NCBI GenBank assembly: GCA_964523395.1
Contig: CAZFXS010000009.1
Location: 22,235-86,234 of the forward strand
Direction of reading: 5' to 3'
Source of the DNA: an uncultured Chlorobiaceae bacterium
Lineage (GTDB): Bacteria; Bacteroidota; Ignavibacteria; UBA10030; SZUA-254
DNA length: 64,000 nucleotides
Shown here: piece by piece, positions 1 through 64,000 of the stretch
Position numbering within the stretch: position 1 is the first letter of the stretch
Layout of the letters: every line of letters begins with the position of its first letter
Translations under genes and position numbers: made by a program
Notes under the pieces: generated by a model
The model's database searches: none
What the model saw: only the letters and a program-made list of their open reading frames with translations
What the model was told of the DNA's origin: nothing

Positions 1-624
1 TTTTCCGATGCAATACGGTTTAATCCGCTGCATGCTGAAGCACGATTGTATCTTGCTGCAAATTATATCGAACAGAAACAATTTCAGGCAGGTTACGATC
101 AGTTAACAGACCTTCTGACGTACCATCCTTATATTCCCAAGGGCCACCTTCTGAAAGCCGTGTGCGCATTTGAACTTGGAAAGTTTGATGAAAACAGAAA
201 AGAAATGAATACCGAGCTCCGGCTGACCACCAATCCTCAATCTTTGTATTATGCTGCTCTATTCGCTGAAAAAAACAATCGACCACAGGAAGAACGGTAC
301 TATTTATTGACATTGCTTGAAAAATGTATCGCCGGAAGTTCAACCGAATATGTTCCTGCAGCAATTCAACGGTTGGGAGAGATATGCAGGACCGGTCACT
401 CTTCTGAGTGTGATACCATCGTACAACACATTGTTGACATTGTTGAAAAATTCCGGGATATCCCTCCTGTTCTTATTGCGGCGGCGCAGTTTTTTACATC
501 AGTTGAAAATGCAACTGAAGCGGGAAAGACCATTGCCACCGGACTTAAACTTCAGACATTAAATGGCGAACAACGACGAATCCTGGAAGAACTGCAGAAG
601 GCTGTAGCAAAGCAATCGGACTGA
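1..624 (+). CDS. TPR-repeat protein, C-terminal part. The open frame runs from base 1 with no upstream stop, so the 5' end is partial.
   Basis: Frame 1 is open from position 1 through the stop at 622-624. TPR-like sequence (AEARLYLAANYIEQKQFQAGYDQL, LKAVCAFELGKFDE). The track's 46..624 ORF is just the first in-frame TTG. Confidence 0.55.
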   Translation, partial: FSDAIRFNPLHAEARLYLAANYIEQKQFQAGYDQLTDLLTYHPYIPKGHLLKAVCAFELGKFDENRKEMNTELRLTTNPQSLYYAALFAEKNNRPQEERYYLLTLLEKCIAGSSTEYVPAAIQRLGEICRTGHSSECDTIVQHIVDIVEKFRDIPPVLIAAAQFFTSVENATEAGKTIATGLKLQTLNGEQRRILEELQKAVAKQSD

Positions 625-675
625 TATTTTGAATTCGCACCCCGTTTTACTATATTGATGCCGCAAAAAAAACAT

Positions 676-748
676 TGCCCGGTGGTGTAATTGGTAACAC
701 ACTAGACTCTGGATCTAGGTAGTCCAGGTTCGAGTCCTGGCCGGGCAG
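676..748 (+). tRNA. tRNA-Gln (anticodon CUG), 73 nt, CCA not encoded
   Basis: Manual cloverleaf: acceptor 676-682/741-747 with U1:A72 and G73 discriminator (Gln identity-like). D-stem GTGT/ACAC. Anticodon stem CTAGA/TCTAG with loop CTCTGGA (T33, anticodon CTG, G37). T-arm CCAGG-TTCGAGT-CCTGG. Confidence 0.85.
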
Positions 749-755
749 CTTGAAA

Positions 756-787
756 ACCCCATCAGATTCATCTGTGGGGTTTTTTAT
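756..787 (+). terminator. Rho-independent terminator after tRNA-Gln
   Basis: Imperfect hairpin CCCCATCAGAT / ATCTGTGGGG followed by TTTTTTATT. Confidence 0.55.
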
Positions 788-1281
788 TATCATCAACAGA
801 TTTTTTTTCTATTAAGATAAGATTAAAATTCGCCGCCTGAATTATCTACCCGGAGTACAGCCGCATTGAGTAATGATTATTTATCTTAAAAATCGCTCAC
901 AAACGCCTATTGTCAAAAGTGTATTGTTTTATTAATGGTTAGACCGGTCCGGAGAAGGTGATACATACAACTAATGTCACAACACGTTATTAAATAAAAT
1001 GCGGAATGGGTGATTTGTATCACTAATTTTTTCTAATAATTTTCTAAATTTTACTTGACACTCTAGGATGAAAAAAGCATATTGTACCGTGAATCGGGAG
1101 AAACAGCGAGGCGGAGACGAATATTTGTCCTTCGCCAATCTTTCTCAAATTCCATTTTGAACTAAGAGTGTCTGCCCGGAGGGTGTTTATTTTAATCCGG
1201 GGAAGAATTATTCCCGAATTCACGCATCTGGTGCAAAGAAAGCAACACGAATAACAACATGAGATCATAAAGGGGCGTTCA

Positions 1282-2634
1282 TTGCAATCGAATTCTGTAC
1301 TATTTGTTTCACTTAACAGCGAACCGGTTACACAGGTCGTCGAGAAGCTTCACCGGGCTGACATCAGCGTTACTGCGGTAGAATCGTTAAACGATGCGGA
1401 AGAACGACTTCTCTCCCGAAGCTTTGAAGTTTGCCTCCTTCGATCCCAGGGTGTTTGCGATGCCCCGCTTAAGCTCCTCTCATTTTGCAAACAGCATACT
1501 ATTGGCACAAAACACATTATCAGTGTCTCCAACGGATCCGTTGAAGACGCTGTGCGAATCGTCAAGGCGGGAGCACATGATTTTCTTGTGGGTGATTGTT
1601 CCGATCCAAGAGTCACAGAATCCGTATTGCGCGCCGCGACAAACTACCGGGAAACCCCGAAAGCCCTTGTCGACCTTTCGGTTCCCAGCAGCGAGGCAAA
1701 CGCTGTTCTCGTAGGACAAAGTCCTGCCATTTGCGAAATCCGTTCGGCCGTGAATCTCGTGGCAAAATCTCAAACGACTATTCTGATCACGGGAGAAAGC
1801 GGAACCGGTAAAGAAGTTGTCGCCCGTCTTATACATCAGAAAAGCCAGCGCAGTGAGAGAGCATTTATCACAATTAATTGCGCCGCACTGCCGAAAGATG
1901 TCATTGAGAATGAATTATTCGGCCATGAGAAAGGCGCATTCACCGGCGCACTTACAAAGAAAGCCGGCTGTTTTGAACTTGCCGACAATGGAACGCTGCT
2001 CTTTGACGAAATTGCGGAGATGAGCATGGATACGCAGGCAAAACTGCTGAGGGCAATTGAAACGCAAAAATTCCGCAGGCTTGGCGGAAAAGAAGAAGTA
2101 AGTGTGGATGTCCGCATGATCGCCGCGACAAATAAAAGCATTTCTGCGGCGCTGAAGTCAAAGGAACTGCGTGAAGATTTATACTACCGTTTGAGTGTGG
2201 TGGAGATATTCATCCCGCCGTTACGGGAACGGAAGGAAGACATCGGTCTTCTGATTGAATACTTTTCAGCAATCTTTTCCGCGAAATACGGAAGAGTGCA
2301 GCCCCGTTTCTCCCCTGATACGATGGAAGTGCTCAATGCGTATGATTGGCCGGGCAATGTCCGCGAAGTACGCAACGTTGTCGAGCGCGCGCTTGTCATT
2401 TGCACTAACGACACGGTGACGCCACAGTATCTCCCCGCACGTATCAGAACGAAAGTGACTCCTGACGGACACATCAACATACCGATCGGTTGTTCAACGC
2501 AGGAAGCGGAGAGGATACTTATTCTCCAGACACTCGCCTCCGCCGGAAACAATAAAGCAAAAGCCGCAAAAATTCTCGGCGTGAGCCGGAAGACACTGCA
2601 TAATAAACTTGCCAGCTTTCAGCAACTAAGCTAA
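1282..2634 (+). CDS. Sigma-54-dependent transcriptional activator (NtrC/Fis family) with a degenerate pseudo-receiver N-domain
   Basis: Walker A GESGTGKE. Intact GAFTGA motif (ELFGHEKGAFTGA). Sigma54-AAA signature WPGNVREV. C-terminal Fis-type HTH (AKAAKILGVSRKTLHNKL). TTG start with AAAGGGG ribosome-binding site. The receiver-like N-terminus lacks the DD pair and phospho-Asp (VLFVSLNSEP, EVCLLRSQG). Confidence 0.9.
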   Translation: MQSNSVLFVSLNSEPVTQVVEKLHRADISVTAVESLNDAEERLLSRSFEVCLLRSQGVCDAPLKLLSFCKQHTIGTKHIISVSNGSVEDAVRIVKAGAHDFLVGDCSDPRVTESVLRAATNYRETPKALVDLSVPSSEANAVLVGQSPAICEIRSAVNLVAKSQTTILITGESGTGKEVVARLIHQKSQRSERAFITINCAALPKDVIENELFGHEKGAFTGALTKKAGCFELADNGTLLFDEIAEMSMDTQAKLLRAIETQKFRRLGGKEEVSVDVRMIAATNKSISAALKSKELREDLYYRLSVVEIFIPPLRERKEDIGLLIEYFSAIFSAKYGRVQPRFSPDTMEVLNAYDWPGNVREVRNVVERALVICTNDTVTPQYLPARIRTKVTPDGHINIPIGCSTQEAERILILQTLASAGNNKAKAAKILGVSRKTLHNKLASFQQLS

Positions 2635-2781
2635 ACGATCCATCAGGGTCGGCTTAGCATTCTCTCCCCTACGCATACACTCCGAAACGTATCGCTACAT
2701 TCAGCACGACGTAGAGTTATTTCGACCTGCCTGAAACTCGATTAAATAATTGATAAACCACCGGAAGGCGGGAATAACAAA

Positions 2782-5700
2782 TCACTTCAATAACAACATC
2801 CGGTTGGTTTTTACGACATGCTCGGTTGAACCGTTGAAGGCAGAGAGCCTGTAATAGTACACGCCGCTAGAAAGTTTTGACGCATCGAACGGAACCGAGT
2901 ATGACCCGATTTCCATTGCCTGATCTACGATTGTAGCAACACGTTCGCCGATCATGCTATACACTTCCAATGTAACATGGCTTGCCACAGGAACCGAGAA
3001 TGAAATAACTGTAGAGTTATTAAACGGGTTCGGATAGTTTTGTCCGAGGGTAAATGATGATGGAACCCCTGCCAATTCCCTGTTCGAGGCAACCAGCATC
3101 ATGGTTTGTGTCTCTGGACCTGTTCCACCATTTGCCTCCCCATATATAACCGTTTTTCCTGCACCTGTGAGCACCAGCGGTTCATTATTGCCGACACTCA
3201 GCGTGTACACTTCATTCGCATCTTTGACGTTCCATTCAATGGTCACGGGATATGAAACGGAGCTCATGGTAATCGGCATTTCAACGGACCGGGTTCCCGC
3301 AGGGTTAATAATGCGCGCGATACTTCCGTTTGACGTCGCCGAAGAAAATCTCACATCAAACACACCGTGTGGCGGAGGCGGAGGTAATTCAAAGTTGCGA
3401 TTCTCACCAAGAAGATCAGGATCGGCTCCAAAGTACAGTGATTGAGCTTCACCCTGATCCGTGGTTATGGTAATACTATTCAGCGTATTCAAATCAAAAG
3501 AATGTTGCTCTTTTGGAGGGGCAGTCACAAGACTGGAAATAACGATTTTCCCGGGCTGAGAAGCCTGGACCCAATATCCTTTACCGGGATTAATAACGCT
3601 TGTGATATAGTTTCCGCGTGAATACCCAAATACATTGCCCGTGATGATTCCCGCAGGTATAGAAAAAAGATTTGCCACAGGGATAGCCGAGGAAACAGAA
3701 CCAATAAAATTCCATCCCGGAGAAACATTAACTGTGTCCGCGGTAAATGCCGTACCGGCCATCCATACCTGATGTGCCATTGTCATTTTTACCCAATAGG
3801 CGGGTCCATTTTCAAGGACGTTCTCTACATTATATCCGTCATGAAATGAATACGCATCGGTAATTGCCAGGGGAAATATTGTTGTCTTCGTAAAGTCGGC
3901 AAGCCGTAAGGGCACGGAAACGATATTCCACTGCTTATCCACCGGAAATGAAAATGCCTGAGACGAATACATCCCGAACGTGGAATTTGATGAAGAAGAG
4001 TTATCGGTTACCGTCACAGAGTATGATCCCGAACTCGGCGGATATGTCTGCGTCCAGAGAGGCGGAGGTTCTACGTCTACTGTATAAGATCCGTTGGGAA
4101 GATCATAAAAATAATACCAACCGCTGGAATCTGTAAGCTCCGAATCCGTCACCGGTCCGATAACAGTCACATTCCATCCTGCCATGGCCGGTTCGTTTGT
4201 ATCTTTCACTCTGTTTTGGTTTGAATCAAAATAGAGTTGGCCTTTAATTTTAGGAAGGGCAGCAGTTATTGTGGAAAAATTTCTGATCGCAGACCAATTG
4301 CTCGTGCCGTTAGTACTTGAAGCATTCACCCTCCAGTGATACGCGGTACCAAAATTCAGATTACTTAATTGATACGATGTACCTGTGACGCCCGACTGAT
4401 CAACAAGCAGCGTTGAAAATGAAGAACTCAAAGATACTTGCACACGATATGATGTCGCACCGCTTGACGCATTCCAGCTTATCGTTACCGGAATTGGAAG
4501 TTCATTGGCTCCGTTGGCGGGAGAGTTAAGTGTCGGTACTCCGGGAGGAGGTGGCGGCGGAACAATTAATCCTGCCATAGCTTTCTTCAGCGCCTGGAGT
4601 AGCGGATCCCGTTGTCCAGCGGGGTTATTTTGCACCCAACCGGCATGTAATTCATAAATCATCACTCCGCCAATACCCAAGTTTTTCGCGTAATCAATTT
4701 TGTAGGCAATGCTCACAGAATCATCATAGGAGACCATATGCTTTACACCACTCCCGTCGGTAAACGAAAGATATGGTACTTTTGATGAATCATCCCAACG
4801 ATATGAGTTGGGATATTGCGACAAATAGCTCAAAGCATTTGCATAACTGCGATACCACTGCCCACCATTTCGCAATTGACACGGGCCATCAACACCTGAA
4901 AATTCCCAACCATAGAACGGAATTCCCATAGCGATTTTCGATTTAGGAAATCCGGCATTGATCCAATTTTGGGGACCGTGATCTGCCAATGTCCATGCAG
5001 TCCAATTACCACCATTGTAGGCGCACTCACCCCGTTTCAGCGGAGCATTAAATCCGGCGTATGTTGAAGTACCCTGATCATAATTCATTACAGTAATTTG
5101 ATCAAGTTTTTCAGCCATTGTCGGAATATGATAGGAATTGGAAATAAAGGAATACACAGCAGCTGTTATTATACCGGGAGTCGGCCAGGTGTTTAGCGTG
5201 TCGCGTAAGACAGTTAATAAATTAATAAAATCGGTTTGATTGTTCGGACCTTCCCAATCAACATCAACTCCATCATATCCCTTGCGTTTACAATAGGAAG
5301 AAATCGCGCCTACAAAGACCCGAATCTTATTGATATCATTACAAACCTGATCCATCTGAGCATCGGAATTCCCATAGATTCCGCCTATGCACAGAAGCGC
5401 CTTGACGCCATTTTTGTGAGAGTAATGGATCAACGAATCCTGAAAATTAATACTACGGTCATTATTCCCATTTCCGTACTGCAATTTCAGAGAGTCGCTG
5501 GCTTTGGTAATCGGGCTGAAGTACGGTGGTGTGGAAGCATCAGGATCGGCACTAAAATGAATAATGTGTGTGATGGCAGAGTAGTCTACCATCCAAGGCT
5601 TTAATGTCCAGATTGACCAATCAGGATAATAGGCCGTAACAAACATCGAAGCAGATGAAGCTGATTCTTCTTGAGCGGGAGGTTGAGATTGGTTTGATTC

Positions 5701-5802
5701 AAAAGCCGGATAATGTTTAAGCTGACTAAAAGCTGTTGCAGAAAACATTAGCAGAAAAAAAACAACAAAAAGTTGCGTCACGGAGGATTGCGATTTCCTC
5801 AA
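2782..5802 (-). CDS. T9SS-secreted multidomain protein: GH18 chitinase-like catalytic domain, poly-Pro linker, FN3, Cna-B/SdrD-like domain, two GWN...GYW modules, Por-type CTD
   Basis: Signal peptide. GH18 catalytic motif YDGVDVDWEGP (DxxDxDxE). PPPPPP linker. FN3 (SYRVQVS...YHWRV). C-terminal QNYPNPFNNSTVISFSV...VYYYRL sorting domain. Confidence 0.88.
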   Translation of the reverse strand: MRKSQSSVTQLFVVFFLLMFSATAFSQLKHYPAFESNQSQPPAQEESASSASMFVTAYYPDWSIWTLKPWMVDYSAITHIIHFSADPDASTPPYFSPITKASDSLKLQYGNGNNDRSINFQDSLIHYSHKNGVKALLCIGGIYGNSDAQMDQVCNDINKIRVFVGAISSYCKRKGYDGVDVDWEGPNNQTDFINLLTVLRDTLNTWPTPGIITAAVYSFISNSYHIPTMAEKLDQITVMNYDQGTSTYAGFNAPLKRGECAYNGGNWTAWTLADHGPQNWINAGFPKSKIAMGIPFYGWEFSGVDGPCQLRNGGQWYRSYANALSYLSQYPNSYRWDDSSKVPYLSFTDGSGVKHMVSYDDSVSIAYKIDYAKNLGIGGVMIYELHAGWVQNNPAGQRDPLLQALKKAMAGLIVPPPPPPGVPTLNSPANGANELPIPVTISWNASSGATSYRVQVSLSSSFSTLLVDQSGVTGTSYQLSNLNFGTAYHWRVNASSTNGTSNWSAIRNFSTITAALPKIKGQLYFDSNQNRVKDTNEPAMAGWNVTVIGPVTDSELTDSSGWYYFYDLPNGSYTVDVEPPPLWTQTYPPSSGSYSVTVTDNSSSSNSTFGMYSSQAFSFPVDKQWNIVSVPLRLADFTKTTIFPLAITDAYSFHDGYNVENVLENGPAYWVKMTMAHQVWMAGTAFTADTVNVSPGWNFIGSVSSAIPVANLFSIPAGIITGNVFGYSRGNYITSVINPGKGYWVQASQPGKIVISSLVTAPPKEQHSFDLNTLNSITITTDQGEAQSLYFGADPDLLGENRNFELPPPPPHGVFDVRFSSATSNGSIARIINPAGTRSVEMPITMSSVSYPVTIEWNVKDANEVYTLSVGNNEPLVLTGAGKTVIYGEANGGTGPETQTMMLVASNRELAGVPSSFTLGQNYPNPFNNSTVISFSVPVASHVTLEVYSMIGERVATIVDQAMEIGSYSVPFDASKLSSGVYYYRLSAFNGSTEHVVKTNRMLLLK

Positions 5803-6044
5803 TAGTGTCCCCTTTCAAAAGTACTATTTTGGTGTATCTGTTGGTTAACGAAGGCGCGGGAGAGTATTTTACTCGTTTTTATTTTCATAAAACTAACGAA
5901 TTGTTTAAGATTATGCAAGCGAAAACTTTCCTAGTTACTTATATTTTTACGATATCTTAACGGAATATTGCGATAAATCGGACTTTTGTATCCATATTTA
6001 CTACTATTCTTATTTCTCAAGCTGCCGAGGCTGTAAAGAGTAAT

Positions 6045-6078
6045 AGCCCGGGACTTTAACCCCGGGCTATTTTTTTTC
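6045..6078. terminator. GC-rich hairpin plus T8 tract in the gap between the two GH18 genes; strand assignment ambiguous
   Basis: AGCCCGGG-actttaac-CCCGGGCT followed by ATTTTTTTT on the plus strand. It lies 46 nt downstream of the 3' end of the minus-strand gene 6124..11205. On the minus strand the U-tract is poor (AUUACUCUUU). Confidence 0.4.
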
Positions 6079-6123
6079 AGCTCTTAGATCGTATTACGAT
6101 TACTATTTCAGACCAAGGTAATT

Positions 6124-9100
6124 TTATTTCACCAGCATCATTTTGTTTACTCTTACAAAGGGTTCAAGAGCCAACGCTGATCCCTGGTCATCCACTCTTT
6201 GCGCCGTAAAGCGATAGTAATATATACCTGAGGGCAGCCCACCCGCATTAAAGAGCACCTCAATTTTCCCGGCACTCATTTGCTGGCCGTTGTAAACAAC
6301 AGATACTTCCTGGCCAAGTGCGTTATACACTTTCAGGTACACAACGGAAGGATTCGCAAGGTCAAACCCGATTGTGGTTGAAGGATTAAACGGGTTGGGA
6401 TAATTCTGATAGAGCGCAAACGTACCCGGAACTGTTGAAGGCGGTTCTTCAACACCTGTCGACTGATCTATATGCAGTGCAAGTGAATCCGGGGTAATTG
6501 AACCGCTATACTCGAAGAGGAAGTAGCCATTCTCTTCCTGCGACACTGTAGGATGCGCGGATACCACAAACTTCTGACTGTCTTCAGGGGCTACAACTGC
6601 CTGTTGCGGTGAAATACTGAAGACAGAATTTGTCGAAGTTATGTTGTTGATTTCCAGATTTAACTCGCCATCATTATATACGGTAATAGTATCGGTTTTC
6701 AGTTCTTCGGGCTGAACCACTCCAAAATTTACAGGTATGGTTCTGTGCCGTAAATTTGCCGCACGCACACCCTTACCGGTCACTAACGCTGTATCCGTCG
6801 AGTTACCTGAATTTATAACAATAGCAATCTTAGCATCGTATGTCGTGCGCTGATTCGGCGTAAACGTGACATAGATTTTCTTGCTTGCCCCCGGCGCGAT
6901 TGTTGTTCCGGTAAACGCGACTTCATACTGCGACAGTGATGACTGAATTTGAGACAGTGTAACGGTTGAAGAGCCGGGGTTTGAAATTGTGATCGAATCT
7001 TTCTTGGAATATCCCACTCCAACCTTACCGAAATTAATATTGTTTGGTGAAGCAACAACCGCGGCCGACACTGAAGTTGTGGTAAAACTTCTTACTTCCG
7101 AGAACTCGCTGGTCCCTGCAAGGTTCTTGGCGTTTACCCTCCAATAGTACAAGCTATTCAGATTCAAGTCAGCTAACTGAAATGAGTTGGTGGGTACAGT
7201 AGAATCATCCACAACAATATTTCCAAAAAGCGCATCCGTTGATACCTGTACTCTGTAGGTTACCGCGCCAATGGCAGCATCCCAGTTCAGGATTGCATTC
7301 ACAGGCACATTTGTTGCCTGGTTCGCCGGGGAATTAAGAACCGGTAAGCCGAGCGGGACCGCGGCGGCATTCGGACTCACACGGAAGTCGTCAAAAATTA
7401 CCGGGGTTGTTGAAACATATCCGCGAATCGCAAAATACCAGGATGGCGCTGTATGTACAGTATCCATCGCACTGAGAATTATGTCTCCATTGACAAGAAC
7501 ACACATTGTTTTATTGTCCGCAAGGATACGGAACGTCACAACGTCACCGACACGGATTTCATAATTTACCGACGCAAGCACTGTTCCATTCGCGTATCCG
7601 TTCGTTACTCTGTGAATTTCAACAAGGTCATTTCCGCTCTGTTCAGTAAACCGGAGACGATAACCCGATCCGGCTGCAAAATCTTTGCTGTTCATTTTCG
7701 CGTACAGCAGCAGAGAAGCATTTGAATAGTTACCGCTCTTTTGCTGAAGCGTAACGCTTGCCTCAGTTCCGCTGGTCATCATGCTGTCCCAGACCACACC
7801 CCCCATCGTATTTACTGTAAGACCATTGGTTGCCTGAAGCTTACTACTCACCACAGACATTATACCACCGGTATAGTTATCGAATGTTTTCCATCGGTTC
7901 GTTCCTGGCAAAGGACCGTCGGGACGGTTAAAATCATCCCTCAGGACAGCCGGATAAGGTATTGTATCCGCCGGAACAGGAGGTTGTCCGGAGCTAACAA
8001 CTGTAAAGCTCCACGCATTCGACCAATTACCAGAGCCAGCCGAGTTAGAGGCATTGACTCTCCAATAGTAGGTCGTACTGTTGAGTAAGTTGTTCACCGC
8101 ATACGATGTCCCAGTTATTCCACTCTGGTCAACAACCGTTGTCCCGAACGTTGAACTTGTTGATACCTGTACACGATAACCGGTCGCTGCGCTGACCGAA
8201 CCCCAGCTTACCGTCGTACCTGTCGGTACATCCATCGTTCCGTCCGCAGGGGTGTTCAATACCGGTACTGCCGGCGGCTGAACAGGCGGTGGCGGCGGCG
8301 GTGGTGTTACTGTCCCTCCTACCGCTTTCTTTAATGCCTGCAATAACGGGTCTCTCTTCCCTGCCGGATTTGACTGTACCCATCCTCCGACTAACTCATA
8401 AATCATCAATCCGCCAATTCCTAAACTCTTCGCATAATTAACCTTATACGCTATACTCACTGAGTCATCATACGATACCATATGCTTTACTCCGCTGCCG
8501 TCGGTAAACGACAGATACGGCACCTTCGATGAGTCATCCCAACGATAGGAGTTCGGATATTGCGCAAGGTAATTCAACGCATCAGAATAACTTCTATACC
8601 ACTGTCCGCCATTACGCAACTGACACGGACCATCGACTCCGCTAAATTCCCATCCATAGAACGGTACACCCATACCAATCTTTGACTTCGGGAAGCCTGC
8701 ATTGATCCAGTTCTGAGGGCCATGATCTGCCAGTGTCCAGGCTGACCAGTTTCCTCCTGACGCTTTACATTCACCCGGCTTCAACGGACTGTTAAATCCG
8801 GCATAGGTTGATGTTCCCTGGTCGTAGTTCATGACCGTAATCTGATCAAGTTTTGCCGCCATTACAGGAACATCGTACGAGTTGGAGATAAACGAGTAGA
8901 CTGCCGCCGTGATTATACCCGGTGTCGGCCAGCTATTCAACGTATCGCGTAAGACTGTCAGGAGGTTATTATAATCCGTCTTATTGTTCGGTCCTTCCCA
9001 GTCCACATCCACGCCGTCATATCCTTTGCGTTTGCAATACGACGAGATCGCACTTACGAACACCCGTATTTTATTGATATCGCTGCAGATCTGGTCCATG

Positions 9101-11205
9101 TTCGCATCTGAGTTGCCGTAGATACCTCCGATACATAACAACGCTTTAACGCCGTTCTTATGAGCATAATGGATCAGTGAATCCTGAAAATTGATACTAC
9201 GGTCGTTATTGCCGTTGCCATATTGCAGTTTTAATGAATCGCTTGCTTTGGTGATCGGACTGAAATACGGTGGTGTGGAAGCATCCGGGTCGGCACTGAA
9301 GTGGATGATATGTGTCATTGCCGAATAATCCACCAGCCATGGCTTCATTGTCCAGATTGACCAATCCGGATAATATGCCGTTACAAACATGTTGCCGCTG
9401 GTTGTATCAGGTGGCGGCGGGGGAGGCGCTGAAGCTACTGTAGTGAAACTGCGTACTGCCGACCAGCCGCTTGTGCCGATGCTGTTGCGCGCGTTAACGC
9501 GCCAGTAGTATACCGTGCTGTTAGTTAAACCGCCTAATGTAAATGATGTACCCGCTATTCCGCTTTGATCTACAAGGTTTGAGCTAAATGAAGAACCCGT
9601 TGAAACCTGCACCTGATAATCAGCCGCCCCGCTGACAGATCCCCAGCTTAACGATGTGCTCAATTGAACTCCGGTAGCACCATTTGACGGTGAAGCCAGC
9701 ACCGGTGCTGATGGCGGTTGCGGCACGGGGGGCGCAACAGTTACGAAGCTCCACGCATTGGACCAATTACCAGAGCCGGCCGAGTTGGAAGCATTGACTC
9801 TCCAATAGTAGGTCGTACTGTTGAGTAAGTTGTTCACCGCATACGATGTCCCAGTTATTCCACTCTGGTCAACAACCGTTGTCCCGAACGTTGAACTTGT
9901 TGATACCTGTACACGATAACCGGTCGCTGCGCTGACCGAACCCCAGCTTACCGTCGTACCTGTCGGTACATCCATCGTTCCGTCCGCAGGGGTGTTCAAT
10001 ACCGGTACTGCCGGCGGCTGAACAGGCGGTGGCGGCGGCGGTGGTGTTACTGTCCCTCCTACCGCTTTCTTTAATGCCTGCAATAACGGGTCTCTCTTCC
10101 CTGCCGGATTTGACTGTACCCATCCTCCGACTAACTCATAAATCATCAATCCGCCAATTCCTAAACTCTTCGCATAATTAACCTTATACGCTATACTCAC
10201 TGAGTCATCATACGATACCATATGCTTTACTCCGCTGCCGTCGGTAAACGACAGATACGGCACCTTCGATGAGTCATCCCAACGATAGGAGTTCGGATAT
10301 TGCGCAAGGTAATTCAACGCATCAGAATAACTTCTATACCACTGTCCGCCATTACGCAACTGACACGGACCATCGACTCCGCTAAATTCCCATCCATAGA
10401 ACGGTACACCCATACCAATCTTTGACTTCGGGAAGCCTGCATTGATCCAGTTCTGAGGGCCATGATCTGCCAGTGTCCAGGCTGACCAGTTTCCTCCTGA
10501 CGCTTTACATTCACCCGGCTTCAACGGACTGTTAAATCCGGCATAGGTTGATGTTCCCTGGTCGTAGTTCATGACCGTAATCTGATCAAGTTTTGCCGCC
10601 ATTACAGGAACATCGTACGAGTTGGAGATAAACGAGTAGACTGCCGCCGTGATTATACCCGGTGTCGGCCAGCTATTCAACGTATCGCGTAAGACTGTCA
10701 GGAGGTTATTATAATCCGTCTTATTGTTCGGTCCTTCCCAGTCCACATCCACGCCGTCATATCCTTTGCGTTTGCAATACGACGAGATCGCACTTACGAA
10801 CACCCGTATTTTATTGATATCGCTGCAGATCTGGTCCATGTTCGCATCTGAGTTGCCGTAGATACCTCCGATACATAACAACGCTTTAACGCCGTTCTTA
10901 TGAGCATAATGGATCAGTGAATCCTGAAAATTGATACTACGGTCGTTATTGCCGTTGCCATATTGCAGTTTTAATGAATCGCTTGCTTTGGTGATCGGAC
11001 TGAAATACGGTGGTGTGGAAGCATCCGGGTCGGCACTGAAGTGGATGATATGTGTCATTGCCGAATAATCCACCAGCCATGGCTTCATTGTCCAGATTGA
11101 CCAATCCGGATAATATGCCGTTACAAACATGTTGCCGCTGGTTTGTGCAAAACTAAAACTGCAAATAATTATTGAGAGGAACAGGGTTGCTAGCATTCTC
11201 TTCAT
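6124..11205 (-). CDS. T9SS-secreted 1693-aa protein with two identical GH18-polyPro-FN3 modules in tandem, an extra FN3, a LamG/lectin-like region, Ig-like/FN3 domains and a Por-type CTD
   Basis: Signal peptide MKRMLATLFLSIIICSFSFA. YDGVDVDWEGP motif appears twice. PPPPPPPVQPP linkers. FN3 motifs YYWRVNA. C-terminal LYQNYPNPFNPSTTIGFDL...IYYYRF sorting domain. Confidence 0.9.
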   Translation of the reverse strand: MKRMLATLFLSIIICSFSFAQTSGNMFVTAYYPDWSIWTMKPWLVDYSAMTHIIHFSADPDASTPPYFSPITKASDSLKLQYGNGNNDRSINFQDSLIHYAHKNGVKALLCIGGIYGNSDANMDQICSDINKIRVFVSAISSYCKRKGYDGVDVDWEGPNNKTDYNNLLTVLRDTLNSWPTPGIITAAVYSFISNSYDVPVMAAKLDQITVMNYDQGTSTYAGFNSPLKPGECKASGGNWSAWTLADHGPQNWINAGFPKSKIGMGVPFYGWEFSGVDGPCQLRNGGQWYRSYSDALNYLAQYPNSYRWDDSSKVPYLSFTDGSGVKHMVSYDDSVSIAYKVNYAKSLGIGGLMIYELVGGWVQSNPAGKRDPLLQALKKAVGGTVTPPPPPPPVQPPAVPVLNTPADGTMDVPTGTTVSWGSVSAATGYRVQVSTSSTFGTTVVDQSGITGTSYAVNNLLNSTTYYWRVNASNSAGSGNWSNAWSFVTVAPPVPQPPSAPVLASPSNGATGVQLSTSLSWGSVSGAADYQVQVSTGSSFSSNLVDQSGIAGTSFTLGGLTNSTVYYWRVNARNSIGTSGWSAVRSFTTVASAPPPPPPDTTSGNMFVTAYYPDWSIWTMKPWLVDYSAMTHIIHFSADPDASTPPYFSPITKASDSLKLQYGNGNNDRSINFQDSLIHYAHKNGVKALLCIGGIYGNSDANMDQICSDINKIRVFVSAISSYCKRKGYDGVDVDWEGPNNKTDYNNLLTVLRDTLNSWPTPGIITAAVYSFISNSYDVPVMAAKLDQITVMNYDQGTSTYAGFNSPLKPGECKASGGNWSAWTLADHGPQNWINAGFPKSKIGMGVPFYGWEFSGVDGPCQLRNGGQWYRSYSDALNYLAQYPNSYRWDDSSKVPYLSFTDGSGVKHMVSYDDSVSIAYKVNYAKSLGIGGLMIYELVGGWVQSNPAGKRDPLLQALKKAVGGTVTPPPPPPPVQPPAVPVLNTPADGTMDVPTGTTVSWGSVSAATGYRVQVSTSSTFGTTVVDQSGITGTSYAVNNLLNSTTYYWRVNASNSAGSGNWSNAWSFTVVSSGQPPVPADTIPYPAVLRDDFNRPDGPLPGTNRWKTFDNYTGGIMSVVSSKLQATNGLTVNTMGGVVWDSMMTSGTEASVTLQQKSGNYSNASLLLYAKMNSKDFAAGSGYRLRFTEQSGNDLVEIHRVTNGYANGTVLASVNYEIRVGDVVTFRILADNKTMCVLVNGDIILSAMDTVHTAPSWYFAIRGYVSTTPVIFDDFRVSPNAAAVPLGLPVLNSPANQATNVPVNAILNWDAAIGAVTYRVQVSTDALFGNIVVDDSTVPTNSFQLADLNLNSLYYWRVNAKNLAGTSEFSEVRSFTTTSVSAAVVASPNNINFGKVGVGYSKKDSITISNPGSSTVTLSQIQSSLSQYEVAFTGTTIAPGASKKIYVTFTPNQRTTYDAKIAIVINSGNSTDTALVTGKGVRAANLRHRTIPVNFGVVQPEELKTDTITVYNDGELNLEINNITSTNSVFSISPQQAVVAPEDSQKFVVSAHPTVSQEENGYFLFEYSGSITPDSLALHIDQSTGVEEPPSTVPGTFALYQNYPNPFNPSTTIGFDLANPSVVYLKVYNALGQEVSVVYNGQQMSAGKIEVLFNAGGLPSGIYYYRFTAQRVDDQGSALALEPFVRVNKMMLVK
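8008..11143. repeat. Tandem in-frame duplication inside CDS 6124..11205. Copy A is about 8008-9403 and copy B about 9748-11143, with a 344-bp unique spacer that encodes an FN3.
   Basis: Nucleotide identity starts imperfectly at 8008/9748, is exact from 8051/9791, and ends at 9403/11143 (1353 bp, offset 1740). Checked directly at both ends. Supported mid-repeat by identical antisense ORFs in the track (8129..8383 = 9869..10123; 8574..8774 = 10314..10514). Confidence 0.85.
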
Positions 11206-11560
11206 ATCTCGATCTCCTGAAGAAACTTATTGTTACGCAGAAGTCGGGCATTCTTACATTACTCATATTGCCCGTTTTACTTAATCTGCGTCACAATACT
11301 AACAAACCCTCAGACTTCAATCAGATGCGTGCCATGCGTCACAAAATAGACTTAAATCCCTTATTCAATTTCAAATTTACGTGACGCGGCACACGCCAAA
11401 GTGAGTTTCGTCAAAAATGAACAGGTCAGGAGGAATGCCGGATGCGGACGAAAAAATAGTTGACAGACCATAAGGCCATTGTCTCTTACCGATATTATTT
11501 AAAAGGAGAAGTGCCAATGTTGTCAGGGCAAAAGGTTGTGAGGAAGGGTGACAGCTATAG

Positions 11561-11603
11561 CGGAAAAATTAAAAGGCCTGATTGAGAAATCTCAATCAGG
11601 CCC
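11561..11603 (-). terminator. Rho-independent terminator closing the minus-strand export operon
   Basis: Perfect 12-bp stem GGCCTGATTGAG-aaatc-TCAATCAGGCC at 11576-11603. On the minus strand it is followed by UUUUAAUUUUUCC. It sits 26 nt downstream of the stop of the 11629..13557 gene. Confidence 0.7.
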
Positions 11604-11628
11604 TGAGGTTGTGCGATCAGCAAATAAT

Positions 11629-13557
11629 TTACTTACCTGCCAGAACAAATTGCTCCTGAAGATGTATTTTCGGAATTTGCGACGGTATTGAGGTAATTTC
11701 ATCCAATTGAATCTTATATGACCGGAGGATAATCCCATTCACACGCGAAATATTAACAAGCCTCCGAAGAATCTCCGGCTTAATCGAATCACTTGCAATC
11801 AACACCTCATCAATTTTCCTGGTATGGACAAGGCGTTGTAATCTCCAATGTCCCCCGAAAATCGGATACCCGTTGATTCGTTTCCCTTCCAACTGCGGAT
11901 CATCATCAAGGAATCCAACCGGATTATAATCAAGTGTATCATCATGCATCATCCGCTGAATAATAAGAAGTCCTTTGGCATCCGCACCATACACCAGGAC
12001 ATTTTTGTTCCCATGTTTATGTTCACGACGGGAAATATAGTGAAGCACGAGGAACGACACTCGCGCGCCTACGACAAATGAGAGTAGAAAGTAGAAATTC
12101 AACGTTACCAAAGTAAAATTGATTTCACCGAACTGCTTTGGCAAAAACGCAAGAACTGTGTATGTAACAGCTGTTGCGGCAATAACTGTTTTGAGGATTT
12201 TCAACAAATCGCCAATTCCCATCTGACGGAACGAACCTTTGTACAATCCCGCGACAGAAAATATCAAAAGCTGCATTCCAGTTACCAGAGCCAGCACCAC
12301 AAACGTATGCTGATGCAAGCCTTGATCCGAAAATGACGGAAACACTAACCACTGGGCAAGCAGGAACGCGCCGACAATAAAACCCAGGTCCAGGAATCCC
12401 TGAAAGATTGTGCTATTCATCAGCGGCCATTCATACATCGGAAGCAGAACACCGTTGCGGAGAACCGCCATCTCTTTATACCGCAACTGGCTGATGCCAA
12501 TAAACGTGGCGATCGCAACAGTTACCAAAATCAGTGAAGCACCGAAATTATTCGTGATTGTCACGGCAAACGCACCGATACCAAATGCGCACGACACCAC
12601 ATATAATACAAGCACAACACTGCGATGGGAAAGTCCCCGATCAATCAGCCGGTGATGAATATGACCCCGGTCGGGAAGAAACATGGTGACAAGTTTTCCC
12701 AGGAACGACGCCGAATTTTTCTGCTGAGGGAGAATGGAACGGAGCAGTCTTCTGGTCATCGATAATAACGTATCCATAATCGGTAACCCGAGGGCAAGCA
12801 TCGGAACAACAATTGCAAAGGCTGTTGATCCCTTTGTCGAACTCTGAATGGAAAGAATCGCCAAAGAAAATCCTATAAACAAACTTCCTGAATCACCAAG
12901 GAAAATCCTTGCACCGCTGAAATTATAACGGAGAAATCCAAGAATAGCACCACCAAGCAATAATGCCATCATCGCTGTTGTCAGATCTCCTTTCAACAAC
13001 GAAATAGCAAACATTGTAATCGATACAATAAACGAAACGCCGGAAGCCAACCCATCGAGCCCGTCGATAAGGTTAATCGCGTTAGTAATACCGACAACCC
13101 AAATCAGCGTCGCAGGATAATCCAGCCACCCCATGGTCAAAAGATCCGGACTGAACGGATGAGTTATGGCTGAGATTCTGAATCCCGCAAAATACACCAT
13201 GGTCCCTGCGATAACCTGACCAAGAAGTTTCTTACTTGGCGTAAGAGGATGAAGGTCGTCCCATATTCCAAGGAGTAATACCAGCGTCAGCGAAATCACA
13301 AGCATCACGCCTGTATGGGGGCTTAAGCCCGAGAATGTGTGCAGGGATGGATCGAGATATACCGAAACCACCAGAGATAAGAAAAAGCTTGCATATATTG
13401 CCACCCCTCCAAGCCGGGGAATGGGGAGTTTGTGAACCTTGCGTTCATTCGGCTGATCGATAGCGCCAATCCGTTTCGCATAAGAAATCACGAGCGGCGT
13501 CAGCACCAACGACAGGAGAACAGGAACCAAAAAAAGAAAGTAATGCTGGATCAACAT
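11629..13557 (-). CDS. Polyprenyl-phosphate HexNAc-1-phosphate transferase (WecA/MraY family) fused to a C-terminal WbaP-N-terminal-like Rossmann (CoA_binding_3-like) domain
   Basis: N-terminal half has multiple TM helices with WecA/MraY motifs (IDQPNERKVHK, NAINLIDGLDGLASG). C-terminal part has VLVYGADAKG and YNPVGFLDDDP motifs, as in the N-domain of sugar-phosphate transferases, but no WbaP catalytic domain. Confidence 0.8.
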   Translation of the reverse strand: MLIQHYFLFLVPVLLSLVLTPLVISYAKRIGAIDQPNERKVHKLPIPRLGGVAIYASFFLSLVVSVYLDPSLHTFSGLSPHTGVMLVISLTLVLLLGIWDDLHPLTPSKKLLGQVIAGTMVYFAGFRISAITHPFSPDLLTMGWLDYPATLIWVVGITNAINLIDGLDGLASGVSFIVSITMFAISLLKGDLTTAMMALLLGGAILGFLRYNFSGARIFLGDSGSLFIGFSLAILSIQSSTKGSTAFAIVVPMLALGLPIMDTLLSMTRRLLRSILPQQKNSASFLGKLVTMFLPDRGHIHHRLIDRGLSHRSVVLVLYVVSCAFGIGAFAVTITNNFGASLILVTVAIATFIGISQLRYKEMAVLRNGVLLPMYEWPLMNSTIFQGFLDLGFIVGAFLLAQWLVFPSFSDQGLHQHTFVVLALVTGMQLLIFSVAGLYKGSFRQMGIGDLLKILKTVIAATAVTYTVLAFLPKQFGEINFTLVTLNFYFLLSFVVGARVSFLVLHYISRREHKHGNKNVLVYGADAKGLLIIQRMMHDDTLDYNPVGFLDDDPQLEGKRINGYPIFGGHWRLQRLVHTRKIDEVLIASDSIKPEILRRLVNISRVNGIILRSYKIQLDEITSIPSQIPKIHLQEQFVLAGK

Positions 13558-13603
13558 AGTGTCAAGAGTTGTTTGGTTGTATGAACCCGGATTTTAATCT
13601 CGT

Positions 13604-14440
13604 TTATGATTCAAATGATTCTGAAATTGCCTGGCGAACATTCCCGTCAGAAGTTCCGCACTTCACGTACCGGGGAAGATTATTTTCATGGATAAATCCT
13701 TCAGTACACTGCGCCGCCGCCGCATCAATCACTGTCCGGAGCTCCCGGATATTGCCGGGCCACTGATACGAACGCAGTAACGCTAAGGTTTCGGGAGCAA
13801 CAGATTCGATTTTGGTGCCGTATCGCTCGTTCGACTCTTCCAAAAACTCTTTGATAAGCATCGGTATATCATCCCTTCGTTCCCTAAGCGGAGGAATATT
13901 GATGCACACCTGCCCCAGCCTGCGTGATGATTCTTCCCGCGTTCTATTGTGCAAGAGTTTTTCATCATACGGAATCGTAACACCTTCTATCGCGCGAACG
14001 TTGATATACACTTCTTCATGTCCCCCGACACGTCTAAAATGCTGCTGCTCAAATGCCGATAATATCAAAGTCTGAACTTGTTTCGGAAGCGACGATAATC
14101 TGTCAAAATAAATCGTTCCTCCGTTTGCCTTCTCGATAACTCCTGCATGAACAATTCTTTCAGGTACATTAGCGTTTTCCCATCCGAAAATTGTTTTCAA
14201 CGTCAGGTGAGATGGCAATTCAGCACAATCCACATGGACAAACTTTCTCTCTGCCCGCGCACTTAACTGATGAATAAGGCTGGCGAGCCATTCCTTACCT
14301 GAACCGCTTTCACCAACAATGCGGACACTTAAATCGCTCACTGCCACTTTCTCGATCGTTTTAAGAATGTTTTGCATGTGAACGCCGTACGCGGAAACCG
14401 AGTCCTTTTCAAGGGACCTTGTAATTGAAGAGTATTTCAT
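13604..14440 (-). CDS. Stand-alone sigma-54-activator-type AAA+ domain protein with no receiver, no HTH, and the GAFTGA loop replaced
   Basis: Begins directly with the EBP AAA+ core (GESGSGKE Walker A, WPGNIRELR). GAFTGA position reads TIFGWENANVPER. Ends without a Fis HTH. Confidence 0.8.
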   Translation of the reverse strand: MKYSSITRSLEKDSVSAYGVHMQNILKTIEKVAVSDLSVRIVGESGSGKEWLASLIHQLSARAERKFVHVDCAELPSHLTLKTIFGWENANVPERIVHAGVIEKANGGTIYFDRLSSLPKQVQTLILSAFEQQHFRRVGGHEEVYINVRAIEGVTIPYDEKLLHNRTREESSRRLGQVCINIPPLRERRDDIPMLIKEFLEESNERYGTKIESVAPETLALLRSYQWPGNIRELRTVIDAAAAQCTEGFIHENNLPRYVKCGTSDGNVRQAISESFES

Positions 14441-14524
14441 AGCAAAGATATTTTATAATGGGTTTAAAAGTTGTGATACAGATCAATAAAAAAGGGCTTT
14501 TTTAAAAGAATTCAGGCTTCAGCG

Positions 14525-15472
14525 TTATCTGTCTGTCCTGATACTTTCTGTTGTATCCCAAAGATCAAAACCAAGCGTAAACTGATATAAACGGTCAGTT
14601 AACCTGCTTGGGAGCATACCATATTCCAGATGCCATCTCCCTGCCCGCATACCAATACCATAGGTAGCAGCCTGAAGATCTTCATCAACAATATATCCAA
14701 CCCGGAGAGCCACAAGACGAAGGGCAACATACTCCACACCCCCTTTATACCGCAACCCTTCCTGTTCAAAAACTTTTTCGTTTGCAAAAGATAATGTCAA
14801 ATATGTTTTATTCGCTGAAGCCGGAAAACGTAATGACGCTCCTACCGTAAGTGTCCGCGGCAATTGCTGAGTGGCAAGAAAGGTTGACGTTCCATCAAAA
14901 TTATACCTGATGCCGTTTCCAAAACCGGTAAAAACCGCTCCGTAACTCACCTCGGGTGATGGCGCATAAAAAACTGATACTGATCCTGAAATTGCCCAAA
15001 GGTTCTCTGCGGATGTTGTACCGTACCGTATTCCAAGTCCGGCCCCAACGCAAAATGTCGGGACAATTTCACGAGAATACGCCACATCATAGCCATATTG
15101 CACCGCTTTAAAATCAGCCAGGGGACTGGACTGGAGTGAACCGATATGATTTACCGACAAGCCCACTGCAACAACCTCACCTTTTTTCACAAACAAAGGA
15201 GTTGAGATATTTTCATTCATGATATTGCTTGTCCTGTCAAGGCCATGATTCAAGACAATAGATGTATTCTGCATATAAACCAATGATGCGGGATTCCAAT
15301 ACATGCTATTCACATTATATATGTCCGCCACAAATGCCTCGGCAAAACCCAACGCCCTCGCACCCGCATTAAATGTCCGCGGTCGAAACAATGTAGAGGT
15401 TTGGCCTAGCGATGCTACGGTAACAGTCAGACTGAGCGCCAGAATACTATAAATACTTATTAATCGTTTCAT
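14525..15472 (-). CDS. Outer-membrane beta-barrel protein, possibly a Wzp-like porin partner of the short OPX protein
   Basis: Signal peptide. Alternating hydrophobic beta-strand pattern throughout. Aromatic-rich C-terminal region. Immediately downstream of the wza-like gene. Confidence 0.55.
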   Translation of the reverse strand: MKRLISIYSILALSLTVTVASLGQTSTLFRPRTFNAGARALGFAEAFVADIYNVNSMYWNPASLVYMQNTSIVLNHGLDRTSNIMNENISTPLFVKKGEVVAVGLSVNHIGSLQSSPLADFKAVQYGYDVAYSREIVPTFCVGAGLGIRYGTTSAENLWAISGSVSVFYAPSPEVSYGAVFTGFGNGIRYNFDGTSTFLATQQLPRTLTVGASLRFPASANKTYLTLSFANEKVFEQEGLRYKGGVEYVALRLVALRVGYIVDEDLQAATYGIGMRAGRWHLEYGMLPSRLTDRLYQFTLGFDLWDTTESIRTDR

Positions 15473-15486
15473 TTTCCGTGCGCCGA

Positions 15487-16203
15487 TTAGTTATTAAAAA
15501 CCTGGAAGAAACCGAAAATAAAAATTGCATCCCGCATAAAGTCCGACAACTCACGGATAATGTTCGCTCGTTTCGGAACAAAAACGGTATCTCCCGGGCG
15601 AATAACAGGAATGGATTCGATATTACCATGCTCCATATACCACGTTAAATCGACTTCGATGGGTTGCCGGTTTTGACCACCTCCTCGCAGAATTTTTATG
15701 TTGCGAAGGTCCGAATCCGGCGTTGTACCACCTGCTGTTGAGAGTACCTCGATGAGTGTAGCATCAGTAGTCAGTGTGTAATTTTCCTGCCTGGTAACCT
15801 CACCAAGCACTGTCACTTTTTGCGGAGCAGAACTGACTACCGTTATTGTAAGTTTTATTTCTCCCTGAATGTATTCAGAAAGCTTTTTGATCATTTGCTG
15901 CGTAAACTGCTCCTTCGTCAAACCGGCCGCCGTTACTTCACCCAACAGAGGTAGCGCAATCTGACCCAGTTCTTTGACTGTCGTCCGGGAATCAAATTCA
16001 GGATAGCCCCACACAGAGAGCTGGATCTGATCACCCTGCCGGATTACGTAATTATCAGATTGTGCCTCAGCCTGTATTGGCCGGCTTCCGGAACGGATAA
16101 TCTGAGTTAAACTATCCTTGGTCATATCTCCGCTACTGCAACCTCCGGCGACAATCGCCAAAAAGAGAGCAAACAGACAAACTTTGTTGATTGATACTTT
16201 CAT
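15487..16203 (-). CDS. wza: Short Wza-like polysaccharide export (OPX) lipoprotein lacking the C-terminal outer-membrane helix
   Basis: Poly_export motif (IRQGDQIQLSVWGYPEF) plus an SLBB-like domain. Start moved to ATG at 16203 (MKVSINKVCLFALFLAIVAGGCSS, lipobox AGGC). The track start at 16305 would sit almost on top of the sigma-54 promoter. Confidence 0.8.
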   Translation of the reverse strand: MKVSINKVCLFALFLAIVAGGCSSGDMTKDSLTQIIRSGSRPIQAEAQSDNYVIRQGDQIQLSVWGYPEFDSRTTVKELGQIALPLLGEVTAAGLTKEQFTQQMIKKLSEYIQGEIKLTITVVSSAPQKVTVLGEVTRQENYTLTTDATLIEVLSTAGGTTPDSDLRNIKILRGGGQNRQPIEVDLTWYMEHGNIESIPVIRPGDTVFVPKRANIIRELSDFMRDAIFIFGFFQVFNN

Positions 16204-16308
16204 ATTATAGAGGATGTTGTTATTAAGGCTAATCTTTGAGTTAATACTACCTGCCGAAGGAAGGAGCCAATAGCCCATTCCACAAACAGTTGAAGGCAGT
16301 GACATTAC

Positions 16309-16324
16309 GGCAAACGCTGTGCCA
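16309..16324 (-). promoter_or_regulatory. Sigma-54 (-24/-12) promoter driving wza-OMP-AAA-GT operon
   Basis: Minus strand reads TGGCAC-AGCGT-TTGCC (GG-N10-GC spacing exact). Predicted transcription start about 16296, giving a 90-nt leader to the 16203 start. Confidence 0.6.
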
Positions 16325-16689
16325 GAAGAAAGATCTACGCACCAAAAATTCCCTAAACGTTTACATTCAGACTACCTGCTCATCCACCACTCGAAACATG
16401 CCATTTCATGCAAATCATAAAAAGTATTTTGAAACAGTAAGGAATGTTTTCCCCGTTTTAATAAATCGATAGCTCAATTTTCCCAAACAAAATCCTGAGC
16501 TTTTTCCTCTACAACGGAAAGGCTTTAATGATGTGTATACTTATTACACAAGCTCAAATTTTACTGCAAATTGCGGTATAAAAATTACACACTTGCCTCA
16601 CCACTCCATTAACTGGATTCCGGCATACTTCCATAAAGGGTTAATACAGGCTCATTTATAGGTTTTATATTACCGTGCCTGTAAAATAA

Positions 16690-16705
16690 TGGCACATCAA
16701 TTGCA
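16690..16705 (+). promoter_or_regulatory. Sigma-54 (-24/-12) promoter driving the plus-strand polysaccharide operon
   Basis: TGGCAC-ATCAA-TTGCA is a perfect consensus. Predicted transcription start about 16717, 40 nt before the GTG start at 16756, which has an AAGAAGGAA ribosome-binding site. Confidence 0.65.
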
Positions 16706-16755
16706 GTATGGGTAACGCATTTTAGTATATCGAAGACAAAAAGAAGGAATTATCT

Positions 16756-18105
16756 GTGCGTTCAGCCCAAATTACCTTGCATGAAATACTGACGGTATTT
16801 CGAAGACGACAACGTTTTTTCTGGATCCCTGTAGTGGTTGTTACAACCTTGTCGATCATCGGTGCATTCATGCTTTCAAATAAATATGAATCATCAACGA
16901 CTATCCTGGTACAGCGCGACGAGGTCCTCAACCCTCTGATCAGCTACCAAATGGCTGTAGCCATGGCTTCTGAGGATCGTTTAAGAACATTTAATGAAAT
17001 CATCTATAGCCGGTTCACAATAAAAAAACTTATCGACAGCCTCGGCATGAGTGGTCAGATCACCAGCGAGGAGGATGATCAGGTACTGGTCAACAGGATT
17101 CAAAACAGCATTGAAACAGAACGGAGAGGCTCGGATTCGTTCCGGATTACATTCACCGATACAGACCCGGCACGAGCACAACGGGCGACTCAGACATTAG
17201 CAAACCTCTTTATCAAAACAGTTCTACAGGTTGAAGGACAACGGAATGAACAGGCTGTTCAGTTTTTTGAAAAAAAGCTGGATGAAATCAGACAAAAATT
17301 TGAAATATCGCAAAAACTTGTCGTCTCCCGCCTTAAATCAAGAATTGATTATCTCCCGGACGAAACGCGACAGATGTATAACCAGGTCGAAGGATTTGAG
17401 ACCAGGATAAATGAAATTGATACCAAGTTCAAAACATATCAGGACGCGCTTACCATTTTAAAAACATTTCCCGCTGCCATACAAACTGAAACCGGAAAGC
17501 AGGCGCTTTACGATCTGCAACGAATGGATATCCCGTTCGCCGCAGAGTTCGGTTTACTGGTATCGCGATATGATGACTACTCCCGAAGATACACGCCGAA
17601 ATATCCCGAGGTAGTCAAGCTCGAGGGACAGATTCTTGAATTACTCCAAAGGGCTCAGAACGCAATTGAAACGGAATTAACAAAACTCCAGCCAAAGCGT
17701 GAAGACTACGAACAACGCCGCTCGCAGTTGGTGGACCGGTTAAAAGAATCTTCTGTCAGCCAGCGTGTTGATGAAGACAAGGAAACAGATTACAGCGTTT
17801 ATAAACGTCTCTACGACGAAATGAAAGTAAAACTCGAGCAGGCGATCATGACGCGCGATCTTGGTTCGGGCGGTGAAAATCAGTTTATGATTATTGACCC
17901 CGCGCTGTTACCGCTCAAGCCCTCAAAACCCAACCGGTTACAGCTTGCAATTGCCGGGTTAGCATTGGGAATTTTCTTCGGACTTGTGGCAATCATTCTC
18001 AAAGAAATGCTTGATACCACCGTCCGGACGCCGCGCGACATTGAAATTTATCAAAAGCCCGTCATTGCGTTCATCACCGACGGACATCAGGAAATACAAA
18101 AATAA
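16756..18105 (+). CDS. Polysaccharide chain-length determinant (Wzz/GumC family, PCP-2a N-terminal transmembrane modulator without kinase domain)
   Basis: N-terminal TM (FFWIPVVVVTTLSIIGAFML). Long coiled-coil periplasmic region. C-terminal TM (LQLAIAGLALGIFFGLVAIIL). Wzz signature region ESSTTILVQ. Confidence 0.85.
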   Translation: MRSAQITLHEILTVFRRRQRFFWIPVVVVTTLSIIGAFMLSNKYESSTTILVQRDEVLNPLISYQMAVAMASEDRLRTFNEIIYSRFTIKKLIDSLGMSGQITSEEDDQVLVNRIQNSIETERRGSDSFRITFTDTDPARAQRATQTLANLFIKTVLQVEGQRNEQAVQFFEKKLDEIRQKFEISQKLVVSRLKSRIDYLPDETRQMYNQVEGFETRINEIDTKFKTYQDALTILKTFPAAIQTETGKQALYDLQRMDIPFAAEFGLLVSRYDDYSRRYTPKYPEVVKLEGQILELLQRAQNAIETELTKLQPKREDYEQRRSQLVDRLKESSVSQRVDEDKETDYSVYKRLYDEMKVKLEQAIMTRDLGSGGENQFMIIDPALLPLKPSKPNRLQLAIAGLALGIFFGLVAIILKEMLDTTVRTPRDIEIYQKPVIAFITDGHQEIQK

Positions 18106-18146
18106 CAGGTCCGGTTTCCGATTTTTCTCATTAGCAGAGCATAGAT

Positions 18147-18947
18147 ATGCAGCAAGACCAAAATTCAACATCAAACGAATTCCGCCAGCAACCGCAGGAA
18201 GCTTCAGGAACATCCGAGAATACCAAGATTGTTAGGGTTATCAAATCCATTATTGTCAACCCAGAGCTTGGCAAACATGTCGATGAAAGTGTAGTAAAAT
18301 TCCAGTACTACAATGCGTTTAATTACTCACTGTTATCACGTGGTCACGAGAAAGTGAGTATGACGCTCGGTGTGACCTCTCCGAACCAGCGGGAAGGAAA
18401 AACTCTTGTCACATGTAACCTCGCCGTTTCGCTTGCGATGGGATCGAGGAAAAAAACCGTTATTGTCGACTTAAATGTATACAATCCGCGCCTCCACCAG
18501 ATTTTTGGAACCGGCAGAACACCAGGCTTAGCTGAGGCATTACGGAACGGAAATATCCATGTCACCCAGACTCAGATTGAGAACCTGTCGGTACTGACAG
18601 CAGAAAATTTTGTTGAGGTTCAGGAAGGAACCGCAACGTCGGCTCCATTTTCAACATTTTCTTCTCAACCGATTTTGCATCCTGCTTTGAGTTTAGATCA
18701 GTTAGCGGCCTTCCGCGATGTTATTTATTCACTGGAACAGGAATATGACTTTGTCATCGTGGATATGCCTTCACTAAACACGCAGGGATTTCCGGTCCTC
18801 TATGCAAATCAGCTCGACGGGCTGATTGTAGTGGTGAACACAGGAAAAACGAAGCAGGAAGATATCAACGGTATATTCCACCAGATTAACGAGAGGCAAG
18901 TTCTGGGTTTTGTTTTTAACCGCTTTACCGACGGTACTTCCGCCTAA
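18147..18947 (+). CDS. BY-kinase-like P-loop ATPase (CpsD/CapB-type) lacking a C-terminal tyrosine cluster
   Basis: Walker A SPNQREGKT. Walker A' TVIVDLN. Walker B FVIVDMPSL. The C-terminus ...FNRFTDGTSA has no Tyr-rich tail. Confidence 0.75.
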   Translation: MQQDQNSTSNEFRQQPQEASGTSENTKIVRVIKSIIVNPELGKHVDESVVKFQYYNAFNYSLLSRGHEKVSMTLGVTSPNQREGKTLVTCNLAVSLAMGSRKKTVIVDLNVYNPRLHQIFGTGRTPGLAEALRNGNIHVTQTQIENLSVLTAENFVEVQEGTATSAPFSTFSSQPILHPALSLDQLAAFRDVIYSLEQEYDFVIVDMPSLNTQGFPVLYANQLDGLIVVVNTGKTKQEDINGIFHQINERQVLGFVFNRFTDGTSA

Positions 18948-18955
18948 GCTGCGAT

Positions 18956-19123
18956 ATGATTACCCTCGGCGGCATGCTCGGATTGATGATACTTGCAATC
19001 ATCATCGGAAAAAGAACAAAAGCAATCTATCCGTCATCATACATCATCATTGTCTTTCTGGTCCTCGCTCAGGTTATTTTGGTGTTGTATGCGATGTTTA
19101 CAATGTCCGAACCTAAACCTTGA
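18956..19123 (+). CDS. Unannotated 55-codon ORF for a small two-TM hydrophobic protein (MITLGGMLGLMILAIIIGKRTKAIYPSSYIIIVFLVLAQVILVLYAMFTMSEPKP)
   Basis: ATG 8 nt after the kinase stop. Same reading frame as the downstream Wzy-like gene, separated from it by TGA at 19121-19123 plus 9 codons. No clear ribosome-binding site. Confidence 0.3.
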   Translation: MITLGGMLGLMILAIIIGKRTKAIYPSSYIIIVFLVLAQVILVLYAMFTMSEPKP

Positions 19124-19150
19124 AGACGCATTATTCAACTATTTATCGGC

Positions 19151-20719
19151 ATGCTTTCCAACATCAATATCAACCCGCGTATCAAAAGCTATCTTCAGTT
19201 CTTGTTCGGACAGGACGAAGAACAGGCACGCACGACCATTTTTCTCATTGCCGGATCAGTCATAGCTGCGGCCATGCTGGTCATGACACGGGGAAAGATT
19301 TCAGCCCCTGTCGCGTTTATAGCAATTTCTGTTGTTGCCATTCTCACCTTTTACCGTGTTGTCTGGGGGTTTCTTACGTTTGTGGGAATGGTGCTGACAT
19401 TCGATCAGTTTATCCCCACTGAGTTTTTCGGCTCACGCACTGTTCTCGGCGTAGAATATTTTCAAAATCTGAAAAGCCTCCCTGCGTTAAGCGGCGTGGG
19501 ATTCGCTGTTATGACGCCGATGGAAATTCATCTCTTTTTTATCATCATCGTCTGGCTTCTTCACATTGCCTTTAAAAAAAGAGTCATGCTCAATCGTGTA
19601 CCGGTATCACCGGCAGCGATTCTCTTTTTTATCTGGCTGGCCTTTTCCTTTGTCAACGGCATGCGCCGCGGGGGAGATTTTCTGATCGCATTATGGGAAC
19701 TGCGCGCATTAGGTTACCTGGGCATCATGTATTTTTTTGTCCCCCAAATCATCCAGACAAAAAAAGATATCAGAAACCTGATGTGGGTATGCATTGTTGC
19801 AATCGCCATCAAGGCATTCCAGGGTATCGCCAGATTTGTTTCTATTGGATTTACACTTGACGGATATTCCGTTTTGACAAATCATGAGGATCCGCTTTTC
19901 TTTATCTCCCTGTTCATCCTTTTTCTGACATTAAAAATATTCCGGCAGAAGGATAGACAGCGAACCGTCATAGCGTGGCTGATTATTCCCATGATTATCG
20001 GTTTTATTGTCGCGCAGCGCCGGGCGGCATTCGGTTCAGTAGCAATCAGCGTCATTACATTTTTTCTCCTCCTCCCCCGGAAGGAACAAATCTCATTTCT
20101 CAAGCCGCTGATACCTGTTGTTATTATCTTCGGATTATATCTCGCAGCATTCTGGTCAAGCGACGGTTCAAATATGATTTCCCGGCCTGCCGTATTTATC
20201 CGGTCGGCGTTTTATACGACAGAGCAAGGCGCCGCCGACAGTTACTCATCGAATTTTTACAGGGAACTGGAAAACTACGATCTGGCGTTTACCATCCGCC
20301 GGCTTCCGCTGACCGGAATCGGTTTTGGCAACAAGTATGATCAACCGATCACACTTCCGCTCATCCCATTCCCATTAAAAGACTATATCCCTCATAACGA
20401 AATACTCTGGCTCATGGTAAAAATGGGAGCTATCGGATTTTTCCTGTTCTGTCTTTTCATGACAACCTACATGTTTCAGGCGGCATCCGTTTTCTCAAGA
20501 TTACATGACCCGTATCTCAAAGCGGTTTGCGTCGTGTCAATCGTCGGCATTCTCGGACAAATTATTGTCTCATATTATGATTTGCAGCTGACGTTCTATC
20601 GGAACATGGCATATCTTGGTTTAATCATGGGGTTATTGCCCTCACTTGAGCTTGCCGATCAGGAGGAAGAGGAAAAAATCCTCCCAGTGCAGTCCCCATT
20701 TGTCAATTCTCCATTGTAA
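19151..20719 (+). CDS. Wzy/O-antigen-ligase-like polymerase (polytopic membrane protein)
   Basis: At least 10 predicted TM helices with a large loop region. Position between Wzz/kinase and Wzx in an EPS operon. Confidence 0.7.
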   Translation: MLSNININPRIKSYLQFLFGQDEEQARTTIFLIAGSVIAAAMLVMTRGKISAPVAFIAISVVAILTFYRVVWGFLTFVGMVLTFDQFIPTEFFGSRTVLGVEYFQNLKSLPALSGVGFAVMTPMEIHLFFIIIVWLLHIAFKKRVMLNRVPVSPAAILFFIWLAFSFVNGMRRGGDFLIALWELRALGYLGIMYFFVPQIIQTKKDIRNLMWVCIVAIAIKAFQGIARFVSIGFTLDGYSVLTNHEDPLFFISLFILFLTLKIFRQKDRQRTVIAWLIIPMIIGFIVAQRRAAFGSVAISVITFFLLLPRKEQISFLKPLIPVVIIFGLYLAAFWSSDGSNMISRPAVFIRSAFYTTEQGAADSYSSNFYRELENYDLAFTIRRLPLTGIGFGNKYDQPITLPLIPFPLKDYIPHNEILWLMVKMGAIGFFLFCLFMTTYMFQAASVFSRLHDPYLKAVCVVSIVGILGQIIVSYYDLQLTFYRNMAYLGLIMGLLPSLELADQEEEEKILPVQSPFVNSPL

Positions 20720-20739
20720 CACATGAGGAGCAACAGGTA

Positions 20740-21564
20740 ATGGAGTTTTTGACCACATCGAAAAGATTTTTGAAACGGGTGCTGCCCCGCAGTTGGGTGT
20801 TTTATTTGAAGATGAAGCGCCACGCAAAAAAAATAAGCGTGATCACCATTGATGAAGAACCTGATTTTCCGCCACTTCATCATTTAGTACATCATGGAGA
20901 TTCTGTTATTGATCTCGGCGCCAATATGGGCTTCTACACGAAATATCTTTCTGACCTGGTGGGGCCTTCCGGTCATGTGTACAGTGTCGAGCCTGTTCCA
21001 TCAACGGTACAAATATTACGGTACGTTGTACACCGCCTGCACCTGACAAATGTCGAGGTCATCCATTGCGCCGTTTCGGATCATAACGGAACCGCGACAA
21101 TGGAAATTCCACTCTTTGCATCAGGCGAGGAAAATATTTTTGAGGCAAAGATTATTGAAAGTTCGTCACGCAGCAAAGTTCAGACGGTAACTGTCGGGAC
21201 AAAAACAGTCGATGCTTTGTTTCATGATGTTCATTCTCAGGTAACATTTATCAAGTGTGATATTGAAGGACACGAACTGCAGGCATTATCACACGCCAAG
21301 AAATTATTGTTTGAAACGAAACCGGCCTGGCTTATTGAAATATGGGGAAACCCTGATGATGCGGCGTCTGACGCGGCAAAAACATTTAAGATCTTTGAAG
21401 ACGCAAAATATCAGGCGTTTTGGTTTAACGGACGCACAATGAAGAAACGCTTACCGGGCGAAATCAATGTTAATTATTTTTTCCTGACTGATGCTCACAC
21501 GGAAATACTTCGACAACACTACGACATGAGTCAGGAAGTTTACCCTGCTGCGGTTCCCCATTGA
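20740..21564 (+). CDS. FkbM-family SAM-dependent methyltransferase
   Basis: VIDLGANMGFYTKYLS (SAM-binding motif I). VYSVEP motif. FkbM domain length. Confidence 0.8.
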   Translation: MEFLTTSKRFLKRVLPRSWVFYLKMKRHAKKISVITIDEEPDFPPLHHLVHHGDSVIDLGANMGFYTKYLSDLVGPSGHVYSVEPVPSTVQILRYVVHRLHLTNVEVIHCAVSDHNGTATMEIPLFASGEENIFEAKIIESSSRSKVQTVTVGTKTVDALFHDVHSQVTFIKCDIEGHELQALSHAKKLLFETKPAWLIEIWGNPDDAASDAAKTFKIFEDAKYQAFWFNGRTMKKRLPGEINVNYFFLTDAHTEILRQHYDMSQEVYPAAVPH

Positions 21565-22388
21565 TGTTATTACATAATGAATATATGACTATCCCGGAAA
21601 AAGAAATAACCACACTGCCACATACTGGTACGGGCATCAATTCTCGAGAGGTATCGATACTGGGAGTACGTATCAATGCAATGAGCAAACATGATGCCAT
21701 CGAGGCACTGACAGCAATGATTTCCGGTGATCGGAACATGGTTGCCCCGGTAAATCCCGAGATGATTATCGCCGCCCGGAACAATCCCGCATTCCGCGAC
21801 ACATTGAACCGCACATCATTAAACCTGCCGGACGGCGTCGGAGTAAAAATTGCGGCCCGTTTATACGGACATACCCGCGTTGAGCGTGTCGCAGGCATTG
21901 ACACGATCGAATATCTGGCCCAACTTGCCGCGAACAACAGATTTTCAATATTTCTTCTTGGGGCCGCACCGGGAATAGCTGAACAGGCCGGACAACAGCT
22001 GCAAAAGAGATATCCCGGATTGCAGATAGCCGGCACGCATGCCGGATCTCCCCATCCGGACGAAGAAACAGAAATCTGCCAACGCATCATCGCTTCACGC
22101 GCTGAAATTTTACTCGTAGCATACGGCGCGCCAAAGCAGGAGCTCTGGTTATCGCGCAATCTTCACAAACTCCCTGTCCGCATTGCAATGTGCGTAGGGG
22201 GTTCATTTGATTTTCTTGCGGGCGCAACCTCGCGTGCACCGCAGTGGATGCAACATCTCGGCATAGAGTGGCTTTATCGCCTCATTCAGGAGCCGCGACG
22301 CTGGCGGCGCATGCTTGCATTACCAAAGTTTGCCGTTCTCGTAATCATCGAACGAATTCTATTCATATTCCGACCCAAACATTCATGA
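21561..22388 (+). CDS. WecB/TagA/CpsF-family glycosyltransferase (GT26)
   Basis: Motifs LNLPDGVGV, LLGAAPG, LLVAYGAPKQE, MCVGGSFDFLAG. The start may be ATG at 21564 or 21585. Overlaps the upstream stop. Confidence 0.85.
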   Translation: MMLLHNEYMTIPEKEITTLPHTGTGINSREVSILGVRINAMSKHDAIEALTAMISGDRNMVAPVNPEMIIAARNNPAFRDTLNRTSLNLPDGVGVKIAARLYGHTRVERVAGIDTIEYLAQLAANNRFSIFLLGAAPGIAEQAGQQLQKRYPGLQIAGTHAGSPHPDEETEICQRIIASRAEILLVAYGAPKQELWLSRNLHKLPVRIAMCVGGSFDFLAGATSRAPQWMQHLGIEWLYRLIQEPRRWRRMLALPKFAVLVIIERILFIFRPKHS

Positions 22389-23890
22389 ATGAAGATATTG
22401 TAAAATCTGTGGCACGAAGTTCCGCATCGCTGTTTGGGCAACAAATCGCTACATGGGGATCGAGTTTCCTCCTGATGCTCTTTCTCCCGCGGTATCTCGG
22501 TCCGGTTGATTACGGACGCCTCTATCTCGCGGAAATGATCACCGGCTTATTCCTGATTGTTATAGACTATGACGGACGCTATGGTGTTGCGAAACGCATT
22601 GCACGCGATAAAGAACACACTGCCCAAATTCTCAGTAACTCCCTCGGGTTCAGATCGATATTCTGGGCAATATCATTTATCAGCATGATAATTTTTTCAT
22701 TCATCGCTGATTACCCCGTACCCGTAAAAATCATGCTTGTGATCATGGGAATTGAGATGATCTGGCTGGGCGCTAAAACGGTAGTCACCGGAACCTTCCT
22801 CGGGCATGAAGTTTTGCACTACTCCTCCATCGGAGCCATTGTCGAACGCGGTTTCATTGCACTATTCGGTATCTTTGCACTACTCCTCGGAGCAAATGCC
22901 ATCCATATAGCAATCATTATGGTATTGGGGACATTGATCAATTTCTTTCTTTGCACCAGGTATGCCCGCCGGATCATCACGCAAAAACTCCCTCCAATTG
23001 ACTGGAAGGCTTCGAAAACGCTCATTGTTGAAGGTGTTCCTTACCTCCTCTGGACAATTTTTGCAGTCATCTATTATAGAATCGATACCGTCATGCTTTC
23101 CCTGCTCACACCCGAACAAGTGGTTGGCTGGTATGCCGCTTCTTACAAGTTTTTTGACGTTTTAACGTTCGTCCCGAGCATATTTTCATTATCCATTTTA
23201 CCCATTTTGTCAAAACTTTATGGAAAAGAAAATATGATGCTTGCGCGCACATCGCAGAAAAGCCAGGAGTTTATATTAATTGTCGGAATTCCCATCAGTA
23301 TCGGGGTATTTACGTTTGCGGACCATATCATCAGTTTCTTTTTCGGATTGCAGGGATACGGACCGTCGGTAATGAATCTCCAGATTTTCTCTGTTGGAAT
23401 ATTACTGGTCTATATCGATATGGTTCTCGGAACAGCTGTCATTGCATGTGATAAACAAAAGCAGTGGGCAATGACATCATTCTCGGCGGTGTTTGTCAAT
23501 ATCACATTGAATTACTTTATGATTCCCTACACACAAACAGAATATGGAAATGGCGGTATCGGCGCGGCAATTGCTACAATCATTACGGAATTTTTCGTGA
23601 TGGTTTCTGCAATTTCCATTTTACCAAAAGAGCTTTTCAGCCCGTCGAGCGTTATTATTTCGCTCAAAGCAATAGCCGGCGGACTCCTCATGGGAGGATT
23701 CATATTGGTCATGCGAACATTTATGCCGGTCCATTGGATTGCGCAGGCTGTTATCGCAGGATTTTTTTATTTGGGAGTATTACTTGCACTGAAGGCCTTC
23801 AACCCGGCAGAAATTCAGTTTGCTAAACAATTTCTGTCATTCGGCAATCTGAAGGGCGCATTATTTCCTCCGAAAGGAGCTGATGTATGA
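22385..23890 (+). CDS. wzx: Wzx-type polysaccharide flippase (MOP superfamily)
   Basis: 12-14 TM helices. Start set to ATG at 22385 (MNEDIVK), an ATGA overlap with the GT26 stop. The track ORF from 22244 lies over the GT26 coding region. Confidence 0.85.
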   Translation: MNEDIVKSVARSSASLFGQQIATWGSSFLLMLFLPRYLGPVDYGRLYLAEMITGLFLIVIDYDGRYGVAKRIARDKEHTAQILSNSLGFRSIFWAISFISMIIFSFIADYPVPVKIMLVIMGIEMIWLGAKTVVTGTFLGHEVLHYSSIGAIVERGFIALFGIFALLLGANAIHIAIIMVLGTLINFFLCTRYARRIITQKLPPIDWKASKTLIVEGVPYLLWTIFAVIYYRIDTVMLSLLTPEQVVGWYAASYKFFDVLTFVPSIFSLSILPILSKLYGKENMMLARTSQKSQEFILIVGIPISIGVFTFADHIISFFFGLQGYGPSVMNLQIFSVGILLVYIDMVLGTAVIACDKQKQWAMTSFSAVFVNITLNYFMIPYTQTEYGNGGIGAAIATIITEFFVMVSAISILPKELFSPSSVIISLKAIAGGLLMGGFILVMRTFMPVHWIAQAVIAGFFYLGVLLALKAFNPAEIQFAKQFLSFGNLKGALFPPKGADV

Positions 23891-25098
23891 AGATCCTCCA
23901 CATCATGCCATACAGTCCAGTTCCGCCGGTTTTCGGCGGCGCATTGCGAATGTATCACTTGCTCAACATGATGTCGCGTAACCATAACGTCACTGTCATC
24001 GTGTTTGGCATGGAGGATGGGCTTGCTGAATTCAAAAAAGAGTTCGGTGACCGGTTGACGGGAATGCACTTTGTCCCATTTCGCTGGACACGCACATACA
24101 GAAGATACGCGCAGCTGCTGTCTTTCGCGTCTAGCAAAAGTTTTATGCATTCAATTGTATACTCAAAACAAATGCAGGAAACAATTTCCAGGGTACTGAA
24201 CACCGGGTCGTTTGATCTTATCCAGACTGAGTTTGCCACTATGGGATGTTATAGTCTGCCGGATGGCATTCCTAAAATTCTGGATTCACACAACGTTGAG
24301 TATGATAATTTCCGCCGTATCTGGCTTAAGTCGCGATCGCCGTTGCGCAGGCTACACTATTACGATGAATACAAAAAATATTATCACGAAGAATTAGCAA
24401 ACTACCGTAAACAAGATGTTTTGTTTGTTACATCTGAACGGGACAAGCAGATTCTCGATGAAGAACTTCCTCTTCTGCCGAAGTATGTTATACCAAACGG
24501 CGTTGATGCAAAATATTTTGCCCCTTCAGAACAGACTCCTGAACCTTACTCATTGGTCTTTACCGGGGCAATGTCATACGTTCCGAATTATGACGGAATG
24601 CTCTACTTTCTTGACAATATTTTTCCATTGATTCAGAAGGAAATCCCTCAGATTAAGGTGTATATCGTTGGCGGAGGACCACCGAAGGAGCTTGTTCAGC
24701 GAGCAAATGAACACATTGTCGTTACAGGATATGTTGATGACGTCAGGCCTTATGTCTACCGCTCCTCGGCGTTTATCGTCCCTCTTCGTATGGGAGGAGG
24801 CACCCGATTAAAAGTCCTCGAAGCCATGGCAATGAAGAAACCGATTGTCAGCACCAGTATTGGCTGTGAGGGTATCGAGGTAACGCACAATGAATCAATT
24901 CTCATTGCAGATGAACCTGTAGCATTTGCACAGCAAACGATTCAACTTCTTCGCAATGCGAATGTCCGTAATACGCTGATCTCCAATGCGTACGTATTGA
25001 TGCAGTCGCGGTACGAATGGAACGTCATCGGAAAGCAGGTCGAAGAGCTTTATACTCAAATCTGTCACAGTCATAAACACGAACCGGTAATCGCATAA
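23887..25098 (+). CDS. Glycosyltransferase family 4
   Basis: C-terminal Glycos_transf_1 domain with [21 protein letters not shown] (EX7E region). ATGA overlap with wzx. Confidence 0.85.
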
Positions 25099-25102
25099 CA
25101 CT

Positions 25103-25690
25103 ATGGCAGCACATCCCACATTCTTCCACAGAATTATTGAGCGCTTTCAGCGGCACTCAGTATGGGATCATATGAAAGGGCTCTGGTTTTCACGAAAATT
25201 TCAGAGTCATGGCATTCTTGTGGTCTCGGGCGGACTACCATTTCCGAAACTATTTAATGAAGGCGGCGAGGTCGTGGTGGGAAATTGCCAATTCTACAGC
25301 GGTGTTCGAATGGAAGTTGCAAAAGGAGCAAAACTAAGCATCGGCAAAGGAACGTACATCAACCGCAACACTGTTATCATAGCACATAAATTGGTTGAGA
25401 TCGGACGCAAATGTGCTATTTCGTGGGACGTCGTTATTATGGATTCCGACATGCATTATACCACTCCCGACGGAATCGAAGACAACAGACCGGTCATCAT
25501 TGAAGATTTTGTTTGGATAGGTTGCCGGTCCATTATTCTCAAAGGCGTTCGCATCGGAAAGGGCGCTATTGTTGCGGCCGGAGCGATTGTCACGAAGGAT
25601 GTTCCTCCCTACACTGTTGTGGGCGGTGTACCGGCCCGTGTATTACGCGAACTTGACCCAGCTACATCTGCGGCACTTCATGGAAACTAA
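25103..25690 (+). CDS. Left-handed beta-helix (hexapeptide-repeat) O-acetyltransferase
   Basis: Hexapeptide repeats ([48 protein letters not shown]). Confidence 0.85.
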
Positions 25691-26567
25691 TGAACTTGAC
25701 ATAGTACGGGAACCGTCGATACGACCTCAGGAGAATCTGAAGGTCCTGATCTATCATCGCATCCTTGATGATCCGCAAACATGCAACGAAGAAAGAGCCA
25801 TGTGCGTGCAGACGGACGAATTCAGGAACCAGCTTGCATTGCTGGAACGCTGGGGGTTTACGACTATCACGTTTCATGATTACCGTCTCTATCTTGAGGG
25901 CGCACTGAATCTTCCGCGCAAGCCAATCATCCTTACTTTTGATGACGGGTATGATGATATTTACAGAAATGCATTCCCGCTTCTTCAGGAGTTTGGAATG
26001 AAAGCGGTCGTATTTGCCATTGCGGACAGTCAAATAAAGACAAACACCTGGGATGCGTTCAACGGTGGCCCTTCACGACCGTTGATGAACCCTCAGCAGA
26101 TCCTTGAGCTTCATACTGCAGGATTCGAAATCGGCTCTCATTCATTATCTCATCCCGATTTGTCTTCTGTCTCAAAAGAAATTGTGTGGGAAGAAATTTC
26201 CCGATCGCGCATGTTGCTGGAAATCCTTCTCAATGCGCATGTTGAAAGTTTCGCCTATCCGTATGGTCTGACAACCGAGTCTGTTAAACGGATGGTTGCT
26301 GACGCTGGCTACACCACAGGTTGCGGTGTTTATTCCGGGCCGGCAAGATTCGGCGAAGATCCGTTTGACATCAGACGCATTCTCATCACCAACGGCATAG
26401 GAACACTTGGATTTGCCCTGCGCGTCCTTTCTCCGTATGAATACTACGGATGGTTCAAATGGAAGCTGAAAAAATTTATTGCACCATTAAATAATTCCAG
26501 ACCGCAGGCGTACGCACCACTGTCAGCCGGTACCCCCTCCGCACCATCTTCGGGGAAAGTTCTATGA
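25680..26567 (+). CDS. Polysaccharide deacetylase (CE4 / NodB-homology domain)
   Basis: [10 protein letters not shown] (motif 1), [13 protein letters not shown] (His motif). Start set to ATG 25680 (METNELD). The track ORF start at 25569 lies inside the upstream acetyltransferase. Confidence 0.85.
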
Positions 26568-27931
26568 ATACCAGTCAGTCATATACAAAGCTCCCGGTTG
26601 AGGAAAGTTTTCATCCTGCGAACGGACAGATAGCTTCACAACAATTGGAATTACGGCCCGCGGCAAGCTTTGAGGAAATCGCATCGTTGCGTGAAGAATG
26701 GAATTCCTTAGTAACAGAATCTTCATCGACGATATTTCAGACATACGAATGGCTCTCGACATGGTGGGATTATTTCGGCAAGCAACACGGGCGCACACTG
26801 CAGCTTCTTCTCATTTACGACGATCAACGGCTGGTAGGAATCGCGCCGTTATTTGTAAAGACAGCTTACATTTTCGGCAGGCCGGCATACCGATGCCTTT
26901 GTCTGGTGGGATCTGGAGATGCGTTTAATCGTTCATTCGGAATGTTTCTTGACGACGGTCCGAGCGATTATCTTGATATTATTGTACATCCGCAATTTAC
27001 GTCCGCGGCAGCGCAACATCTGAGCGAATACCTGAAAAATAATTCTTCTTCATTTGATGAAATAGAATTGCTGAATCTGCCTCAGGGAAGTTTTATACAC
27101 ACGTCACTCCTTCCTGCACTGAGAATATCCGGATATGTGTGCACTGTTACCGAGGCGGATGAGTGCCCACGACTGACAATGAACAGTTCTGTCGACGAGC
27201 TGTTGCATTCTCTTGATGCCAGCATACGGAGACGATTATCACAGGCGATAAAAGCGGCAGCGGAAAAGACCCTTTTCGCACTTCATCCCCCTACATCGCG
27301 CGCAGACGTGATCGCAACACTGGATGAGCTTATGATCCTTCATCAGCGCAGGTGGAGAAAAATGGGATATCCCGGACTCTTTTCAAAAAAGGAATTTTCT
27401 GATTTTCAATTTGCCATCACACGCGCTTTTCTGCCGAACGGCTGGATTTACATTAAGAGAGCCGTTGCTGAAGGCCGCACAGTTGCGGCACGTTTCTGTT
27501 TCATATTCAACGGAAGATTTTATGACTACCTATCCGGCTTCGCAGATGACTCACCGGCCGCAAAGCGCCGGCCGGGAATGGCCGTACTCCTTGCAATGAT
27601 GCAGGAGTTATTCGACAGCAATGTCCGTGAAATAGATTTTCTTCGGGGTGATGAGGCTTATAAGTTCGAGTTAACATCAACATCATTCAAAAATCTTAAT
27701 ATGGTCTCATCACTTCCAACCTCGAGGAGCAGGTTCGAGCAGTTTCTGCTCAACATAGCCCGCGGTAAGTCGTTTATTGCCTACCTCCTTGAACGCGAAT
27801 GGAACCTGCTGAAAGTTCAGTATCACGAACACAATATTCCAAAGTGCCTTTATTACTATGTAAAATTCAGGACAGGACGATTTGTTAACAAATTTTTCCA
27901 AGCGTCAACCGCTCCAGAACAACAGAAGTAA
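26564..27931 (+). CDS. FemAB/CelD-like protein (Acetyltransf_6 / BioF2-like GNAT fold), paralog 1 of 4
   Basis: Motif IFQTYEWLSTWWDYF...LVGIAPLFV is shared with the three paralogs downstream. C-terminal RGDEAYKFEL motif. Confidence 0.75.
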   Translation: MNTSQSYTKLPVEESFHPANGQIASQQLELRPAASFEEIASLREEWNSLVTESSSTIFQTYEWLSTWWDYFGKQHGRTLQLLLIYDDQRLVGIAPLFVKTAYIFGRPAYRCLCLVGSGDAFNRSFGMFLDDGPSDYLDIIVHPQFTSAAAQHLSEYLKNNSSSFDEIELLNLPQGSFIHTSLLPALRISGYVCTVTEADECPRLTMNSSVDELLHSLDASIRRRLSQAIKAAAEKTLFALHPPTSRADVIATLDELMILHQRRWRKMGYPGLFSKKEFSDFQFAITRAFLPNGWIYIKRAVAEGRTVAARFCFIFNGRFYDYLSGFADDSPAAKRRPGMAVLLAMMQELFDSNVREIDFLRGDEAYKFELTSTSFKNLNMVSSLPTSRSRFEQFLLNIARGKSFIAYLLEREWNLLKVQYHEHNIPKCLYYYVKFRTGRFVNKFFQASTAPEQQK

Positions 27932-27955
27932 CAGCAAACACCTATAGCTCAAACT

Positions 27956-29116
27956 ATGTCTAAGAAAACAAATATCTCAACACTTACGGTCGTTACGACC
28001 GGGATGGAGCGGCCGGATCCGGCAGATGTCATCCGCCGGGAAGAAGCGGATGAGTTCCCGAGAGTTTCTACGTTTCAGCAGGTGTTGAATTCGACACTGC
28101 TGGAAGACCGGTTTATCAGAGAAGCAACCGGATTGAGGGGATTGCTCTACAAAAAACTGCCGTTAGTCATAGCTCAGGTTCTGGAAGCGTACAGAATCCG
28201 CAAATCGTATGATGTTATTATTACCTGGTCGGAAGCGCGCGCTGTACTGTTCGCATTGCTCTTAAAAATTACAGGATCAAAAACGCCGCACGTTTCCTTA
28301 ATGTACTGGATGTCTAAACCGAAACAGGCGGCATTGCTGAAACGTGTTCATTCACACATGCACAAGATTGTAACATGGTCATCCGTTCAACGAACATTTG
28401 CCATAGAACAGCTCGGTGTTGCTCCTGAAAAAATTATTCTTGTCAAGCATCCGGTTGATCAGAAATTCTGGAGGCCTATGAATGTGCAGATGGACACGAT
28501 ATGCGCCGTTGGTTCAGAGAACAGAGATTATCCGACGCTCATTGAAGCGATGCGCGGGCTTGACATCCCGTGTCATATTGCCGCGAAGGATATAAGGATT
28601 GTCGAGCAACATCGTGCGACGACAGTTGATGCCGCAGCCTTTCTCGGCACGCTTCCGCCGAACGTGACTGTCGGTCAGAGGCCATATCTCACATTACGTC
28701 AACTCTATGCCAGGTCGCGTTTTACTGTTGTCCCACTATTACCATCCGACACCGACAACGGCATCAGCACTATTTTAGAGTCAATGGCTATGGGCAAAGC
28801 TGTGATTTGCTCCAGAACAATAGGTCAGGTTGACGCAATCGAGGACGGTAAAACAGGGATTTTTGTACCGCAGGGAGATGCGAAGTCCCTGCGGGAAGCT
28901 ATTGTATATCTTTGGAACAATCCTGAAGTTGCTGTTCGTATGGGTGAAGAGGGGCGAAAGTATATAGAGCAACACCACACTCTCGATAAATTTTGCAGCG
29001 ATGTCAGGGCAGTCGTTGAGAATGTTGCAGGCAGAAGCATGAGCCAACACGGGCAACACAATAACACATCGGCTACCGCACGCGAGCGCATGACTGAATC
29101 AATAACACAAGCATAA
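27956..29116 (+). CDS. Glycosyltransferase family 4 (atypical N-domain), tandem paralog A
   Basis: C-terminal ESMAMGKAVICSRTIGQVDAIEDGKTGIFV. About 55% identical to the next gene. Confidence 0.75.
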   Translation: MSKKTNISTLTVVTTGMERPDPADVIRREEADEFPRVSTFQQVLNSTLLEDRFIREATGLRGLLYKKLPLVIAQVLEAYRIRKSYDVIITWSEARAVLFALLLKITGSKTPHVSLMYWMSKPKQAALLKRVHSHMHKIVTWSSVQRTFAIEQLGVAPEKIILVKHPVDQKFWRPMNVQMDTICAVGSENRDYPTLIEAMRGLDIPCHIAAKDIRIVEQHRATTVDAAAFLGTLPPNVTVGQRPYLTLRQLYARSRFTVVPLLPSDTDNGISTILESMAMGKAVICSRTIGQVDAIEDGKTGIFVPQGDAKSLREAIVYLWNNPEVAVRMGEEGRKYIEQHHTLDKFCSDVRAVVENVAGRSMSQHGQHNNTSATARERMTESITQA

Positions 29117-29133
29117 GTTAAAATATCTGCTCT

Positions 29134-30255
29134 ATGAAAACACTCACATTACTGACAACAGGATTGCAAAAACCCAGCCGGGCCATGGAAGAGGCCGACC
29201 AAACTCCCCGGGCCTCGTTATACGAACAGGAACTTCAAACCGAAATGGCGTATGAGGAATTTATGAACCGGGCACCAGGCATTCGCAAGTTTATTTATAA
29301 GCGATTGCCCGTCCAGGTTGCGCAGGTTATTGAGGCTTTCTTCCAGAGAAAGAAATATGACGTGATTATTTCATGGTCGGACCCCCACGCTCTCCTGTTT
29401 GCGTCAATACTAAAACTTACAAGAGCGAAAGCTCCCCATGTTGCAATGATGTTCTGGATTTCAAAACCAAAAAAGGCGGCGATATTAAAACGGGTTCACA
29501 CACACATTGACAAAATTGTGTTGTGGACATCTAAACACAGAGATTTTGCCATCAATGAACTTGGCATTCCGCCTTCAAAAATCGCGTTCATCAGGTACTA
29601 TGTTGACCAAAAATTCTGGCGACCAATGGACAGGAAGACAGATATGATCTGCTCAGCCGGCGTAGAGATGAGAGATTACCCGACACTTATTGAGGCGATG
29701 AAAGGGCTTGATATCAAATGCCATATCGCTGCCGGGATTGCGCGCGGAAAATTGTTTTCCACCGTCACTGCCATCCAGGAACAGGGCCCGCTTCCCGAAA
29801 CAATTACGGTCGGAAAAATGTCACCAACGGAATTGCGCGATCTCTACGCCCGTTCCCGTTTCGTAGTTATTCCGCTTTTACAATCTGACTCAGATAACGG
29901 ACTGACCGTTTTACTGGAGGCTATGGCAATGGGTAAGGCTGTCATCTGTTCCCGCATCAGGGGCCAGGTCGATGTAATTCAAGAGGGTAAAACCGGAATA
30001 TTCGTCCCACAAGGCGATCCTAAGGCGTTGCGTGAAGCAATTCTCCACCTCTGGAATAATCCCGAGCTCGCTGAACGAATGGGCCGTGAAGGAAGGGCAT
30101 ATATCGAAAAAAATAATACCTGGGATCAATTTGTTCAGAACATCAAACAGATTGTGGAAGAAGTTCATTCTCAGAACACAGCAATCTCAACCAAGAATAG
30201 CGCCAAACAATCTTCATTACCAGTGAATGCAACCGGTTCTACAATATCTTATTGA
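29134..30255 (+). CDS. Glycosyltransferase family 4, tandem paralog B
   Basis: EAMAMGKAVICSRIRGQVDVIQEGKTGIFVPQGDPKALREAI, and overall collinearity with 27956..29116. Confidence 0.75.
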   Translation: MKTLTLLTTGLQKPSRAMEEADQTPRASLYEQELQTEMAYEEFMNRAPGIRKFIYKRLPVQVAQVIEAFFQRKKYDVIISWSDPHALLFASILKLTRAKAPHVAMMFWISKPKKAAILKRVHTHIDKIVLWTSKHRDFAINELGIPPSKIAFIRYYVDQKFWRPMDRKTDMICSAGVEMRDYPTLIEAMKGLDIKCHIAAGIARGKLFSTVTAIQEQGPLPETITVGKMSPTELRDLYARSRFVVIPLLQSDSDNGLTVLLEAMAMGKAVICSRIRGQVDVIQEGKTGIFVPQGDPKALREAILHLWNNPELAERMGREGRAYIEKNNTWDQFVQNIKQIVEEVHSQNTAISTKNSAKQSSLPVNATGSTISY

Positions 30256-31837
30256 TACCGCAGTCAACGCACCTGACTCACCTGCCATCGTTTGCGACGA
30301 TCGGGTGGTGTCATACCGGGAATTTATCAACAAGATACATTCTCTTGCAAACCTTCTGACTCAGGAAGGCCTGAAAAAGGGTGATCGCGCGGTTATTCTT
30401 CTCCGTGATAAATCCGAATTTTTGGTTGCCTGTTTCTCACTGATGAACATTGGGGCGATTGCCGTTCCCGTACCTGAACATATTACGCTGCATTCATTAC
30501 AGGAAATTGTGAAAGACTCAACACCTACATTATTAATAACGAGCGCAACCGAGCTTCCGGACTTTCCTCGGCTACGTTCCAACATTACATGCAATCTCTT
30601 TCTCCTGGAAGAAAAGAATATTTCCGCGGACTACTCACATTCCATCGTCCTGCGTGAACAACACTCCAGCACCGCACCTGTCAAAGGAAATGACTTCGCC
30701 GGGGCATTTAGTGAAGATAAAGCGTTCATATGGTATACCACCGGATCCAAAGGAATGCAGCAGGGCATCGTATTCTCACAAAATAATATTATTTGCGGAG
30801 CTGTACGGCCGAACGCATTGACAGGAACATCCTCCAGCACACGTGAGTGCATTATGATGCCGCTGGCGCGGGAATTCGGTTTCAGCAGATGCTGTTCTCT
30901 CTTCTTTGCCGGCGGAACAGCCATTCTCAGCAATACGGTTTTTGACCCGGTATCAATGATTCAGAGTGTTTTGCGATACCGCTGCAATGCGTTATCGCTC
31001 ATGCCTTCTGTCATTACCAGCATGTTCGGTTATCTGGAACCTATGATCCAGCGAATAGGCGCACAGATTTCACTTATCAATATGGAAGCTTTTTCCATGT
31101 CTGCCGAGCATAAACTCCGGATGAAGGAACTGTTTCCCAACGCGAATATTTTTATGCACTACGGTACATCTGAAGCACCTCATTCAGCTATTTTGAATTT
31201 CAATGCCGACAACAGCAAACTCGAGACCGCCGGCCATCTTATCCCCGGCACGGAGATTTGTATTATTAGTAATCATGATTCAAAAGAAAGCGCCGTAGAA
31301 AGCGGTGAAGTTCACCTCCGTGGCGACAATATTATGATCGGTTACTGGAATAATGATGAACTGACCAATACAACTATCACCAGCGAAGGATGGTGTAAAA
31401 CCGGAGATATTGGTTTCATTGACGAAGAGAAGTATCTCCATCTCACAGAACGAAATGACGAAACGATTATCGTGGGCGGATTACGATTTTCTTCTCTTGA
31501 AATTGAAGAACATGTAAAAAGATATTTTCCTGAACATGAGGTTTTTGTTGTCGGCATTCCTGACCCGGCCGGGATACTCGGTGAGATACCTGTACTTTGT
31601 TATAAGGCGAACAACGGGAAAACATTAACTGCTTCAGACCTGTCACGGGTTCTTTCCAATAAGATCGACGGGGTGAAAATCCCGCGAATCGTGTATAGAA
31701 TAGAAACCGATACAGCAGAACAGTCGAAATTGACGCGAAAAGATTTGCGGTTGAAATTTCTTAACCAATTTTCAAAATCGGCACAGCACGAACAGCAGCC
31801 GCAATACAACAAGGAGCAATATTCACCGGAACACTGA
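30227..31837 (+). CDS. Adenylate-forming enzyme (AMP-dependent synthetase/ligase, ANL superfamily)
   Basis: N-terminal substrate region (APDSPAIVCDDRVVSYREF). Degenerate P-loop YTTGSKGMQQGI. Motifs GYWNNDELT and WCKTGDIGFIDEEKYLHLTER. Overlaps the upstream gene by 29 nt. Confidence 0.85.
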   Translation: MQPVLQYLIDTAVNAPDSPAIVCDDRVVSYREFINKIHSLANLLTQEGLKKGDRAVILLRDKSEFLVACFSLMNIGAIAVPVPEHITLHSLQEIVKDSTPTLLITSATELPDFPRLRSNITCNLFLLEEKNISADYSHSIVLREQHSSTAPVKGNDFAGAFSEDKAFIWYTTGSKGMQQGIVFSQNNIICGAVRPNALTGTSSSTRECIMMPLAREFGFSRCCSLFFAGGTAILSNTVFDPVSMIQSVLRYRCNALSLMPSVITSMFGYLEPMIQRIGAQISLINMEAFSMSAEHKLRMKELFPNANIFMHYGTSEAPHSAILNFNADNSKLETAGHLIPGTEICIISNHDSKESAVESGEVHLRGDNIMIGYWNNDELTNTTITSEGWCKTGDIGFIDEEKYLHLTERNDETIIVGGLRFSSLEIEEHVKRYFPEHEVFVVGIPDPAGILGEIPVLCYKANNGKTLTASDLSRVLSNKIDGVKIPRIVYRIETDTAEQSKLTRKDLRLKFLNQFSKSAQHEQQPQYNKEQYSPEH

Positions 31838-31877
31838 TTTACTATCGTCCATGCGACGATAATCACTAAACGTCTTG

Positions 31878-34043
31878 ATGCAAAATCTGACAACTATACA
31901 AAAAGAGTACTCTCACACCCGCACGCATCAACAAGTATCAATGGATAAATGCACCATTGAGATCGTACGGACGGAACAAGAGTTTGATGCCATTGAAAGC
32001 GAGTGGAACAGGCTTGTCGAAGAATCGCCTTGCACGGTATTTCAGACGTTTGAATGGGTACGTACATGGTGGAAATATTTTCACCGCCGCCACGAATTGA
32101 AAATCATGCTATTCCGGGAATCCGGTACGCTTGTGGGTATCGCACCAATGTTTATTCAGCGCGTGCGTGTGCTTGGCATTCCGCTGGCACGCAGGCTGCA
32201 ATTTATCGGCTGCGGTCTTTCAGACTATGCCGATTTCATAATCGCACCGGGGCGTGAGCAGGCAGTGCTGACCATTTTCGTAAACCGGATTCTCAATGTT
32301 GCAGAGAAATGGGATATTCTTGACCTGGAAGATGTTAATGAAACGTCTCCCGTGTTTCAGCATCTGCCGAATCTGTTGAGGCAGCATAATCTTCCGGTAT
32401 ACCGATATCAGGGCAACGTCTGCCCTCAGATTGCATTACCGGAAACGACGGAAATGCTGATGCAAAATCTGGGGTCAACTACCGGATACAATTTTCGGAG
32501 AAAATTTAAGAAATTGCAGTCGGGGTTTACTACAACAGTGGAATTATATCGTTCTGAAAATGACAACCTTGAAAAAGCGTACGAACAATTTTCGTTTATC
32601 CACGGTAACCGGTGGAGAAGCCAGGGGTATCCAAGCGCGTTTGATAAGCCGATACATAGCGCATTTCACATTGAGATTATCTCCAAATTCGCAAAACGGG
32701 ACTGGCTGAGGATGTTTTTTCTTAAAGCAGACACCCAACCTGTAGCCGTGAATTTTTCGTTTAACTACAAACAACGCATCTACATGTATCAAAGCAACGC
32801 GTATGGTACAGAGCAAATCATGAAATGCAGTCCGGGATTTCTTATTCGCGCCATTGCCATGATGGAAGGAATTGCTGAAGGATGCAGGGTCTTTGATTTT
32901 CTTCGCGGCGACGAAGACTATAAGTATAAGGAATGGAAGGCCGTTGACAGCAAAAACTGGTTCATACGCACATCATCGCCCCTCACGGCAAATAAGGCAA
33001 GATTTTATCTCTACCTTTTGCTCGAGTTATTAAAGAAGGCCAAAGAACGTTTTGCAAGAGAATACTATGAGTTTAAACGATTTAAAATTGTTAAAAAACC
33101 GACCGTCGAAATGACGGCAAATTATTGTCTCACGAAGTTTGCTCATCTCGTTCGTCTCGGTGCCTACTTTATTTCGCGGCATTCGCCTCTGGAATCGATC
33201 ATCGTCGGTGGCAATGGTTCGGCGGTTGGTTTTGATCCCGCCCGGAGCGCTGAACGTTTTCATAATGCGTCACTACAGACCTACACTCTGGGTGAAAAAA
33301 TCACCCGTGTTATCCGTTCTTACAAACTCAATAATCTGCTCTGGAGAATACGCGCGCGAATCTACAAGCCTCATGTTGTCGATGCCGTCACTTCCCAGCA
33401 TTCCGGCCTGATCAAGATTGTCGAACGGGGACCAGAACGGCAACTCATTCTCGACAATTCGACCCACTCAATATTTCTCCACCGCGGAAATTGGAATGAA
33501 ATTAAACGCGAGTATTGGGGCGCGATGTGTACTTCGCCGTTTACACTTCCAGAGAAACCCGAGATCCTGCTGTGCGGTTTGGGGGGAGGAACAATCCTTC
33601 ATCTGCTTCAACGGTCCATCCCTCCAGGTTCAGTTACGGCCCTGGAAATTGATCCGGTCGTTATTAACATTGCAAAAAAACATTTCAGCCTCGAGACTAT
33701 TCCCAATGTTACGGTCATTGAAGGAAACGCAGTTACAACGTTGCGGAAGCTTCAACTGCTCAATAAAAAATTTGATTTGATACTTGACGATGTCTTTTAC
33801 TCAGTAACGGGAACGTTATCCAACTATCAGCGATCGTTCATAAAACGGCTCTCTTCCATGCTCACCGCGGAAGGCACGATTATTTTTCAGCGCCCCATCG
33901 ACAGGCGGGAAGATGATGTTGATGCCGATAAATTCGTAAAAGCGCTTCGCAATATGAATTTCCAGGTTCAAGCAAAGAAAATCCGTCAACGATGGTGGAA
34001 TAATGTCATTTACTGTAAACCGGACGCATCATGGCACAACTAA
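31878..34043 (+). CDS. Fusion protein: FemAB/CelD-like domain (paralog 2) plus a C-terminal spermidine-synthase-like (PABS/class I SAM methyltransferase fold) domain
   Basis: N-terminal motif VFQTFEWVRTWWKYF...LVGIAPMFI and RGDEDYKYKEW. C-terminal ILLCGLGGGT (G-x-G-x-G), EIDPVVINIAKKHF, LILDDVF. Alternative start ATG at 31941. Confidence 0.7.
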   Translation: MQNLTTIQKEYSHTRTHQQVSMDKCTIEIVRTEQEFDAIESEWNRLVEESPCTVFQTFEWVRTWWKYFHRRHELKIMLFRESGTLVGIAPMFIQRVRVLGIPLARRLQFIGCGLSDYADFIIAPGREQAVLTIFVNRILNVAEKWDILDLEDVNETSPVFQHLPNLLRQHNLPVYRYQGNVCPQIALPETTEMLMQNLGSTTGYNFRRKFKKLQSGFTTTVELYRSENDNLEKAYEQFSFIHGNRWRSQGYPSAFDKPIHSAFHIEIISKFAKRDWLRMFFLKADTQPVAVNFSFNYKQRIYMYQSNAYGTEQIMKCSPGFLIRAIAMMEGIAEGCRVFDFLRGDEDYKYKEWKAVDSKNWFIRTSSPLTANKARFYLYLLLELLKKAKERFAREYYEFKRFKIVKKPTVEMTANYCLTKFAHLVRLGAYFISRHSPLESIIVGGNGSAVGFDPARSAERFHNASLQTYTLGEKITRVIRSYKLNNLLWRIRARIYKPHVVDAVTSQHSGLIKIVERGPERQLILDNSTHSIFLHRGNWNEIKREYWGAMCTSPFTLPEKPEILLCGLGGGTILHLLQRSIPPGSVTALEIDPVVINIAKKHFSLETIPNVTVIEGNAVTTLRKLQLLNKKFDLILDDVFYSVTGTLSNYQRSFIKRLSSMLTAEGTIIFQRPIDRREDDVDADKFVKALRNMNFQVQAKKIRQRWWNNVIYCKPDASWHN

Positions 34044-35248
34044 CAGCCCGACTCATTACCGCAGATTCGGAGTTTGATGCGCTGGAGAATTCCTGGGTTT
34101 CATTGCACAATGATGCACAGGGGACAATTTTTCAAACATTTTCCTGGATCCGGCTGTGGTGGAAAATTTACTCGTCAGCCAACACCCAGTTACGTATTCT
34201 GACAATTTGGAATACTCACCAGCTTGTTGGTGTGTTTCCTGTGTTTATTGAAGTCAATAATTTCATCATCTTTAAATTTAAACGCATGCGGTTTATGGGG
34301 ACATATGAGGTATACGGCGAGTACACGCCACTTCTACACCCGGCATATGAAACTGAAACCGTTCAGCACATAGCTGCATTTTGCAAAGAAGAAATAGAAA
34401 CAAAACGATGCGACGTCATAACTTTTTTTCGTTTTCCGTCAACGTCGACAGCAATGACATCGTTACTGCAGACACTTAGTACAAACCGGTACTATATGAA
34501 ATCAGATCCGGAAGCCGTAGCACGCGTCACGATGAATCTTCCCGGAGATTGGACGACGTACCTGAACGGATTATCCCCGACGGAAAAAGAACTTCTCAAG
34601 CGGCGCATGCGCTCACTTGAAAAGCACGGAGCAAGCGTGGAGATAATTACCGAGCTTTCGGATCATGAGTTTGATGATTTTGTACAATTGCATACGTCTG
34701 CATGGAGTGATAAAGGTATCAGCGGCTATTTCGGTTCGAAACGATTTGAACAATTCCAGCGAATGATAACCAAAGAGTTTATGCGACAGGGGGCATCACG
34801 ACTTTATTTTTTTAAGAAAGACAGTATCAGGTTTGCCGCTGTCCATGCATTTTATATGAACAAACAATGCTGCTTCTACCTGAGCGGGCTCAACAAACAT
34901 CATGAACTTATCCGGTACAGTCCCGGAAAAGTTCTTCTGAGTTATGTTATCAAGGATGCGATCTCCAAGCATTACGAAGTATTTGATTTTCAGGGCGGAA
35001 AGGAAGATTACAAGTTTCGCCTGGGGGGGAAAACAACTGGTTTTGCAAAAAGCGTGATTTGGAAAAAAGGCTTTCACTCAATCATAGTATTTATGGTGCT
35101 TGCCCTGCAGGGAATGGTAAATTTTCTCGTCGGCGGGGTATGGATGTATCATATCCTCCCGAGATGGCATAAGCTGACCTCGCGGATCTGGTCATCAAGG
35201 CATCATCATGCGGCTCTTGCTTCATCGCTATTGTTATTGCCGGAGTAA
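34031..35248 (+). CDS. FemAB/CelD-like protein, paralog 3
   Basis: IFQTFSWIRLWWKIY...LVGVFPVFI; GGKEDYKFRLG. Confidence 0.75.
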   Translation: MAQLTARLITADSEFDALENSWVSLHNDAQGTIFQTFSWIRLWWKIYSSANTQLRILTIWNTHQLVGVFPVFIEVNNFIIFKFKRMRFMGTYEVYGEYTPLLHPAYETETVQHIAAFCKEEIETKRCDVITFFRFPSTSTAMTSLLQTLSTNRYYMKSDPEAVARVTMNLPGDWTTYLNGLSPTEKELLKRRMRSLEKHGASVEIITELSDHEFDDFVQLHTSAWSDKGISGYFGSKRFEQFQRMITKEFMRQGASRLYFFKKDSIRFAAVHAFYMNKQCCFYLSGLNKHHELIRYSPGKVLLSYVIKDAISKHYEVFDFQGGKEDYKFRLGGKTTGFAKSVIWKKGFHSIIVFMVLALQGMVNFLVGGVWMYHILPRWHKLTSRIWSSRHHHAALASSLLLLPE

Positions 35249-35253
35249 GCAGC

Positions 35254-36408
35254 GTGCGCGTGGAAGAATTTTCGACAACAGAGGAATTTAAATCTTTAGA
35301 ACCGATTTGGAACACAACATTGAATAATTCATCACATCCAACCCTGTACCTCACGTACGAGTGGCTTTCAGTATGGTGGAAGTGTCATCAGACCCCTGAG
35401 AAAAGGCTATACATCCTTGTTATCCGGGATGATGAAACGGTATTTGCGATTGCGCCTTTTATGATTATCACCAGGACAATATTCGGAATACCGGTTCGCA
35501 CTATTTCCTTTCTTTCAATGATGCGGTACGCGTATTCAGCACTTAATTGTTCTGGTTCTCTCGATATTATAGTGACACAACGGCATGACGAAGTTTTTCA
35601 AGTACTCTTCGCGCATCTCAACGCAAACGCGAAACGGTGGGATTACATGAGGCTGCATCCGGTTCCGGAAAACTCATATACACTTAAAGCGCTGCAACAG
35701 GCTGCGACATCACAGGGGTTCCCATTTTCCACACGATTGGTCTTTGCCAGCGCGTGCATCACGGCGGCAACCTGGGAAGAATACACAAAGGCTCTTTCTC
35801 AGACGTTCAGAAAAGGCAACCGCAACATGTTAAATCGCCTCGCCCGAAGCGGGGCTGTAGAATTTATCCATGTCGATGGTTCAACCGATACCGGTGACGC
35901 ATTGCAAAAACTCCTTTCCATCGAGAAAAGAAGCTGGAAACGCGGAAATGGCATTGCGATTGATGCACCACAATACAAAAACTTTTATAAAGAGATATTT
36001 CACATTGCAGGAAATCACGGCTGGCTCCATCTCTGGATGCTTAAAGTGAATGAAACCTATATTGCCTACGATCTCTGCCTTGTATTCAATGGATCGGTCG
36101 AGGTACTGAAAGGCAGTTACAATACATCCTTTCGCGAATACTCTCCCGGCAGAATTATTTTTTCAAAAGAACTTGAATATTTTTTCCAGAATGGGATCCG
36201 CAAAATCAATCTATTGTGGGGTGATCTCACGTACAAATTGCGGTGGGCAAACCATCTTGAACGTCATCATGAAATCTACCTGTTCAATAACACGTTGTTT
36301 TCAAAGTGCCTCCATGCAGCATACATCACAACAGGGTTATACCGTGTGATTCGCCTGGCATGGAATTCTACGGAGAAACTTTGCTGGCGGCTGGGGGTCC
36401 AGGTATGA
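35254..36408 (+). CDS. FemAB/CelD-like protein, paralog 4
   Basis: LYLTYEWLSVWWKCH...VFAIAPFMI; WGDLTYKLRWAN. Confidence 0.75.
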   Translation: MRVEEFSTTEEFKSLEPIWNTTLNNSSHPTLYLTYEWLSVWWKCHQTPEKRLYILVIRDDETVFAIAPFMIITRTIFGIPVRTISFLSMMRYAYSALNCSGSLDIIVTQRHDEVFQVLFAHLNANAKRWDYMRLHPVPENSYTLKALQQAATSQGFPFSTRLVFASACITAATWEEYTKALSQTFRKGNRNMLNRLARSGAVEFIHVDGSTDTGDALQKLLSIEKRSWKRGNGIAIDAPQYKNFYKEIFHIAGNHGWLHLWMLKVNETYIAYDLCLVFNGSVEVLKGSYNTSFREYSPGRIIFSKELEYFFQNGIRKINLLWGDLTYKLRWANHLERHHEIYLFNNTLFSKCLHAAYITTGLYRVIRLAWNSTEKLCWRLGVQV

Positions 36409-37250
36409 CAGCACAACCGCTTACGGAATCCGCCAGAATGAAACTCCGTGCAGAAATATGGGGCACGGATATGGACCGCTACGTTCTGCGTAATCCATTT
36501 ATTGAAATCGGCGATATCCTCGTTGACGTCCGCGCTTTCTTTTCAGCGCGTGCCGGTTGTGATATGTGCGGGTTTTGCTGCAGCTGGGGGACTTCTATTT
36601 CCTCTGAAACTGCCAAACAGCTTGAACCGCACTTAGGCGAAATCGGTGAAAAATATATTCCGGCTGAACGCCGCGACAAATTGGGCTGGCACTTTGATAA
36701 GGATTGGGATATTCATTACACAAACATTATCAAAATCGATAACACTCATACAGGCTGTTGTTTTCTCTACAAAGACGGTGAGCGTTATCTTTGCTCTATA
36801 TATTCCTGGGCTCAGAATACAAAACGCGAAGTATTTGATTTTTGGCCATTCGAATGTACCATGTACCCCGTTTCAATACTGCCATATAAGGGGATTCTTC
36901 ACGAGGGAAAAACATTGCTGACTTTGAGAATGGCTCAAAGCTGGCACATCATCGATACATATGGAAATACCAGACCATTGCAGAAATCAATCTTAAAAAG
37001 AATTCTGTATGATCTTCGGTTATCACTGGTATATCGGTTACGCAAACTTGGGATTCATGTTAAGAATGAAGACACGCGGCAGGACTGTTACTTTAAAGAA
37101 GGGCACCATCAGAAACCATTGGCATATGAATATTTTGAACCACAACTTCGCTGGTATTTTGGAACCAATTTTTACGAGTCGATGCGCGTGGCGGCTGCAC
37201 GGCTGGAAATGCCCGCGAACGCCCGAATGGCAGAGGCTGCAAAACCATGA
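36405..37250 (+). CDS. YkgJ-family cysteine-cluster (putative Zn/Fe-binding, CxxCGxCC) protein
   Basis: CDMCGFCC motif plus a second Cys cluster (CCFLYKDGERYLC, FECTMYP). Start set to ATG 36405 (MTAQPL), an ATGA overlap with paralog 4. Also overlaps the GT2 gene at its 3' end. Confidence 0.6.
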   Translation: MTAQPLTESARMKLRAEIWGTDMDRYVLRNPFIEIGDILVDVRAFFSARAGCDMCGFCCSWGTSISSETAKQLEPHLGEIGEKYIPAERRDKLGWHFDKDWDIHYTNIIKIDNTHTGCCFLYKDGERYLCSIYSWAQNTKREVFDFWPFECTMYPVSILPYKGILHEGKTLLTLRMAQSWHIIDTYGNTRPLQKSILKRILYDLRLSLVYRLRKLGIHVKNEDTRQDCYFKEGHHQKPLAYEYFEPQLRWYFGTNFYESMRVAAARLEMPANARMAEAAKP

Positions 37251-38479
37251 TTAACATTATCGAAATAATTCTTCTGGTTGTCGCAGGGTTTTTCATCGTG
37301 TATCTGACGGCACTGAGCATTCTTGCACTTTTTGCCCGAAAAGAAAAATCGACTATCAGCTCCGGTATCCGGCGATTTGCGATTGTCGTCCCGGCACATA
37401 ATGAAGAAATTGCCATTGAGAGAACACTGAAGAGCCTCCTCGCCATTGACTATCCCAAAGGATATTTCGACGTCATGGTTGTTGCGGACAACTGCACAGA
37501 CCGCACCGCGGTTATTTCCCGTTCTTGCGGCGCGATGGTCTATGAAAGGACAAATACTGAACTACGCGGCAAAGGATACGCATTGCGATGGTGTTTTGAT
37601 CAGATTCTGGTAAAAAAGCCGACGTATGATGGAATAGTTGTTATTGATGCTGACAGCATCGCATCGTCGAATTTTCTGTCTGTCATGAACTATTATCTTG
37701 AGCAGGGCGCGGATGCCGTACAATGCAGTGATATGGTAGCGCCGCAGCCGGGAGCGTGGAGCTCGGAAATCACGCGGCTCGGCTTCACGCTGTATAATCA
37801 TGTCAGGCCGCTCGCACGCAGGTTGTTTGGATTTTCCGCAGGACTGCGTGGTAACGGTATGTGCTTCGCCGCCGATACGTTGCGTGAAGTTCCGTGGAAT
37901 ACATATTCGCTCAACGAAGATCTGGAGTATGGCCTTGTTTTACTCCTCCACAACAAGCCCATTGTATTTGCGCCTGAAGCAAAAGTCCTTGCGACAATGC
38001 CGGCAACTCCGGCAAATGCGGAATCACAACGATCACGATGGGAAAAAGGACGCTCCCCGGTCATACGAAGATATTTTTTTCCGCTTCTTCGTGCGGCATG
38101 GAAAAATATGTCATTGAAGCCTTTGGACGCTTTAATCGACCTTATCATTCCCCCATTTGTAAATTTAGTGGCTGTGATAGTAGCGGTTTTGGGAATCTCA
38201 ATTTTGCTCGCTATCTTTGGAGTATCGGAAGCTATACCCTTCGTTTTGCCGTTTACGATTCTCCTGATTTTGAGCTTTTTACACGTCCTTATCGGGTTGT
38301 ACGCATCAAACGCCGACAGGGACCTCTACAGCGCTTTGCTTCTCATCCCGCGATACGCGATGTGGAAATTATTTTTATATGTGAAAATTTTTGGGCGCGG
38401 AACCACAACCGAGTGGGTTCGGACCACACGAGAAGAAACATCGAAATCTTCCCTCGATAACGAGGGGGTTTCTCAATAG
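37247..38479 (+). CDS. Processive family-2 glycosyltransferase (synthase type; NodC/PgaC/cellulose-synthase-like) with N- and C-terminal TM helices
   Basis: GT-A motifs VVPAHNEE, DAD (VVIDADS), and the Q-R-S-R-W motif (ESQRSRWEKG). One N-terminal TM and at least three C-terminal TM helices. Confidence 0.85.
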   Translation: MINIIEIILLVVAGFFIVYLTALSILALFARKEKSTISSGIRRFAIVVPAHNEEIAIERTLKSLLAIDYPKGYFDVMVVADNCTDRTAVISRSCGAMVYERTNTELRGKGYALRWCFDQILVKKPTYDGIVVIDADSIASSNFLSVMNYYLEQGADAVQCSDMVAPQPGAWSSEITRLGFTLYNHVRPLARRLFGFSAGLRGNGMCFAADTLREVPWNTYSLNEDLEYGLVLLLHNKPIVFAPEAKVLATMPATPANAESQRSRWEKGRSPVIRRYFFPLLRAAWKNMSLKPLDALIDLIIPPFVNLVAVIVAVLGISILLAIFGVSEAIPFVLPFTILLILSFLHVLIGLYASNADRDLYSALLLIPRYAMWKLFLYVKIFGRGTTTEWVRTTREETSKSSLDNEGVSQ

Positions 38480-38510
38480 TATTTGAACCATTGTCAGAAA
38501 GAATTGTGCC

Positions 38511-38879
38511 ATGAGAAAAATCCTCATAATCGATGACGACGAAGTCCAGCTTATGCTTCAGCGGTCTATCCTAACTGCAGAGGGATATACTGTCTACACA
38601 ACAGCGGATGGACCACAGGGCATCACTTTGTTTAAGACACACCGGCCGGACCTTGTCTTACTTGATATCGGCTTGCCGAGCCTGAGCGGCATCGAAGTCC
38701 TGAAAGAGATCCGCCACCTTGATGATAAAGCCAAGGTGATTGTTATTACAGGATACGCGTCGGTTGAATCGGCAGTGCTTGCGTTACGCACCGGCGCACT
38801 TGATTATGTGCGAAAGCCATACGATGTCAAAGCATTGTTAAAGAAAATTGAACATGTTCTGTCGGTTGTCAGTGAATAA
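38511..38879 (+). CDS. Single-domain CheY-like response regulator (receiver only)
   Basis: Intact DD (IIDDDE), phospho-Asp (LVLLDIGLP), T (VITGY), K (YVRKP). Confidence 0.85.
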   Translation: MRKILIIDDDEVQLMLQRSILTAEGYTVYTTADGPQGITLFKTHRPDLVLLDIGLPSLSGIEVLKEIRHLDDKAKVIVITGYASVESAVLALRTGALDYVRKPYDVKALLKKIEHVLSVVSE

Positions 38880-38910
38880 CCGGGCAACCACAAGAAAGAA
38901 CGGTATCGAT

Positions 38911-40197
38911 ATGTATATGCGTTCGCTTATTATTATCATATTATCATTTTCCATATCGGAAATCTTATTCGCACAGCTTCACCACTTCAGCGTAGAGCAA
39001 AGCGGCGGCGGGATTATTTCCGATCAAACCGCGGGGATTCCTTTATTTATCCAGGTTGTAGCACAGGATTCAGTGAATAACACAGTAACTTCATTCAGCG
39101 GAACGGTGTCGATTACATCAACAGGCAATCTGACTTCCGGCGGAGGAACGTCGCCCTCCTTCATTTCCGGTATACTTTCTTCGCATAGTGTCACTATTTC
39201 ACCCGGAGGAAGCGTTAGCATTACTGCCACTCAAACTGCCGGTACGATCAACGGCACAAGTAACGTTTTTACAGTAAATAATCCTTTACCCTCAACAGCA
39301 AACATAAGCCCGAGTTCCAAAACGACGGGAGAAACCGGATTTACTATCACTGTCAACGGATCTGATTTTAACACCGCTTCTGTCGTACGCTTCAATGGTT
39401 CAGACAGAACCACAGTCTTTAATAATTCGACACAGTTAACTGCTACCATTTTAAGCTCAGATATTGACACATCGGGATCGTTTCCGGTAGCCGTATTTAC
39501 GCCGTCACCGGGGGGCGGAACATCCGCCGCGCAGCAATTCCTTGTAAATCCGCCCGTAGTAAATACCAAAATATATCTTGAAGGACCGTTTTCCGGAAGC
39601 ACAATGTCAACAGCTCTGCGAACAGGAAATTTTATTCCGCTTACCCAACCATACAATATTGCTCCGTTTACTTACGCCGGCACCGAAAATGTTGTGAGTA
39701 TTCCGGCAAATGTGGTGGACTGGGTACTCTTGGAATTACGGACAGGAACAGGCTCGGCGTCACGTGTTGCCCGCCGTGCCGCATTTATTAGAAATGATGG
39801 CGTGATTGTCGACCTTAACGGTACATCGCCGGTATCATTTCCAACAGCACCTATAGGAAATTATTTTATTGTCATTCACCACAGGAATCATCTTTCTGTT
39901 ATGACTCCATCAGCTGTAGCTCTTTCTCAATCGAGCTTACTTTATGATTTTTCCACCGGCCTCGCACAATATTTCGGCGGTAATGCTAAAGCACTTGGCG
40001 GTGGAAGATTCGGCATGTATGGAGGAGATTATTCGTCTGACGGTTTCCTGGACGCGGCTGATTTTATTGGCCCTGACAACGATGTTTTTCTCAGCGGTTA
40101 CCGCAAGTCAGATCTGAATCTCGATGGATTTGTGGATGTTTCTGATTTTGTGTTTCCCGATAACAACGTTTTTATAGGGACAAACGTACCGAACTAA
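38911..40197 (+). CDS. Secreted protein with Ig-like/TIG domains and a C-terminal dockerin-like double Ca-binding repeat
   Basis: Signal peptide MYMRSLIIIILSFSISEILFA (start moved to 38911). TIG-like FTITVNGSDFNTASVVRFNG. C-terminal DYSSDGFLDAADF and DLNLDGFVDVSDF repeats. No T9SS CTD. Confidence 0.65.
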   Translation: MYMRSLIIIILSFSISEILFAQLHHFSVEQSGGGIISDQTAGIPLFIQVVAQDSVNNTVTSFSGTVSITSTGNLTSGGGTSPSFISGILSSHSVTISPGGSVSITATQTAGTINGTSNVFTVNNPLPSTANISPSSKTTGETGFTITVNGSDFNTASVVRFNGSDRTTVFNNSTQLTATILSSDIDTSGSFPVAVFTPSPGGGTSAAQQFLVNPPVVNTKIYLEGPFSGSTMSTALRTGNFIPLTQPYNIAPFTYAGTENVVSIPANVVDWVLLELRTGTGSASRVARRAAFIRNDGVIVDLNGTSPVSFPTAPIGNYFIVIHHRNHLSVMTPSAVALSQSSLLYDFSTGLAQYFGGNAKALGGGRFGMYGGDYSSDGFLDAADFIGPDNDVFLSGYRKSDLNLDGFVDVSDFVFPDNNVFIGTNVPN

Positions 40198-40257
40198 CTT
40201 TTTTGGAGATTGCATCCCCTACATCTCCTTTTATGTGTATGGAATAACAAAATATCT

Positions 40258-43200
40258 ATGATGAGGTTGTTTATGAAAACGATACTTACGGTTTTGATGC
40301 TTCTGATGATATCGCAGCTTGCACTGGCACAGAACCCCACCTATGAGCTGGTTCTCAAAAATGACTCTTTGGTCAGTTCGACTATATATGAGTTCGACAT
40401 CGTGCTTCAGCGGACGGGGGGAACGGCATTTGAGCTTGCGAGCCTTCAGCCCATCATGACATTTAATACGGGTATTTCGAGCGGCTCGCTCACATTATCG
40501 ATGAATGCAGGAACATCAGAGCTCAACAGCTCGCAACAGCCGACGACGATGACTATCAATGGAAACGAGCTGAGAATTAATCCCAGAGTTCCGCCAGGAG
40601 CCGGATCGGGAACAATCATATCGACATCACCCGGATTGCGGGTTGGCCGTTTCCGGCTTACCAGCACTACGGCCTTCGAAAATCAAACGGCTGATATTGC
40701 CTGGAAAAATGATCTGAATCCATTTACGAGGGTGTTCGCGTATGTCAGTGGTGTCAACACCGAAATAACAGATTCCCTGACTCATTTGAACCAACTGGCG
40801 AATGCTAATCTGTCAGTTCCTTTTATTACAACCTCATCGCCATTGCCGGGCGCAACATCCGGGACACCATACTCGCAGACTTTAACCATCTCGGGTGGTT
40901 CCACACCATATTCATTTTCTCTAGTATCGGGAACCATAGCACCCGGACTCTCTCTGTCATTTTCAGGAAACATTACCGGTACCCCCACAACCGCAGGTAC
41001 ATTTAACTTTACGGTAGCTGTAATAGACGGAGCAGATCAAACCTCAAACAAAGAATTTTCAATAACCACCGTACCCGGATCAGCTTCTAAGCTTGTATAT
41101 ATTCAACAACCTACGACCACCGCAGTAACTGCCACAATTACTCCGGCTGTAACAGTCCAATTACAGGATGCGGCCAGTAACAATGTAACAACGGCAGGTG
41201 TATCCACAACTATTGCTCTTTCCTCCGGAACCGGCACTTTGAGCGGTACGCTTACTCAGTTAACAAATGCATCCGGTATTGCTACATTCAATAACCTCAG
41301 CATTAACCAGACCGGATCGAAAAATTTGACAACTTCAAGTACAGGATTGACGTCAGCGCTCAGTAACTTATTTACGATTACCCCCGGTCCGGTTTCCCAA
41401 GTAGCATTTATTCAGGAACCTACGAATACCACTGCCGGAAGCACTATTTCCCCAAGCATTTCTGTACAGTTACGTGATGCGCTGGGCAATAATGTCACTA
41501 CTGCCGGAGTTTCCATCACTCTTTCACTGACAACAGGTACAGGAACATTGAGCGGGACAACTACAAGAACGACCAATGGGTCGGGTCTCGCGGTTTTTGA
41601 TGACATCAGCATAAATCTGGCTGGTTCAAAAAATCTTACCGCATCGAGTACTTCCCTGACCTCAGATATAAGCAATGCATTTACCATCGCGGTCGGTCCT
41701 GCAAGCGTGCTTGCGATAATCCAACAACCGACCAATACCACTGCCGGCGTCAACATCTCTCCCTCGATTACCGTCCATGTCCAGGATGGATTTGGGAATG
41801 ATGTGAGCGGTGCGGGTGTCTCTATCGATATGACACTATCATCCGGAACCGGAACATTGGGTGGCAACACCTCACGCAGTACCACAGGGGGAGGTATTGC
41901 CACATTTAATAATTTAAATATCACTGCGGCCGGCGTTAAAGTGCTCACAGCTTCGAGTACCGGCTTGACCTCTGCGGTAAGCAACAGCTTTACAATACTC
42001 CCTGCATCCGCTTCACAGGTAGTGTTCGTCCAACAACCCACGAATACAGCGGCGGGAGCAACCATTACACCGGCAGTTACCGCACAGATACGCGATACTT
42101 TCGGTAATGATGTCGCCACGGCAGGAACATCTGTTACCATGTCGCTCTCCAGTGGAACAGGCACACTCAGCGGGACTACATCGCAACTGACTAACAGTTC
42201 AGGACTTGCAACATTCAGCGATCTGAGCATCAATCTTTCCGGAGCAAAGAATCTCACGGCAGCAAGCACAGGCCTGACATCAGCGATTAGCAGTGCATTT
42301 ACAATTTCCGCCGGAAGTGCCACGCAGGTTGTTTTCATTCAGCAACCGACAAATACAACGGCAGGAGCGACAATCAGTCCCAGTGTTACTGTACAACTCC
42401 GCGACGGTTTAGGAAATAACGTATCCAGCGCAGGAGTGTCTATTACTCTCTCATTAAGCTCCGGTACCGGAACGCTTAACGGCACCACCACACAATTGAC
42501 TAACGCTTCAGGTCTTGCAACATTTAATAATCTTAGTATTACCGCGGCCGGATCAAAAGCACTTACAGCCTCGAGCAGCGGACTCACCTCCGCAATCAGC
42601 AATTCATTCACAATCTCACCGGCCACTGCCACTACCCTTGTATTTTTGCAGCAGCCGACATCGACAACCGCAGCAACCGTAGTAACTCCGGCCATCACCA
42701 CAGAACTACGTGATAATTTTGGGAATACCGTTCCCAATGCCGGCGTCTCGATCACAATGGCATTAAGTTCCGGCACCGGAACTCTCTCCGGTACAACAGT
42801 TAGAACGACCGATGCATCCGGCGTTGCAACATTTAACGATTTAAGCATTAACCTCGTCGGATCAAAAGCACTCACCGCAAGCGGCAGTGGGTTAACTCCG
42901 GCAGTAAGCAATGCGTTTACCATTTCTGCCGGCGGTGCAACACAAGTCGCATTTGTACAGCAGCCGACGACAACAACAGCAGGCGCAACAATCAGTCCAA
43001 GTATCACCGTGCAGTTGCGCGACGGAGCAGGGAATGATGTCGCAAGCGCGGGGGTTTCCGTCACTCTTGCCCTTACGACCGGAACGGGTGTATTAAGCGG
43101 AACATTAACACAGCTTACAAATGCCTCGGGATTGGCGACTTTTAATGACTTAAGCATCAATCTTTCCGGTTCAAAAAACATTACCGCGTCGAGCGGAGGC

Positions 43201-46200
43201 CTTACGTCTGCGATCAGTTCTTCATTTACTATTAACCCGGCATCTGCAACACAACTTGTTTTTATTCAACAACCAACCGCAACGGCGGCAAACTCCCCGA
43301 TAACACCGGCTGTCACCGTACAACTGCGTGATAATTTCGGTAACAACGTCACAACCTCCGGAGTTTCCGTACTCATGACACTATCGTCTGGCTCCGGCGC
43401 GCTTTCCGGAACCACCACACAGCTGACAAACGGATCAGGCCTTGCAACATTCAGCGACCTGAGTATTAATCTTACAGGCGCCAAAGCGATCACCGCGTCC
43501 AGCTCTGGGCTAACTTCCGCAATAAGTAATTCATTTAATATTACCATCGGTGCCGCAACACAGATTTTGGTTGAGACTGCTGCGGATGGATCGGGCACTG
43601 TTGTTCCTTCACAGAATGTCGTTTCAGGAAATTCCATTACTGTATTCGCAATCAGCAGAGACGCGTCGAACAATTTTGTCGCGAACGTCGCGGCGACAAG
43701 CTGGCTGTTTCAAAACAGCACAGGCGGCATCGTCGGTGGGGATTTAGTCCCAAGCGGCGACAGCAGAAGCGCGACATTTACAGGCCACGTCACCGGGACG
43801 GCACAAATCAGGGCAACATCAGGGGTCCTGACACCGACGAATTCCGGAACTCTGACCGTCATTCCGGGTATTCAATCAAAGGTAGTATTTGTTCAACAAC
43901 CGAGTAACGGAATTGCTGGTGCCCCGATTGCTCCGCCCGTCACCGTACAGCTCCAGGATGCTTCAAATAACAATGTCGCATCGGCGGGAATTAACGTCAC
44001 ACTGGCACTTGCTTCAGGCACAGGAACACTTTCTGGCACCACAACCCAGGCAACAAACGGTTCAGGTCTTGCAACGTTTAACGACTTAAGTATAAATCAG
44101 ACGGGTGCAAAAACATTATCTGCTTCAAGCGGAGGATTGACAGGAGCGGTAAGTTCATCATTCACACTATCTTCTTATACAATTACAGCCTCAGCAGGAG
44201 CAAACGGGAGTATCTCTCCCTCGGGAGCTGTTTCAGTCACTCACGGTAATGACCAGTCCTTTACGATTACGCCCAACACGGGGTACAGCGTTTCTAACGT
44301 ACTTGTGGATGGCATATCTGTCGGAGCGGTCACGGGGTATACGTTCAGTAATGTCACGGCGAATCACACCATCGCGGCATCATTTTCACCCAATACACTT
44401 TCTATCACCGTCTCGACAACACCATCAGGACGGACGATTACAGTTGACGGAATAAATTACACGAGCCCTCAAACTTTTTCGTGGACAGCAAACACAACTC
44501 ATTCGATTGCGACTGACAGTCTTCAGAATCTGAGTGCGAGCACGCGGTATGCATGGACCAGTTGGAATGACGCCGGCGCGCGTTCACACAACGTCACGCC
44601 TCTCGTCAACACAACGTATACCGCAACATTCAAGACTCAATACCTCCTCACAATGAACGCGAATACGGGTGGAACGGTTACGCCGAACACAGGATTTCAG
44701 GATGCCGATTCATTTATTGTTATCAATGCGATCCCGAATTCCGGTTACAGTTTCTCCTCCTGGACCGGTTCCGGCCCGGGATCAGCCTCCGGCGGTGGAA
44801 CTCCCCGGACTATATTTATGGGCGGTCCGATTACACAAACCGCAAATTTCTCTCTTGACGACGTTCTTATCACGGTCAATACAAATCCCGCCGGAAGGAC
44901 ATTCAGAGTTGACGGCGCACTTTATTCTCTTCCGCAGACGTTTAGTTTTCAGCCCGGCTCTATTCATACTCTTTCAACTGACAGTATCCAGGCAGAAGTC
45001 GGCGGCACGCGGCTTCTTTGGTCAAACTGGAGCGACGGACAGGGACTTACACACGCTTTTGTTGTTCCTTCGACAAATACAACATACACGGCTAACTTCA
45101 AGAGACAGTACTTCCTGACAATGAATGCGGGTACCGGCGGGACAGTTTCTCCGCCCAGCAACTGGAATGACAGCGCCGCCGTTGTAGCAATTTCCGCGAC
45201 ACCAAGCGGCGGATATTCCTTTAGCGGCTGGTCGGGAACTGGAACTGGATCGTATTCCGGACCGGCAAATCCGTCTAACGTTACAATGAGCGGACCGATC
45301 ACGGAGAGCGCAAGCTTTACGTTATTCCCCGTGAACATTACCGTCAACACCAATCCTCCGGGAAGGACATTCACAGTTGACGGGGTTCAGTATACTAACT
45401 CTCAATCATTCGTCTGGTCGGCAACTCAAACTCATGAACTTTCCACGACCTCACCGCAGGGCGATACACTCACAAGGTACCTTTGGTCAAGCTGGAGCGA
45501 TGGCGGGGCACAAACTCATAATGTCGCACCGATCATTAACACGACATATACGGTGAACTTCACTACTCAACATTACCTGACCATGAATGCGGGAACCGGA
45601 GGAACAGTAAACCCGCCAAATAACTGGTTTAACAGCGGACAGGTTGTTGCGATCTCGGCGACTCCCGGCACAGGATATAGTTTTGGAAGCTGGAGCGGCA
45701 GCGGTACGGGCTCGTATACGGGGACAAATAATCCTTCTTCAGTGACAATGAACAGTCCGATCACCGAAACCGGGAATTTCACACCAAATACCATTCAGGT
45801 AACCGTGCAAACATCGCCGGCTGGAAGATCGATTATTGTGGATGGAGTGACATACACAGCGCCGCAACTCTTCAACTGGCTGGCAAATTCTAATCATTCT
45901 ATTTCCACTGACAGTATTCAAAATGGTGCGGCCGGAACACGGTATATTTGGTCGGGTTGGAATGATGCCGGCGCACGCACACATACTGTTTCATCCCTGG
46001 TCAATACAACTTTTACGGCAACCTTTTCAACGCAATACCTGTTGACAATGAATGCTGGCACCGGAGGAAGTGTAAACCCGCCAAGTGACTGGTTCAACAG
46101 CGGACAAGTTGTGCCGATTTCTGCAACTGCAACTACAGGCTATACTTTCTCAAACTGGTCGGGAACAGGAACGGGCTCATACACCGGAACGAATAACCCG

Positions 46201-49200
46201 TCATCAGTGACAATGAATTCACCGATTACAGAAACAGGAAACTTCACCGCCAATAATATTTCGGTTACCGTACAAACAGTTCCCGGCGGGAGAACGATTA
46301 TCGTGGATGGTACGACATACACGGCGCCGCAGGTCTTTAACTGGGTGGCAAACTCCAACCACACCATCAGTACTGATACCATTCAGAACGGCTCGGCCGG
46401 CACTCGTTATGTCTGGTCCAGCTGGAGTGACTCCGGTGCCAGGTCGCATACTGTTGCACCTCTGGTCAATACAACCTATACGGTCAACTTCACTACGCAG
46501 TATTTCCTCACCATGAATGCCAATGTCGGCGGTACAGTCCTGCCACCGAGCGGTTGGTATAACAGCGGTGACAATGTCGGTATTACTGCTACTGCCAACA
46601 GCGGTTACAGCTTTATCAACTGGTCAGGTGTCGGTTCCGGTTCCTACTCCGGCGGCAACAACCCCGGTAACGTCCTGATGTTCGGACCCATTACAGAAAC
46701 AGCCAACTTTGTGCAAAATCCGTATCAGGTCACCATCGGCACCAGCCCTGCCGGAAGAGCCTATCGTGTCAACGGCACTGATTACACCACACCGCAGACA
46801 TTCAGCGTTGCGCCCGGTAACGGCCTCTTCCTTTCGATTGTCACTGATCCGCAACCAGGAACTGCCGGTACACAATATGCCTGGTCAAACTGGAGTGACG
46901 GTGGAGCCATTAATCATTTCTTTGTCCCGGCAAGCGACTCCATTGTTGTCGCAAGCTTTACCACACAATATCTCCTGACCATGAATGCAGGTACAGGCGG
47001 TACGGTCAATCCGACCACCAACTGGTATAACAGCGGTACAAGTGTACCCATTACTGCCACACCGAATGTCAGCTACTCCTTCTCCAGCTGGACAGGAAGC
47101 GGCTCAGGTTCTTACACCGGACCCAACAATCCGTCATCCGTTACCATGAACGGTCCCATTACTGAAAACGCAAGCTTTACCCTTTTCCCTGTTCAGGTTA
47201 CCGTGCAATCTTCTCCTCCGGGAAAAACCATTATCGTTGACGGCACAACCTATACTTCTCCGCAGACTTTTGTTTTCACCAGCGGAACGAATCATACCAT
47301 TGCTTCCGACAGTATTCAGAGCGGCAGCGCCGGCACACGGTATCTCTGGACAGGATGGAGTGATGCGGGAACACGGTCACATTCTGTAACAGTGGTGAAG
47401 GATACGACATTCACCGTCAGCTTCAAGACACAGTTCCTCCTGACGACAACCGCGGGGACGGGCGGAACAGTTACTCCGCCGACAAGTTATTATGACAGCG
47501 CACAGGTTGTTCCTGTGACTGCCACACCGAACGGCGGATACACCTTTACCGGATGGACGGGAACAGGGACAGGTTCATACACAGGTCCGGTCAACCCGGC
47601 GAATGTCACGATGCACGCTCCCATCACACAGACGGCAGGGTTCTCGCTTGGTTCGGTGCAAGTTACCGTACAAACAGTTCCCGGCGGGAGAACGATTATC
47701 GTGGATGGTACGACATACACGGCGCCGCAGGTCTTTAACTGGGTGGCAAACTCCAACCACACCATCAGTACTGATACCATTCAGAACGGCTCGGCCGGCA
47801 CTCGTTATGTCTGGTCCAGCTGGAGTGACTCCGGTGCCAGGTCGCATACTGTTGCACCGTCATCTGATTCAACATTTGTTGTCAATTTTACACCCCAGCA
47901 TTACCTGACGATGATAGCAAACACGGGAGGAACTGCATCTCCTCCGAGCGGATGGGTAAATGCCGGAACGTTTGTTACAATAACTGCTACCCAGAACACG
48001 GGATACACATTTGTCAGCTGGAGCGGAAGCGGTTCGGGCTCGTATTCCGGAGGAAATAATCCCGGAGTGTTGCTTATGAACGGCCCGATTACCGAGACAG
48101 CAAACTTTACGCAAAACACAGTTCTGGTGACCATTAGAACAAATCCGTCGGGAAGAACATTTGTAGTTAACGGTAACGTGTATGTTTCCATATTCACGTT
48201 CAGTCTCCTTCCCGGTTCGCTTCATAACATCTCCGCAGACAGCATTCAGAATCTCGCGGGCGGAGTGCGGTATGTGTTTAAGAGCTGGAGCGACAGCGGC
48301 GCGCTGTCGCATTCAATCATTATTCCGTCACATGACACAACGATAACGGCAAATTTCGGTGTTCAGTATGCACTCACAACGGTGCCGAATCCGCCCACCG
48401 GCGGAGTTACCACACCTTCAGGACAAACATACTATAATATCGGAGATACGGCAACATTCAGTGCGACGGAAAACCCGGGATATCTTTTCATGGGATGGAG
48501 CGGAAGCTTCTCCGGAACCCAAAATCCGGCAAAGCTCTTGATGAACAGTGCAAAAACCGTTACAGCGAACTTCTCTCCGTCAGCGATGATTACCATCGCA
48601 ACACATCCTGCAGGGAGAACAATTGTTATAGACGACTCAACATACGTCGCACCGAGAACATTTAACTGGCTACTGAACACAAGCCATACAATCGGCACGT
48701 TGACACCGCAACAACTTGCGACACCGACCCAATTCCTATGGAACAGTTGGAGTGACAGCGGTGCTATTTCCCACACAATTACCGCCGTAAAGGATACTCT
48801 CATCGTTGCTGATTTCACCACTCAGCATTATCTCTACACTGTTGCCGGAGCCGGCGGATCAGTCACACCTGTTGATGGCGGATGGTACAACGAACACGAT
48901 ACTATCGGAATTTCCGCTACACCTGACTCCGGATTCGGATTCATAGAATGGCAGGGTACCGGAACCGGTTCGTATTCCGGCGGCAACTCAGATGCGACGA
49001 TCATCATGAATGGATGGATAGTGGAGTCTGCGACGTTCGGATTACTCCTTTCCCCGCCTTCACTTGCGGGAATTGCAAACGGCACAACTGATGTACCGCT
49101 TGCTCCGGTATTGAGATGGAATTCATACCCCGGCGCAACCGCATATATTGTACAGGTTGCGACAGATTCTCTGTTTAACAATACTGTTTTCGACAGCTCA

Positions 49201-50919
49201 ACTATTACAGATACCACCGTCCAGGTTAATGCACTCAGAAACCTTACAACATATTACTGGCGTGTGAAAGCAAAGGTCGGCGCAAATATCACATCGTTCT
49301 CAGCATCACGGTATTTCATTACGCGTCCGAAATCGATTAGCGTTATCACTCCTGCAAAACCATGGGTTTCGCGCTTTGTCACGTCGTTGACTTGGTCCAG
49401 CGTTGACCTCACCGGTCCGGTGAACATACGCCTCTCCACAAACGGCGGAATAACATTTACCATATTACTCACGGATGTTCCGAATACCGGCACACTCACG
49501 TGGCGGCTATCCGATGCAACACCGGTGGGAACAAACTGCAGAGTCCGAGTTGAATCAGCCTCTGATGGTACGATATTCGGCACTTCGGGACCCTTCACTG
49601 TGGTTTCCGGACAATTGCCGTTAATTGTCCCGATGTCGACGTCTTTCATCTTCCCATCAGAACCATACCGCAGTACGTATTACCGGCTTGTCAGTTCGCC
49701 GGGCATTGTTGATACGACACAGCGCCTGCAGGAAATCATACCGGGCACACAGGGTACCGATTGGCGCATGTTCCGAGACAATGGATTGCCATCGGATTAT
49801 CTTGTAGAGCTTCTGCCCACATCAACTATCGCAACCGGTGAAGGGTATTGGCTCCTGAAGAAAAATAACCTTGACTATGCGGTGAATATGACAATGCCTC
49901 CTCTCGATACACTCGATGCCACGTTCGCCATTCCGCTACACACAGGATGGAATATCATCGCCAATCCGTTCGATAAAAATATCGCATGGACATCCGTGGT
50001 CCAGGTGAACTCCCTGGCATCCGCAACTCAGGCATACGGATACGATGGTTCATTTTCCTCCGTTGCAACACTTGAACCGTTCAAAGGCTACTATTTCTTT
50101 AACGAGACGAATGCGCCGTTTTTACGGATGCCCTATCCGTTCGGGTCTCCATCTCACAGTCCTGTGCAAATGCCGCCAATTGACTGGAAAGTTCAGCTCG
50201 CACTTGAATCGGACATCAACAGCGATCCGGAAAATTACATCGGCGTTTCGAAACAGGCAAGCGCCGGATATGACGAGACTGAAAGCCACAAGCCGCCGCT
50301 CTTCCTGGATCAGGGATTCCTCTACTTCGAGCGCCCAGCGTGGGATAAGAACTATTCGCTATTTAACACCGATTTCCGTCCCGCAATTGGCGAAGGACAG
50401 ACTTGGAATTTCGAAGTTTCGAAGAAACCCGGAACAAAAGGAAGCATAACATTCCGCGGCATCGAAACAATTCCGGCGGAGTATGAGGTTGTGCTTATCA
50501 ATTCATACAACAATGCGCCGTATAATCTGAGAGAGAACAGCACGTATACCTTTACCAGCGTTGTCCAGAAGATGCCGTTTAAGATGATTGTCGGAACGAA
50601 AGAATTTGTTGAGAAGGAACTCTCGAATGACGTGCCAGCGGAATTTGCTCTTGCGCAGAATTTCCCGAATCCGTTCAACTCGACAACTTCGATCAGCTTT
50701 AAACTTCCCAAGGAATCGAAAGTGCGGCTCGACATTTATTCGATTCTTGGGCAGCGCGTCACAACGCTTGCCGACGGCGTGTATCCGCAGGGAACTCATA
50801 CGTTTGTCTGGCAAGGCGACGATCAGAACGGCCTTCCTGTCGCCAGCGGCGTGTATCTCTACCGTCTCCTCGACGGCGAGAACCTGATTCAAACGAAAAA
50901 AATGATTCTTACTAAATAG
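40258..50919 (+). CDS. Giant (about 3550 aa) T9SS-secreted surface protein. Domain order: putative-Ig domain; 11 tandem 97-aa Ig-like repeats; at least 12 alternating InlB-B-repeat-like and VDG..Y..PQ.F.W modules; FN3; two GWN...GYW modules; Por-type CTD.
   Basis: Signal peptide MMRLFMKTILTVLMLLMISQLALA. Repeats QVVFIQQPTNTTAGATISP...LTASS.GLTSAIS. GYSFSSWSGSG and QYLLTMNAGTGGTV repeat units. CTD LAQNFPNPFNSTTSISF...VYLYRL. Confidence 0.9.
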   Translation: MMRLFMKTILTVLMLLMISQLALAQNPTYELVLKNDSLVSSTIYEFDIVLQRTGGTAFELASLQPIMTFNTGISSGSLTLSMNAGTSELNSSQQPTTMTINGNELRINPRVPPGAGSGTIISTSPGLRVGRFRLTSTTAFENQTADIAWKNDLNPFTRVFAYVSGVNTEITDSLTHLNQLANANLSVPFITTSSPLPGATSGTPYSQTLTISGGSTPYSFSLVSGTIAPGLSLSFSGNITGTPTTAGTFNFTVAVIDGADQTSNKEFSITTVPGSASKLVYIQQPTTTAVTATITPAVTVQLQDAASNNVTTAGVSTTIALSSGTGTLSGTLTQLTNASGIATFNNLSINQTGSKNLTTSSTGLTSALSNLFTITPGPVSQVAFIQEPTNTTAGSTISPSISVQLRDALGNNVTTAGVSITLSLTTGTGTLSGTTTRTTNGSGLAVFDDISINLAGSKNLTASSTSLTSDISNAFTIAVGPASVLAIIQQPTNTTAGVNISPSITVHVQDGFGNDVSGAGVSIDMTLSSGTGTLGGNTSRSTTGGGIATFNNLNITAAGVKVLTASSTGLTSAVSNSFTILPASASQVVFVQQPTNTAAGATITPAVTAQIRDTFGNDVATAGTSVTMSLSSGTGTLSGTTSQLTNSSGLATFSDLSINLSGAKNLTAASTGLTSAISSAFTISAGSATQVVFIQQPTNTTAGATISPSVTVQLRDGLGNNVSSAGVSITLSLSSGTGTLNGTTTQLTNASGLATFNNLSITAAGSKALTASSSGLTSAISNSFTISPATATTLVFLQQPTSTTAATVVTPAITTELRDNFGNTVPNAGVSITMALSSGTGTLSGTTVRTTDASGVATFNDLSINLVGSKALTASGSGLTPAVSNAFTISAGGATQVAFVQQPTTTTAGATISPSITVQLRDGAGNDVASAGVSVTLALTTGTGVLSGTLTQLTNASGLATFNDLSINLSGSKNITASSGGLTSAISSSFTINPASATQLVFIQQPTATAANSPITPAVTVQLRDNFGNNVTTSGVSVLMTLSSGSGALSGTTTQLTNGSGLATFSDLSINLTGAKAITASSSGLTSAISNSFNITIGAATQILVETAADGSGTVVPSQNVVSGNSITVFAISRDASNNFVANVAATSWLFQNSTGGIVGGDLVPSGDSRSATFTGHVTGTAQIRATSGVLTPTNSGTLTVIPGIQSKVVFVQQPSNGIAGAPIAPPVTVQLQDASNNNVASAGINVTLALASGTGTLSGTTTQATNGSGLATFNDLSINQTGAKTLSASSGGLTGAVSSSFTLSSYTITASAGANGSISPSGAVSVTHGNDQSFTITPNTGYSVSNVLVDGISVGAVTGYTFSNVTANHTIAASFSPNTLSITVSTTPSGRTITVDGINYTSPQTFSWTANTTHSIATDSLQNLSASTRYAWTSWNDAGARSHNVTPLVNTTYTATFKTQYLLTMNANTGGTVTPNTGFQDADSFIVINAIPNSGYSFSSWTGSGPGSASGGGTPRTIFMGGPITQTANFSLDDVLITVNTNPAGRTFRVDGALYSLPQTFSFQPGSIHTLSTDSIQAEVGGTRLLWSNWSDGQGLTHAFVVPSTNTTYTANFKRQYFLTMNAGTGGTVSPPSNWNDSAAVVAISATPSGGYSFSGWSGTGTGSYSGPANPSNVTMSGPITESASFTLFPVNITVNTNPPGRTFTVDGVQYTNSQSFVWSATQTHELSTTSPQGDTLTRYLWSSWSDGGAQTHNVAPIINTTYTVNFTTQHYLTMNAGTGGTVNPPNNWFNSGQVVAISATPGTGYSFGSWSGSGTGSYTGTNNPSSVTMNSPITETGNFTPNTIQVTVQTSPAGRSIIVDGVTYTAPQLFNWLANSNHSISTDSIQNGAAGTRYIWSGWNDAGARTHTVSSLVNTTFTATFSTQYLLTMNAGTGGSVNPPSDWFNSGQVVPISATATTGYTFSNWSGTGTGSYTGTNNPSSVTMNSPITETGNFTANNISVTVQTVPGGRTIIVDGTTYTAPQVFNWVANSNHTISTDTIQNGSAGTRYVWSSWSDSGARSHTVAPLVNTTYTVNFTTQYFLTMNANVGGTVLPPSGWYNSGDNVGITATANSGYSFINWSGVGSGSYSGGNNPGNVLMFGPITETANFVQNPYQVTIGTSPAGRAYRVNGTDYTTPQTFSVAPGNGLFLSIVTDPQPGTAGTQYAWSNWSDGGAINHFFVPASDSIVVASFTTQYLLTMNAGTGGTVNPTTNWYNSGTSVPITATPNVSYSFSSWTGSGSGSYTGPNNPSSVTMNGPITENASFTLFPVQVTVQSSPPGKTIIVDGTTYTSPQTFVFTSGTNHTIASDSIQSGSAGTRYLWTGWSDAGTRSHSVTVVKDTTFTVSFKTQFLLTTTAGTGGTVTPPTSYYDSAQVVPVTATPNGGYTFTGWTGTGTGSYTGPVNPANVTMHAPITQTAGFSLGSVQVTVQTVPGGRTIIVDGTTYTAPQVFNWVANSNHTISTDTIQNGSAGTRYVWSSWSDSGARSHTVAPSSDSTFVVNFTPQHYLTMIANTGGTASPPSGWVNAGTFVTITATQNTGYTFVSWSGSGSGSYSGGNNPGVLLMNGPITETANFTQNTVLVTIRTNPSGRTFVVNGNVYVSIFTFSLLPGSLHNISADSIQNLAGGVRYVFKSWSDSGALSHSIIIPSHDTTITANFGVQYALTTVPNPPTGGVTTPSGQTYYNIGDTATFSATENPGYLFMGWSGSFSGTQNPAKLLMNSAKTVTANFSPSAMITIATHPAGRTIVIDDSTYVAPRTFNWLLNTSHTIGTLTPQQLATPTQFLWNSWSDSGAISHTITAVKDTLIVADFTTQHYLYTVAGAGGSVTPVDGGWYNEHDTIGISATPDSGFGFIEWQGTGTGSYSGGNSDATIIMNGWIVESATFGLLLSPPSLAGIANGTTDVPLAPVLRWNSYPGATAYIVQVATDSLFNNTVFDSSTITDTTVQVNALRNLTTYYWRVKAKVGANITSFSASRYFITRPKSISVITPAKPWVSRFVTSLTWSSVDLTGPVNIRLSTNGGITFTILLTDVPNTGTLTWRLSDATPVGTNCRVRVESASDGTIFGTSGPFTVVSGQLPLIVPMSTSFIFPSEPYRSTYYRLVSSPGIVDTTQRLQEIIPGTQGTDWRMFRDNGLPSDYLVELLPTSTIATGEGYWLLKKNNLDYAVNMTMPPLDTLDATFAIPLHTGWNIIANPFDKNIAWTSVVQVNSLASATQAYGYDGSFSSVATLEPFKGYYFFNETNAPFLRMPYPFGSPSHSPVQMPPIDWKVQLALESDINSDPENYIGVSKQASAGYDETESHKPPLFLDQGFLYFERPAWDKNYSLFNTDFRPAIGEGQTWNFEVSKKPGTKGSITFRGIETIPAEYEVVLINSYNNAPYNLRENSTYTFTSVVQKMPFKMIVGTKEFVEKELSNDVPAEFALAQNFPNPFNSTTSISFKLPKESKVRLDIYSILGQRVTTLADGVYPQGTHTFVWQGDDQNGLPVASGVYLYRLLDGENLIQTKKMILTK
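46264..47858. repeat. Exact 196-bp direct repeat within the giant gene (46264-46460 and 47663-47858)
   Basis: Identical nucleotide runs encoding VTVQTVPGGRTIIVDGTTYTAPQVFNWVANSNHTISTDTIQNGSAGTRYVWSSWSDSGARSHTVAP. Flanks diverge. Confidence 0.8.
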
Positions 50920-50927
50920 GTGAAGCC

Positions 50928-51461
50928 ATGAGTATCAATCGATTTTCCAAGTATAACCGGATTATTACCAGCGGAATGCTTCCGCTTCTTATCCTGCTCC
51001 TTATCATAGATCCCGCCCTGGCAAAACAGGATCCGGCGCAGGGGGACGCTGTTCATCCGACAAACATCAAGTGGAGCGTCAAGGATGACGTGATTATCAT
51101 AAACTATGATCTCGCGTCAAACCCCGATTCAAAATATAAGGTTGACATCACGATGAAGCGGGAAACGGACCCGGAGTTTACGGCTATACCGCTTTCGATA
51201 GAAGGAGATATCGGTGAAGGATATTTTGCAGGGACAAACAAGGAGATACGCTGGTATTACCGCCGCGATTACCCGCAGGGGTTTCAGGGAGAAGGATATT
51301 ATTTTGAAATCAGTATCATCGAAACCGGGAAAGAAAGTGTGTGGCTGTATTATGCCATCGGCGCGGCGGCAGTAACCGGCGGCGTACTCGCATTCCTGAT
51401 TAGCAAGAATCAGGGCGATATACCGGTCGGCACGATTCCGGGACCGCCGGGCAGGCCGTAA
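50928..51461 (+). CDS. Small bitopic membrane protein (signal peptide, about 100-aa extracytoplasmic domain, C-terminal TM helix), co-transcribed with the giant gene
   Basis: Start 9 nt after the giant gene stop. MLPLLILLLIIDPALA signal. C-terminal TM VWLYYAIGAAAVTGGVLAFLI. Confidence 0.6.
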   Translation: MSINRFSKYNRIITSGMLPLLILLLIIDPALAKQDPAQGDAVHPTNIKWSVKDDVIIINYDLASNPDSKYKVDITMKRETDPEFTAIPLSIEGDIGEGYFAGTNKEIRWYYRRDYPQGFQGEGYYFEISIIETGKESVWLYYAIGAAAVTGGVLAFLISKNQGDIPVGTIPGPPGRP

Positions 51462-51540
51462 GAAGGTAGATGACTGTCTTTCTTTCATAGTTTTAAGCGA
51501 TGCTTCGACTCCGCTCAGCATCGTGACCCTAAGTTAAAAA

Positions 51541-51571
51541 ATCCGGCCGGGAATATGGCCGGATTTTTTTA
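51541..51571 (+). terminator. Rho-independent terminator ending the long plus-strand array
   Basis: TCCGGCC-gggaatat-GGCCGGA followed by TTTTTTT. Confidence 0.7.
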
Positions 51572-51743
51572 TGTTCTTTTTTGAAAGTAATCTCACCCCA
51601 TTAAGGGAGAAAGGAGAAGCATTTTTTGGAATTGTATCTGTCTATTTGTAAATTAGGACGCATTTAATCACCTACTCCCCTGCCGACACCACAAATCGGC
51701 AATTGCACTTGAAAATTGTAAATCAGCAATCGTAAATTCAAAT

Positions 51744-51815
51744 GGCGCTATCGTCTAACGGTTAGGACGGAGCCCTCTCAAGGCTCAAATACGGGTTCGA
51801 TTCCCGTTAGCGCTA
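51744..51815 (+). tRNA. tRNA-Glu (anticodon CUC), 72 nt, CCA not encoded
   Basis: Manual cloverleaf: D-arm TCGTCTAACGGTTAGGACG typical of tRNA-Glu. Anticodon stem GAGCC/GGCTC with loop CTCTCAA (T33, CTC, A37). T-arm ACGGG-TTCGATT-CCCGT. G1.U72 wobble at the acceptor end. Confidence 0.8.
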
Positions 51816-51816
51816 C

Positions 51817-51858
51817 AAAAAAATCCCGACAACATTAGAATTGTCGGGATTTTTTATT
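51817..51858. terminator. Bidirectional terminator between tRNA-Glu and the convergent giant gene
   Basis: AAAAAA, then TCCCGACAA-cattagaa-TTGTCGGGA, then TTTTTTATTT. A-tract and T-tract flank a 9-bp stem. The minus-strand stop of the 51876..60731 gene is 18 nt away. Confidence 0.7.
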
Positions 51859-51875
51859 TACAAACCTCCTGCCTG

Positions 51876-54800
51876 CTATTTCACCAAGACCATTTTCTTT
51901 ATCTGCATGAAGGTCCTGGTTGGATCCGCCGTACTGGTTGCTTCGAGGCGGTAGAAATAGACGCCTGACGATATCGACGACGCGTCCCATTCAGCGACTC
52001 TGAATCCCGAAGCCTCAATGCCGTTTGCAATTGCGGCAACTTCCTGTCCCAGAACGTTATAAATTACCAGCGATACCTTGCTTTCCTCAGGGAGTTGATA
52101 GCGTATCATCGTTTTCGGATTGAAGGGATTAGGGTAATTCTGGTCAAGCGCGTACACTGTGGGGACTGCCAACGGAATATGGTCCGCACTGAATCCGTCA
52201 CCTGTGGGAGGAGGTGGCGGCAGCTCTTCCATACTCAGTTTCGATATATCAGTCATTGCCAGCGCCATGTCGGCGGCACTCAGACGCACCTTAAGCGTGA
52301 TCTGACAGTTCTGCGATGTCCTGATCCAGTAAGCTTTTCCTGCGCGGACAACCGAGTCGGCCGTGTACCCGCCCTGGCCATACGCAAAGAACATGCTGAT
52401 AAGGCTGTTGGGGGGATTTTGCATGACCTGCGGAACGGGAACATCACCAGAGATTCCACCGACAAGATTCCATCCCGCACTGAGCGAAATCGTCACGCTG
52501 TCAACTGCTGAACCAGTGTATCCGATATCTCCTATCCCGCCGAAATTCACCCAGTAACCGACGCCGTTGTCCAGCGTATCGTCTTCGGTGTATCCGGCAC
52601 CGGGTGTAAACCGGAACGCCTTGGAAAGTGCTGACGGATAGAGAGCGGTTTTCCTGCGATCCGGCGGTGCCAATGGAAGGGCGATCATGTTCCAGTTTGG
52701 TATCAGCGACTGCGTGAACTGCGCGAGACCATCGTCGAATGTTCCGCGGAAAATCATCGGCGATTGTATTGTGCCTCTGATAGTATCCGCTTTGAAGCTC
52801 ATGGCAATGTCCGGCTGAACCGAGTATGTCAGCGTGGTCGAATCATGCCCGACACGGAATGATATCGGCTCACCGGAAGGAATATTGCTGAACACAGTCA
52901 TAATCGCACGGTACTGGTCAAGCGATGGAATTTTGACAAACTGAGCTACACCTCGAAGTTCGGAACCGACATATGCCATGAGCACCATGTCTCCCGATCC
53001 AATAATGGAATTTCCTTCTGCGATCGCACCTGCAATGGTCATGCTATGAGCATAGAGCGAAGGATCAACCTGATTACTGATAGTAGTGCTGACGCTCATC
53101 GGTTCCGCGGAAACGACCTTCGCCATGGTTGACTGGTTAAACGCCGGAATGGCAGACTGGGATGACATCAGCGAATTGTTTTGTCCGTTAACGTAGGTCA
53201 GATTCCCACCGTTCTTACTGAAGAGGCGGTAGCCCTCACCGGGCTCAAGCTGACTGGGAGATCCGAACCACATACCGTCGGTCGGTGAGTACATCATCGA
53301 ACCCGCCGAACCTTTCATTACGTCGCCCGCAGAAGAAGTCGGGTTCAACGAAGCGAGCGCCTGGCTTGCCGCAATGGAAGAAAGCGGCAGATAGCCGAGG
53401 TAATTCCATCCAGGCGCAACGGGAACAACAGTTGACGGGTTCACCGGAATGGCTGAAACCGAAAGCACACTTGGCTTCGACCTGTAGAGCCTGTAACTTT
53501 CACCCGGCACCAGCGTGCCGATGGTGCCAATCCACGCCTGGCTTGCGGGAGAATACTGGCTCGATCCGTTCTTTCCGCTAATGATATCGCCCGAACTGCT
53601 GCTGTCGCGGATTGATGCAAGAACAGTGTCAATGCTTTTACCGGTAACATCAACGCCAAGTGATATCCATGACCATCCCTTACCCACCGGAATTGACTGA
53701 ACGACCATTCCACCCGGATTGGTACCTGTTGCATTAACAATCAGATAAATCGGCAATGCCATCGCACCGGAGGTCGTTGCTGCATTTAATGAAGCGATGT
53801 GTGTTCCGTTCGGCAATGAAGCACTGGTTGTCAACGATATTACTTTATCCGAATTAGGAGGCAGAACATGATGAAGCGGTGAGGTGGTCAGCCATGCGGG
53901 AAGCTCGGTCAGATCAACCTCCAGCGTATCCGATCCAAGATTGGAAAGTGTCGCATTCAGAACTTTGCTTTGCCCCTGCTGTGCTGCTGTGGCAATAGTA
54001 CTTGGCGACCACGAAAGCGGGGCCGCACCGGTACCCACATTCACCGCAATCGTTAACGGAATGTGGGCGTTTGCAAGTGATGAGAAGGAAGACTCGGATC
54101 CTTTCAACGGAGGAACGGGAGTCATCGTCGCAAAGACAAGCACCTGGAATTCACCCACGCCGATCGAACCGCTGATGGTAAACGTAATCGGCAGCGAGCC
54201 GCCCGCGGGGATTACTCCGGAGGGCGGAGTAGCTTGTAGCCAGGGCGGCAAGCTGTCGATAGTAAACTGAATCGGCTCGGTTGCAGAATTGTGCAGACTG
54301 GTAACAATAATGCCGCCCTCACCGACATTTAACAATGTTGTGGCAAGCGGAGAGTCCCACGTAACCACGCTGTCACCGACATAAAATGCCCATGATACAC
54401 CTTTCTGGAGGACATTCCCGTACAAATCGCGCACACCGCGTTCCACATTATTGATTAGGAAGGCACCGGGAATTGTCATTTGATAGGTCTTGCCGCGCAT
54501 TTCATCGAAAGAAACTCCGCGCGGAGTAAGCACAACCTGTGTCCCGTTGAAATTGCAGATAAAGTCTAGTGGGACTCGGACGCCGGCAAGAGCGTCCCGT
54601 AATTCAAAGCGATCCGAGGTCAATGCCGCGCAATCGATGAACTCATTAAATTCAACTTTAACATCATCACCTGTTGAGAGAATCCCGTCCGTAGGCCAGG
54701 GATGCCCGAACACCAAAGGTGTAGAACGGTCAATTGTTCCGCGTACCACTGCGGAATAAAACGAGCCCAACGTTTTGCACCTCGTAACTGCCCGTAGTTT

Positions 54801-57800
54801 ATATTTACCGTCAGGCAATCCGGAAGGAAGCACCCATGGGAATCCATATACTCCACCATCAAGGACAACAGGAGCTCCTTCCTGTGTTTCCCATGTTCCA
54901 TCCGGGTTGCGGAGGAATGTCGCCTGCGGAAGGTTTGTCCAGATCTGATCTGTTTCCCGCGCATACTGCATGGCAATCTCTTCGAGGTCAGTATTCGATA
55001 GATCGAAATCAGCCATTGTAATTGGAAGAACGCCATTGCTCGAGCGGTTGACAATCCATCCATCATCTGGATCGGCAATTCGGATTTCACTGCATGCTTG
55101 CTGGAAACGTACCGTAACGGTCGCCGTATCAACACCATAAAATGCCCCGCCATTCGAGAAAATGTCATAATCACATTGGTTATAGACAAGAACTTTTAGA
55201 TTCGGATAGATATATGCTTCGGGCCCACGTGTTACCGTGAGCGTTGCTACCTGCGTAGCTCCCGGATCAACAGCATACTCCTGGCTAAAGTCACCATTAA
55301 TTTTAATAACAGCACCGTCGGGGTTACTTGATTGCATCGGTACAATTTTATAAACCCAAAGTTCCTCTGATTCACTCATGTTTGAAAGATTCAATGTGAA
55401 CGATGCCGTGCCTTGCGGATCAACATTGTTACGTTCAGCAGGCGCGACAGTAAGTTTCGGATTACTACGCTGCAGTGTCCGCGGCAATGTTCCTGCATCA
55501 GGGTCAACAAACCACGGCTCCCACGGGCAGGAGGATCCGCCGCTGCGGAGATCAAACGCGACCGTACCGTACTGCCTGTCTCTTTTGATATCGACTGAGA
55601 AAACATCTCCGAGGTCATTATCACCAAGCGTATAGCCTACCGTTGTGTACGTCGTAGTTGCTTCTGTGTTTGTAAACCCTGCCCTGAGCGCGAAGTTTAC
55701 TATCACTTTAGCACTGCCGCCTGTCCCAGCAACTTTGAAACCGGCTTCCGCCGCAATCTCTTCTTCGATGGCAAGGCCAAAGTCAATGAATCTTGATTCA
55801 CTTCTTGTCGAAGTGTTTGAATACGACACAAGCGGACCGGCATCAAAGCTCCGGTTTTCAAGAAACTGCGCGGATGCCAGGTTCGCGACATTTTGATCAA
55901 GAATTTGTTGCCAGACATCGATGGAATTTTGAACTGAATCGGCACCAAACGTGTCACCCTCACCGAGCTTGATACCCTTAATAACCTCAAGAGTCGGCAG
56001 GAGGCTGTACCTGATAAAGTTTTCGCTGTAGATATATTTCGTGGCAAAACCATCTGCGGCCACGGCAAAGTTCGTGTCCCGAACTATTGTCGATCCCTCA
56101 AGCTTCAAAACATCCGTCAGCGCATAAATCAGATTGACTGCCCCACCGATGAAAACGTCACTTCGTGGGCCGTTAATCACTTCATTTTCGTCAGTGGAAA
56201 ACCGTTCAGTCACACCAACGCAGACTTCATTTTCGTAACCGCCTTTCAGCGATTGCGAAACGTTTATACTTTTAGTCAGACTTCCGATAGCTTCCTGCTC
56301 TTCTCCTACCTCTACTCCTAAGCCGGTTATAAGCAATAGTTTTGTTCCAAAAAAGGCAGTAGATGTAACTCCGGCGCCAACAGCTTCTTCAGCAAACATC
56401 GACCAGGTTACACAAGCATTATGTCCTGATTCAAGGAAGCTGGAACTTAAATCTCCCGGAGGATCATGAAGCACGGTAAGCGGTAATTCTGGTGTAACCG
56501 TTGTGAATGTAGCAGGGCGCGGGCGCTCGCCAAGCACAAGAGCCCACTGTTCAAATGTCGGGAACTGGCCATCGACATCTGCCACAACTTCAAAGCGCTT
56601 CTGAAGCGGATGAGCTCCGCCGATGGCTATATTCGGAAGCCCGGGAATAAGCCTGAACACACCATAACCAAGACTGTCCAGCCGGAGTGAATCTTCAGGT
56701 GACTCTCCCGTAATATCATTATGGATTTTGACGGTGACATTTTTCACCGGACAGGTGTTTGTATCGGCGCCATCGATATAACGCTCAAACACTCTGATGG
56801 TAAGATTAACGGTATTCAATGTCTGAAGCACGGGAACATTAATTGTTCCTCCTCCCAGCGGCAAGGTTATCGTTTGTGGCGCAGGAAAACCAAGAACTTC
56901 GATAAACGCCGGGGAATGATAAATAAATTCCAGTGTGTCCTCAAACGCGTTTGTTGAAGCATTCAGCAAGGAAAGATTTACGGGCTTTGACCCTTTTTCA
57001 TCAAAGTATTCTTTGATGGCAAGATCCTGCGCCGGGTTTCCTGTGGAAACACTAGTGACTGTCGCGTTATAGTTTAATGGCGGAACTTCAATAACAGATG
57101 TCCCGGCAACCGTTACAGTTTCACTGAAGCAAAGATTGACGCTTTGCAGAAAAATTTTGACGGTGCCAATAGACGCGTCGCACCCTCCCATTGCGCGAAG
57201 CGTGAGTTTTGCTTTCGTGTAATCTTCAAAATGCAAGCTCGGAAGATTTTGATTGAGTGAATTAATAACGTAACTCGGCGGCACAAACGTGTGACCCGTT
57301 TTTACCGGCACAATAGTATAATTCCCGGGCGCGCGGCTAATTGAATACTTTCCCTGCGCGTCGGTAATAGTCGGAATGGTTTGTCCGTTCACCGTAAACC
57401 CTATGTTATCAGCAAAACAAACTCCTGATGCCGACTGATTTCCGAGATCCAAAAATTGTATTATTCCGCTCATCGTGAATGATGTCTGATCGGTAAAGTC
57501 GACTCCGTTAGCAACCGCCCCGCCGCTGGCAAGCGTAATGGAACGCGACGAGGGACTAAATTGGTGCATTGTGGAAAGAGTGTCTCCCTGCGGGATGGTC
57601 TTCGGGAATGACGTTGGAGTTGCCGGTGATATCTTTCGCGGCGTCACAGTAAATTGCTGGCTGCTGCCATACGTAACTTTTGAAATCGAATATCCACCCG
57701 ATGCATTTGTAAACGCACCGTTGTATACCGGCGCGACTGTGTTCACACTGATAGCATTGATAAGTGTGCCATGTCTCGAGTTTTGGGAATAGTCGGGAAC

Positions 57801-60731
57801 AATTGTTCCCACCGCGACATCCATGGGATAATACGCGAGCAGATTTATGTTGCTTGTCAGTAATCTCCCGGCATCCCGCTGAATCTCACTTTGTGCACGA
57901 ACAACATCCCAGATACGGACCTCATCAAGCGTGCCGTTAAAGAATCCGGCAACGGGAGAACTGCCGATACGGAATGCGCCGGAACCGCCATACAATTCCT
58001 CAGCAACATCGCTTGCATACAGTTCACCATCACGGTAGAGACTGCGCTCTCCCGTAGTACGATTAAATGTTACCGCCCAGTGATGCCACGTTAAAGATGT
58101 ATCCGGCGGACCTTCAAGATCATTTCCATAAAATCCGAATACAGGATTATTGTTCGCATAAAACCCGATGCTCAATCCAAGATTCTGGGACCCGGTTCCT
58201 TGTCCGACTGCCCAGCTTGCAGAATTGATGGCAGTCCGTTTCGCCCAGAATTCAATGGTAAATGAGGTATTATTCAGCGTAATTCCGGAGACATTAACAT
58301 AATCTCCGTTGCCATCGCATTGCAGTGCGCGTGCGTAGGGCGAAGCGGCGTACACGTAGACACCCTCGCTTCCACCGCCTGCCTGCGTAAGAATTGACCC
58401 GTTGATACTTCCATTCGGTGCACGCCATCCCACAGGATCACAACCGGATACCGTAACAGATCCGTTATACGCTTCTACACAATACTCATAGAGAACACCG
58501 GGCACAGCACTATTGTCAGCAAAATTCGTCAGTCCTCCGCTTAGTCCTGTAGCAATAGTTTCCACGGTACCGGTGTTTAAGTCACGGCGATTAATGCGTA
58601 AACCACTTTCGTATCGTGCGGTGTATGTCCAATTGAGTTGAACCCGATTGTCATATACTCCTTCTGATGCGGTTACCACCGGTGGACCGCTGAATTTTCC
58701 ACCAGAGTCCATCGCGGTATCGGCAGCAGTGAATCCTGCGCCATTCACACGTACTGAATAGTCGTAGGCTACACCCGCAGTCCCTCCCAGGTCATCGTAC
58801 GTTGTTGTTACAATCGGGTTAGCAGTCAGCAATGTCGTACCGCGAAACACACTATAGGATGTCGCTCCCGCAACAGCGCTCCAAGTAATGCGCGTCCGGT
58901 CAGTGTACGCTCCATCGGATGCTGATATGGTGGCAATTGCCCGCAATCTCCACCCCTGATCGATTACTGAACCCCCTTCCGTCGCCGATTGATACGGTCG
59001 CACGTCATAGATATACTGTGACGGGCTGGATCCACTCAACGCCGGCTCCACGCCAAAATCGTTATAGCTTACTGTCGCAGGGCCGACGGAGACCGGAGTG
59101 CCGTAATTCGCGTCGGTTGTTTTCTTCCTGTAAATTCTAAATCCCTGGATTCCTGCTGTGGAAAATCCGGCAGGAAGTGTCCAGGTTACGACTATTCGAT
59201 CGGTATAAGCGCCATCGCTCGCGGAAACTGAAGCGACCGGCGAAATTTTCCTACCGACGTCGCTTCGTGTTTGTGATTCACCAAAATCATTTGACATGCT
59301 GACGAGATACGTGTAAATCTGCCATGGGTTTCCCGCAGCATCATTATATGAAGTATTGGTTGGCGTAGTGTTGATGAGCGTGGAGGTTGTTTGACGATAT
59401 ACACGCGAGGTCATCGCGAACGCGCCACGTTTATCCCAGGAGATTGTGGTGTTCGACGCCTGATTGTCCGTGGCGGCAATATTTGTCGGGCGGGGAATCA
59501 GCTCATATACATACGCGCTCCCCGGCCGGCCGCTTTGACCCGGCGCGCCAACGGCAAGATACCCATTCGGCCCTAATGAAACCGAGAAGCCGTATACCCT
59601 GTTGACCCATCCGCCGGATGGATTAGAATATGTTGTAAGGTTCAGCGGATCTTCACTCCAGGATCCTCCCACTTTCTTGAAGATCGCGACTCCGCCGCCA
59701 TTGGCTTCCGCTCCAATCGTGTTGTATGGAAACCCTGTCACTACCACGCTGTCACGGATAGAAATAGAGTACCCGGCTTGGTCATTTGCTGACGAAGCGA
59801 AAGGCGAATTATAGTATTCCCTTGTCCACGCTGAGTCCTGTCCTTTGTAAATCCAGATTTGGCCCCTGTTGCCTACTCCGCTTGGATCCGCAACCGATGC
59901 TCCAACCGCAATTCGGTCCTTGCTGACGTCGACGGAATATCCGTAATGATAGTCAGCGGGTCCGGTCGTCGCAACTTCACCAATTACGGAACTTCCGAAT
60001 GTTTTTTCATACTCATACGTTGAACCATTATGCTTGAACGAATACACTCTTCCCACTCTGTCGCCGTAATACGGCGCGCTGACGACCAACCTGGTTCCGT
60101 CCATCGCCACTGAGGTGCCAAAACGTTCCCCATCGGCGACTGAACTTCGTGTTAACAATGTTTGGAGAAGCACACCCTGATTTGTAAAAATCTCAACTCT
60201 GCCGCCTATGTTCGGCGCTTCGGGAGAACCAACGGCGATTAGCGTCCCGGCGATATCAACGGAGGCGCCGCGGTATCCGGATGCTGCAGACGGGAGAAAA
60301 ACCCCCGCTGACCAGGAGGGTGCACTATAGTTGAATATTCTAAATCCCCCGAAACCGCCCGCTGCCGGCTCCCCCACCACTAAAATGTTATTTTCCGCAG
60401 CAATTGTTTTGTTGAATGTGAAAATGCCTCCTGCTGTAACTATGCCTACGTCAACTGTTAGCACTTGGGTCTGAGTCCAGACGTTATTATCACCGAACCG
60501 CCAGACATAGACTTTACCTTCAAGCGGCGAATGAATAAAATACCATGGGGTGCCATCCGATGAAATGCAGGTTGCCACGGCATTTCCGAATCCGGCCACT
60601 CCGTCTCCCGAGGGTGACGCGAAAGGGTAAGATTGACCGTAAACTGCAAATGGGTTAAGAATAAGCAAGGTTATAGCGCACATAAGCGCCAAACCGATAG
60701 AAAAACGATGACTTGAAGCAAAGACCTTCAT
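51876..60731 (-). CDS. Giant (2951 aa) T9SS-secreted protein with N-terminal FG-GAP/integrin-alpha-like beta-propeller repeats, FN3 domains, a LamG/ConA-like domain, four GWN...GYW modules and a Por-type CTD
   Basis: Strong ribosome-binding site AAAGGAGGG. Signal peptide. FG-GAP-like FGNAVA...DG, FGTSVAMDGTRLVVSAP. LamG-like region (WHHWAVTF...LDEVRIWD). CTD ALDQNYPNPFNPKTMIRYQL...VYFYRL. Confidence 0.9.
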   Translation of the reverse strand: MKVFASSHRFSIGLALMCAITLLILNPFAVYGQSYPFASPSGDGVAGFGNAVATCISSDGTPWYFIHSPLEGKVYVWRFGDNNVWTQTQVLTVDVGIVTAGGIFTFNKTIAAENNILVVGEPAAGGFGGFRIFNYSAPSWSAGVFLPSAASGYRGASVDIAGTLIAVGSPEAPNIGGRVEIFTNQGVLLQTLLTRSSVADGERFGTSVAMDGTRLVVSAPYYGDRVGRVYSFKHNGSTYEYEKTFGSSVIGEVATTGPADYHYGYSVDVSKDRIAVGASVADPSGVGNRGQIWIYKGQDSAWTREYYNSPFASSANDQAGYSISIRDSVVVTGFPYNTIGAEANGGGVAIFKKVGGSWSEDPLNLTTYSNPSGGWVNRVYGFSVSLGPNGYLAVGAPGQSGRPGSAYVYELIPRPTNIAATDNQASNTTISWDKRGAFAMTSRVYRQTTSTLINTTPTNTSYNDAAGNPWQIYTYLVSMSNDFGESQTRSDVGRKISPVASVSASDGAYTDRIVVTWTLPAGFSTAGIQGFRIYRKKTTDANYGTPVSVGPATVSYNDFGVEPALSGSSPSQYIYDVRPYQSATEGGSVIDQGWRLRAIATISASDGAYTDRTRITWSAVAGATSYSVFRGTTLLTANPIVTTTYDDLGGTAGVAYDYSVRVNGAGFTAADTAMDSGGKFSGPPVVTASEGVYDNRVQLNWTYTARYESGLRINRRDLNTGTVETIATGLSGGLTNFADNSAVPGVLYEYCVEAYNGSVTVSGCDPVGWRAPNGSINGSILTQAGGGSEGVYVYAASPYARALQCDGNGDYVNVSGITLNNTSFTIEFWAKRTAINSASWAVGQGTGSQNLGLSIGFYANNNPVFGFYGNDLEGPPDTSLTWHHWAVTFNRTTGERSLYRDGELYASDVAEELYGGSGAFRIGSSPVAGFFNGTLDEVRIWDVVRAQSEIQRDAGRLLTSNINLLAYYPMDVAVGTIVPDYSQNSRHGTLINAISVNTVAPVYNGAFTNASGGYSISKVTYGSSQQFTVTPRKISPATPTSFPKTIPQGDTLSTMHQFSPSSRSITLASGGAVANGVDFTDQTSFTMSGIIQFLDLGNQSASGVCFADNIGFTVNGQTIPTITDAQGKYSISRAPGNYTIVPVKTGHTFVPPSYVINSLNQNLPSLHFEDYTKAKLTLRAMGGCDASIGTVKIFLQSVNLCFSETVTVAGTSVIEVPPLNYNATVTSVSTGNPAQDLAIKEYFDEKGSKPVNLSLLNASTNAFEDTLEFIYHSPAFIEVLGFPAPQTITLPLGGGTINVPVLQTLNTVNLTIRVFERYIDGADTNTCPVKNVTVKIHNDITGESPEDSLRLDSLGYGVFRLIPGLPNIAIGGAHPLQKRFEVVADVDGQFPTFEQWALVLGERPRPATFTTVTPELPLTVLHDPPGDLSSSFLESGHNACVTWSMFAEEAVGAGVTSTAFFGTKLLLITGLGVEVGEEQEAIGSLTKSINVSQSLKGGYENEVCVGVTERFSTDENEVINGPRSDVFIGGAVNLIYALTDVLKLEGSTIVRDTNFAVAADGFATKYIYSENFIRYSLLPTLEVIKGIKLGEGDTFGADSVQNSIDVWQQILDQNVANLASAQFLENRSFDAGPLVSYSNTSTRSESRFIDFGLAIEEEIAAEAGFKVAGTGGSAKVIVNFALRAGFTNTEATTTYTTVGYTLGDNDLGDVFSVDIKRDRQYGTVAFDLRSGGSSCPWEPWFVDPDAGTLPRTLQRSNPKLTVAPAERNNVDPQGTASFTLNLSNMSESEELWVYKIVPMQSSNPDGAVIKINGDFSQEYAVDPGATQVATLTVTRGPEAYIYPNLKVLVYNQCDYDIFSNGGAFYGVDTATVTVRFQQACSEIRIADPDDGWIVNRSSNGVLPITMADFDLSNTDLEEIAMQYARETDQIWTNLPQATFLRNPDGTWETQEGAPVVLDGGVYGFPWVLPSGLPDGKYKLRAVTRCKTLGSFYSAVVRGTIDRSTPLVFGHPWPTDGILSTGDDVKVEFNEFIDCAALTSDRFELRDALAGVRVPLDFICNFNGTQVVLTPRGVSFDEMRGKTYQMTIPGAFLINNVERGVRDLYGNVLQKGVSWAFYVGDSVVTWDSPLATTLLNVGEGGIIVTSLHNSATEPIQFTIDSLPPWLQATPPSGVIPAGGSLPITFTISGSIGVGEFQVLVFATMTPVPPLKGSESSFSSLANAHIPLTIAVNVGTGAAPLSWSPSTIATAAQQGQSKVLNATLSNLGSDTLEVDLTELPAWLTTSPLHHVLPPNSDKVISLTTSASLPNGTHIASLNAATTSGAMALPIYLIVNATGTNPGGMVVQSIPVGKGWSWISLGVDVTGKSIDTVLASIRDSSSSGDIISGKNGSSQYSPASQAWIGTIGTLVPGESYRLYRSKPSVLSVSAIPVNPSTVVPVAPGWNYLGYLPLSSIAASQALASLNPTSSAGDVMKGSAGSMMYSPTDGMWFGSPSQLEPGEGYRLFSKNGGNLTYVNGQNNSLMSSQSAIPAFNQSTMAKVVSAEPMSVSTTISNQVDPSLYAHSMTIAGAIAEGNSIIGSGDMVLMAYVGSELRGVAQFVKIPSLDQYRAIMTVFSNIPSGEPISFRVGHDSTTLTYSVQPDIAMSFKADTIRGTIQSPMIFRGTFDDGLAQFTQSLIPNWNMIALPLAPPDRRKTALYPSALSKAFRFTPGAGYTEDDTLDNGVGYWVNFGGIGDIGYTGSAVDSVTISLSAGWNLVGGISGDVPVPQVMQNPPNSLISMFFAYGQGGYTADSVVRAGKAYWIRTSQNCQITLKVRLSAADMALAMTDISKLSMEELPPPPPTGDGFSADHIPLAVPTVYALDQNYPNPFNPKTMIRYQLPEESKVSLVIYNVLGQEVAAIANGIEASGFRVAEWDASSISSGVYFYRLEATSTADPTRTFMQIKKMVLVK

Positions 60732-60953
60732 AAAGCCCTCCTTTATGATTGTTTTGAGAATTGAAACAGAAGACGGTAATAAGAATGTGGGAGTAAGATA
60801 CCATCCGGAGGGGGCGGGTACATATCAATGAGATAACAAAGTCAATAAACCATCTAACATTGTTGATTTTTTGATGAATGGAGGCAGAACCCCACGATTT
60901 ATCGTGGACCAAATGGGACAACAGCATGGATGGGCTTTAGCCCTGATTGTGCT

Positions 60954-63900
60954 TTATGATTTGGAAGGAAAGAGATCTGAAGGAAGGCTTCCGAACTGCT
61001 CACGGAAGCATTTGGTGAAGTAGGCCGGGCTGCTAAATCCGACCCTGTATGCGATTTCCGATACATTTCCGGCATTATTCCGGAGAAGCTCCATTCCCCG
61101 TTGAAGCCGCTGATGCCGTATAAACAGGCTCGCCGATTGACTCGTGAGGGCTTTCAGTTTACGGTGAAGCTGCATATGGCTCATCCCCATTTCTTCGCTC
61201 AACCGCTCAACGGTGAATTCTTCATCACCCATATGGGTTTCGATAATGGCAAGAATTTTCTCCAGGAAAATCTGATCCACCGAGTTTACAGCGATATCCC
61301 TCGGCTTTACCACCAACGATTCGCTAAACCGCTGGCGCAATTTGCGCCTCAACTCAATGAGATTCCTGATTCTGACAACCAATTCTTTAGAATTAAACGG
61401 CTTGATAAGATAGTCATCAGCTCCGGTTTCCAATCCCTGAAGCTTGTCTTCGTCCCCTGCCTTTGCCGTCAGCAGAATAACGGGGATGTGGCTTGTCTTT
61501 TCGTCCGTCTTTAATTTTTTGCAGAGTTCATAACCATCCATCTTCGGCATCATCAGGTCACTCACAACCAGATCCGGAACAATGGCAAGCGCTTTCTCCA
61601 ATCCGTCCATGCCATCAACCGCTTCGACAACGTTGTACGAAGAATCGATCTGTTCTTTCACATACGCACGCACATCGGCGCTATCTTCCACAAGAAGAAC
61701 GATTGTTTTATCCGAGTCCACAACTGATTCTCCGGAAGTTTTTTCCACAGGTTCAACACCTCCGGCATCAGCAAGTCTGGCACGCACCTTTTCTTCAGTG
61801 ACAATACTTTCTTCCACAATTTCATCCTGGGAGAGGTGATTCTTTCCCATAGGCAGGCGAACGATAAAACTTGAGCCCTCCCCTACGATGCTTTTCACAG
61901 CAACAGTCCCGTGATGGATGTGAACAAGCTCTTGCACAAGAGCAAGACCAATGCCTGTTCCTTCAAATTCCCGCGGGCTTGCTGTTTCAGAGCGATGGAA
62001 CCGGTCAAAAATCCTTCCAACATCTTTCACGGGAATACCAACACCCGTGTCGCTGACGCATACTTCGGCTGAATTCTCCGCTCCCCTGGTAATATCAACC
62101 CGCACCATACCTCCCTCTTTGGTAAACTTGAGCGCATTGGAAATCAGATTCACAAACACTTTCTCCATCGCGTCCTTATCGAAATAGAGTTCGAGTGTTT
62201 CGTCGGTCGACTGCACCTGAAGGCCAATACCGCGTTTTTCCGCCAGCGAAGAAAAGGATTTTGCAATACCGCGGACAAATGGAATGAGATTGCTCCGTGA
62301 AGCTTTCAGTTTCACTTTACGCGCCTCAAGACGCGAAAGATCAAGTAACTGATTAATCAACTGTAGCAATTTCGACGCGTTCCGGCGAATAAGGGAAAGC
62401 CGTTCACTGTCTTTTTCATCTTTTATTTTTTCCATAAGCTGTTCCACCGGGCCAAGTATCAGTGTCAATGGCGTGCGGAATTCATGGGAAATATTGGCGA
62501 AGAACCTCGTTTTCATTTCGTCCAGTTCACGCAGGGACTCCGCTTCCACATGTTTCATTTTCAGATCATTCTTAAGCCGCTCACGTTGGATTTCAAAACG
62601 CCGGGCAGCATATACTACTCCACCGAACGCAATCACATACAATGTGTACGCCCACCACGTCCGCCACGGGGGTGGTGTAATAATCAAGCGAATCGACGCG
62701 CCATTTTCATTCCAGACACCGTCGCTATTTGAACCTTTCACCTGAAACACATATTCACCCGGATCTAGGTTAGTGAATGTAGCAAGCTGTCCGTTGCCGG
62801 CATCCACCCACGTGTCCTGAAAATTCTCAAGCTTGTACTGGTAGCGGACTTTCCGAGGATCACCATAGGTCAGCGCGGCATACCCGAACCCGATAATATT
62901 ATCACGATAGGAAAGAATGATTTCTTTTGACTCACCGACAGGAATCTGCAATGGGGAACCTTTTATACCAAACTGCACACTCCTGTTGGAGATACGGAAA
63001 TCGGTAAGGACAATTGGCGGAGGGAGCGGATTGTCAATGATCTGTTCAGGATAAAATGTATTCAGTCCACCTATCCCCCAAAAAATCAGTTCTCCAGACT
63101 TAGTCTTATAGCATGCGCCCTGGTTGAATTCGTTAGATTGAAGTCCGTCTGAAATATCATAATTGCGAAATGCTTTTGGCCCGGTCACCGAAGGATCGAA
63201 ACGTGAGAGGCCCCGGTTGGTACTGACCCAGAGCATACCATCATCCCCCGCCAGAATGCCATTGATAAAATTGTTCGGAAGCCCATCCTTGTCGGTAAAC
63301 CTGGTAAACCTTTTGTTGTTAATATCAAACCGATGCAACCCAGCGCCTCCGGTTCCAACCCACAGAATGCTATCAGGATGCAGAGGATCAAGCAAGAGTG
63401 ATGGAACATGATCATTGGCTAACGATAACGGGTCAGATGGATCATGCTTATAATCTATTCGTATGCCTGTTTGTGGATCAAACCGGGAAAAACCAACATC
63501 ACCCCAGCTTATCCAAAAAATGTTGTTCCGGCTCACCGACATGGAGAAAATCCGTCCCCGCAGTCTGAGGGAATCCACCGCATAATGAGTAAAGTCACCT
63601 GATGTATTATTATAAACGGAAAGAAATCCATCTGACTGTAAAACCCAGATTTGCTGGTGAGCATCTTCATGGATTGCCAGAACATAATTATTATGCAAAC
63701 TTGCAGACTGACCTGGACGGTTGATAAAGAGTATAGGGGATGCGATCGGCGAGTCGAAACGGTAGAGACCGTTGTCTGTTCCTATCCAAATTCTTCCTGA
63801 ATGATCGACAAGAGGAAATGTTGATGCCCCGACGGAAAGAAGATCATGAAGTGGTTTCCCGAATGGTGATGACGTTCTTATAGTCCGACTGGAACCTGTA

Positions 63901-64000
63901 TCGCGTAAATCAGCGGCAAGAGTCAGGGGATACGCTTGAAAAAATTCAGTGGGTGAATCATAGCGGAACTGCTTCGCCCAGCCGTCAAACTGAAACACGC
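60954..64000 (-). CDS. Hybrid two-component system sensor kinase/response regulator with a C-terminal AraC-type HTH (HTCS-like). The N-terminus lies beyond the window end.
   Basis: Regulatory-propeller repeats and a Y_Y_Y-like region plus TM. HisKA (ISHEFRTPLTLI), HATPase_c, REC (VLLVEDSADVR...VVSDLMMPKMDG...DYLIKPF), HTH_AraC (EIAYRVGFSSPAYFTKCFREQFG). No signal peptide or start context inside the window. Confidence 0.9.
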   Translation of the reverse strand, partial: VFQFDGWAKQFRYDSPTEFFQAYPLTLAADLRDTGSSRTIRTSSPFGKPLHDLLSVGASTFPLVDHSGRIWIGTDNGLYRFDSPIASPILFINRPGQSASLHNNYVLAIHEDAHQQIWVLQSDGFLSVYNNTSGDFTHYAVDSLRLRGRIFSMSVSRNNIFWISWGDVGFSRFDPQTGIRIDYKHDPSDPLSLANDHVPSLLLDPLHPDSILWVGTGGAGLHRFDINNKRFTRFTDKDGLPNNFINGILAGDDGMLWVSTNRGLSRFDPSVTGPKAFRNYDISDGLQSNEFNQGACYKTKSGELIFWGIGGLNTFYPEQIIDNPLPPPIVLTDFRISNRSVQFGIKGSPLQIPVGESKEIILSYRDNIIGFGYAALTYGDPRKVRYQYKLENFQDTWVDAGNGQLATFTNLDPGEYVFQVKGSNSDGVWNENGASIRLIITPPPWRTWWAYTLYVIAFGGVVYAARRFEIQRERLKNDLKMKHVEAESLRELDEMKTRFFANISHEFRTPLTLILGPVEQLMEKIKDEKDSERLSLIRRNASKLLQLINQLLDLSRLEARKVKLKASRSNLIPFVRGIAKSFSSLAEKRGIGLQVQSTDETLELYFDKDAMEKVFVNLISNALKFTKEGGMVRVDITRGAENSAEVCVSDTGVGIPVKDVGRIFDRFHRSETASPREFEGTGIGLALVQELVHIHHGTVAVKSIVGEGSSFIVRLPMGKNHLSQDEIVEESIVTEEKVRARLADAGGVEPVEKTSGESVVDSDKTIVLLVEDSADVRAYVKEQIDSSYNVVEAVDGMDGLEKALAIVPDLVVSDLMMPKMDGYELCKKLKTDEKTSHIPVILLTAKAGDEDKLQGLETGADDYLIKPFNSKELVVRIRNLIELRRKLRQRFSESLVVKPRDIAVNSVDQIFLEKILAIIETHMGDEEFTVERLSEEMGMSHMQLHRKLKALTSQSASLFIRHQRLQRGMELLRNNAGNVSEIAYRVGFSSPAYFTKCFREQFGSLPSDLFPSKS

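Follow-up and report, generated by a model that had tools for sequence, protein, structure and literature searches.

Sigma-54 activators are textbook homomeric AAA+ rings, and the inhibitors that act on them (PspA, HrpV, NifL and FleN) are, to our knowledge, unrelated proteins. For one of these the circuit is closed, with pspA encoded in a sigma-54 operon that is activated by PspA's own target, PspF, resulting in negative feedback. Within the activator family itself, FleT of Rhodobacter/Cereibacter sphaeroides lacks both an N-terminal domain and a helix-turn-helix (HTH) and is inactive alone, its operon is transcribed from a sigma-54 promoter activated by FleQ, and FleT and FleQ form hetero-oligomers; FleT is nevertheless described as a sigma-54 activator protein, the FleQ/FleT complex activating class III promoters (PMC10084136, PMC11999139, PMC7277832). 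The DNA-binding-less FlgR, CtcC and FleT are likewise treated as competent activators (PMC7175178). A different set of homologues, namely TyrR, DhaR, HupR, VpsR and YplP, lacks the GAFTGA motif, and all of its members carry DNA-binding and sensory domains (PMC3162934); VpsR regulates polysaccharide genes (PMC3162934, PMC6158489). In the literature searched we found no described family of GAFTGA-less, AAA+-only proteins, no conserved family that is at once AAA+-only, GAFTGA-less and Walker-B-less in a single polysaccharide operon slot, and nothing specific on sigma-54 polysaccharide loci in Bacteroidetes/Ignavibacteria.

Here we analysed a 64,000-nt stretch of DNA (the window), in which the gene at 13604..14440 on the minus strand encodes a 278-aa stand-alone and degenerate sigma-54-activator AAA+ domain, the pseudo-EBP, as judged from its open reading frame, Pfam matches, alignment to NtrC1, AF2 model and dN/dS. 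The product consists of a Sigma54_activat domain (PF00158, residues 21-179, E 3.4e-34) followed by AAA_lid_14 (PF25601, residues 186-266, E 8.9e-25), and neither Response_reg nor HTH_8 finds a match within the 278 aa. NCBIfam activator models match it via the central domain only, all far under their cutoffs, and its best solved relatives are NtrC1, ZraR, NifA, NtrX, FleQ and PspF, the NtrC1 alignment covering aa 19-253 with an E-value of 3e-42. A lost domain cannot hide beside the gene, because the intergenic gaps measure just 84 nt to the upstream gene and 46 nt to the downstream one, and the absence of receiver and DNA-binding domains claimed by the first-pass annotation thus holds. The same annotation had described an AAA+ core with GESGSGKE and WPGNIRELR motifs that ends about 40 aa after the latter, and the C-terminus indeed lies 43 aa past it. 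At the other end of the protein, the start upstream of Met22 is supported by comparison with a 93.5%-identical metagenome contig: of the 45 nt that can be compared there, two differ, and both changes are synonymous.

We called motifs by residue-by-residue alignment of the pseudo-EBP to NtrC1 and to the window's own full-length activator (1282..2634). Walker A, GESGSGKE, is intact (14291..14314, minus strand; aa 43-50). The L1 loop region, FGWENANVPERI (14153..14188, minus strand; aa 85-96), carries ANVPER in place of GAFTGA, with the E-K-GAFTGA of activators reading E-N-ANVPER; the loop position is unshifted, so that the replacement proposed at first pass stands in the NtrC1 alignment. Walker B is degenerate (TIYFDR, 14099..14116, minus strand; aa 109-114): the FLDE of activators has become YFDR, and the catalytic glutamate (PspF E108/NtrC1 E239), whose role in activators has been described (PMC7175178), is therefore lost to arginine. 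Sensor I is lost as well, with GVT at the position of ATN. Retained are the arginine finger R174, equivalent to NtrC1 R299 and PspF R168, together with the pseudo-EBP's own R168 and the sensor II arginine R232, the latter within WPGNIRELR (13736..13762, minus strand; aa 227-235). Neither the Walker B substitution nor the loss of sensor I had been described by the first-pass annotation.

Judged from these residues, the pseudo-EBP cannot act as a self-sufficient sigma-54 activator: it could not remodel the sigma-54 holoenzyme, because it lacks both GAFTGA and the Walker B glutamate, and it could not find an enhancer, because it lacks an HTH. The earlier claim that the protein is unable to activate on its own is thus supported by the combined absence of GAFTGA, the DNA-binding domain, the Walker B glutamate and sensor I.

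An AF2 model built from a 91-sequence alignment (pLDDT 89, pTM 0.85) was used in place of one from a 6-sequence family alignment, which gave a pLDDT of just 46. It superposes on NtrC1, NtrX, LuxO, FleQ and PspF, with TM-scores of ~0.75-0.8 for NtrC1, PspF and FleQ, and both Pfam and the model indicate an AAA+ core alone, without any extension that could anchor it to the membrane or bind a partner. The structural matches also include FleQ and VpsR, which bears on the idea that the pseudo-EBP is a receptor for c-di-GMP or a similar small molecule and steers polysaccharide production in the way that the FleQ and VpsR AAA+ domains do. In line with such a role, activator-like, sigma-54-motif-defective AAA+ proteins regulate exopolysaccharide genes via c-di-GMP in Vibrio and Pseudomonas (PMC6158489). 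The pseudo-EBP has no receiver domain that could provide a VpsR-type site, and a FleQ-type site was rejected on inspection. At the positions that we take to form the FleQ c-di-GMP site (R144, R185, N186, E330 and R334, located in the FleQ sequence itself), the pseudo-EBP carries D, S, L, E and E, and R144, N186 and R334 are each found in 0/31 members of the family described below, all of which makes a ligand receptor of this kind very improbable.

The pseudo-EBP is one of a family of short proteins. A word-indexed search returned five homologues of 246-288 aa (95, 55, 53, 48 and 49% identity), below which the score falls from 242 to 184 bits and into ordinary 450-aa activators; an exact copy of the protein was not found in the contig collection. 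In a scan of species-representative genomes, short versions (274-288 aa) appeared in six MAGs (L006-L010 and L012) assigned to Ignavibacteriae, Ignavibacteria, Ignavibacteriales, Bacteroidota (two) and Chitinophagaceae, the remaining 74 matches being full-length activators or partial or atypical proteins of 329-867 aa. An HMMER scan of 1.84 billion representatives added ~20 further short clusters that, at 225-290 bits, outscore the plateau formed by ordinary activators. Long multi-domain matches in the representative search were rejected as members, their scores being summed over tandem activator domains. Altogether, the search for orthologues with the same truncation, to which the first-pass annotation had pointed, yields ~30 short homologues in the same operon slot of Ignavibacteria/Bacteroidota polysaccharide loci, with identity down to ~35%.

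In a neighbour-joining tree a single split parts 46 canonical activators from 31 short or degenerate proteins. Among the latter, GAFTGA occurs in 0/31 members, the L1 region being variable, and the Walker B D-E pair is retained in 1/31, its place taken elsewhere by DR, DK, TA, DM, DA, NE, KD, NK, DN, NN, MN, QE, EN, ND, DH, DQ, DG or RQ. Walker A is degenerate in about one-third of the wider family, with the P-loop glycine that precedes the lysine replaced by glutamate in eight members and the lysine itself gone in four. The arginine finger is Arg in 21/31, and the sensor II position varies (R, Q, H, Y or other). The positions conserved in canonical activators and lost in the family (H87, G90, F92, T93, A95, E114, A153/T154/N155, R168-E-D-L and R240) are exactly the sigma-54-contact and catalytic residues; what is retained family-wide is structural (GE-G-K, RxGG, PPLRER and WPGN), and six positions are family-specific (W51, D71, L118, P177, N181 and C222). 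Because GAFTGA is always absent, the Walker B pair survives in a single member and Walker A is often degenerate, the family is by its residues a pseudo-ATPase version of the activator module. Database entries name its members 'sigma 54-interacting transcriptional regulator' or 'NtrC family response regulator', and the members' own sequences argue against both names. Only P0144 (350 aa) and P0154 (319 aa), both as degenerate as the rest, retain a C-terminal Fis-type HTH, which suggests that the family descends from an N-terminal-domain-less, DNA-binding form.

With every activator-specific motif lost and the least conserved protein of its operon as product, the gene could be taken for the decaying remnant of a full-length activator. 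Its evolution argues otherwise. Compared with the 93.5%-identical contig, it shows 41 synonymous and 13 non-synonymous differences (omega 0.082; the adjacent GT4 transferase gene gives 0.055), and it is under purifying selection. Its reading frame is intact, its flanks have no room for lost domains, its predicted fold is confident, and its homologues are of the same length and sit in conserved synteny down to 35% identity. The frameshifted pseudogene raised as a caveat at first pass is effectively refuted by these observations. The pseudo-EBP is at the same time the fastest-evolving protein of the operon, with 47-55% identity among orthologues versus 67-87% for the exporter and the transferase. 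A recent duplication of the local activator was considered and rejected, the pseudo-EBP scoring 172 bits against the 1282..2634 protein versus 189 bits against an unrelated activator.

The gene is the third of four on the minus strand. The first (15487..16203, minus strand) encodes a Wza-like polysaccharide export lipoprotein (Pfam Poly_export and SLBB, NCBIfam pepcterm_export), whose translation probably begins at M35 of the listed ORF: orthologue alignments set in at this residue, and the ATG at 16305 precedes the predicted start of the transcript. It is followed by a PorV/PorQ-like outer-membrane barrel (14525..15472, minus strand; NCBIfam PorV_fam 3e-24, below cutoff), a conserved neighbour whose gene directly precedes that of the pseudo-EBP in all loci compared. 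After the pseudo-EBP comes a WecA-like GT4 initiating transferase fused to CoA_binding_3 (11629..13557, minus strand), and an intrinsic terminator with a 14-bp stem and T run closes the operon (11573..11604, minus strand). Apart from this terminator, a scan for sigma-70-type promoters and terminators within the operon gave no excess over shuffled sequence. The order of exporter, ~300-aa barrel, pseudo-EBP and, in part, GT4 recurs down to ~35% identity in loci that are long enough, including the locus of an HTH-bearing variant. L089 is the exception: the barrel precedes the pseudo-EBP gene, but there is no exporter call, and the pseudo-EBP gene and GT4 have a T9SS-tail protein between them. Intergenic gaps can be very short (7-8 nt in L088, 15 nt in L090). 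On the opposite side, a long divergent Wzx/Wzy-type cluster opens with a chain-length determinant (Wzz), a tyrosine-kinase-like ATPase and Wzy, followed by WecG, a flippase, GT4s, an acyl-CoA ligase, FemAB-like proteins and a deacetylase.

This constancy is what favours an alternative in which the domain has left transcription control and become a cytoplasmic nucleotide-sensing or structural part of the polysaccharide assembly machinery, acting for instance on the neighbouring WecA-like initiating transferase or Wzc-like tyrosine kinase. Envelope and biosynthesis genes are the tightest and the only invariant genomic partners of the family, down to the gaps of a few nucleotides just given; the sigma-54-specific and catalytic residues are all under relaxed constraint family-wide; and no competent activator is consistently present within 10 kb of the pseudo-EBP loci. 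Against it stand the HTH that P0144 and P0154 carry in this very slot, a sign of an ancestral role linked to DNA, and the lack of any extension through which the protein could be anchored to the membrane or to a partner; we also know of no precedent for a sigma-54-activator-type AAA+ domain inside an export machine. We regard this alternative as possible, if rather unlikely. Its more specific form, in which the whole family of pseudo-ATPases would be a fixed Wzx/Wzy-type component and serve as an extra-transcriptional scaffold or gate on the transferase or kinase, appears doubtful to us; if correct, it would be a function never described for the sigma-54-activator AAA+ clade.

The regulatory DNA around the operon carries sigma-54-type elements. 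Three matches to TGGYAY-N5-TTGC occur in the window where 0.55 are expected, and two of these form a divergent pair. One, TGGCACAGCGTTTGC (TGGCAC-N5-TTGC; 16309..16324, minus strand), is a sigma-54-type promoter of the Wza-like/PorV-like/pseudo-EBP/GT4 operon that lies ~105 nt ahead of the probable start of the exporter, and an equivalent element with the same orientation precedes the exporter gene in L001, L002, L006, L007, L008 and L009. The other, TGGCACATCAATTGCA (TGGCAC-N5-TTGCA; 16690..16705, plus strand), is a perfect sigma-54 promoter of the divergent Wzz/tyrosine kinase/Wzy operon, conserved 49-64 nt upstream of Wzz in eight other loci: L001, L006-L010, L091 and, as a weaker variant recognised on visual inspection, L090. 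The pair recurs in the same orientations in L001, L006, L007, L008 and L009. At greater distance the signal fades: only weaker sigma-54 variants are visible in L088 and L090, and in the most distant loci the exporter-side motif is weak or absent. No sigma-54-like element precedes the pseudo-EBP, GT4, GH18 or activator genes, even at 3 mismatches, and the pseudo-EBP gene would accordingly share the transcript that starts from the operon's conserved sigma-54 promoter. The first-pass annotation had placed it inside a sigma-54-dependent operon, consistent with the predicted promoter at 16324..16309, and had further proposed that the protein feeds back on its own promoter, for which it cited the element at 16690. 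That second claim survives in part: the operon does have a sigma-54-type promoter, but the one cited drives the divergent operon.

Between the two promoters lie a perfect dyad, TGTGTA-N7-TACACA (16532..16550, unstranded), and a second, half-degenerate one, which reads TGTGTAATTTTTATACCGC on the minus strand (16573..16591, unstranded). Both are conserved blocks in the alignment of five orthologous intergenic regions, and similar dyads are present in L088 and L090. Two dyads between divergent promoters correspond to the classic enhancer layout for a dimeric HTH activator, and we consider them candidate enhancer (UAS) sites. Since the two divergent promoters would share one enhancer region, a switch in promoter specificity is conceivable, which would suit a positive co-factor of the FleT type, i.e. 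a subunit that joins a full-length activator, shifts its promoter choice or stabilises the ring and thereby raises expression of one or both operons in a feed-forward manner. FleT, the only characterised AAA+-only relative, does work positively. A subunit without GAFTGA and the catalytic glutamate, however, cannot add remodelling capacity, and in PspF mixing and single-chain experiments such subunits reportedly lower ring output; we therefore judge a positive role improbable.

A candidate partner is encoded within the window at 1282..2634 (plus strand), a full-length sigma-54 activator with a pseudo-receiver, an intact AAA+ domain (GAFTGA, D-E and ATN) and a Fis-type HTH (HTH_8). Its N-terminal domain is a sub-threshold receiver (18.8 bits versus a cutoff of 30.2), in which alignment shows arginine in place of the phospho-acceptor aspartate and Leu-Asn in place of the acidic pair, and because of these substitutions the protein is probably not controlled by phosphorylation. 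The pseudo-EBP gene of L007 has an orthologue of this activator (61% identity) at a distance of 8 kb. In metagenomes, orthologues of the activator (54-66% identity) consistently face a convergently oriented, T9SS-tailed GH18-like gene, and in three of them (L094, L097 and L101) no pseudo-EBP or GT4 gene is seen in flanks of 8-10 kb, which are either too short to reach the polysaccharide locus or come from genomes in which the locus is absent. A partnership between the pseudo-EBP and the 1282..2634 protein is plausible.

Our favoured, if tentative, reading is that the pseudo-EBP is a non-catalytic subunit that dilutes or caps a competent activator ring and thereby exerts negative feedback; we favour a ring subunit because FleT is the closest relative in both architecture and circuit. 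According to this model, the pseudo-EBP would be made as the third gene product of a sigma-54-driven polysaccharide export and initiation operon and would join a competent DNA-bound activator, possibly the 1282..2634 protein, via the conserved AAA+ ring interfaces, with the activator occupying the TGTGTA-N7-TACACA dyads between the divergent promoters. Mixed rings would then have a lower output, because the dead subunits would neither hydrolyse ATP nor touch sigma-54, and both exopolysaccharide operons would thereby come under negative feedback. The analysis itself shows the anatomy of the protein, its purifying selection, its conserved place in the operon and the conservation of promoters and dyads; that it hetero-oligomerises, with which activator, and in which direction it acts on output is what we infer here from architecture and analogy.

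Several observations are consistent with the ring-subunit model. The pseudo-EBP has kept the fold, the P-loop and the trans-acting arginine, with activator fold and homology over its whole length, and the HTH of P0144 and P0154 ties the origin of the family to enhancer-bound regulators. The family-wide loss of contact and catalytic residues alongside retained core motifs, the purifying selection, the invariant operon slot and the conserved promoters and dyads also speak for it. The lack of a phospho-acceptor aspartate in the receiver-like domain of the candidate partner suggests that this activator is controlled by other means, and the conserved sigma-54-type promoter that precedes the pseudo-EBP operon makes the feedback topology plausible, with FleT as a precedent. 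Other observations count against the model, namely the primary linkage of the 1282..2634 orthologues to T9SS GH18 genes, the lack of a recent duplication, the fast evolution of the pseudo-EBP, and the weak or absent exporter-side motif in distant loci. Furthermore, the family-wide decay of Walker A and of the arginine finger fits a nucleotide-independent scaffold equally well.

If the ring-subunit model is correct, a selected and catalytically dead copy of an activator, encoded in an operon that it may itself control, would represent a different route to ring tuning, a natural counterpart of laboratory subunit mixing and an example of an AAA+ ring controlled through a dead subunit of paralogous origin. 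It would also provide a handle on the regulation of a widespread exopolysaccharide locus in Ignavibacteria/Bacteroidota, exopolysaccharide regulation being relevant to biofilm and floc formation in soils, sediments and wastewater.

Compared with known systems, the locus as a whole resembles XrtA/PEP-CTERM loci, which are under sigma-54 control through the PrsK/PrsR regulator and share many gene families with it (export protein, chain-length determinant, tyrosine kinase, stp1-type glycosyltransferase, acyl-CoA ligase, FemAB-like protein and deacetylase), all window matches to the XrtA-type families falling below equivalog cutoffs. The two differ in that no exosortase is seen in the 64,000-nt window, which has T9SS-type cargo and a PorV-like barrel instead, and we know of no stand-alone degenerate activator domain in the described XrtA system. 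The pseudo-EBP itself shares with TyrR, DhaR, HupR, VpsR and YplP an activator-type AAA+ domain with a destroyed sigma-54-contact motif, whereas those proteins act as sigma-70-type regulators and the pseudo-EBP has neither HTH nor sensory domain. With FleT it has in common an AAA+ module alone that is not self-sufficient and a gene in an operon with a sigma-54 promoter, predicted in the case of the pseudo-EBP; compared with FleT as described, it lacks GAFTGA, the Walker B glutamate and sensor I and would thus make no contribution to remodelling, and its context is exopolysaccharide loci of Ignavibacteria/Bacteroidota rather than flagella in an alphaproteobacterium. Finally, the activators PspF and HrpR/S lack an N-terminal domain and are regulated in trans by another protein, PspA and HrpV respectively, and the PspF/PspA topology is the one that we propose for the pseudo-EBP, with the distinction that PspA and HrpV are not AAA+ proteins, whereas the inhibitor proposed here would be a degenerate copy of the activator module itself.

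Two members of the degenerate activator family to which the pseudo-EBP belongs, P0144 (locus L091, 8001-9053) and P0154, keep a C-terminal Fis-type HTH and are as degenerate as the remaining relatives, lacking GAFTGA and carrying DG or DR at Walker B; P0144 moreover occupies the same operon slot as the pseudo-EBP. Among the hits of the representative search, P0121, P0124 and P0127 are long proteins, each a single chain that unites two or three AAA+ domains of the activator type, of which one is degenerate (no GAFTGA; LDN, LDD or IDS at Walker B) and another canonical, and by their sequences are natural fusions of predicted dead and live activator modules.

The candidate partner of the pseudo-EBP, the full-length sigma-54 activator encoded at 1282..2634 (+), carries a pseudo-receiver: its N-terminal Response_reg match scores 18.8 bits, under the cutoff of 30.2, and the alignment places Arg at the phospho-acceptor Asp position and Leu-Asn at the acidic pair. 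Between this gene and the polysaccharide operon lie two genes for very large secreted proteins, at 2782..5802 (-) and 6124..11205 (-), whose products combine GH18 chitinase-like domains, fn3/Ig repeats and T9SS C-terminal sorting domains; no sigma-54 motif was found upstream of either. Similar genes flank the homologous loci L006-L010, and in metagenomes (L092-L104) a T9SS-tailed GH18-like gene is consistently convergent with orthologues of the activator.

Midway between the divergent sigma-54 promoters, we identified a perfect dyad, TGTGTA-N7-TACACA (16532..16550), and a half-degenerate copy (16573..16591). Both are kept in orthologous intergenic regions, and from its sequence and placement the pair looks like an enhancer common to the two divergent operons. 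The Wza-like exporter is listed as an ORF (15487..16305, -) whose start, at 16305, lies upstream of the point where the sigma-54 transcript is predicted to begin; its true start is probably Met35 (16203), which begins a lipoprotein-type signal peptide (MKVSINKVCLFALFLAIVAGGC). In the more distant Bacteroidota locus L088, both candidate sigma-54 promoters, at 5993-6008 (-) and 6305-6320 (+), read TGGCAY-N5-TTGA rather than TTGC, which may represent a lineage-specific -12 variant. In L007 (Ignavibacteria MAG CAVRTZ010000013.1), the Wzy, PorV-like and GT4 matches each fall into two overlapping pieces (3933-5349, 9015-9948, 11005-12853), which suggests frameshift errors in that assembly rather than genuine pseudogenes.

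Elsewhere, the window encodes two giant ORFs, of 3569 aa (40210..50919, +) and 2951 aa (51876..60731, -), and a hybrid two-component protein (60954..63998, -). The latter combines Reg_prop/Y_Y_Y, HisKA, HATPase, receiver and AraC HTH domains, a type typical of Bacteroidota polysaccharide-utilisation regulators.

Follow-up and report, generated by a model that had tools for sequence, protein, structure and literature searches.

How are the two arms of a large, divergently arranged polysaccharide locus switched on from the short stretch of DNA that lies between them? The locus is contained in the window, by which we mean the whole 64,000-nucleotide stretch of DNA that was analyzed. A sequence-only reading of the window had proposed that both arms are controlled by back-to-back sigma-54 promoters, with an inverted repeat between them as a candidate enhancer site and two sigma-54 activator genes nearby. 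The genes of the two arms, and the terminators that close them, are the following:

15487-16203, minus strand: Wza-like polysaccharide export lipoprotein, first gene of the minus arm (pepcterm_export, 94.9 bits)
14525-15472, minus strand: PorV/PorQ-like outer-membrane protein (PorV_fam, 86.2 bits against a cutoff of 90)
11629-13557, minus strand: initiating sugar-phosphate transferase, last gene of the minus arm (Glycos_transf_4 and CoA_binding_3)
11604-11573, minus strand: strong intrinsic terminator closing the minus arm (14-bp stem and T-run)
16756-18105, plus strand: Wzz/GNVR chain-length determinant, first gene of the plus arm
18147-18947, plus strand: tyrosine-autokinase-like ParA/MinD-type ATPase
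18956-19123, plus strand: small ORF of 55 residues (a gene of 54-56 residues is called at the equivalent place in two relatives)
19151-51461, plus strand: tightly packed gene array
51536-51569, plus strand: strong intrinsic terminator at the end of the plus array (14-bp stem)

The Wza-like protein also matched EpsY and EpsE, with all of its matches below cutoff, and an orthologue has Poly_export/SLBB. A PorV/PorQ-like gene was found at the equivalent position in most of the related loci described below. The plus array encodes Wzy, an FkbM methyltransferase, a WecG glycosyltransferase (GT), a Wzx-type flippase, further GTs and a deacetylase, together with four FemAB-like Acetyltransf_6 proteins, an AMP-binding enzyme, a single-domain response regulator and a 3569-residue cargo protein of the type IX secretion system (T9SS). 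Poly_export-type, Wzz/GNVR, eps_fam, Wzy_EPS, Polysacc_synt and Glycos_transf_4 proteins and GTs are all present, as in a locus for Wzx/Wzy-dependent assembly.

Throughout the plus arm (16756-51461), neighboring genes overlap or lie less than 45 nt apart, with the exception of a single 203-nt gap. This gap, the only one in the arm above 60 nt, is occupied by the 55-residue ORF, and no strong internal terminator was found in the arm. Because of this tight packing without a strong internal terminator, one long transcript is possible, and a single plus transcript of 35 kb, as predicted from the gene arrangement, is plausible. The terminator that had been placed at 51541 is real. On the minus side, the proposed control can be extended over the four genes down to the terminator at 11604-11573, but not to the rest of that side: beyond the terminator, two GH18/T9SS genes have upstream regions of their own that lack -24/-12 sites.

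The region between the arms contains two outward-facing elements:

16204-16755, no strand assigned: divergent control region of 552 bp between the wza-like and wzz-like genes
16324-16309, minus strand: P-minus, sigma-54-type -24/-12 element TGGCACAGCGTTTGCC
16690-16705, plus strand: P-plus, consensus sigma-54 -24/-12 element TGGCACATCAATTGCA

Both elements were found at exactly the positions that the sequence-only reading had assigned to them, as was the inverted repeat TGTGTA-N7-TACACA at 16532-16550. Compared with the consensus TGGCAC-N5-TTGCW, P-plus matched at 16 of 16 positions and P-minus at 15 of 16, and both have GG at -24 and GC at -12 with the exact spacing between them. In a motif scan of the window, P-plus was the sole exact match to the consensus. 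Each element is oriented toward its gene. The 3' end of P-plus lies 50 nt from the GTG of the wzz-like gene at 16756, which has GAAGGA just upstream, and that of P-minus lies 105 nt from the ATG of the wza-like gene at 16203; the distances of 50 and 90 nt given previously were thus roughly right, the one on the minus side being the longer 105 nt when measured from the end of the element. Transcription is predicted to start near 16716 for P-plus and near 16298 for P-minus, which would give leaders of ~40 nt and about 93-95 nt, respectively. A longer wza-like ORF starting at 16305 was considered and rejected, because relatives call a 238-residue product.

Taken by itself, the number of such matches in the window is not striking. 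When one mismatch to TGGCAC-N5-TTGCW was allowed, the window contained six sites compared with 2.47 expected, and four of 100 shuffled windows had six matches, so that the enrichment at the level of the window is weak or marginal. The remaining four sites all fall within coding sequence. By a weighted -24/-12 score, P-plus ranked first and P-minus second among ~128,000 positions in the window. Simple arithmetic from the window count gives an expectation of ~0.02 matches in the 552-nt spacer, which makes the presence there of two outward-pointing matches already improbable. P-plus and P-minus are also the only good -24/-12 matches in the intergenic DNA of the window. Weaker sites were sought upstream of the two GH18/T9SS genes, of a gene for a 2951-residue protein, and of the genes for an enhancer-binding protein (EBP) and an AAA+ protein described below, as well as in the gap at 18948, and none rose above background.

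Close homologues of the Wzz-like protein number in the hundreds in metagenome-assembled genomes of the Ignavibacteria type. For comparison, 79 loci were collected by a profile search of species-representative genomes; their record titles name Ignavibacteria/Ignavibacteriales, Balneolales/Balneolaceae (including cultured Gracilimonas) and Kryptoniota. The divergent wza/wzz layout is kept in nearly all of these 79 loci. A strict motif, which required GG and GC and at least 9 of the 10 core bases within 10-110 nt upstream of wzz, was present in 42 of 78 loci, with a background of 10 matches in 780 kb of flanking DNA. In the loci that were missed, the C at -12 is replaced by T or A, as in TGGCACATAAATTGTG. 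With a relaxed motif,.GG[CT]A[CT]-N5-TTG (i.e., TGGCAY-N5-TTG), a match preceded wzz in 75 of 80 loci (with the window counted among them) and the divergent wza in 68 of 75, while the background was 0.0083 per 150 nt and only two matches were in the wrong orientation. Measured from the -12 element, the start codon lies at a median of 52 nt for the plus promoter and 64 nt for the minus one, and the equivalents of P-plus sit 25-78 nt from the start codon.

It is this conservation, rather than the weak count in the window, that is the decisive evidence for the promoters as predicted from sequence. The divergent pair proposed for the two arms recurs in related loci with its sequence, position and orientation preserved, and P-minus and P-plus are very probably both genuine sigma-54 promoters. 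No rpoN gene is encoded within the 64-kb window; that the genome has one is suggested indirectly by the EBP with an intact GAFTGA in the window and by the many EBP homologues that carry an annotation as sigma-54-dependent regulators in Ignavibacteria.

Two palindromes lie between the promoters:

16532-16550, no strand assigned: distal palindrome TGTGTAT-ACTTA-TTACACA, a candidate enhancer site (UAS) and a conserved alignment block
16573-16591, no strand assigned: proximal palindrome GCGGTAT-AAAAA-TTACACA, also a conserved alignment block

The center of the distal palindrome is ~150 bp upstream of the -24 element of P-plus and ~218 bp from that of P-minus, and the proximal palindrome lies ~109 bp upstream of the P-plus -24 element, giving a center-to-center spacing of 41 bp between the two. 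The proximal palindrome of this genome combines a perfect right half with a degenerate left half. We made a footprint alignment of the spacer from the window and five relatives, whose Wzz proteins are 64-81% identical. P-minus and P-plus were both invariant, and only four blocks were conserved in all, namely the two promoter elements and the two palindromes, for which the alignment gave a consensus of TGTGTAA-N5-TTACACA. A scan of 16100-16900 against Rfam, with E values up to 1, returned no RNA families, so a known riboswitch or leader does not explain the conserved blocks.

Across the comparison set, the spacers are enriched 8- to 12-fold in palindrome matches, which cluster 100-180 nt upstream of the -24 element of P-plus. 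The spacings within pairs cluster at ~32-36, 41-43 and 61-71 bp, corresponding to roughly three, four and six helical turns, and in many loci of the Ignavibacteria type the distances of the two sites from the plus promoter are ~108 and 150 nt, matching the window. With a simple matcher, however, the pair was recognizable in only 21 of 73 loci, and many of the more distant ones had a weak palindrome or none that was detected; the distant Balneolales loci seem, from their sequences, to use a variant resembling TGTGAA...TTCACA. When perfect 5+5 palindromes were enumerated, each pattern occurred in at most five loci, and the top patterns belonged to the TGTGTAA/TTACACA family. The inverted repeat that had been put forward as a candidate enhancer is thus conserved, and can be extended to a pair of palindromes at a fixed distance from P-plus. 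Pairs of EBP sites are commonly arranged in this way, and the palindromes are somewhat more likely than not to be the enhancer. This assignment is less secure than that of the promoters, because of the 21 recognizable pairs in 73 loci and the Balneolales variant.

The window encodes two proteins related to sigma-54 activators, both of which the sequence-only reading had counted as activators linked to their target promoters:

1282-2634, plus strand: canonical EBP, candidate activator (AAA+ domain with GAFTGA and C-terminal Fis-type HTH_8)
13604-14440, minus strand: degenerate EBP-like AAA+ protein of 278 residues (Sigma54_activat fold, Walker A kept)

The first of these is a complete EBP in a syntenic position. 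It scored 224.9 bits for Sigma54_activat and 47.3 bits for HTH_8, has the AAA lid as well, and contains the motifs GESGTGKE (Walker A), GHEKGAFTGA and LFDEI (Walker B). With GAFTGA, Walker A/B and the HTH all intact, it has the sequence features of a functional EBP. A domain scan of its N-terminal 140 residues gave no Response_reg matches. Orthologues with 55-68% identity were present at the same edge of the locus in all five of the other contigs checked, in the gene order EBP, convergent GH18/T9SS genes and the initiating transferase of the minus arm; the physical linkage between activator and promoters is therefore conserved. One of these contigs shares with the window the 14-kb distance between the EBP and wzz, and eight EBP matches were on contigs equal in size to the contigs of Wzz matches. 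In the window, a terminator and two large genes separate the EBP gene from the spacer 14 kb away. A search with up to three mismatches found no palindrome in the window beyond the 16532 site and none upstream of the EBP gene, so that the palindrome is tied to this EBP by synteny alone and an autoregulatory link cannot be drawn. Judged from sequence and synteny, the EBP is the most likely activator; that it is cognate to these promoters is a tentative assignment, at a little under even odds.

The protein encoded at 13604-14440, in contrast, lacks GAFTGA, the Walker B glutamate and the HTH. It consists of Sigma54_activat and AAA_lid_14 domains, and in its 278 residues both an N-terminal regulatory domain and an HTH are absent. 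When it was aligned with NtrC1 (1NY6), its loop FGWENANVPERIVHAG fell against FGYEKGAFTGAVSSKEG of NtrC1; the NtrC1 segment GYEKGAFTGAVS corresponds to GWENANVPERIV in the 13604-14440 protein, and the GAFTGA of NtrC1 lies opposite its NANVPE. The Walker B motif is YFDRL, with DR replacing DE. These losses are shared by the family: GAFTGA is absent in 48 of 48 homologues, and in the same 48 the Walker B glutamate is replaced by K, R, Q, N or H. A C-terminal Fis-type HTH is kept by only four of the 46 complete homologues, which suggests a PspF-like EBP that has decayed. The gene was present in 45 of the 65 loci with enough sequence.

We propose a model in which sigma-54 RNA polymerase would act at the two outward-facing -24/-12 elements of the 552-bp control region. 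From P-minus, it would transcribe a four-gene operon for the wza-like exporter, the PorV-like protein, the degenerate AAA+ protein and the initiating glycosyl-phosphate transferase, while P-plus would serve wzz, the tyrosine-kinase-like ATPase and wzy and would reach into the biosynthesis array for at least its first part. A DNA-binding EBP, presumably as an oligomer on the two palindromes four helical turns apart, would loop to either promoter, so that the export and assembly machinery would be co-activated, and silent without the activator. The activator would most likely be the syntenic EBP encoded at 1282-2634, and not the AAA+ protein of the operon. We infer the occupancy by sigma-54, the transcription starts, the binding of an EBP to the palindromes and the extents of the transcripts from the sequence features described above. 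For the model as a whole (divergent sigma-54 control region, shared enhancer and syntenic EBP), we estimate a probability of roughly three in four.

The model has to be weighed against readings in which the elements are not promoters, or are not the main ones. If the TGGCAC-N5-TTGC elements were chance matches, or operators for an unrelated dimeric protein that binds TGGCA/TGCCA-like repeats, one might expect a match count in the window that barely exceeds that of shuffled sequences, as was seen, and P-minus is indeed near-palindromic (TGGCA-N6-TGCC). P-plus, however, is non-palindromic, the spacing of GG and TTG is exact while TTG is followed variously by C, T or A, and the frequencies in the related loci exclude chance. 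Exact spacing, fixed orientation toward the gene and a leader-length distance from the start codon therefore point to promoters rather than to a chance match or a symmetric operator, and we find this reading hardly credible. A more serious one is that the sigma-54 promoters are functional but conditional add-ons, and that the main transcription comes from housekeeping-sigma promoters in the spacer or the array. An array of 35 kb is long for a single transcript, and a Flavobacterium operon has dual promoters upstream, one for sigma-54 and one for another sigma factor (PMC9723704). A scan of 16204-16755 with the E. coli-type sigma-70 consensus gave no matches, which we do not take as absence because the housekeeping consensus of the lineage may differ, making the scan uninformative. 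Against such additional promoters, the conserved blocks of the spacer are limited to the -24/-12 pair and the pair of palindromes, and the plus arm offers no gap above 60 nt other than that holding the small ORF. On balance, a main role for housekeeping promoters appears unlikely.

A third reading concerns the activator, and takes the AAA+ protein of the minus-arm operon to be the dedicated activator of both promoters, in a positive autoregulatory loop. Its Sigma54_activat and AAA_lid_14 domains, its place within an operon under predicted sigma-54 control, the presence of both promoters in all 45 loci that have the gene, and the HTH retained in four homologues would be consistent with such a role. 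However, both promoters are also kept in 14 of the 20 loci that lack the gene, most members of the family have no DNA-binding domain, and GAFTGA, which is replaced in the whole family together with the DE of Walker B, is reported to be essential for contact with sigma-54 (PMC3162934). The absence of this motif makes it very improbable that the protein is the activator, and the syntenic EBP encoded at 1282-2634 is the preferred candidate.

Several EBP homologues with a defective GAFTGA are known, including the polysaccharide regulator VpsR of V. cholerae (PMC6158489) and TyrR, DhaR and HupR (PMC3162934). Like these, the 13604-14440 protein has an EBP-type AAA+ domain without the sigma-54 contact motif, and VpsR is likewise attached to a polysaccharide locus; VpsR structures were among the PDB sequence matches of the 13604-14440 protein. 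Unlike the VpsR group, whose members function at sigma-70 promoters and have kept their regulatory domains as well as those for DNA binding, the present family is mostly AAA+-only, is also without the Walker B glutamate, and has its gene downstream of a predicted sigma-54 promoter. A role as a decoy or modulator, which would co-assemble or compete with the canonical EBP at the enhancer, is a speculative idea that we consider rather improbable. If true, the activation of the export operon through sigma-54 would be subject to feedback from the operon itself, and the protein would represent a new class of in-operon pseudo-EBP regulator found from Ignavibacteria-like to Balneolales genomes. In FleQ, an Arg-Asn that follows Walker A is among the residues that contact c-di-GMP. 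In the window protein that was compared with FleQ by eye, Walker A is followed by KEWLASLIH, without Arg-Asn. The gene at 13604-14440 is retained as an intact ORF downstream of the predicted sigma-54 promoter.

Control of exopolysaccharide (EPS) genes by sigma-54 has been described in other phyla. Haft et al. (2006) reported a PrsK/PrsR-dependent sigma-54 cis-regulatory region in the PEP-CTERM/exosortase EPS systems of Proteobacteria (PMC1569441). That system has in common with the present locus a bipartite motif of activator site and -24/-12 element, an EPS locus and an EBP of the NtrC family (PMC1569441). The best NCBIfam matches of the Wza-, Wzz- and tyrosine-kinase-like proteins are also to XrtA/PEP-CTERM families, and several FemAB-like proteins are present. 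The scores, however, all fall below the family cutoffs (94.9 against 180, 180.3 against 278.85 and 89 against 230.65 bits), as does that of the EBP encoded at 1282-2634 against the PrsR family (332.5 bits; cutoff, 502.6). No exosortase was found among the ORFs scanned in the window, and the sorting domains are T9SS C-terminal domains rather than PEP-CTERM. Since the scores are below the cutoffs and the secreted proteins carry T9SS tails, an identity of the locus as XrtA/PEP-CTERM was rejected. The two systems also differ in that the promoters described here precede export and assembly operons, whereas those of the proteobacterial system precede single PEP-CTERM protein genes, and in lineage, which is Ignavibacteria-like here and proteobacterial for PrsK/PrsR.

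Divergent sigma-54 promoters with activator sites in the shared spacer are familiar from the E. coli zraP/zraSR (ZraR) and hyc/hyp (FhlA) pairs, in which one bound activator can serve both directions. Their targets are in metal stress (zra) and hydrogenase (hyc/hyp), and zraSR, one of the divergent units, includes the activator gene. In the present locus, the targets are polysaccharide genes, the canonical EBP is encoded 14 kb away and the EBP-like gene within the operon is a degenerate paralogue.

Flavobacterium belongs to the Fibrobacteres-Chlorobi-Bacteroidetes (FCB) group. In Flavobacterium psychrophilum, -24/-12 promoters have experimental support, with conserved bases confirmed by mutagenesis, and the elements precede cell-surface, gliding and T9SS-related genes (PMC9723704). 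The genes in that study are different ones, and a divergent pair or shared enhancer was not described there (PMC9723704). Francke et al. (2011) associated sigma-54 promoters and EBPs with genes for EPS transport and biosynthesis (PMC3162934), and RpoN and BerB exert sigma-54/EBP control over exopolysaccharide genes in Burkholderia (PMC5552954). These sigma-54/EPS studies concern other phyla, and the main text of Francke et al. does not mention Bacteroidetes or Chlorobi (PMC3162934). Our literature search found no papers that link Ignavibacteria to sigma-54 regulation.

The locus is thus a new, well-defined example of a known design, namely sigma-54 control of EPS genes. It extends known biology and overturns none, because both sigma-54 control of EPS and divergent sigma-54 pairs are already established. 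To our knowledge, almost nothing is known about the control of transcription in Ignavibacteria-like and Balneolales bacteria. The model gives a testable regulatory scheme for a large polysaccharide and cell-surface locus that is widespread in these largely uncultured organisms, in which an all-or-none, enhancer-dependent switch would couple the export and assembly genes from a single 550-bp region. An equivalent architecture was found in cultured Gracilimonas strains (loci L040 and L057), which makes the model testable at the bench; Gracilimonas tropica DSM 19535 (L057) and G. amylolytica LA399 both have this layout.

The -12 element itself varies among the relatives. The dinucleotide at this position is GT or GA, instead of the canonical GC, in 32 of the 75 P-plus elements and 51 of the 68 P-minus elements, and this frequent non-C departs from the textbook GG-N10-GC rule. 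Together with the conserved, degenerate EBP paralogue within the operon, the non-C at -12 could inform the evolution of sigma-54 systems.

Of the two divergent predicted sigma-54 promoters of the polysaccharide locus, one would drive a wza arm on the minus strand, in which two genes recur in related loci:

13604-14440, minus strand: degenerate AAA+ protein derived from an enhancer-binding protein (EBP, a sigma-54 activator)
14525-15472, minus strand: PorV/PorQ-like outer-membrane protein (score 86 bits, cutoff 90)

Homologues of the degenerate AAA+ protein are found ≈2-3 kb upstream of wzz among the 79 related loci with a Wzz-like homologue (L001-L079), and together with the window protein they form a conserved family of ≈265-290 amino acids that lacks GAFTGA, the Walker B glutamate and the N-terminal regulatory domain. 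The HTH is usually missing as well; a Fis-type HTH is still present in four members (L015, L016, L049 and L054). The gene is always the third of the predicted sigma-54-driven wza operon. The PorV/PorQ-like gene is kept between the wza-like and AAA+ genes in most related loci, a conservation that points to a possible connection of polysaccharide export with outer-membrane components of the kind used by the type IX secretion system (T9SS).

In the orthologous promoters of the same 79 loci, the canonical GC of the -12 element is often replaced by GT or GA. On the wzz side, GC was found 43 times, GT 19 times and GA 13 times, while the wza-side counts were 14, 38 and 13, respectively, with GG in a further three. 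Despite this variation, TGGCAY and TTG are invariant, and the pattern may reflect a -12 rule that is relaxed in a lineage-specific way. Two cultured strains, Gracilimonas tropica DSM 19535 (L057) and Gracilimonas amylolytica LA399 (L040), share the divergent wza/wzz layout: each has TGGCAC-N5-TTG elements upstream of both wza and wzz and carries the degenerate AAA+ gene. The model is therefore open to experiment.

The canonical EBP (1282-2634, plus strand) had no Pfam receiver match in its 140-aa N-terminal region, nor was any phospho-acceptor aspartate obvious there by eye, the position of the receiver's LLD being occupied by LLRSQG. The gene is flanked by:

676-749, plus strand: tRNA-Gln (CTG), upstream, followed by a hairpin and T-run
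2782-5802, minus strand: large secreted protein, lying between the EBP gene and the wza arm
6124-11205, minus strand: large secreted protein, likewise

The tRNA-Gln, which delimits the conserved block on the left in the window genome, takes the place of a Response_reg+GerE regulator located directly upstream of the EBP in three related contigs (L087-L089), two of which also have PAS histidine kinases upstream. Both secreted proteins carry GH18 (chitinase-like) domains, Ig-like repeats and T9SS C-terminal sorting domains. Because such genes have the same placement in every related contig examined (L083-L089), they and the polysaccharide locus make up one conserved supercluster. In the window, neither of the two genes has its own sigma-54 site.

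The plus-strand biosynthesis array includes:

26564-27931, 31875-34043, 34031-35248 and 35254-36408, plus strand: four FemAB-like Acetyltransf_6 proteins
30227-31837, plus strand: AMP-binding enzyme
38511-38879, plus strand: single-domain response regulator
40210-50919, plus strand: 3569-aa protein

The FemAB-like and AMP-binding set is typical of PEP-CTERM/exosortase exopolysaccharide loci, but the window region uses T9SS sorting signals, and no exosortase was seen in the region with these genes. The 3569-aa protein carries, besides a T9SS sorting tail, 11 divergent InlB B-repeat (Flg_new_2) domains. This giant surface protein would be co-expressed with the polysaccharide if the array forms a single operon.

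Follow-up and report, generated by a model that had tools for sequence, protein, structure and literature searches.

Gene organisation of the locus and reality of the fusion

The window, a stretch of DNA of 64,000 nucleotides, contained an EPS operon in which a Fem-like gene was joined to a spermidine-synthase-like (PABS-like) module. The operon also encoded Wzx, Wzy and glycosyltransferases, and no carrier-protein gene was found in it. The genes and protein segments considered here were all located on the + strand:

25680..26567, +: CE4 (PgaB/IcaB-like) deacetylase (Pfam, 99 bits; NCBIfam)
26564..27931, +: Fem-like paralogue 1, 455 aa (Acetyltransf_6, 1.2e-21; 27% identical to the N-terminal domain of the fusion)
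30227..31837, +: acyl-CoA-ligase-type AMP-binding enzyme (Pfam, NCBIfam; synteny in L001-L003)
31878..34043, +: whole fusion gene, 721 aa plus stop (single ORF, start and stop read directly, 12 full-length homologues)
31950..32975, +: Fem-type double-GNAT domain, aa 25-366 (Pfam, AF2, Foldseek)
32985..33179, +: basic two-helix hairpin, aa 370-434 (AF2 helices 370-406 and 410-434)
33189..33371, +: inter-domain linker, aa 438-498 (poorly conserved, variable columns in alignment A1)
33372..34037, +: PABS-like domain, aa 499-720 (four-strand beta subdomain, then Rossmann core)
33567..33593, +: motif I, LLCGLGGGT, aa 564-572 (aligned with SpdS and METTL13, and with the SpeE controls in A3; regex on 33 members)
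33645..33656, +: E590-I-D592-P593 (invariant in A1, A2 and A5; HMMER alignments)
33771..33797, +: F-D633-L-I-L-D637-D638-V-F (HMMER alignments; A3)
34031..35248, +: Fem-like paralogue 3, 405 aa (Acetyltransf_6 paralogue)
35254..36408, +: Fem-like paralogue 4, 384 aa (the type fused to a PABS-like module in P0156 and P0161)

Four Acetyltransf_6 paralogues, 20-27% identical to one another, were present in the window and, as described in the first-pass annotation, only the fusion protein carried the extension. This amounted to about 285 aa past the unfused orthologues of ~435-450 aa; unfused homologues displayed ~58% query coverage. Translation may start at the TTG at 31875 or the ATG at 31878, resulting in 721-722 aa, and the fusion gene ended in a TAA, with a 13-nt overlap onto the following Fem-like gene and its ATG start.

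The same annotation had proposed a fusion of a FemAB/CelD-like domain to a PABS fold, with two separate genes and an unnoticed stop or frameshift between them as the case to be excluded. The proposal was borne out: the frame, read across 31878-34043, was uninterrupted, and 12 full-length homologues (704-734 aa, 38-93% identity) displayed the same architecture, with C-terminal motifs that were invariant or nearly so (alignment A1). Since the fused form is common to these 12 proteins, which stem from independent JGI, ENA, NCBI and Logan assemblies, it is neither a chance product nor an assembly artefact. Frameshift and misassembly were thus ruled out, and separate genes joined through a sequencing or assembly error retain practically no probability, even though a split form exists elsewhere (L005, L011). 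Fusion of a Fem-like protein to a spermidine-synthase fold is therefore real, rare and recurrently evolved. Literature on PF13480/Acetyltransf_6 and on Ignavibacteria EPS with FemAB yielded nothing describing this architecture, nor was it found in literature on spermidine-synthase-like methyltransferases in polysaccharide synthesis.

The AMP-ligase gene, directly upstream of the fusion in fused loci, is a candidate supplier of an acyl donor. The CE4 gene was conserved in L001, L002 and L005 and is a candidate source of a free sugar amine. A periplasmic CE4, uncoupled from a cytoplasmic enzyme, was considered and rejected; with M38 as the likely start, the protein had neither signal peptide nor hydrophobic segment. 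Inspection of N-termini and hydropathy detected export signals neither in the fusion protein nor in CE4. The same trio of Fem-like protein, CE4 and AMP-ligase is encountered in PEP-CTERM/exosortase-A EPS loci (TIGR03019, TIGR03006, TIGR03098), and TIGR03098 was the second-best NCBIfam match of the ligase (182 bits). However, scores remained far under the cutoffs (182 vs 592; 24 vs 276), TIGR03019 (PEP-CTERM FemAB) was absent among the 15 NCBIfam families matched with E<=1, no exosortase was seen here and no PABS-like partner has been described there.

The Fem-like half

The N-terminal half matched Acetyltransf_6 (PF13480) at aa 204-349 (nt 32487-32924) with 84.1 bits for a cutoff of 22 (E 1.4e-23), and the fusion protein had no Pfam match to PF02388 (FemABX) at E<=1. 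JGI labels its homologues as CelD/BcsL family (PF13480, COG5653). AF2 pLDDT exceeded 90 across the domain, whose best Foldseek match was FemX of W. viridescens (1ne9, 4.7e-12, TM 0.68-0.71 normalised to target); FemX (6snr) and FemA (1lrz) of S. aureus and Sbb17 (9wqw) were further top matches. The double-GNAT fold is thus like that of FemX/FemA/FemB, Orf11/Sbb17, PacB and VlmA (TM ~0.7 normalised to target). Fem-type enzymes form amides on free amines and Orf11/Sbb17 acylates the amine of an amino sugar; glycylation of such an amine from Gly-tRNA by a Fem-like enzyme is documented (PMC12945691). FemX/A/B and the cassette of the window also have in common that several paralogues are present in one pathway. 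In contrast to FemABX, the domain belonged to PF13480 instead of PF02388, its hairpin was C-terminal to the core whereas that of FemA is inserted, and an acyl-CoA-ligase-type gene adjoined the fusion.

The hairpin (aa 370-434) contained 15 K+R for 5 D+E, and it belongs to the Fem-like module since unfused orthologues have one too. In the predicted model it would be compatible with, though not diagnostic of, tRNA binding. No tRNA-specific feature was identified for the PF13480 domain, and the acyl-CoA-ligase-type gene next to the fusion speaks for CoA as the donor form. Beyond the hairpin, pLDDT dropped to 50-77 for aa ~440-490, within the linker.

The spermidine-synthase-fold domain and its probable reaction

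Pfam matches at aa 556-677 were Methyltransf_31 (3.9e-8), Spermine_synth (PF01564; 6.4e-7, 29.5 bits for a gathering cutoff of 22.9) and Methyltransf_25, while the fusion protein displayed no sequence signal of PF17284. As such single-sequence searches do not separate PABS from generic methyltransferases, a family profile was compared to the PDB and fold searches were performed. The profile gave the same E-value for SpdS and METTL13-C; the closest folds were spermine and spermidine synthases, and structural neighbours were mostly true aminopropyltransferases. AF2 and fold searches supported both halves of the protein, so that the PABS fold initially suggested for the extension holds, beta subdomain included. 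In Pfam score, Methyltransf_31 outperformed PF01564. The beta subdomain (aa 499-534) carried an invariant G518-x-E520-R521-x-L523, and Y546/W547 are, by eye only, the putative counterpart of SpdS Gln79/Tyr79.

The motifs quoted in the first-pass annotation were all found, namely LLCGLGGGT (aa 564-572), EIDPVVINIAKKHF, which starts at aa 590, and FDLILDDVF (aa 632-640). The aminopropyltransferase signature that the second of them had been taken for was absent. G570 occupies the place of the dcSAM-selecting Asp in the GGGDGG of aminopropyltransferases, and the acidic position of GGG[DE]G was Gly in all 33 fused and free members (as GLGGG[TS]), whereas both SpeE controls kept Asp/Glu. E590 aligned to the Glu that binds ribose in SpdS and METTL13 (HMMER), and D638 to the amine-activating SpdS Asp173/METTL13 Asp575 (HMMER). 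D638 was invariant across the 35 sequences of A3, SpeE included (C-terminal position 149), and nearly invariant elsewhere. The second, putrescine-binding Asp of DxxDP (SpdS Asp176) was replaced by Y641. Retention of the first Asp of DxxDP and loss of the second thus point to an acceptor that carries an amine but is unlike diamines such as putrescine.

In spermidine synthase, the acidic GGG[DE]G residue holds the amine of dcSAM and repels the carboxylate of SAM, and mutation D103I at that Asp abolished aminopropyl transfer while creating methyltransferase activity (PMC3725402). Its loss here makes use of dcSAM unlikely, SAM use not being thereby proven. Between the aminopropyl and methyl transfers first proposed as alternatives, methyl transfer from SAM is the better supported, because the acidic residue and the second Asp are lost and SpeE cutoffs are not approached (41.8 bits vs 304 at best). 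The rival reading, a true aminopropyltransferase moving the aminopropyl group of dcSAM onto a polymer-linked amine, may invoke the closest folds, PF01564 above its gathering cutoff, the name of the best NCBIfam match (polyamine aminopropyltransferase) and the amine-activating D638. It appears quite improbable in view of the Gly in 33 of 33 members, a loss that kills SPDS activity (PMC3725402), of the missing second Asp and undetected PF17284, and of the NCBIfam equivalogs TIGR00417, PRK00811 and PRK04457, which scored far under cutoff (41.8 vs 304, 21.3 vs 260 and 17.9 vs 249.55, respectively). Were it nevertheless true, aminopropylation may lead to a more radical outcome, a covalent glycan-polyamine conjugate. 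SpeE, SpdS and SpmS (PF01564) share beta subdomain and Rossmann core with the C-terminal domain; they differ in the two acidic residues and PF17284, and the domain, which reached 6-14% of the equivalog cutoffs, was encountered Fem-fused in an EPS operon and not with polyamine genes.

Transfer of another part of SAM, such as 3-amino-3-carboxypropyl, as by CntL- or nicotianamine-synthase-type enzymes, would be tolerable to a site that lost the Asp repelling the carboxylate, and weak profile matches to CntL/D-histidine 2-aminobutanoyltransferase were obtained (E ~0.09-0.1). These were at chance level, far below SpdS and METTL13, and the literature search found no precedent in the PABS fold, which makes this the least credible of the chemistries considered.

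Judged by its motifs, the domain is in the state of METTL13-C, a SAM-dependent alpha-N-methyltransferase. With AdoMet as its cofactor, METTL13-C methylates an alpha-amine; its fold resembles that of SpdS, and its Asp575 corresponds to SpdS Asp173 (PMC6109062). GLGGG[ST] motif I, the 7-beta-strand SpdS-like fold and the Asp575 equivalent are common to this eukaryotic eEF1A alpha-N-terminal methyltransferase (MT13-C, PDB 5wcj) and the domain. Identity was only ~23%, METTL13-C acts on a protein substrate, and its second Post-II Asp, Asp577, one of the substrate-groove residues along with Asn647, aligned with F640, which leaves the METTL13 substrate pocket unconserved. The MT13-C core that was crystallised (residues 470-699) is devoid of the beta subdomain, and the two domains may not be orthologous. 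In plants, putrescine N-methyltransferase (PMT) is a PABS-fold enzyme switched from dcSAM to SAM by losing the same Asp (D103I). PMT retains its residues for putrescine binding and shares ~60% identity with SPDS, whereas the domain forms a remote branch with another acceptor pocket.

Free-standing forms, distribution and possible role

The module was also found as a free-standing gene of ~250 aa, always beside Fem-like genes: it adjoined them in the four informative contigs out of four, L013 and L015 being too short to show neighbours and therefore left out of the count. P0121, at first sight a free-standing 241-aa form, was dropped as a fragment since its frame opens at base 3 of a contig of 1180 bp. 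In the window, L005, L011 and L012, the PABS-like module, free or fused, was immediately followed by an orthologue of paralogue 3. This paralogue, and not the domain fused to the module in the window, was its most constant neighbour. PABS-like modules were fused to both paralogue-2-type and paralogue-4-type Fem-like domains. Because orthology of the N-terminal domain differs between fused forms, fusion occurred independently, at least twice, with different Fem-like paralogues; the accompanying NJ tree of modules carried no support values. The orthologous group comprised 18 clusters among 1.84 billion representatives. Related genome loci all belonged to MAGs of the Ignavibacteria/Chlorobi group, four of them emanating from a scan of genome contigs with two peptide patterns, which is no census.

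This recurrence bears on two further alternatives. A catalytically dead domain, serving as scaffold, oligomerisation module or SAM-sensing regulator of Fem-like transferases, would suit the association with several different Fem-like paralogues. Spermidine-synthase-fold proteins are oligomeric, which suits it too, and so does N617, which replaces the adenine-contacting Asp of the other members in the window protein and in the homologue 93% identical to it (A1). Contrary to what a dead domain would lead one to expect, the cofactor-binding glycine loop, ribose Glu and catalytic Asp were kept in free-standing as well as fused forms, at identities of 29-50%, and inactivity seems accordingly a poor prospect. 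Methylation from SAM of a non-amine acceptor (a sugar hydroxyl, an acyl or aminoacyl donor before transfer, or an unrelated step) is likewise considered unlikely, since the conserved D638 corresponds to the residue that activates the amine in each of the two characterised branches of the fold (PMC6109062) and repeated fusion or adjacency to amide-forming Fem-like enzymes suggests a shared amine-bearing intermediate. N-methylation of an amine on a sugar building block thus stands as the most likely activity, with cofactor and acceptor as we infer them from conserved residues and gene context.

A pathway to which we give an even chance would place the fusion in the cytoplasm as a bifunctional enzyme whose two activities, (amino)acylation and N-methylation, tailor an amino sugar in the Wzx/Wzy repeat unit, the cofactor, acceptor and order of steps being those we infer. 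CE4 would de-N-acetylate one of the amino sugars in the lipid-linked unit, and the Fem-type double-GNAT domain would form an amide on a free amine, the CE4-freed amino sugar being the likeliest acceptor. Either aminoacyl-tRNA, the donor used by FemX and Orf11/Sbb17, or a CoA thioester from the adjacent AMP-ligase could serve as donor. The C-terminal domain would bind SAM and N-methylate an amine of the same intermediate, like METTL13-C and plant putrescine N-methyltransferase; this appears likely because the dcSAM acid and distal diamine Asp are lost while the ribose Glu and amine-activating Asp are kept. Weighing against this model are the unconserved METTL13 pocket, N617, the prevalence of true aminopropyltransferases among the structural neighbours, the equal profile E-values for SpdS and METTL13-C, and paralogue 3 as the most constant neighbour of the module. 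More speculative, and rather improbable, is an elaboration in which three to five Fem-like paralogues, CE4 and the carboxylate-activating enzyme would assemble a short stem, acyl or non-ribosomal peptide in nature, on a de-N-acetylated amino sugar in the EPS repeat unit, much as FemX/A/B act on lipid II, the module being a bacterial METTL13-C counterpart capping the terminal alpha-amine by (poly)methylation. Such a stem would amount to a peptidoglycan-like, permanently charged exopolysaccharide decoration.

Fem-like genes of the PF13480/TIGR03019 type are widespread in environmental EPS loci and their chemistry is obscure. A conserved partner that was fused at least twice offers a strong handle on their product, which would be an amine-bearing intermediate subsequently alkylated. 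If N-methylation is correct, this would be the first bacterial example, from a glycan pathway, of SAM-dependent N-methylation by a repurposed spermidine-synthase fold; to our knowledge, plant PMT and eukaryotic METTL13 are the sole documented instances so far.

GLGGG motif I and the Post-II Asp were also encountered in free-standing ~215-aa 'spermidine synthases' and MFS/spermidine synthase fusions (NF037959), uncharacterised PABS-fold proteins devoid of the dcSAM Asp. At 22-28% identity they did not belong to the orthologous group, with E-values of 1e-10 to 1e-19 compared to <=1e-30 for its members; the partner in NF037959 is an MFS transporter and not a Fem-like protein, and the query scored 33.9 for a cutoff of 40. 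Automatic labels such as 'spermidine synthase' or 'polyamine aminopropyltransferase' on GLGGG-type PABS-fold proteins should be considered with caution.

The fused gene and its homologues

The fusion of a FemAB/CelD-like to a spermidine-synthase-like (PABS-like) domain proposed in the first-pass annotation was confirmed as one gene, a single continuous frame with no stop between the halves:

31875 (TTG) or 31878 (ATG) to 34043, plus strand, fusion gene, 721 aa (722 aa from TTG)

Its TAA stop overlapped the ATG of the next gene, Fem-like 3 (start 34031), by 13 nt. Acetyltransf_6 (PF13480) was matched at aa 204-349 (1.4e-23), and aa 556-677 displayed overlapping Pfam matches to Methyltransf_31 (3.9e-8), Spermine_synth (6.4e-7) and Methyltransf_25. 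Spermine_synth exceeded its cutoff (29.5 vs 22.9 bits); Methyltransf_31 had the better E-value, and the top NCBIfam match, PRK04457 'polyamine aminopropyltransferase' (aa 513-705), remained far below its cutoff (41.8 vs 304 bits). Both domains are members of known superfamilies.

The fusion is genuine, and it is conserved: among 5.8 billion proteins searched, 12 homologues spanned the full length (704-734 aa, 38-93 % identity), drawn from JGI, ENA, NCBI and Logan assemblies. Over 100 further proteins, ~420-500 aa long, matched the N-terminal ~58 % only. The 93 % homologue was already labelled 'CelD/BcsL family acetyltransferase / ...methylase' by the JGI pipeline; a literature search found no published description of the architecture or cassette. 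Among the 13 aligned fused proteins, G518, E520, R521, W547, G548, G567, G569, G570, E590, D633, D637, R705 and W706 were invariant in the C-terminal half, and L568, G571, D592, P593 and D638 nearly so. The core kept across fused and free orthologues consisted of GxERxL, WG, GLGGG, E590, D592, D633 and D638.

A pattern-limited scan of 185,579 species genomes recovered four loci, every one in a MAG that carries the name Ignavibacteriae, Ignavibacteriales or 'uncultured Chlorobiaceae'. Named unfused homologues belonged to Ignavibacteria, Bacteroidota, Kryptoniota and Rokubacteria MAGs. Three long Acetyltransf_6 proteins without PABS-like domain, P0091 (764 aa), P0101 (776 aa) and L004:7235-9946 (903 aa), look like Fem-like units duplicated in tandem or fusions of another kind. 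P0076 displayed a LemA domain.

Residues of the C-terminal half

The motifs quoted earlier were present: LLCGLGGGT (aa 564-572), EIDP (from aa 590) and FDLILDDVF (aa 632-640). In alignments to solved spermidine synthases, E590 fell on the ribose-binding Glu and D638 on the leading Asp of DSSDP (Asp173 in human SpdS); G570 and Y641 occupied the positions of the dcSAM-binding Asp of GGGDGG and the second Asp of DSSDP (Asp176), respectively. The aminopropyltransferase signature reported for this half could not be recovered: by regex, the 33 family members, fused and free-standing alike, contained neither GGG[DE]G nor the signature, while both patterns occurred in each of two SpeE-type controls that the same search had supplied.

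The aminopropyl amine of dcSAM is bound by the GGGDGG Asp, which presumably also repels the carboxylate of SAM; with D103I, SPDS lost its own activity and acquired that of a putrescine N-methyltransferase, and in T. maritima the corresponding D101I lowered kcat ~2000-fold (PMC3725402). The C-domain of METTL13 resembles SpdS most closely; it binds AdoMet/AdoHcy and adds three methyl groups to the free alpha-amine of eEF1A, its Asp575 being the counterpart of SpdS Asp173 (PMC6109062). Its motif I, GLGGGS, follows the same pattern as GLGGGT of the fusion.

The C-half thus retained the adenosyl-binding and amine-activating residues of both the SpdS and METTL13 branches and, in contrast to aminopropyltransferases, lacked their dcSAM-selecting and diamine-holding residues. 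From this combination we infer that it would N-methylate, with SAM as donor, an amine unlike putrescine, and it is likely a bacterial example of the SpdS-to-methyltransferase switch. The motif argument is tempered by some divergent bona fide SpeE enzymes, e.g. that of H. pylori, which carry atypical motifs. A much larger family (P0122-P0151 and P0260), made up of 'spermidine synthase' proteins of ~215 aa and of versions fused to MFS, displayed GLGGG in place of GGGDGG; such proteins are probably mis-annotated as aminopropyltransferases.

Free-standing modules and separate fusions

Searched exhaustively with phmmer, 1.84 billion cluster representatives gave 2450 matches to the C-terminal module at E<=1e-3, of which only 18 reached E<=1e-30. 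The latter mixed fused proteins (P0005, P0156, P0009, P0161) with free-standing proteins of ~230-260 aa; fused P0012 was a weaker match. At locus L005, an unfused N-domain orthologue (P0042, 46 % identical) preceded, with a 4-bp overlap, a 254-aa gene related to the C-half (38 % identity, E 2e-51). The free gene was followed by two Acetyltransf_6 genes in L011/L009 and by one in L012, in an otherwise unrelated neighbourhood; in L014 such genes lay on either side, one adjoining and one two genes off. Fem-like genes hence accompanied it in all four informative contigs, L013 and L015 being too short to count.

BLAST against the four Fem-like paralogues of the window assigned the paralogue-3 type to the gene that directly follows the PABS-like module, free or fused, in the window, L005, L011 and L012 (41-46 % identity); paralogue 3 is the most constant neighbour of the module. 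Towards its C-terminus, paralogue 3 (34031-35248) has a stretch of strong hydrophobicity (aa ~347-372, KD 2.12) that may anchor it in the membrane.

P0156 (653 aa) and P0161 (654 aa) were likewise Acetyltransf_6 and PABS-like fusions. Their N-domains shared 34 % (271 bits) and 31 % (196 bits) identity with window paralogue 4 and only 21-24 % with the N-domain of the window fusion. By these similarities they are orthologous to paralogue 4 rather than to that N-domain, so the module has joined Fem-like paralogues of different types on two or more occasions. Fused and free forms were interleaved in an NJ tree (computed without support values).

The EPS locus and a possible pathway

The window carries a Wzx/Wzy-type EPS locus, beginning with:

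15487-16305, minus strand, Wza

Then came Wzz/GNVR, a P-loop kinase-like protein, Wzy_C, FkbM methyltransferase, WecG glycosyltransferase, Wzx, GT4, hexapeptide acetyltransferase, CE4 deacetylase, Fem-like 1, two GT4s, an AMP-binding enzyme, the fusion, Fem-like 3, Fem-like 4, a CxxCxxCC/DUF3109 protein and GT2. This order was kept in L001-L003, though fusion proteins there were only 41-52 % identical. The AMP-binding enzyme was of acyl-CoA-ligase type (PRK06187, 231.6 bits; TIGR03098, exosortase-A-associated ligase, 182.4 bits; both below cutoff), and the operon contained no carrier-protein ORF. CE4 resembled PgaB/IcaB N-deacetylases; its longest ORF (TTG 25569) overlapped the hexapeptide acetyltransferase gene by ~120 nt (25569-25690), and the real start is probably ATG 25680 (M38), giving ~295 aa as in orthologous loci. 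Neither the fusion nor CE4 displayed a signal peptide or TM segment, so both should act in the cytoplasm. A cytoplasmic step of a Wzx/Wzy pathway has a nucleotide sugar or lipid-linked repeat unit as substrate.

A precedent is Orf11/Sbb17 of BD-12 biosynthesis, a Fem-like enzyme acylating an amino-sugar amine (PMC12945691; PDB 9wqx). In the window, CE4 would free a sugar amine, the Fem-like paralogues would acylate it afresh, with an aminoacyl group or an acyl group other than acetyl, and the PABS-fold module would methylate an amine of the acylated intermediate, the fusion gene thereby combining one acylation with the methylation. The folds, motifs, sequence conservation, synteny and repeated fusion are observations, while the identity of cofactor, acceptor and donor and the order of steps in this model are what we infer. 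It offers a clear and testable way into the chemistry of Fem-like EPS enzymes rather than a new principle.

Variant loci L004 and L011 carried ATP-grasp-like genes, a different carboxylate-activating enzyme that again points to amide-forming chemistry. In L004:233-6171, the locus of P0013, this protein was unfused with no PABS-like gene adjoining; upstream of the Fem-like genes lay phosphosulfolactate synthase (ComA), 2-phosphosulfolactate phosphatase, Ldh_2-type dehydrogenase, RraA-like and ATP-grasp-like genes. Such a gene set resembles a pathway to sulfolactate-type organic acids, a hint that lineages differ in the acyl group their Fem-like enzymes attach.

The putative metal-binding CxxCxxCC/DUF3109 (Rv0495c-like) protein, located between Fem-like genes and GT2 in some loci (window 36306-37250; L011:11231-12082), has no obvious role in polysaccharide synthesis. 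Downstream of the cassette there was always a 122-aa stand-alone response regulator (window 38511-50919 for the whole downstream set; L001, L002, L004, L005, L011), assigned solely by position and length in the window and by Pfam matches in orthologous loci. It was followed by a ~420-740-aa protein (window 38848-40197, with a 'choice-of-anchor Z' repeat) and lastly by a giant protein of 3400-4030 aa (3569 aa in the window, 40210-50919), which carries Flg_new_2/Ig-like domains and matches Por_Secre_tail faintly. Their recurrence suggests a co-inherited surface-protein/T9SS cargo module. The window also contained:

676-749, tRNA-Gln(CTG) gene
51744-51816, tRNA-Glu(CTC) gene
6124-11205, minus strand, very large ORF flanking the EPS region, 1693 aa
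51876-60731, minus strand, very large ORF flanking the EPS region, 2951 aa
60954-63998, minus strand, very large ORF flanking the EPS region, 1014 aa
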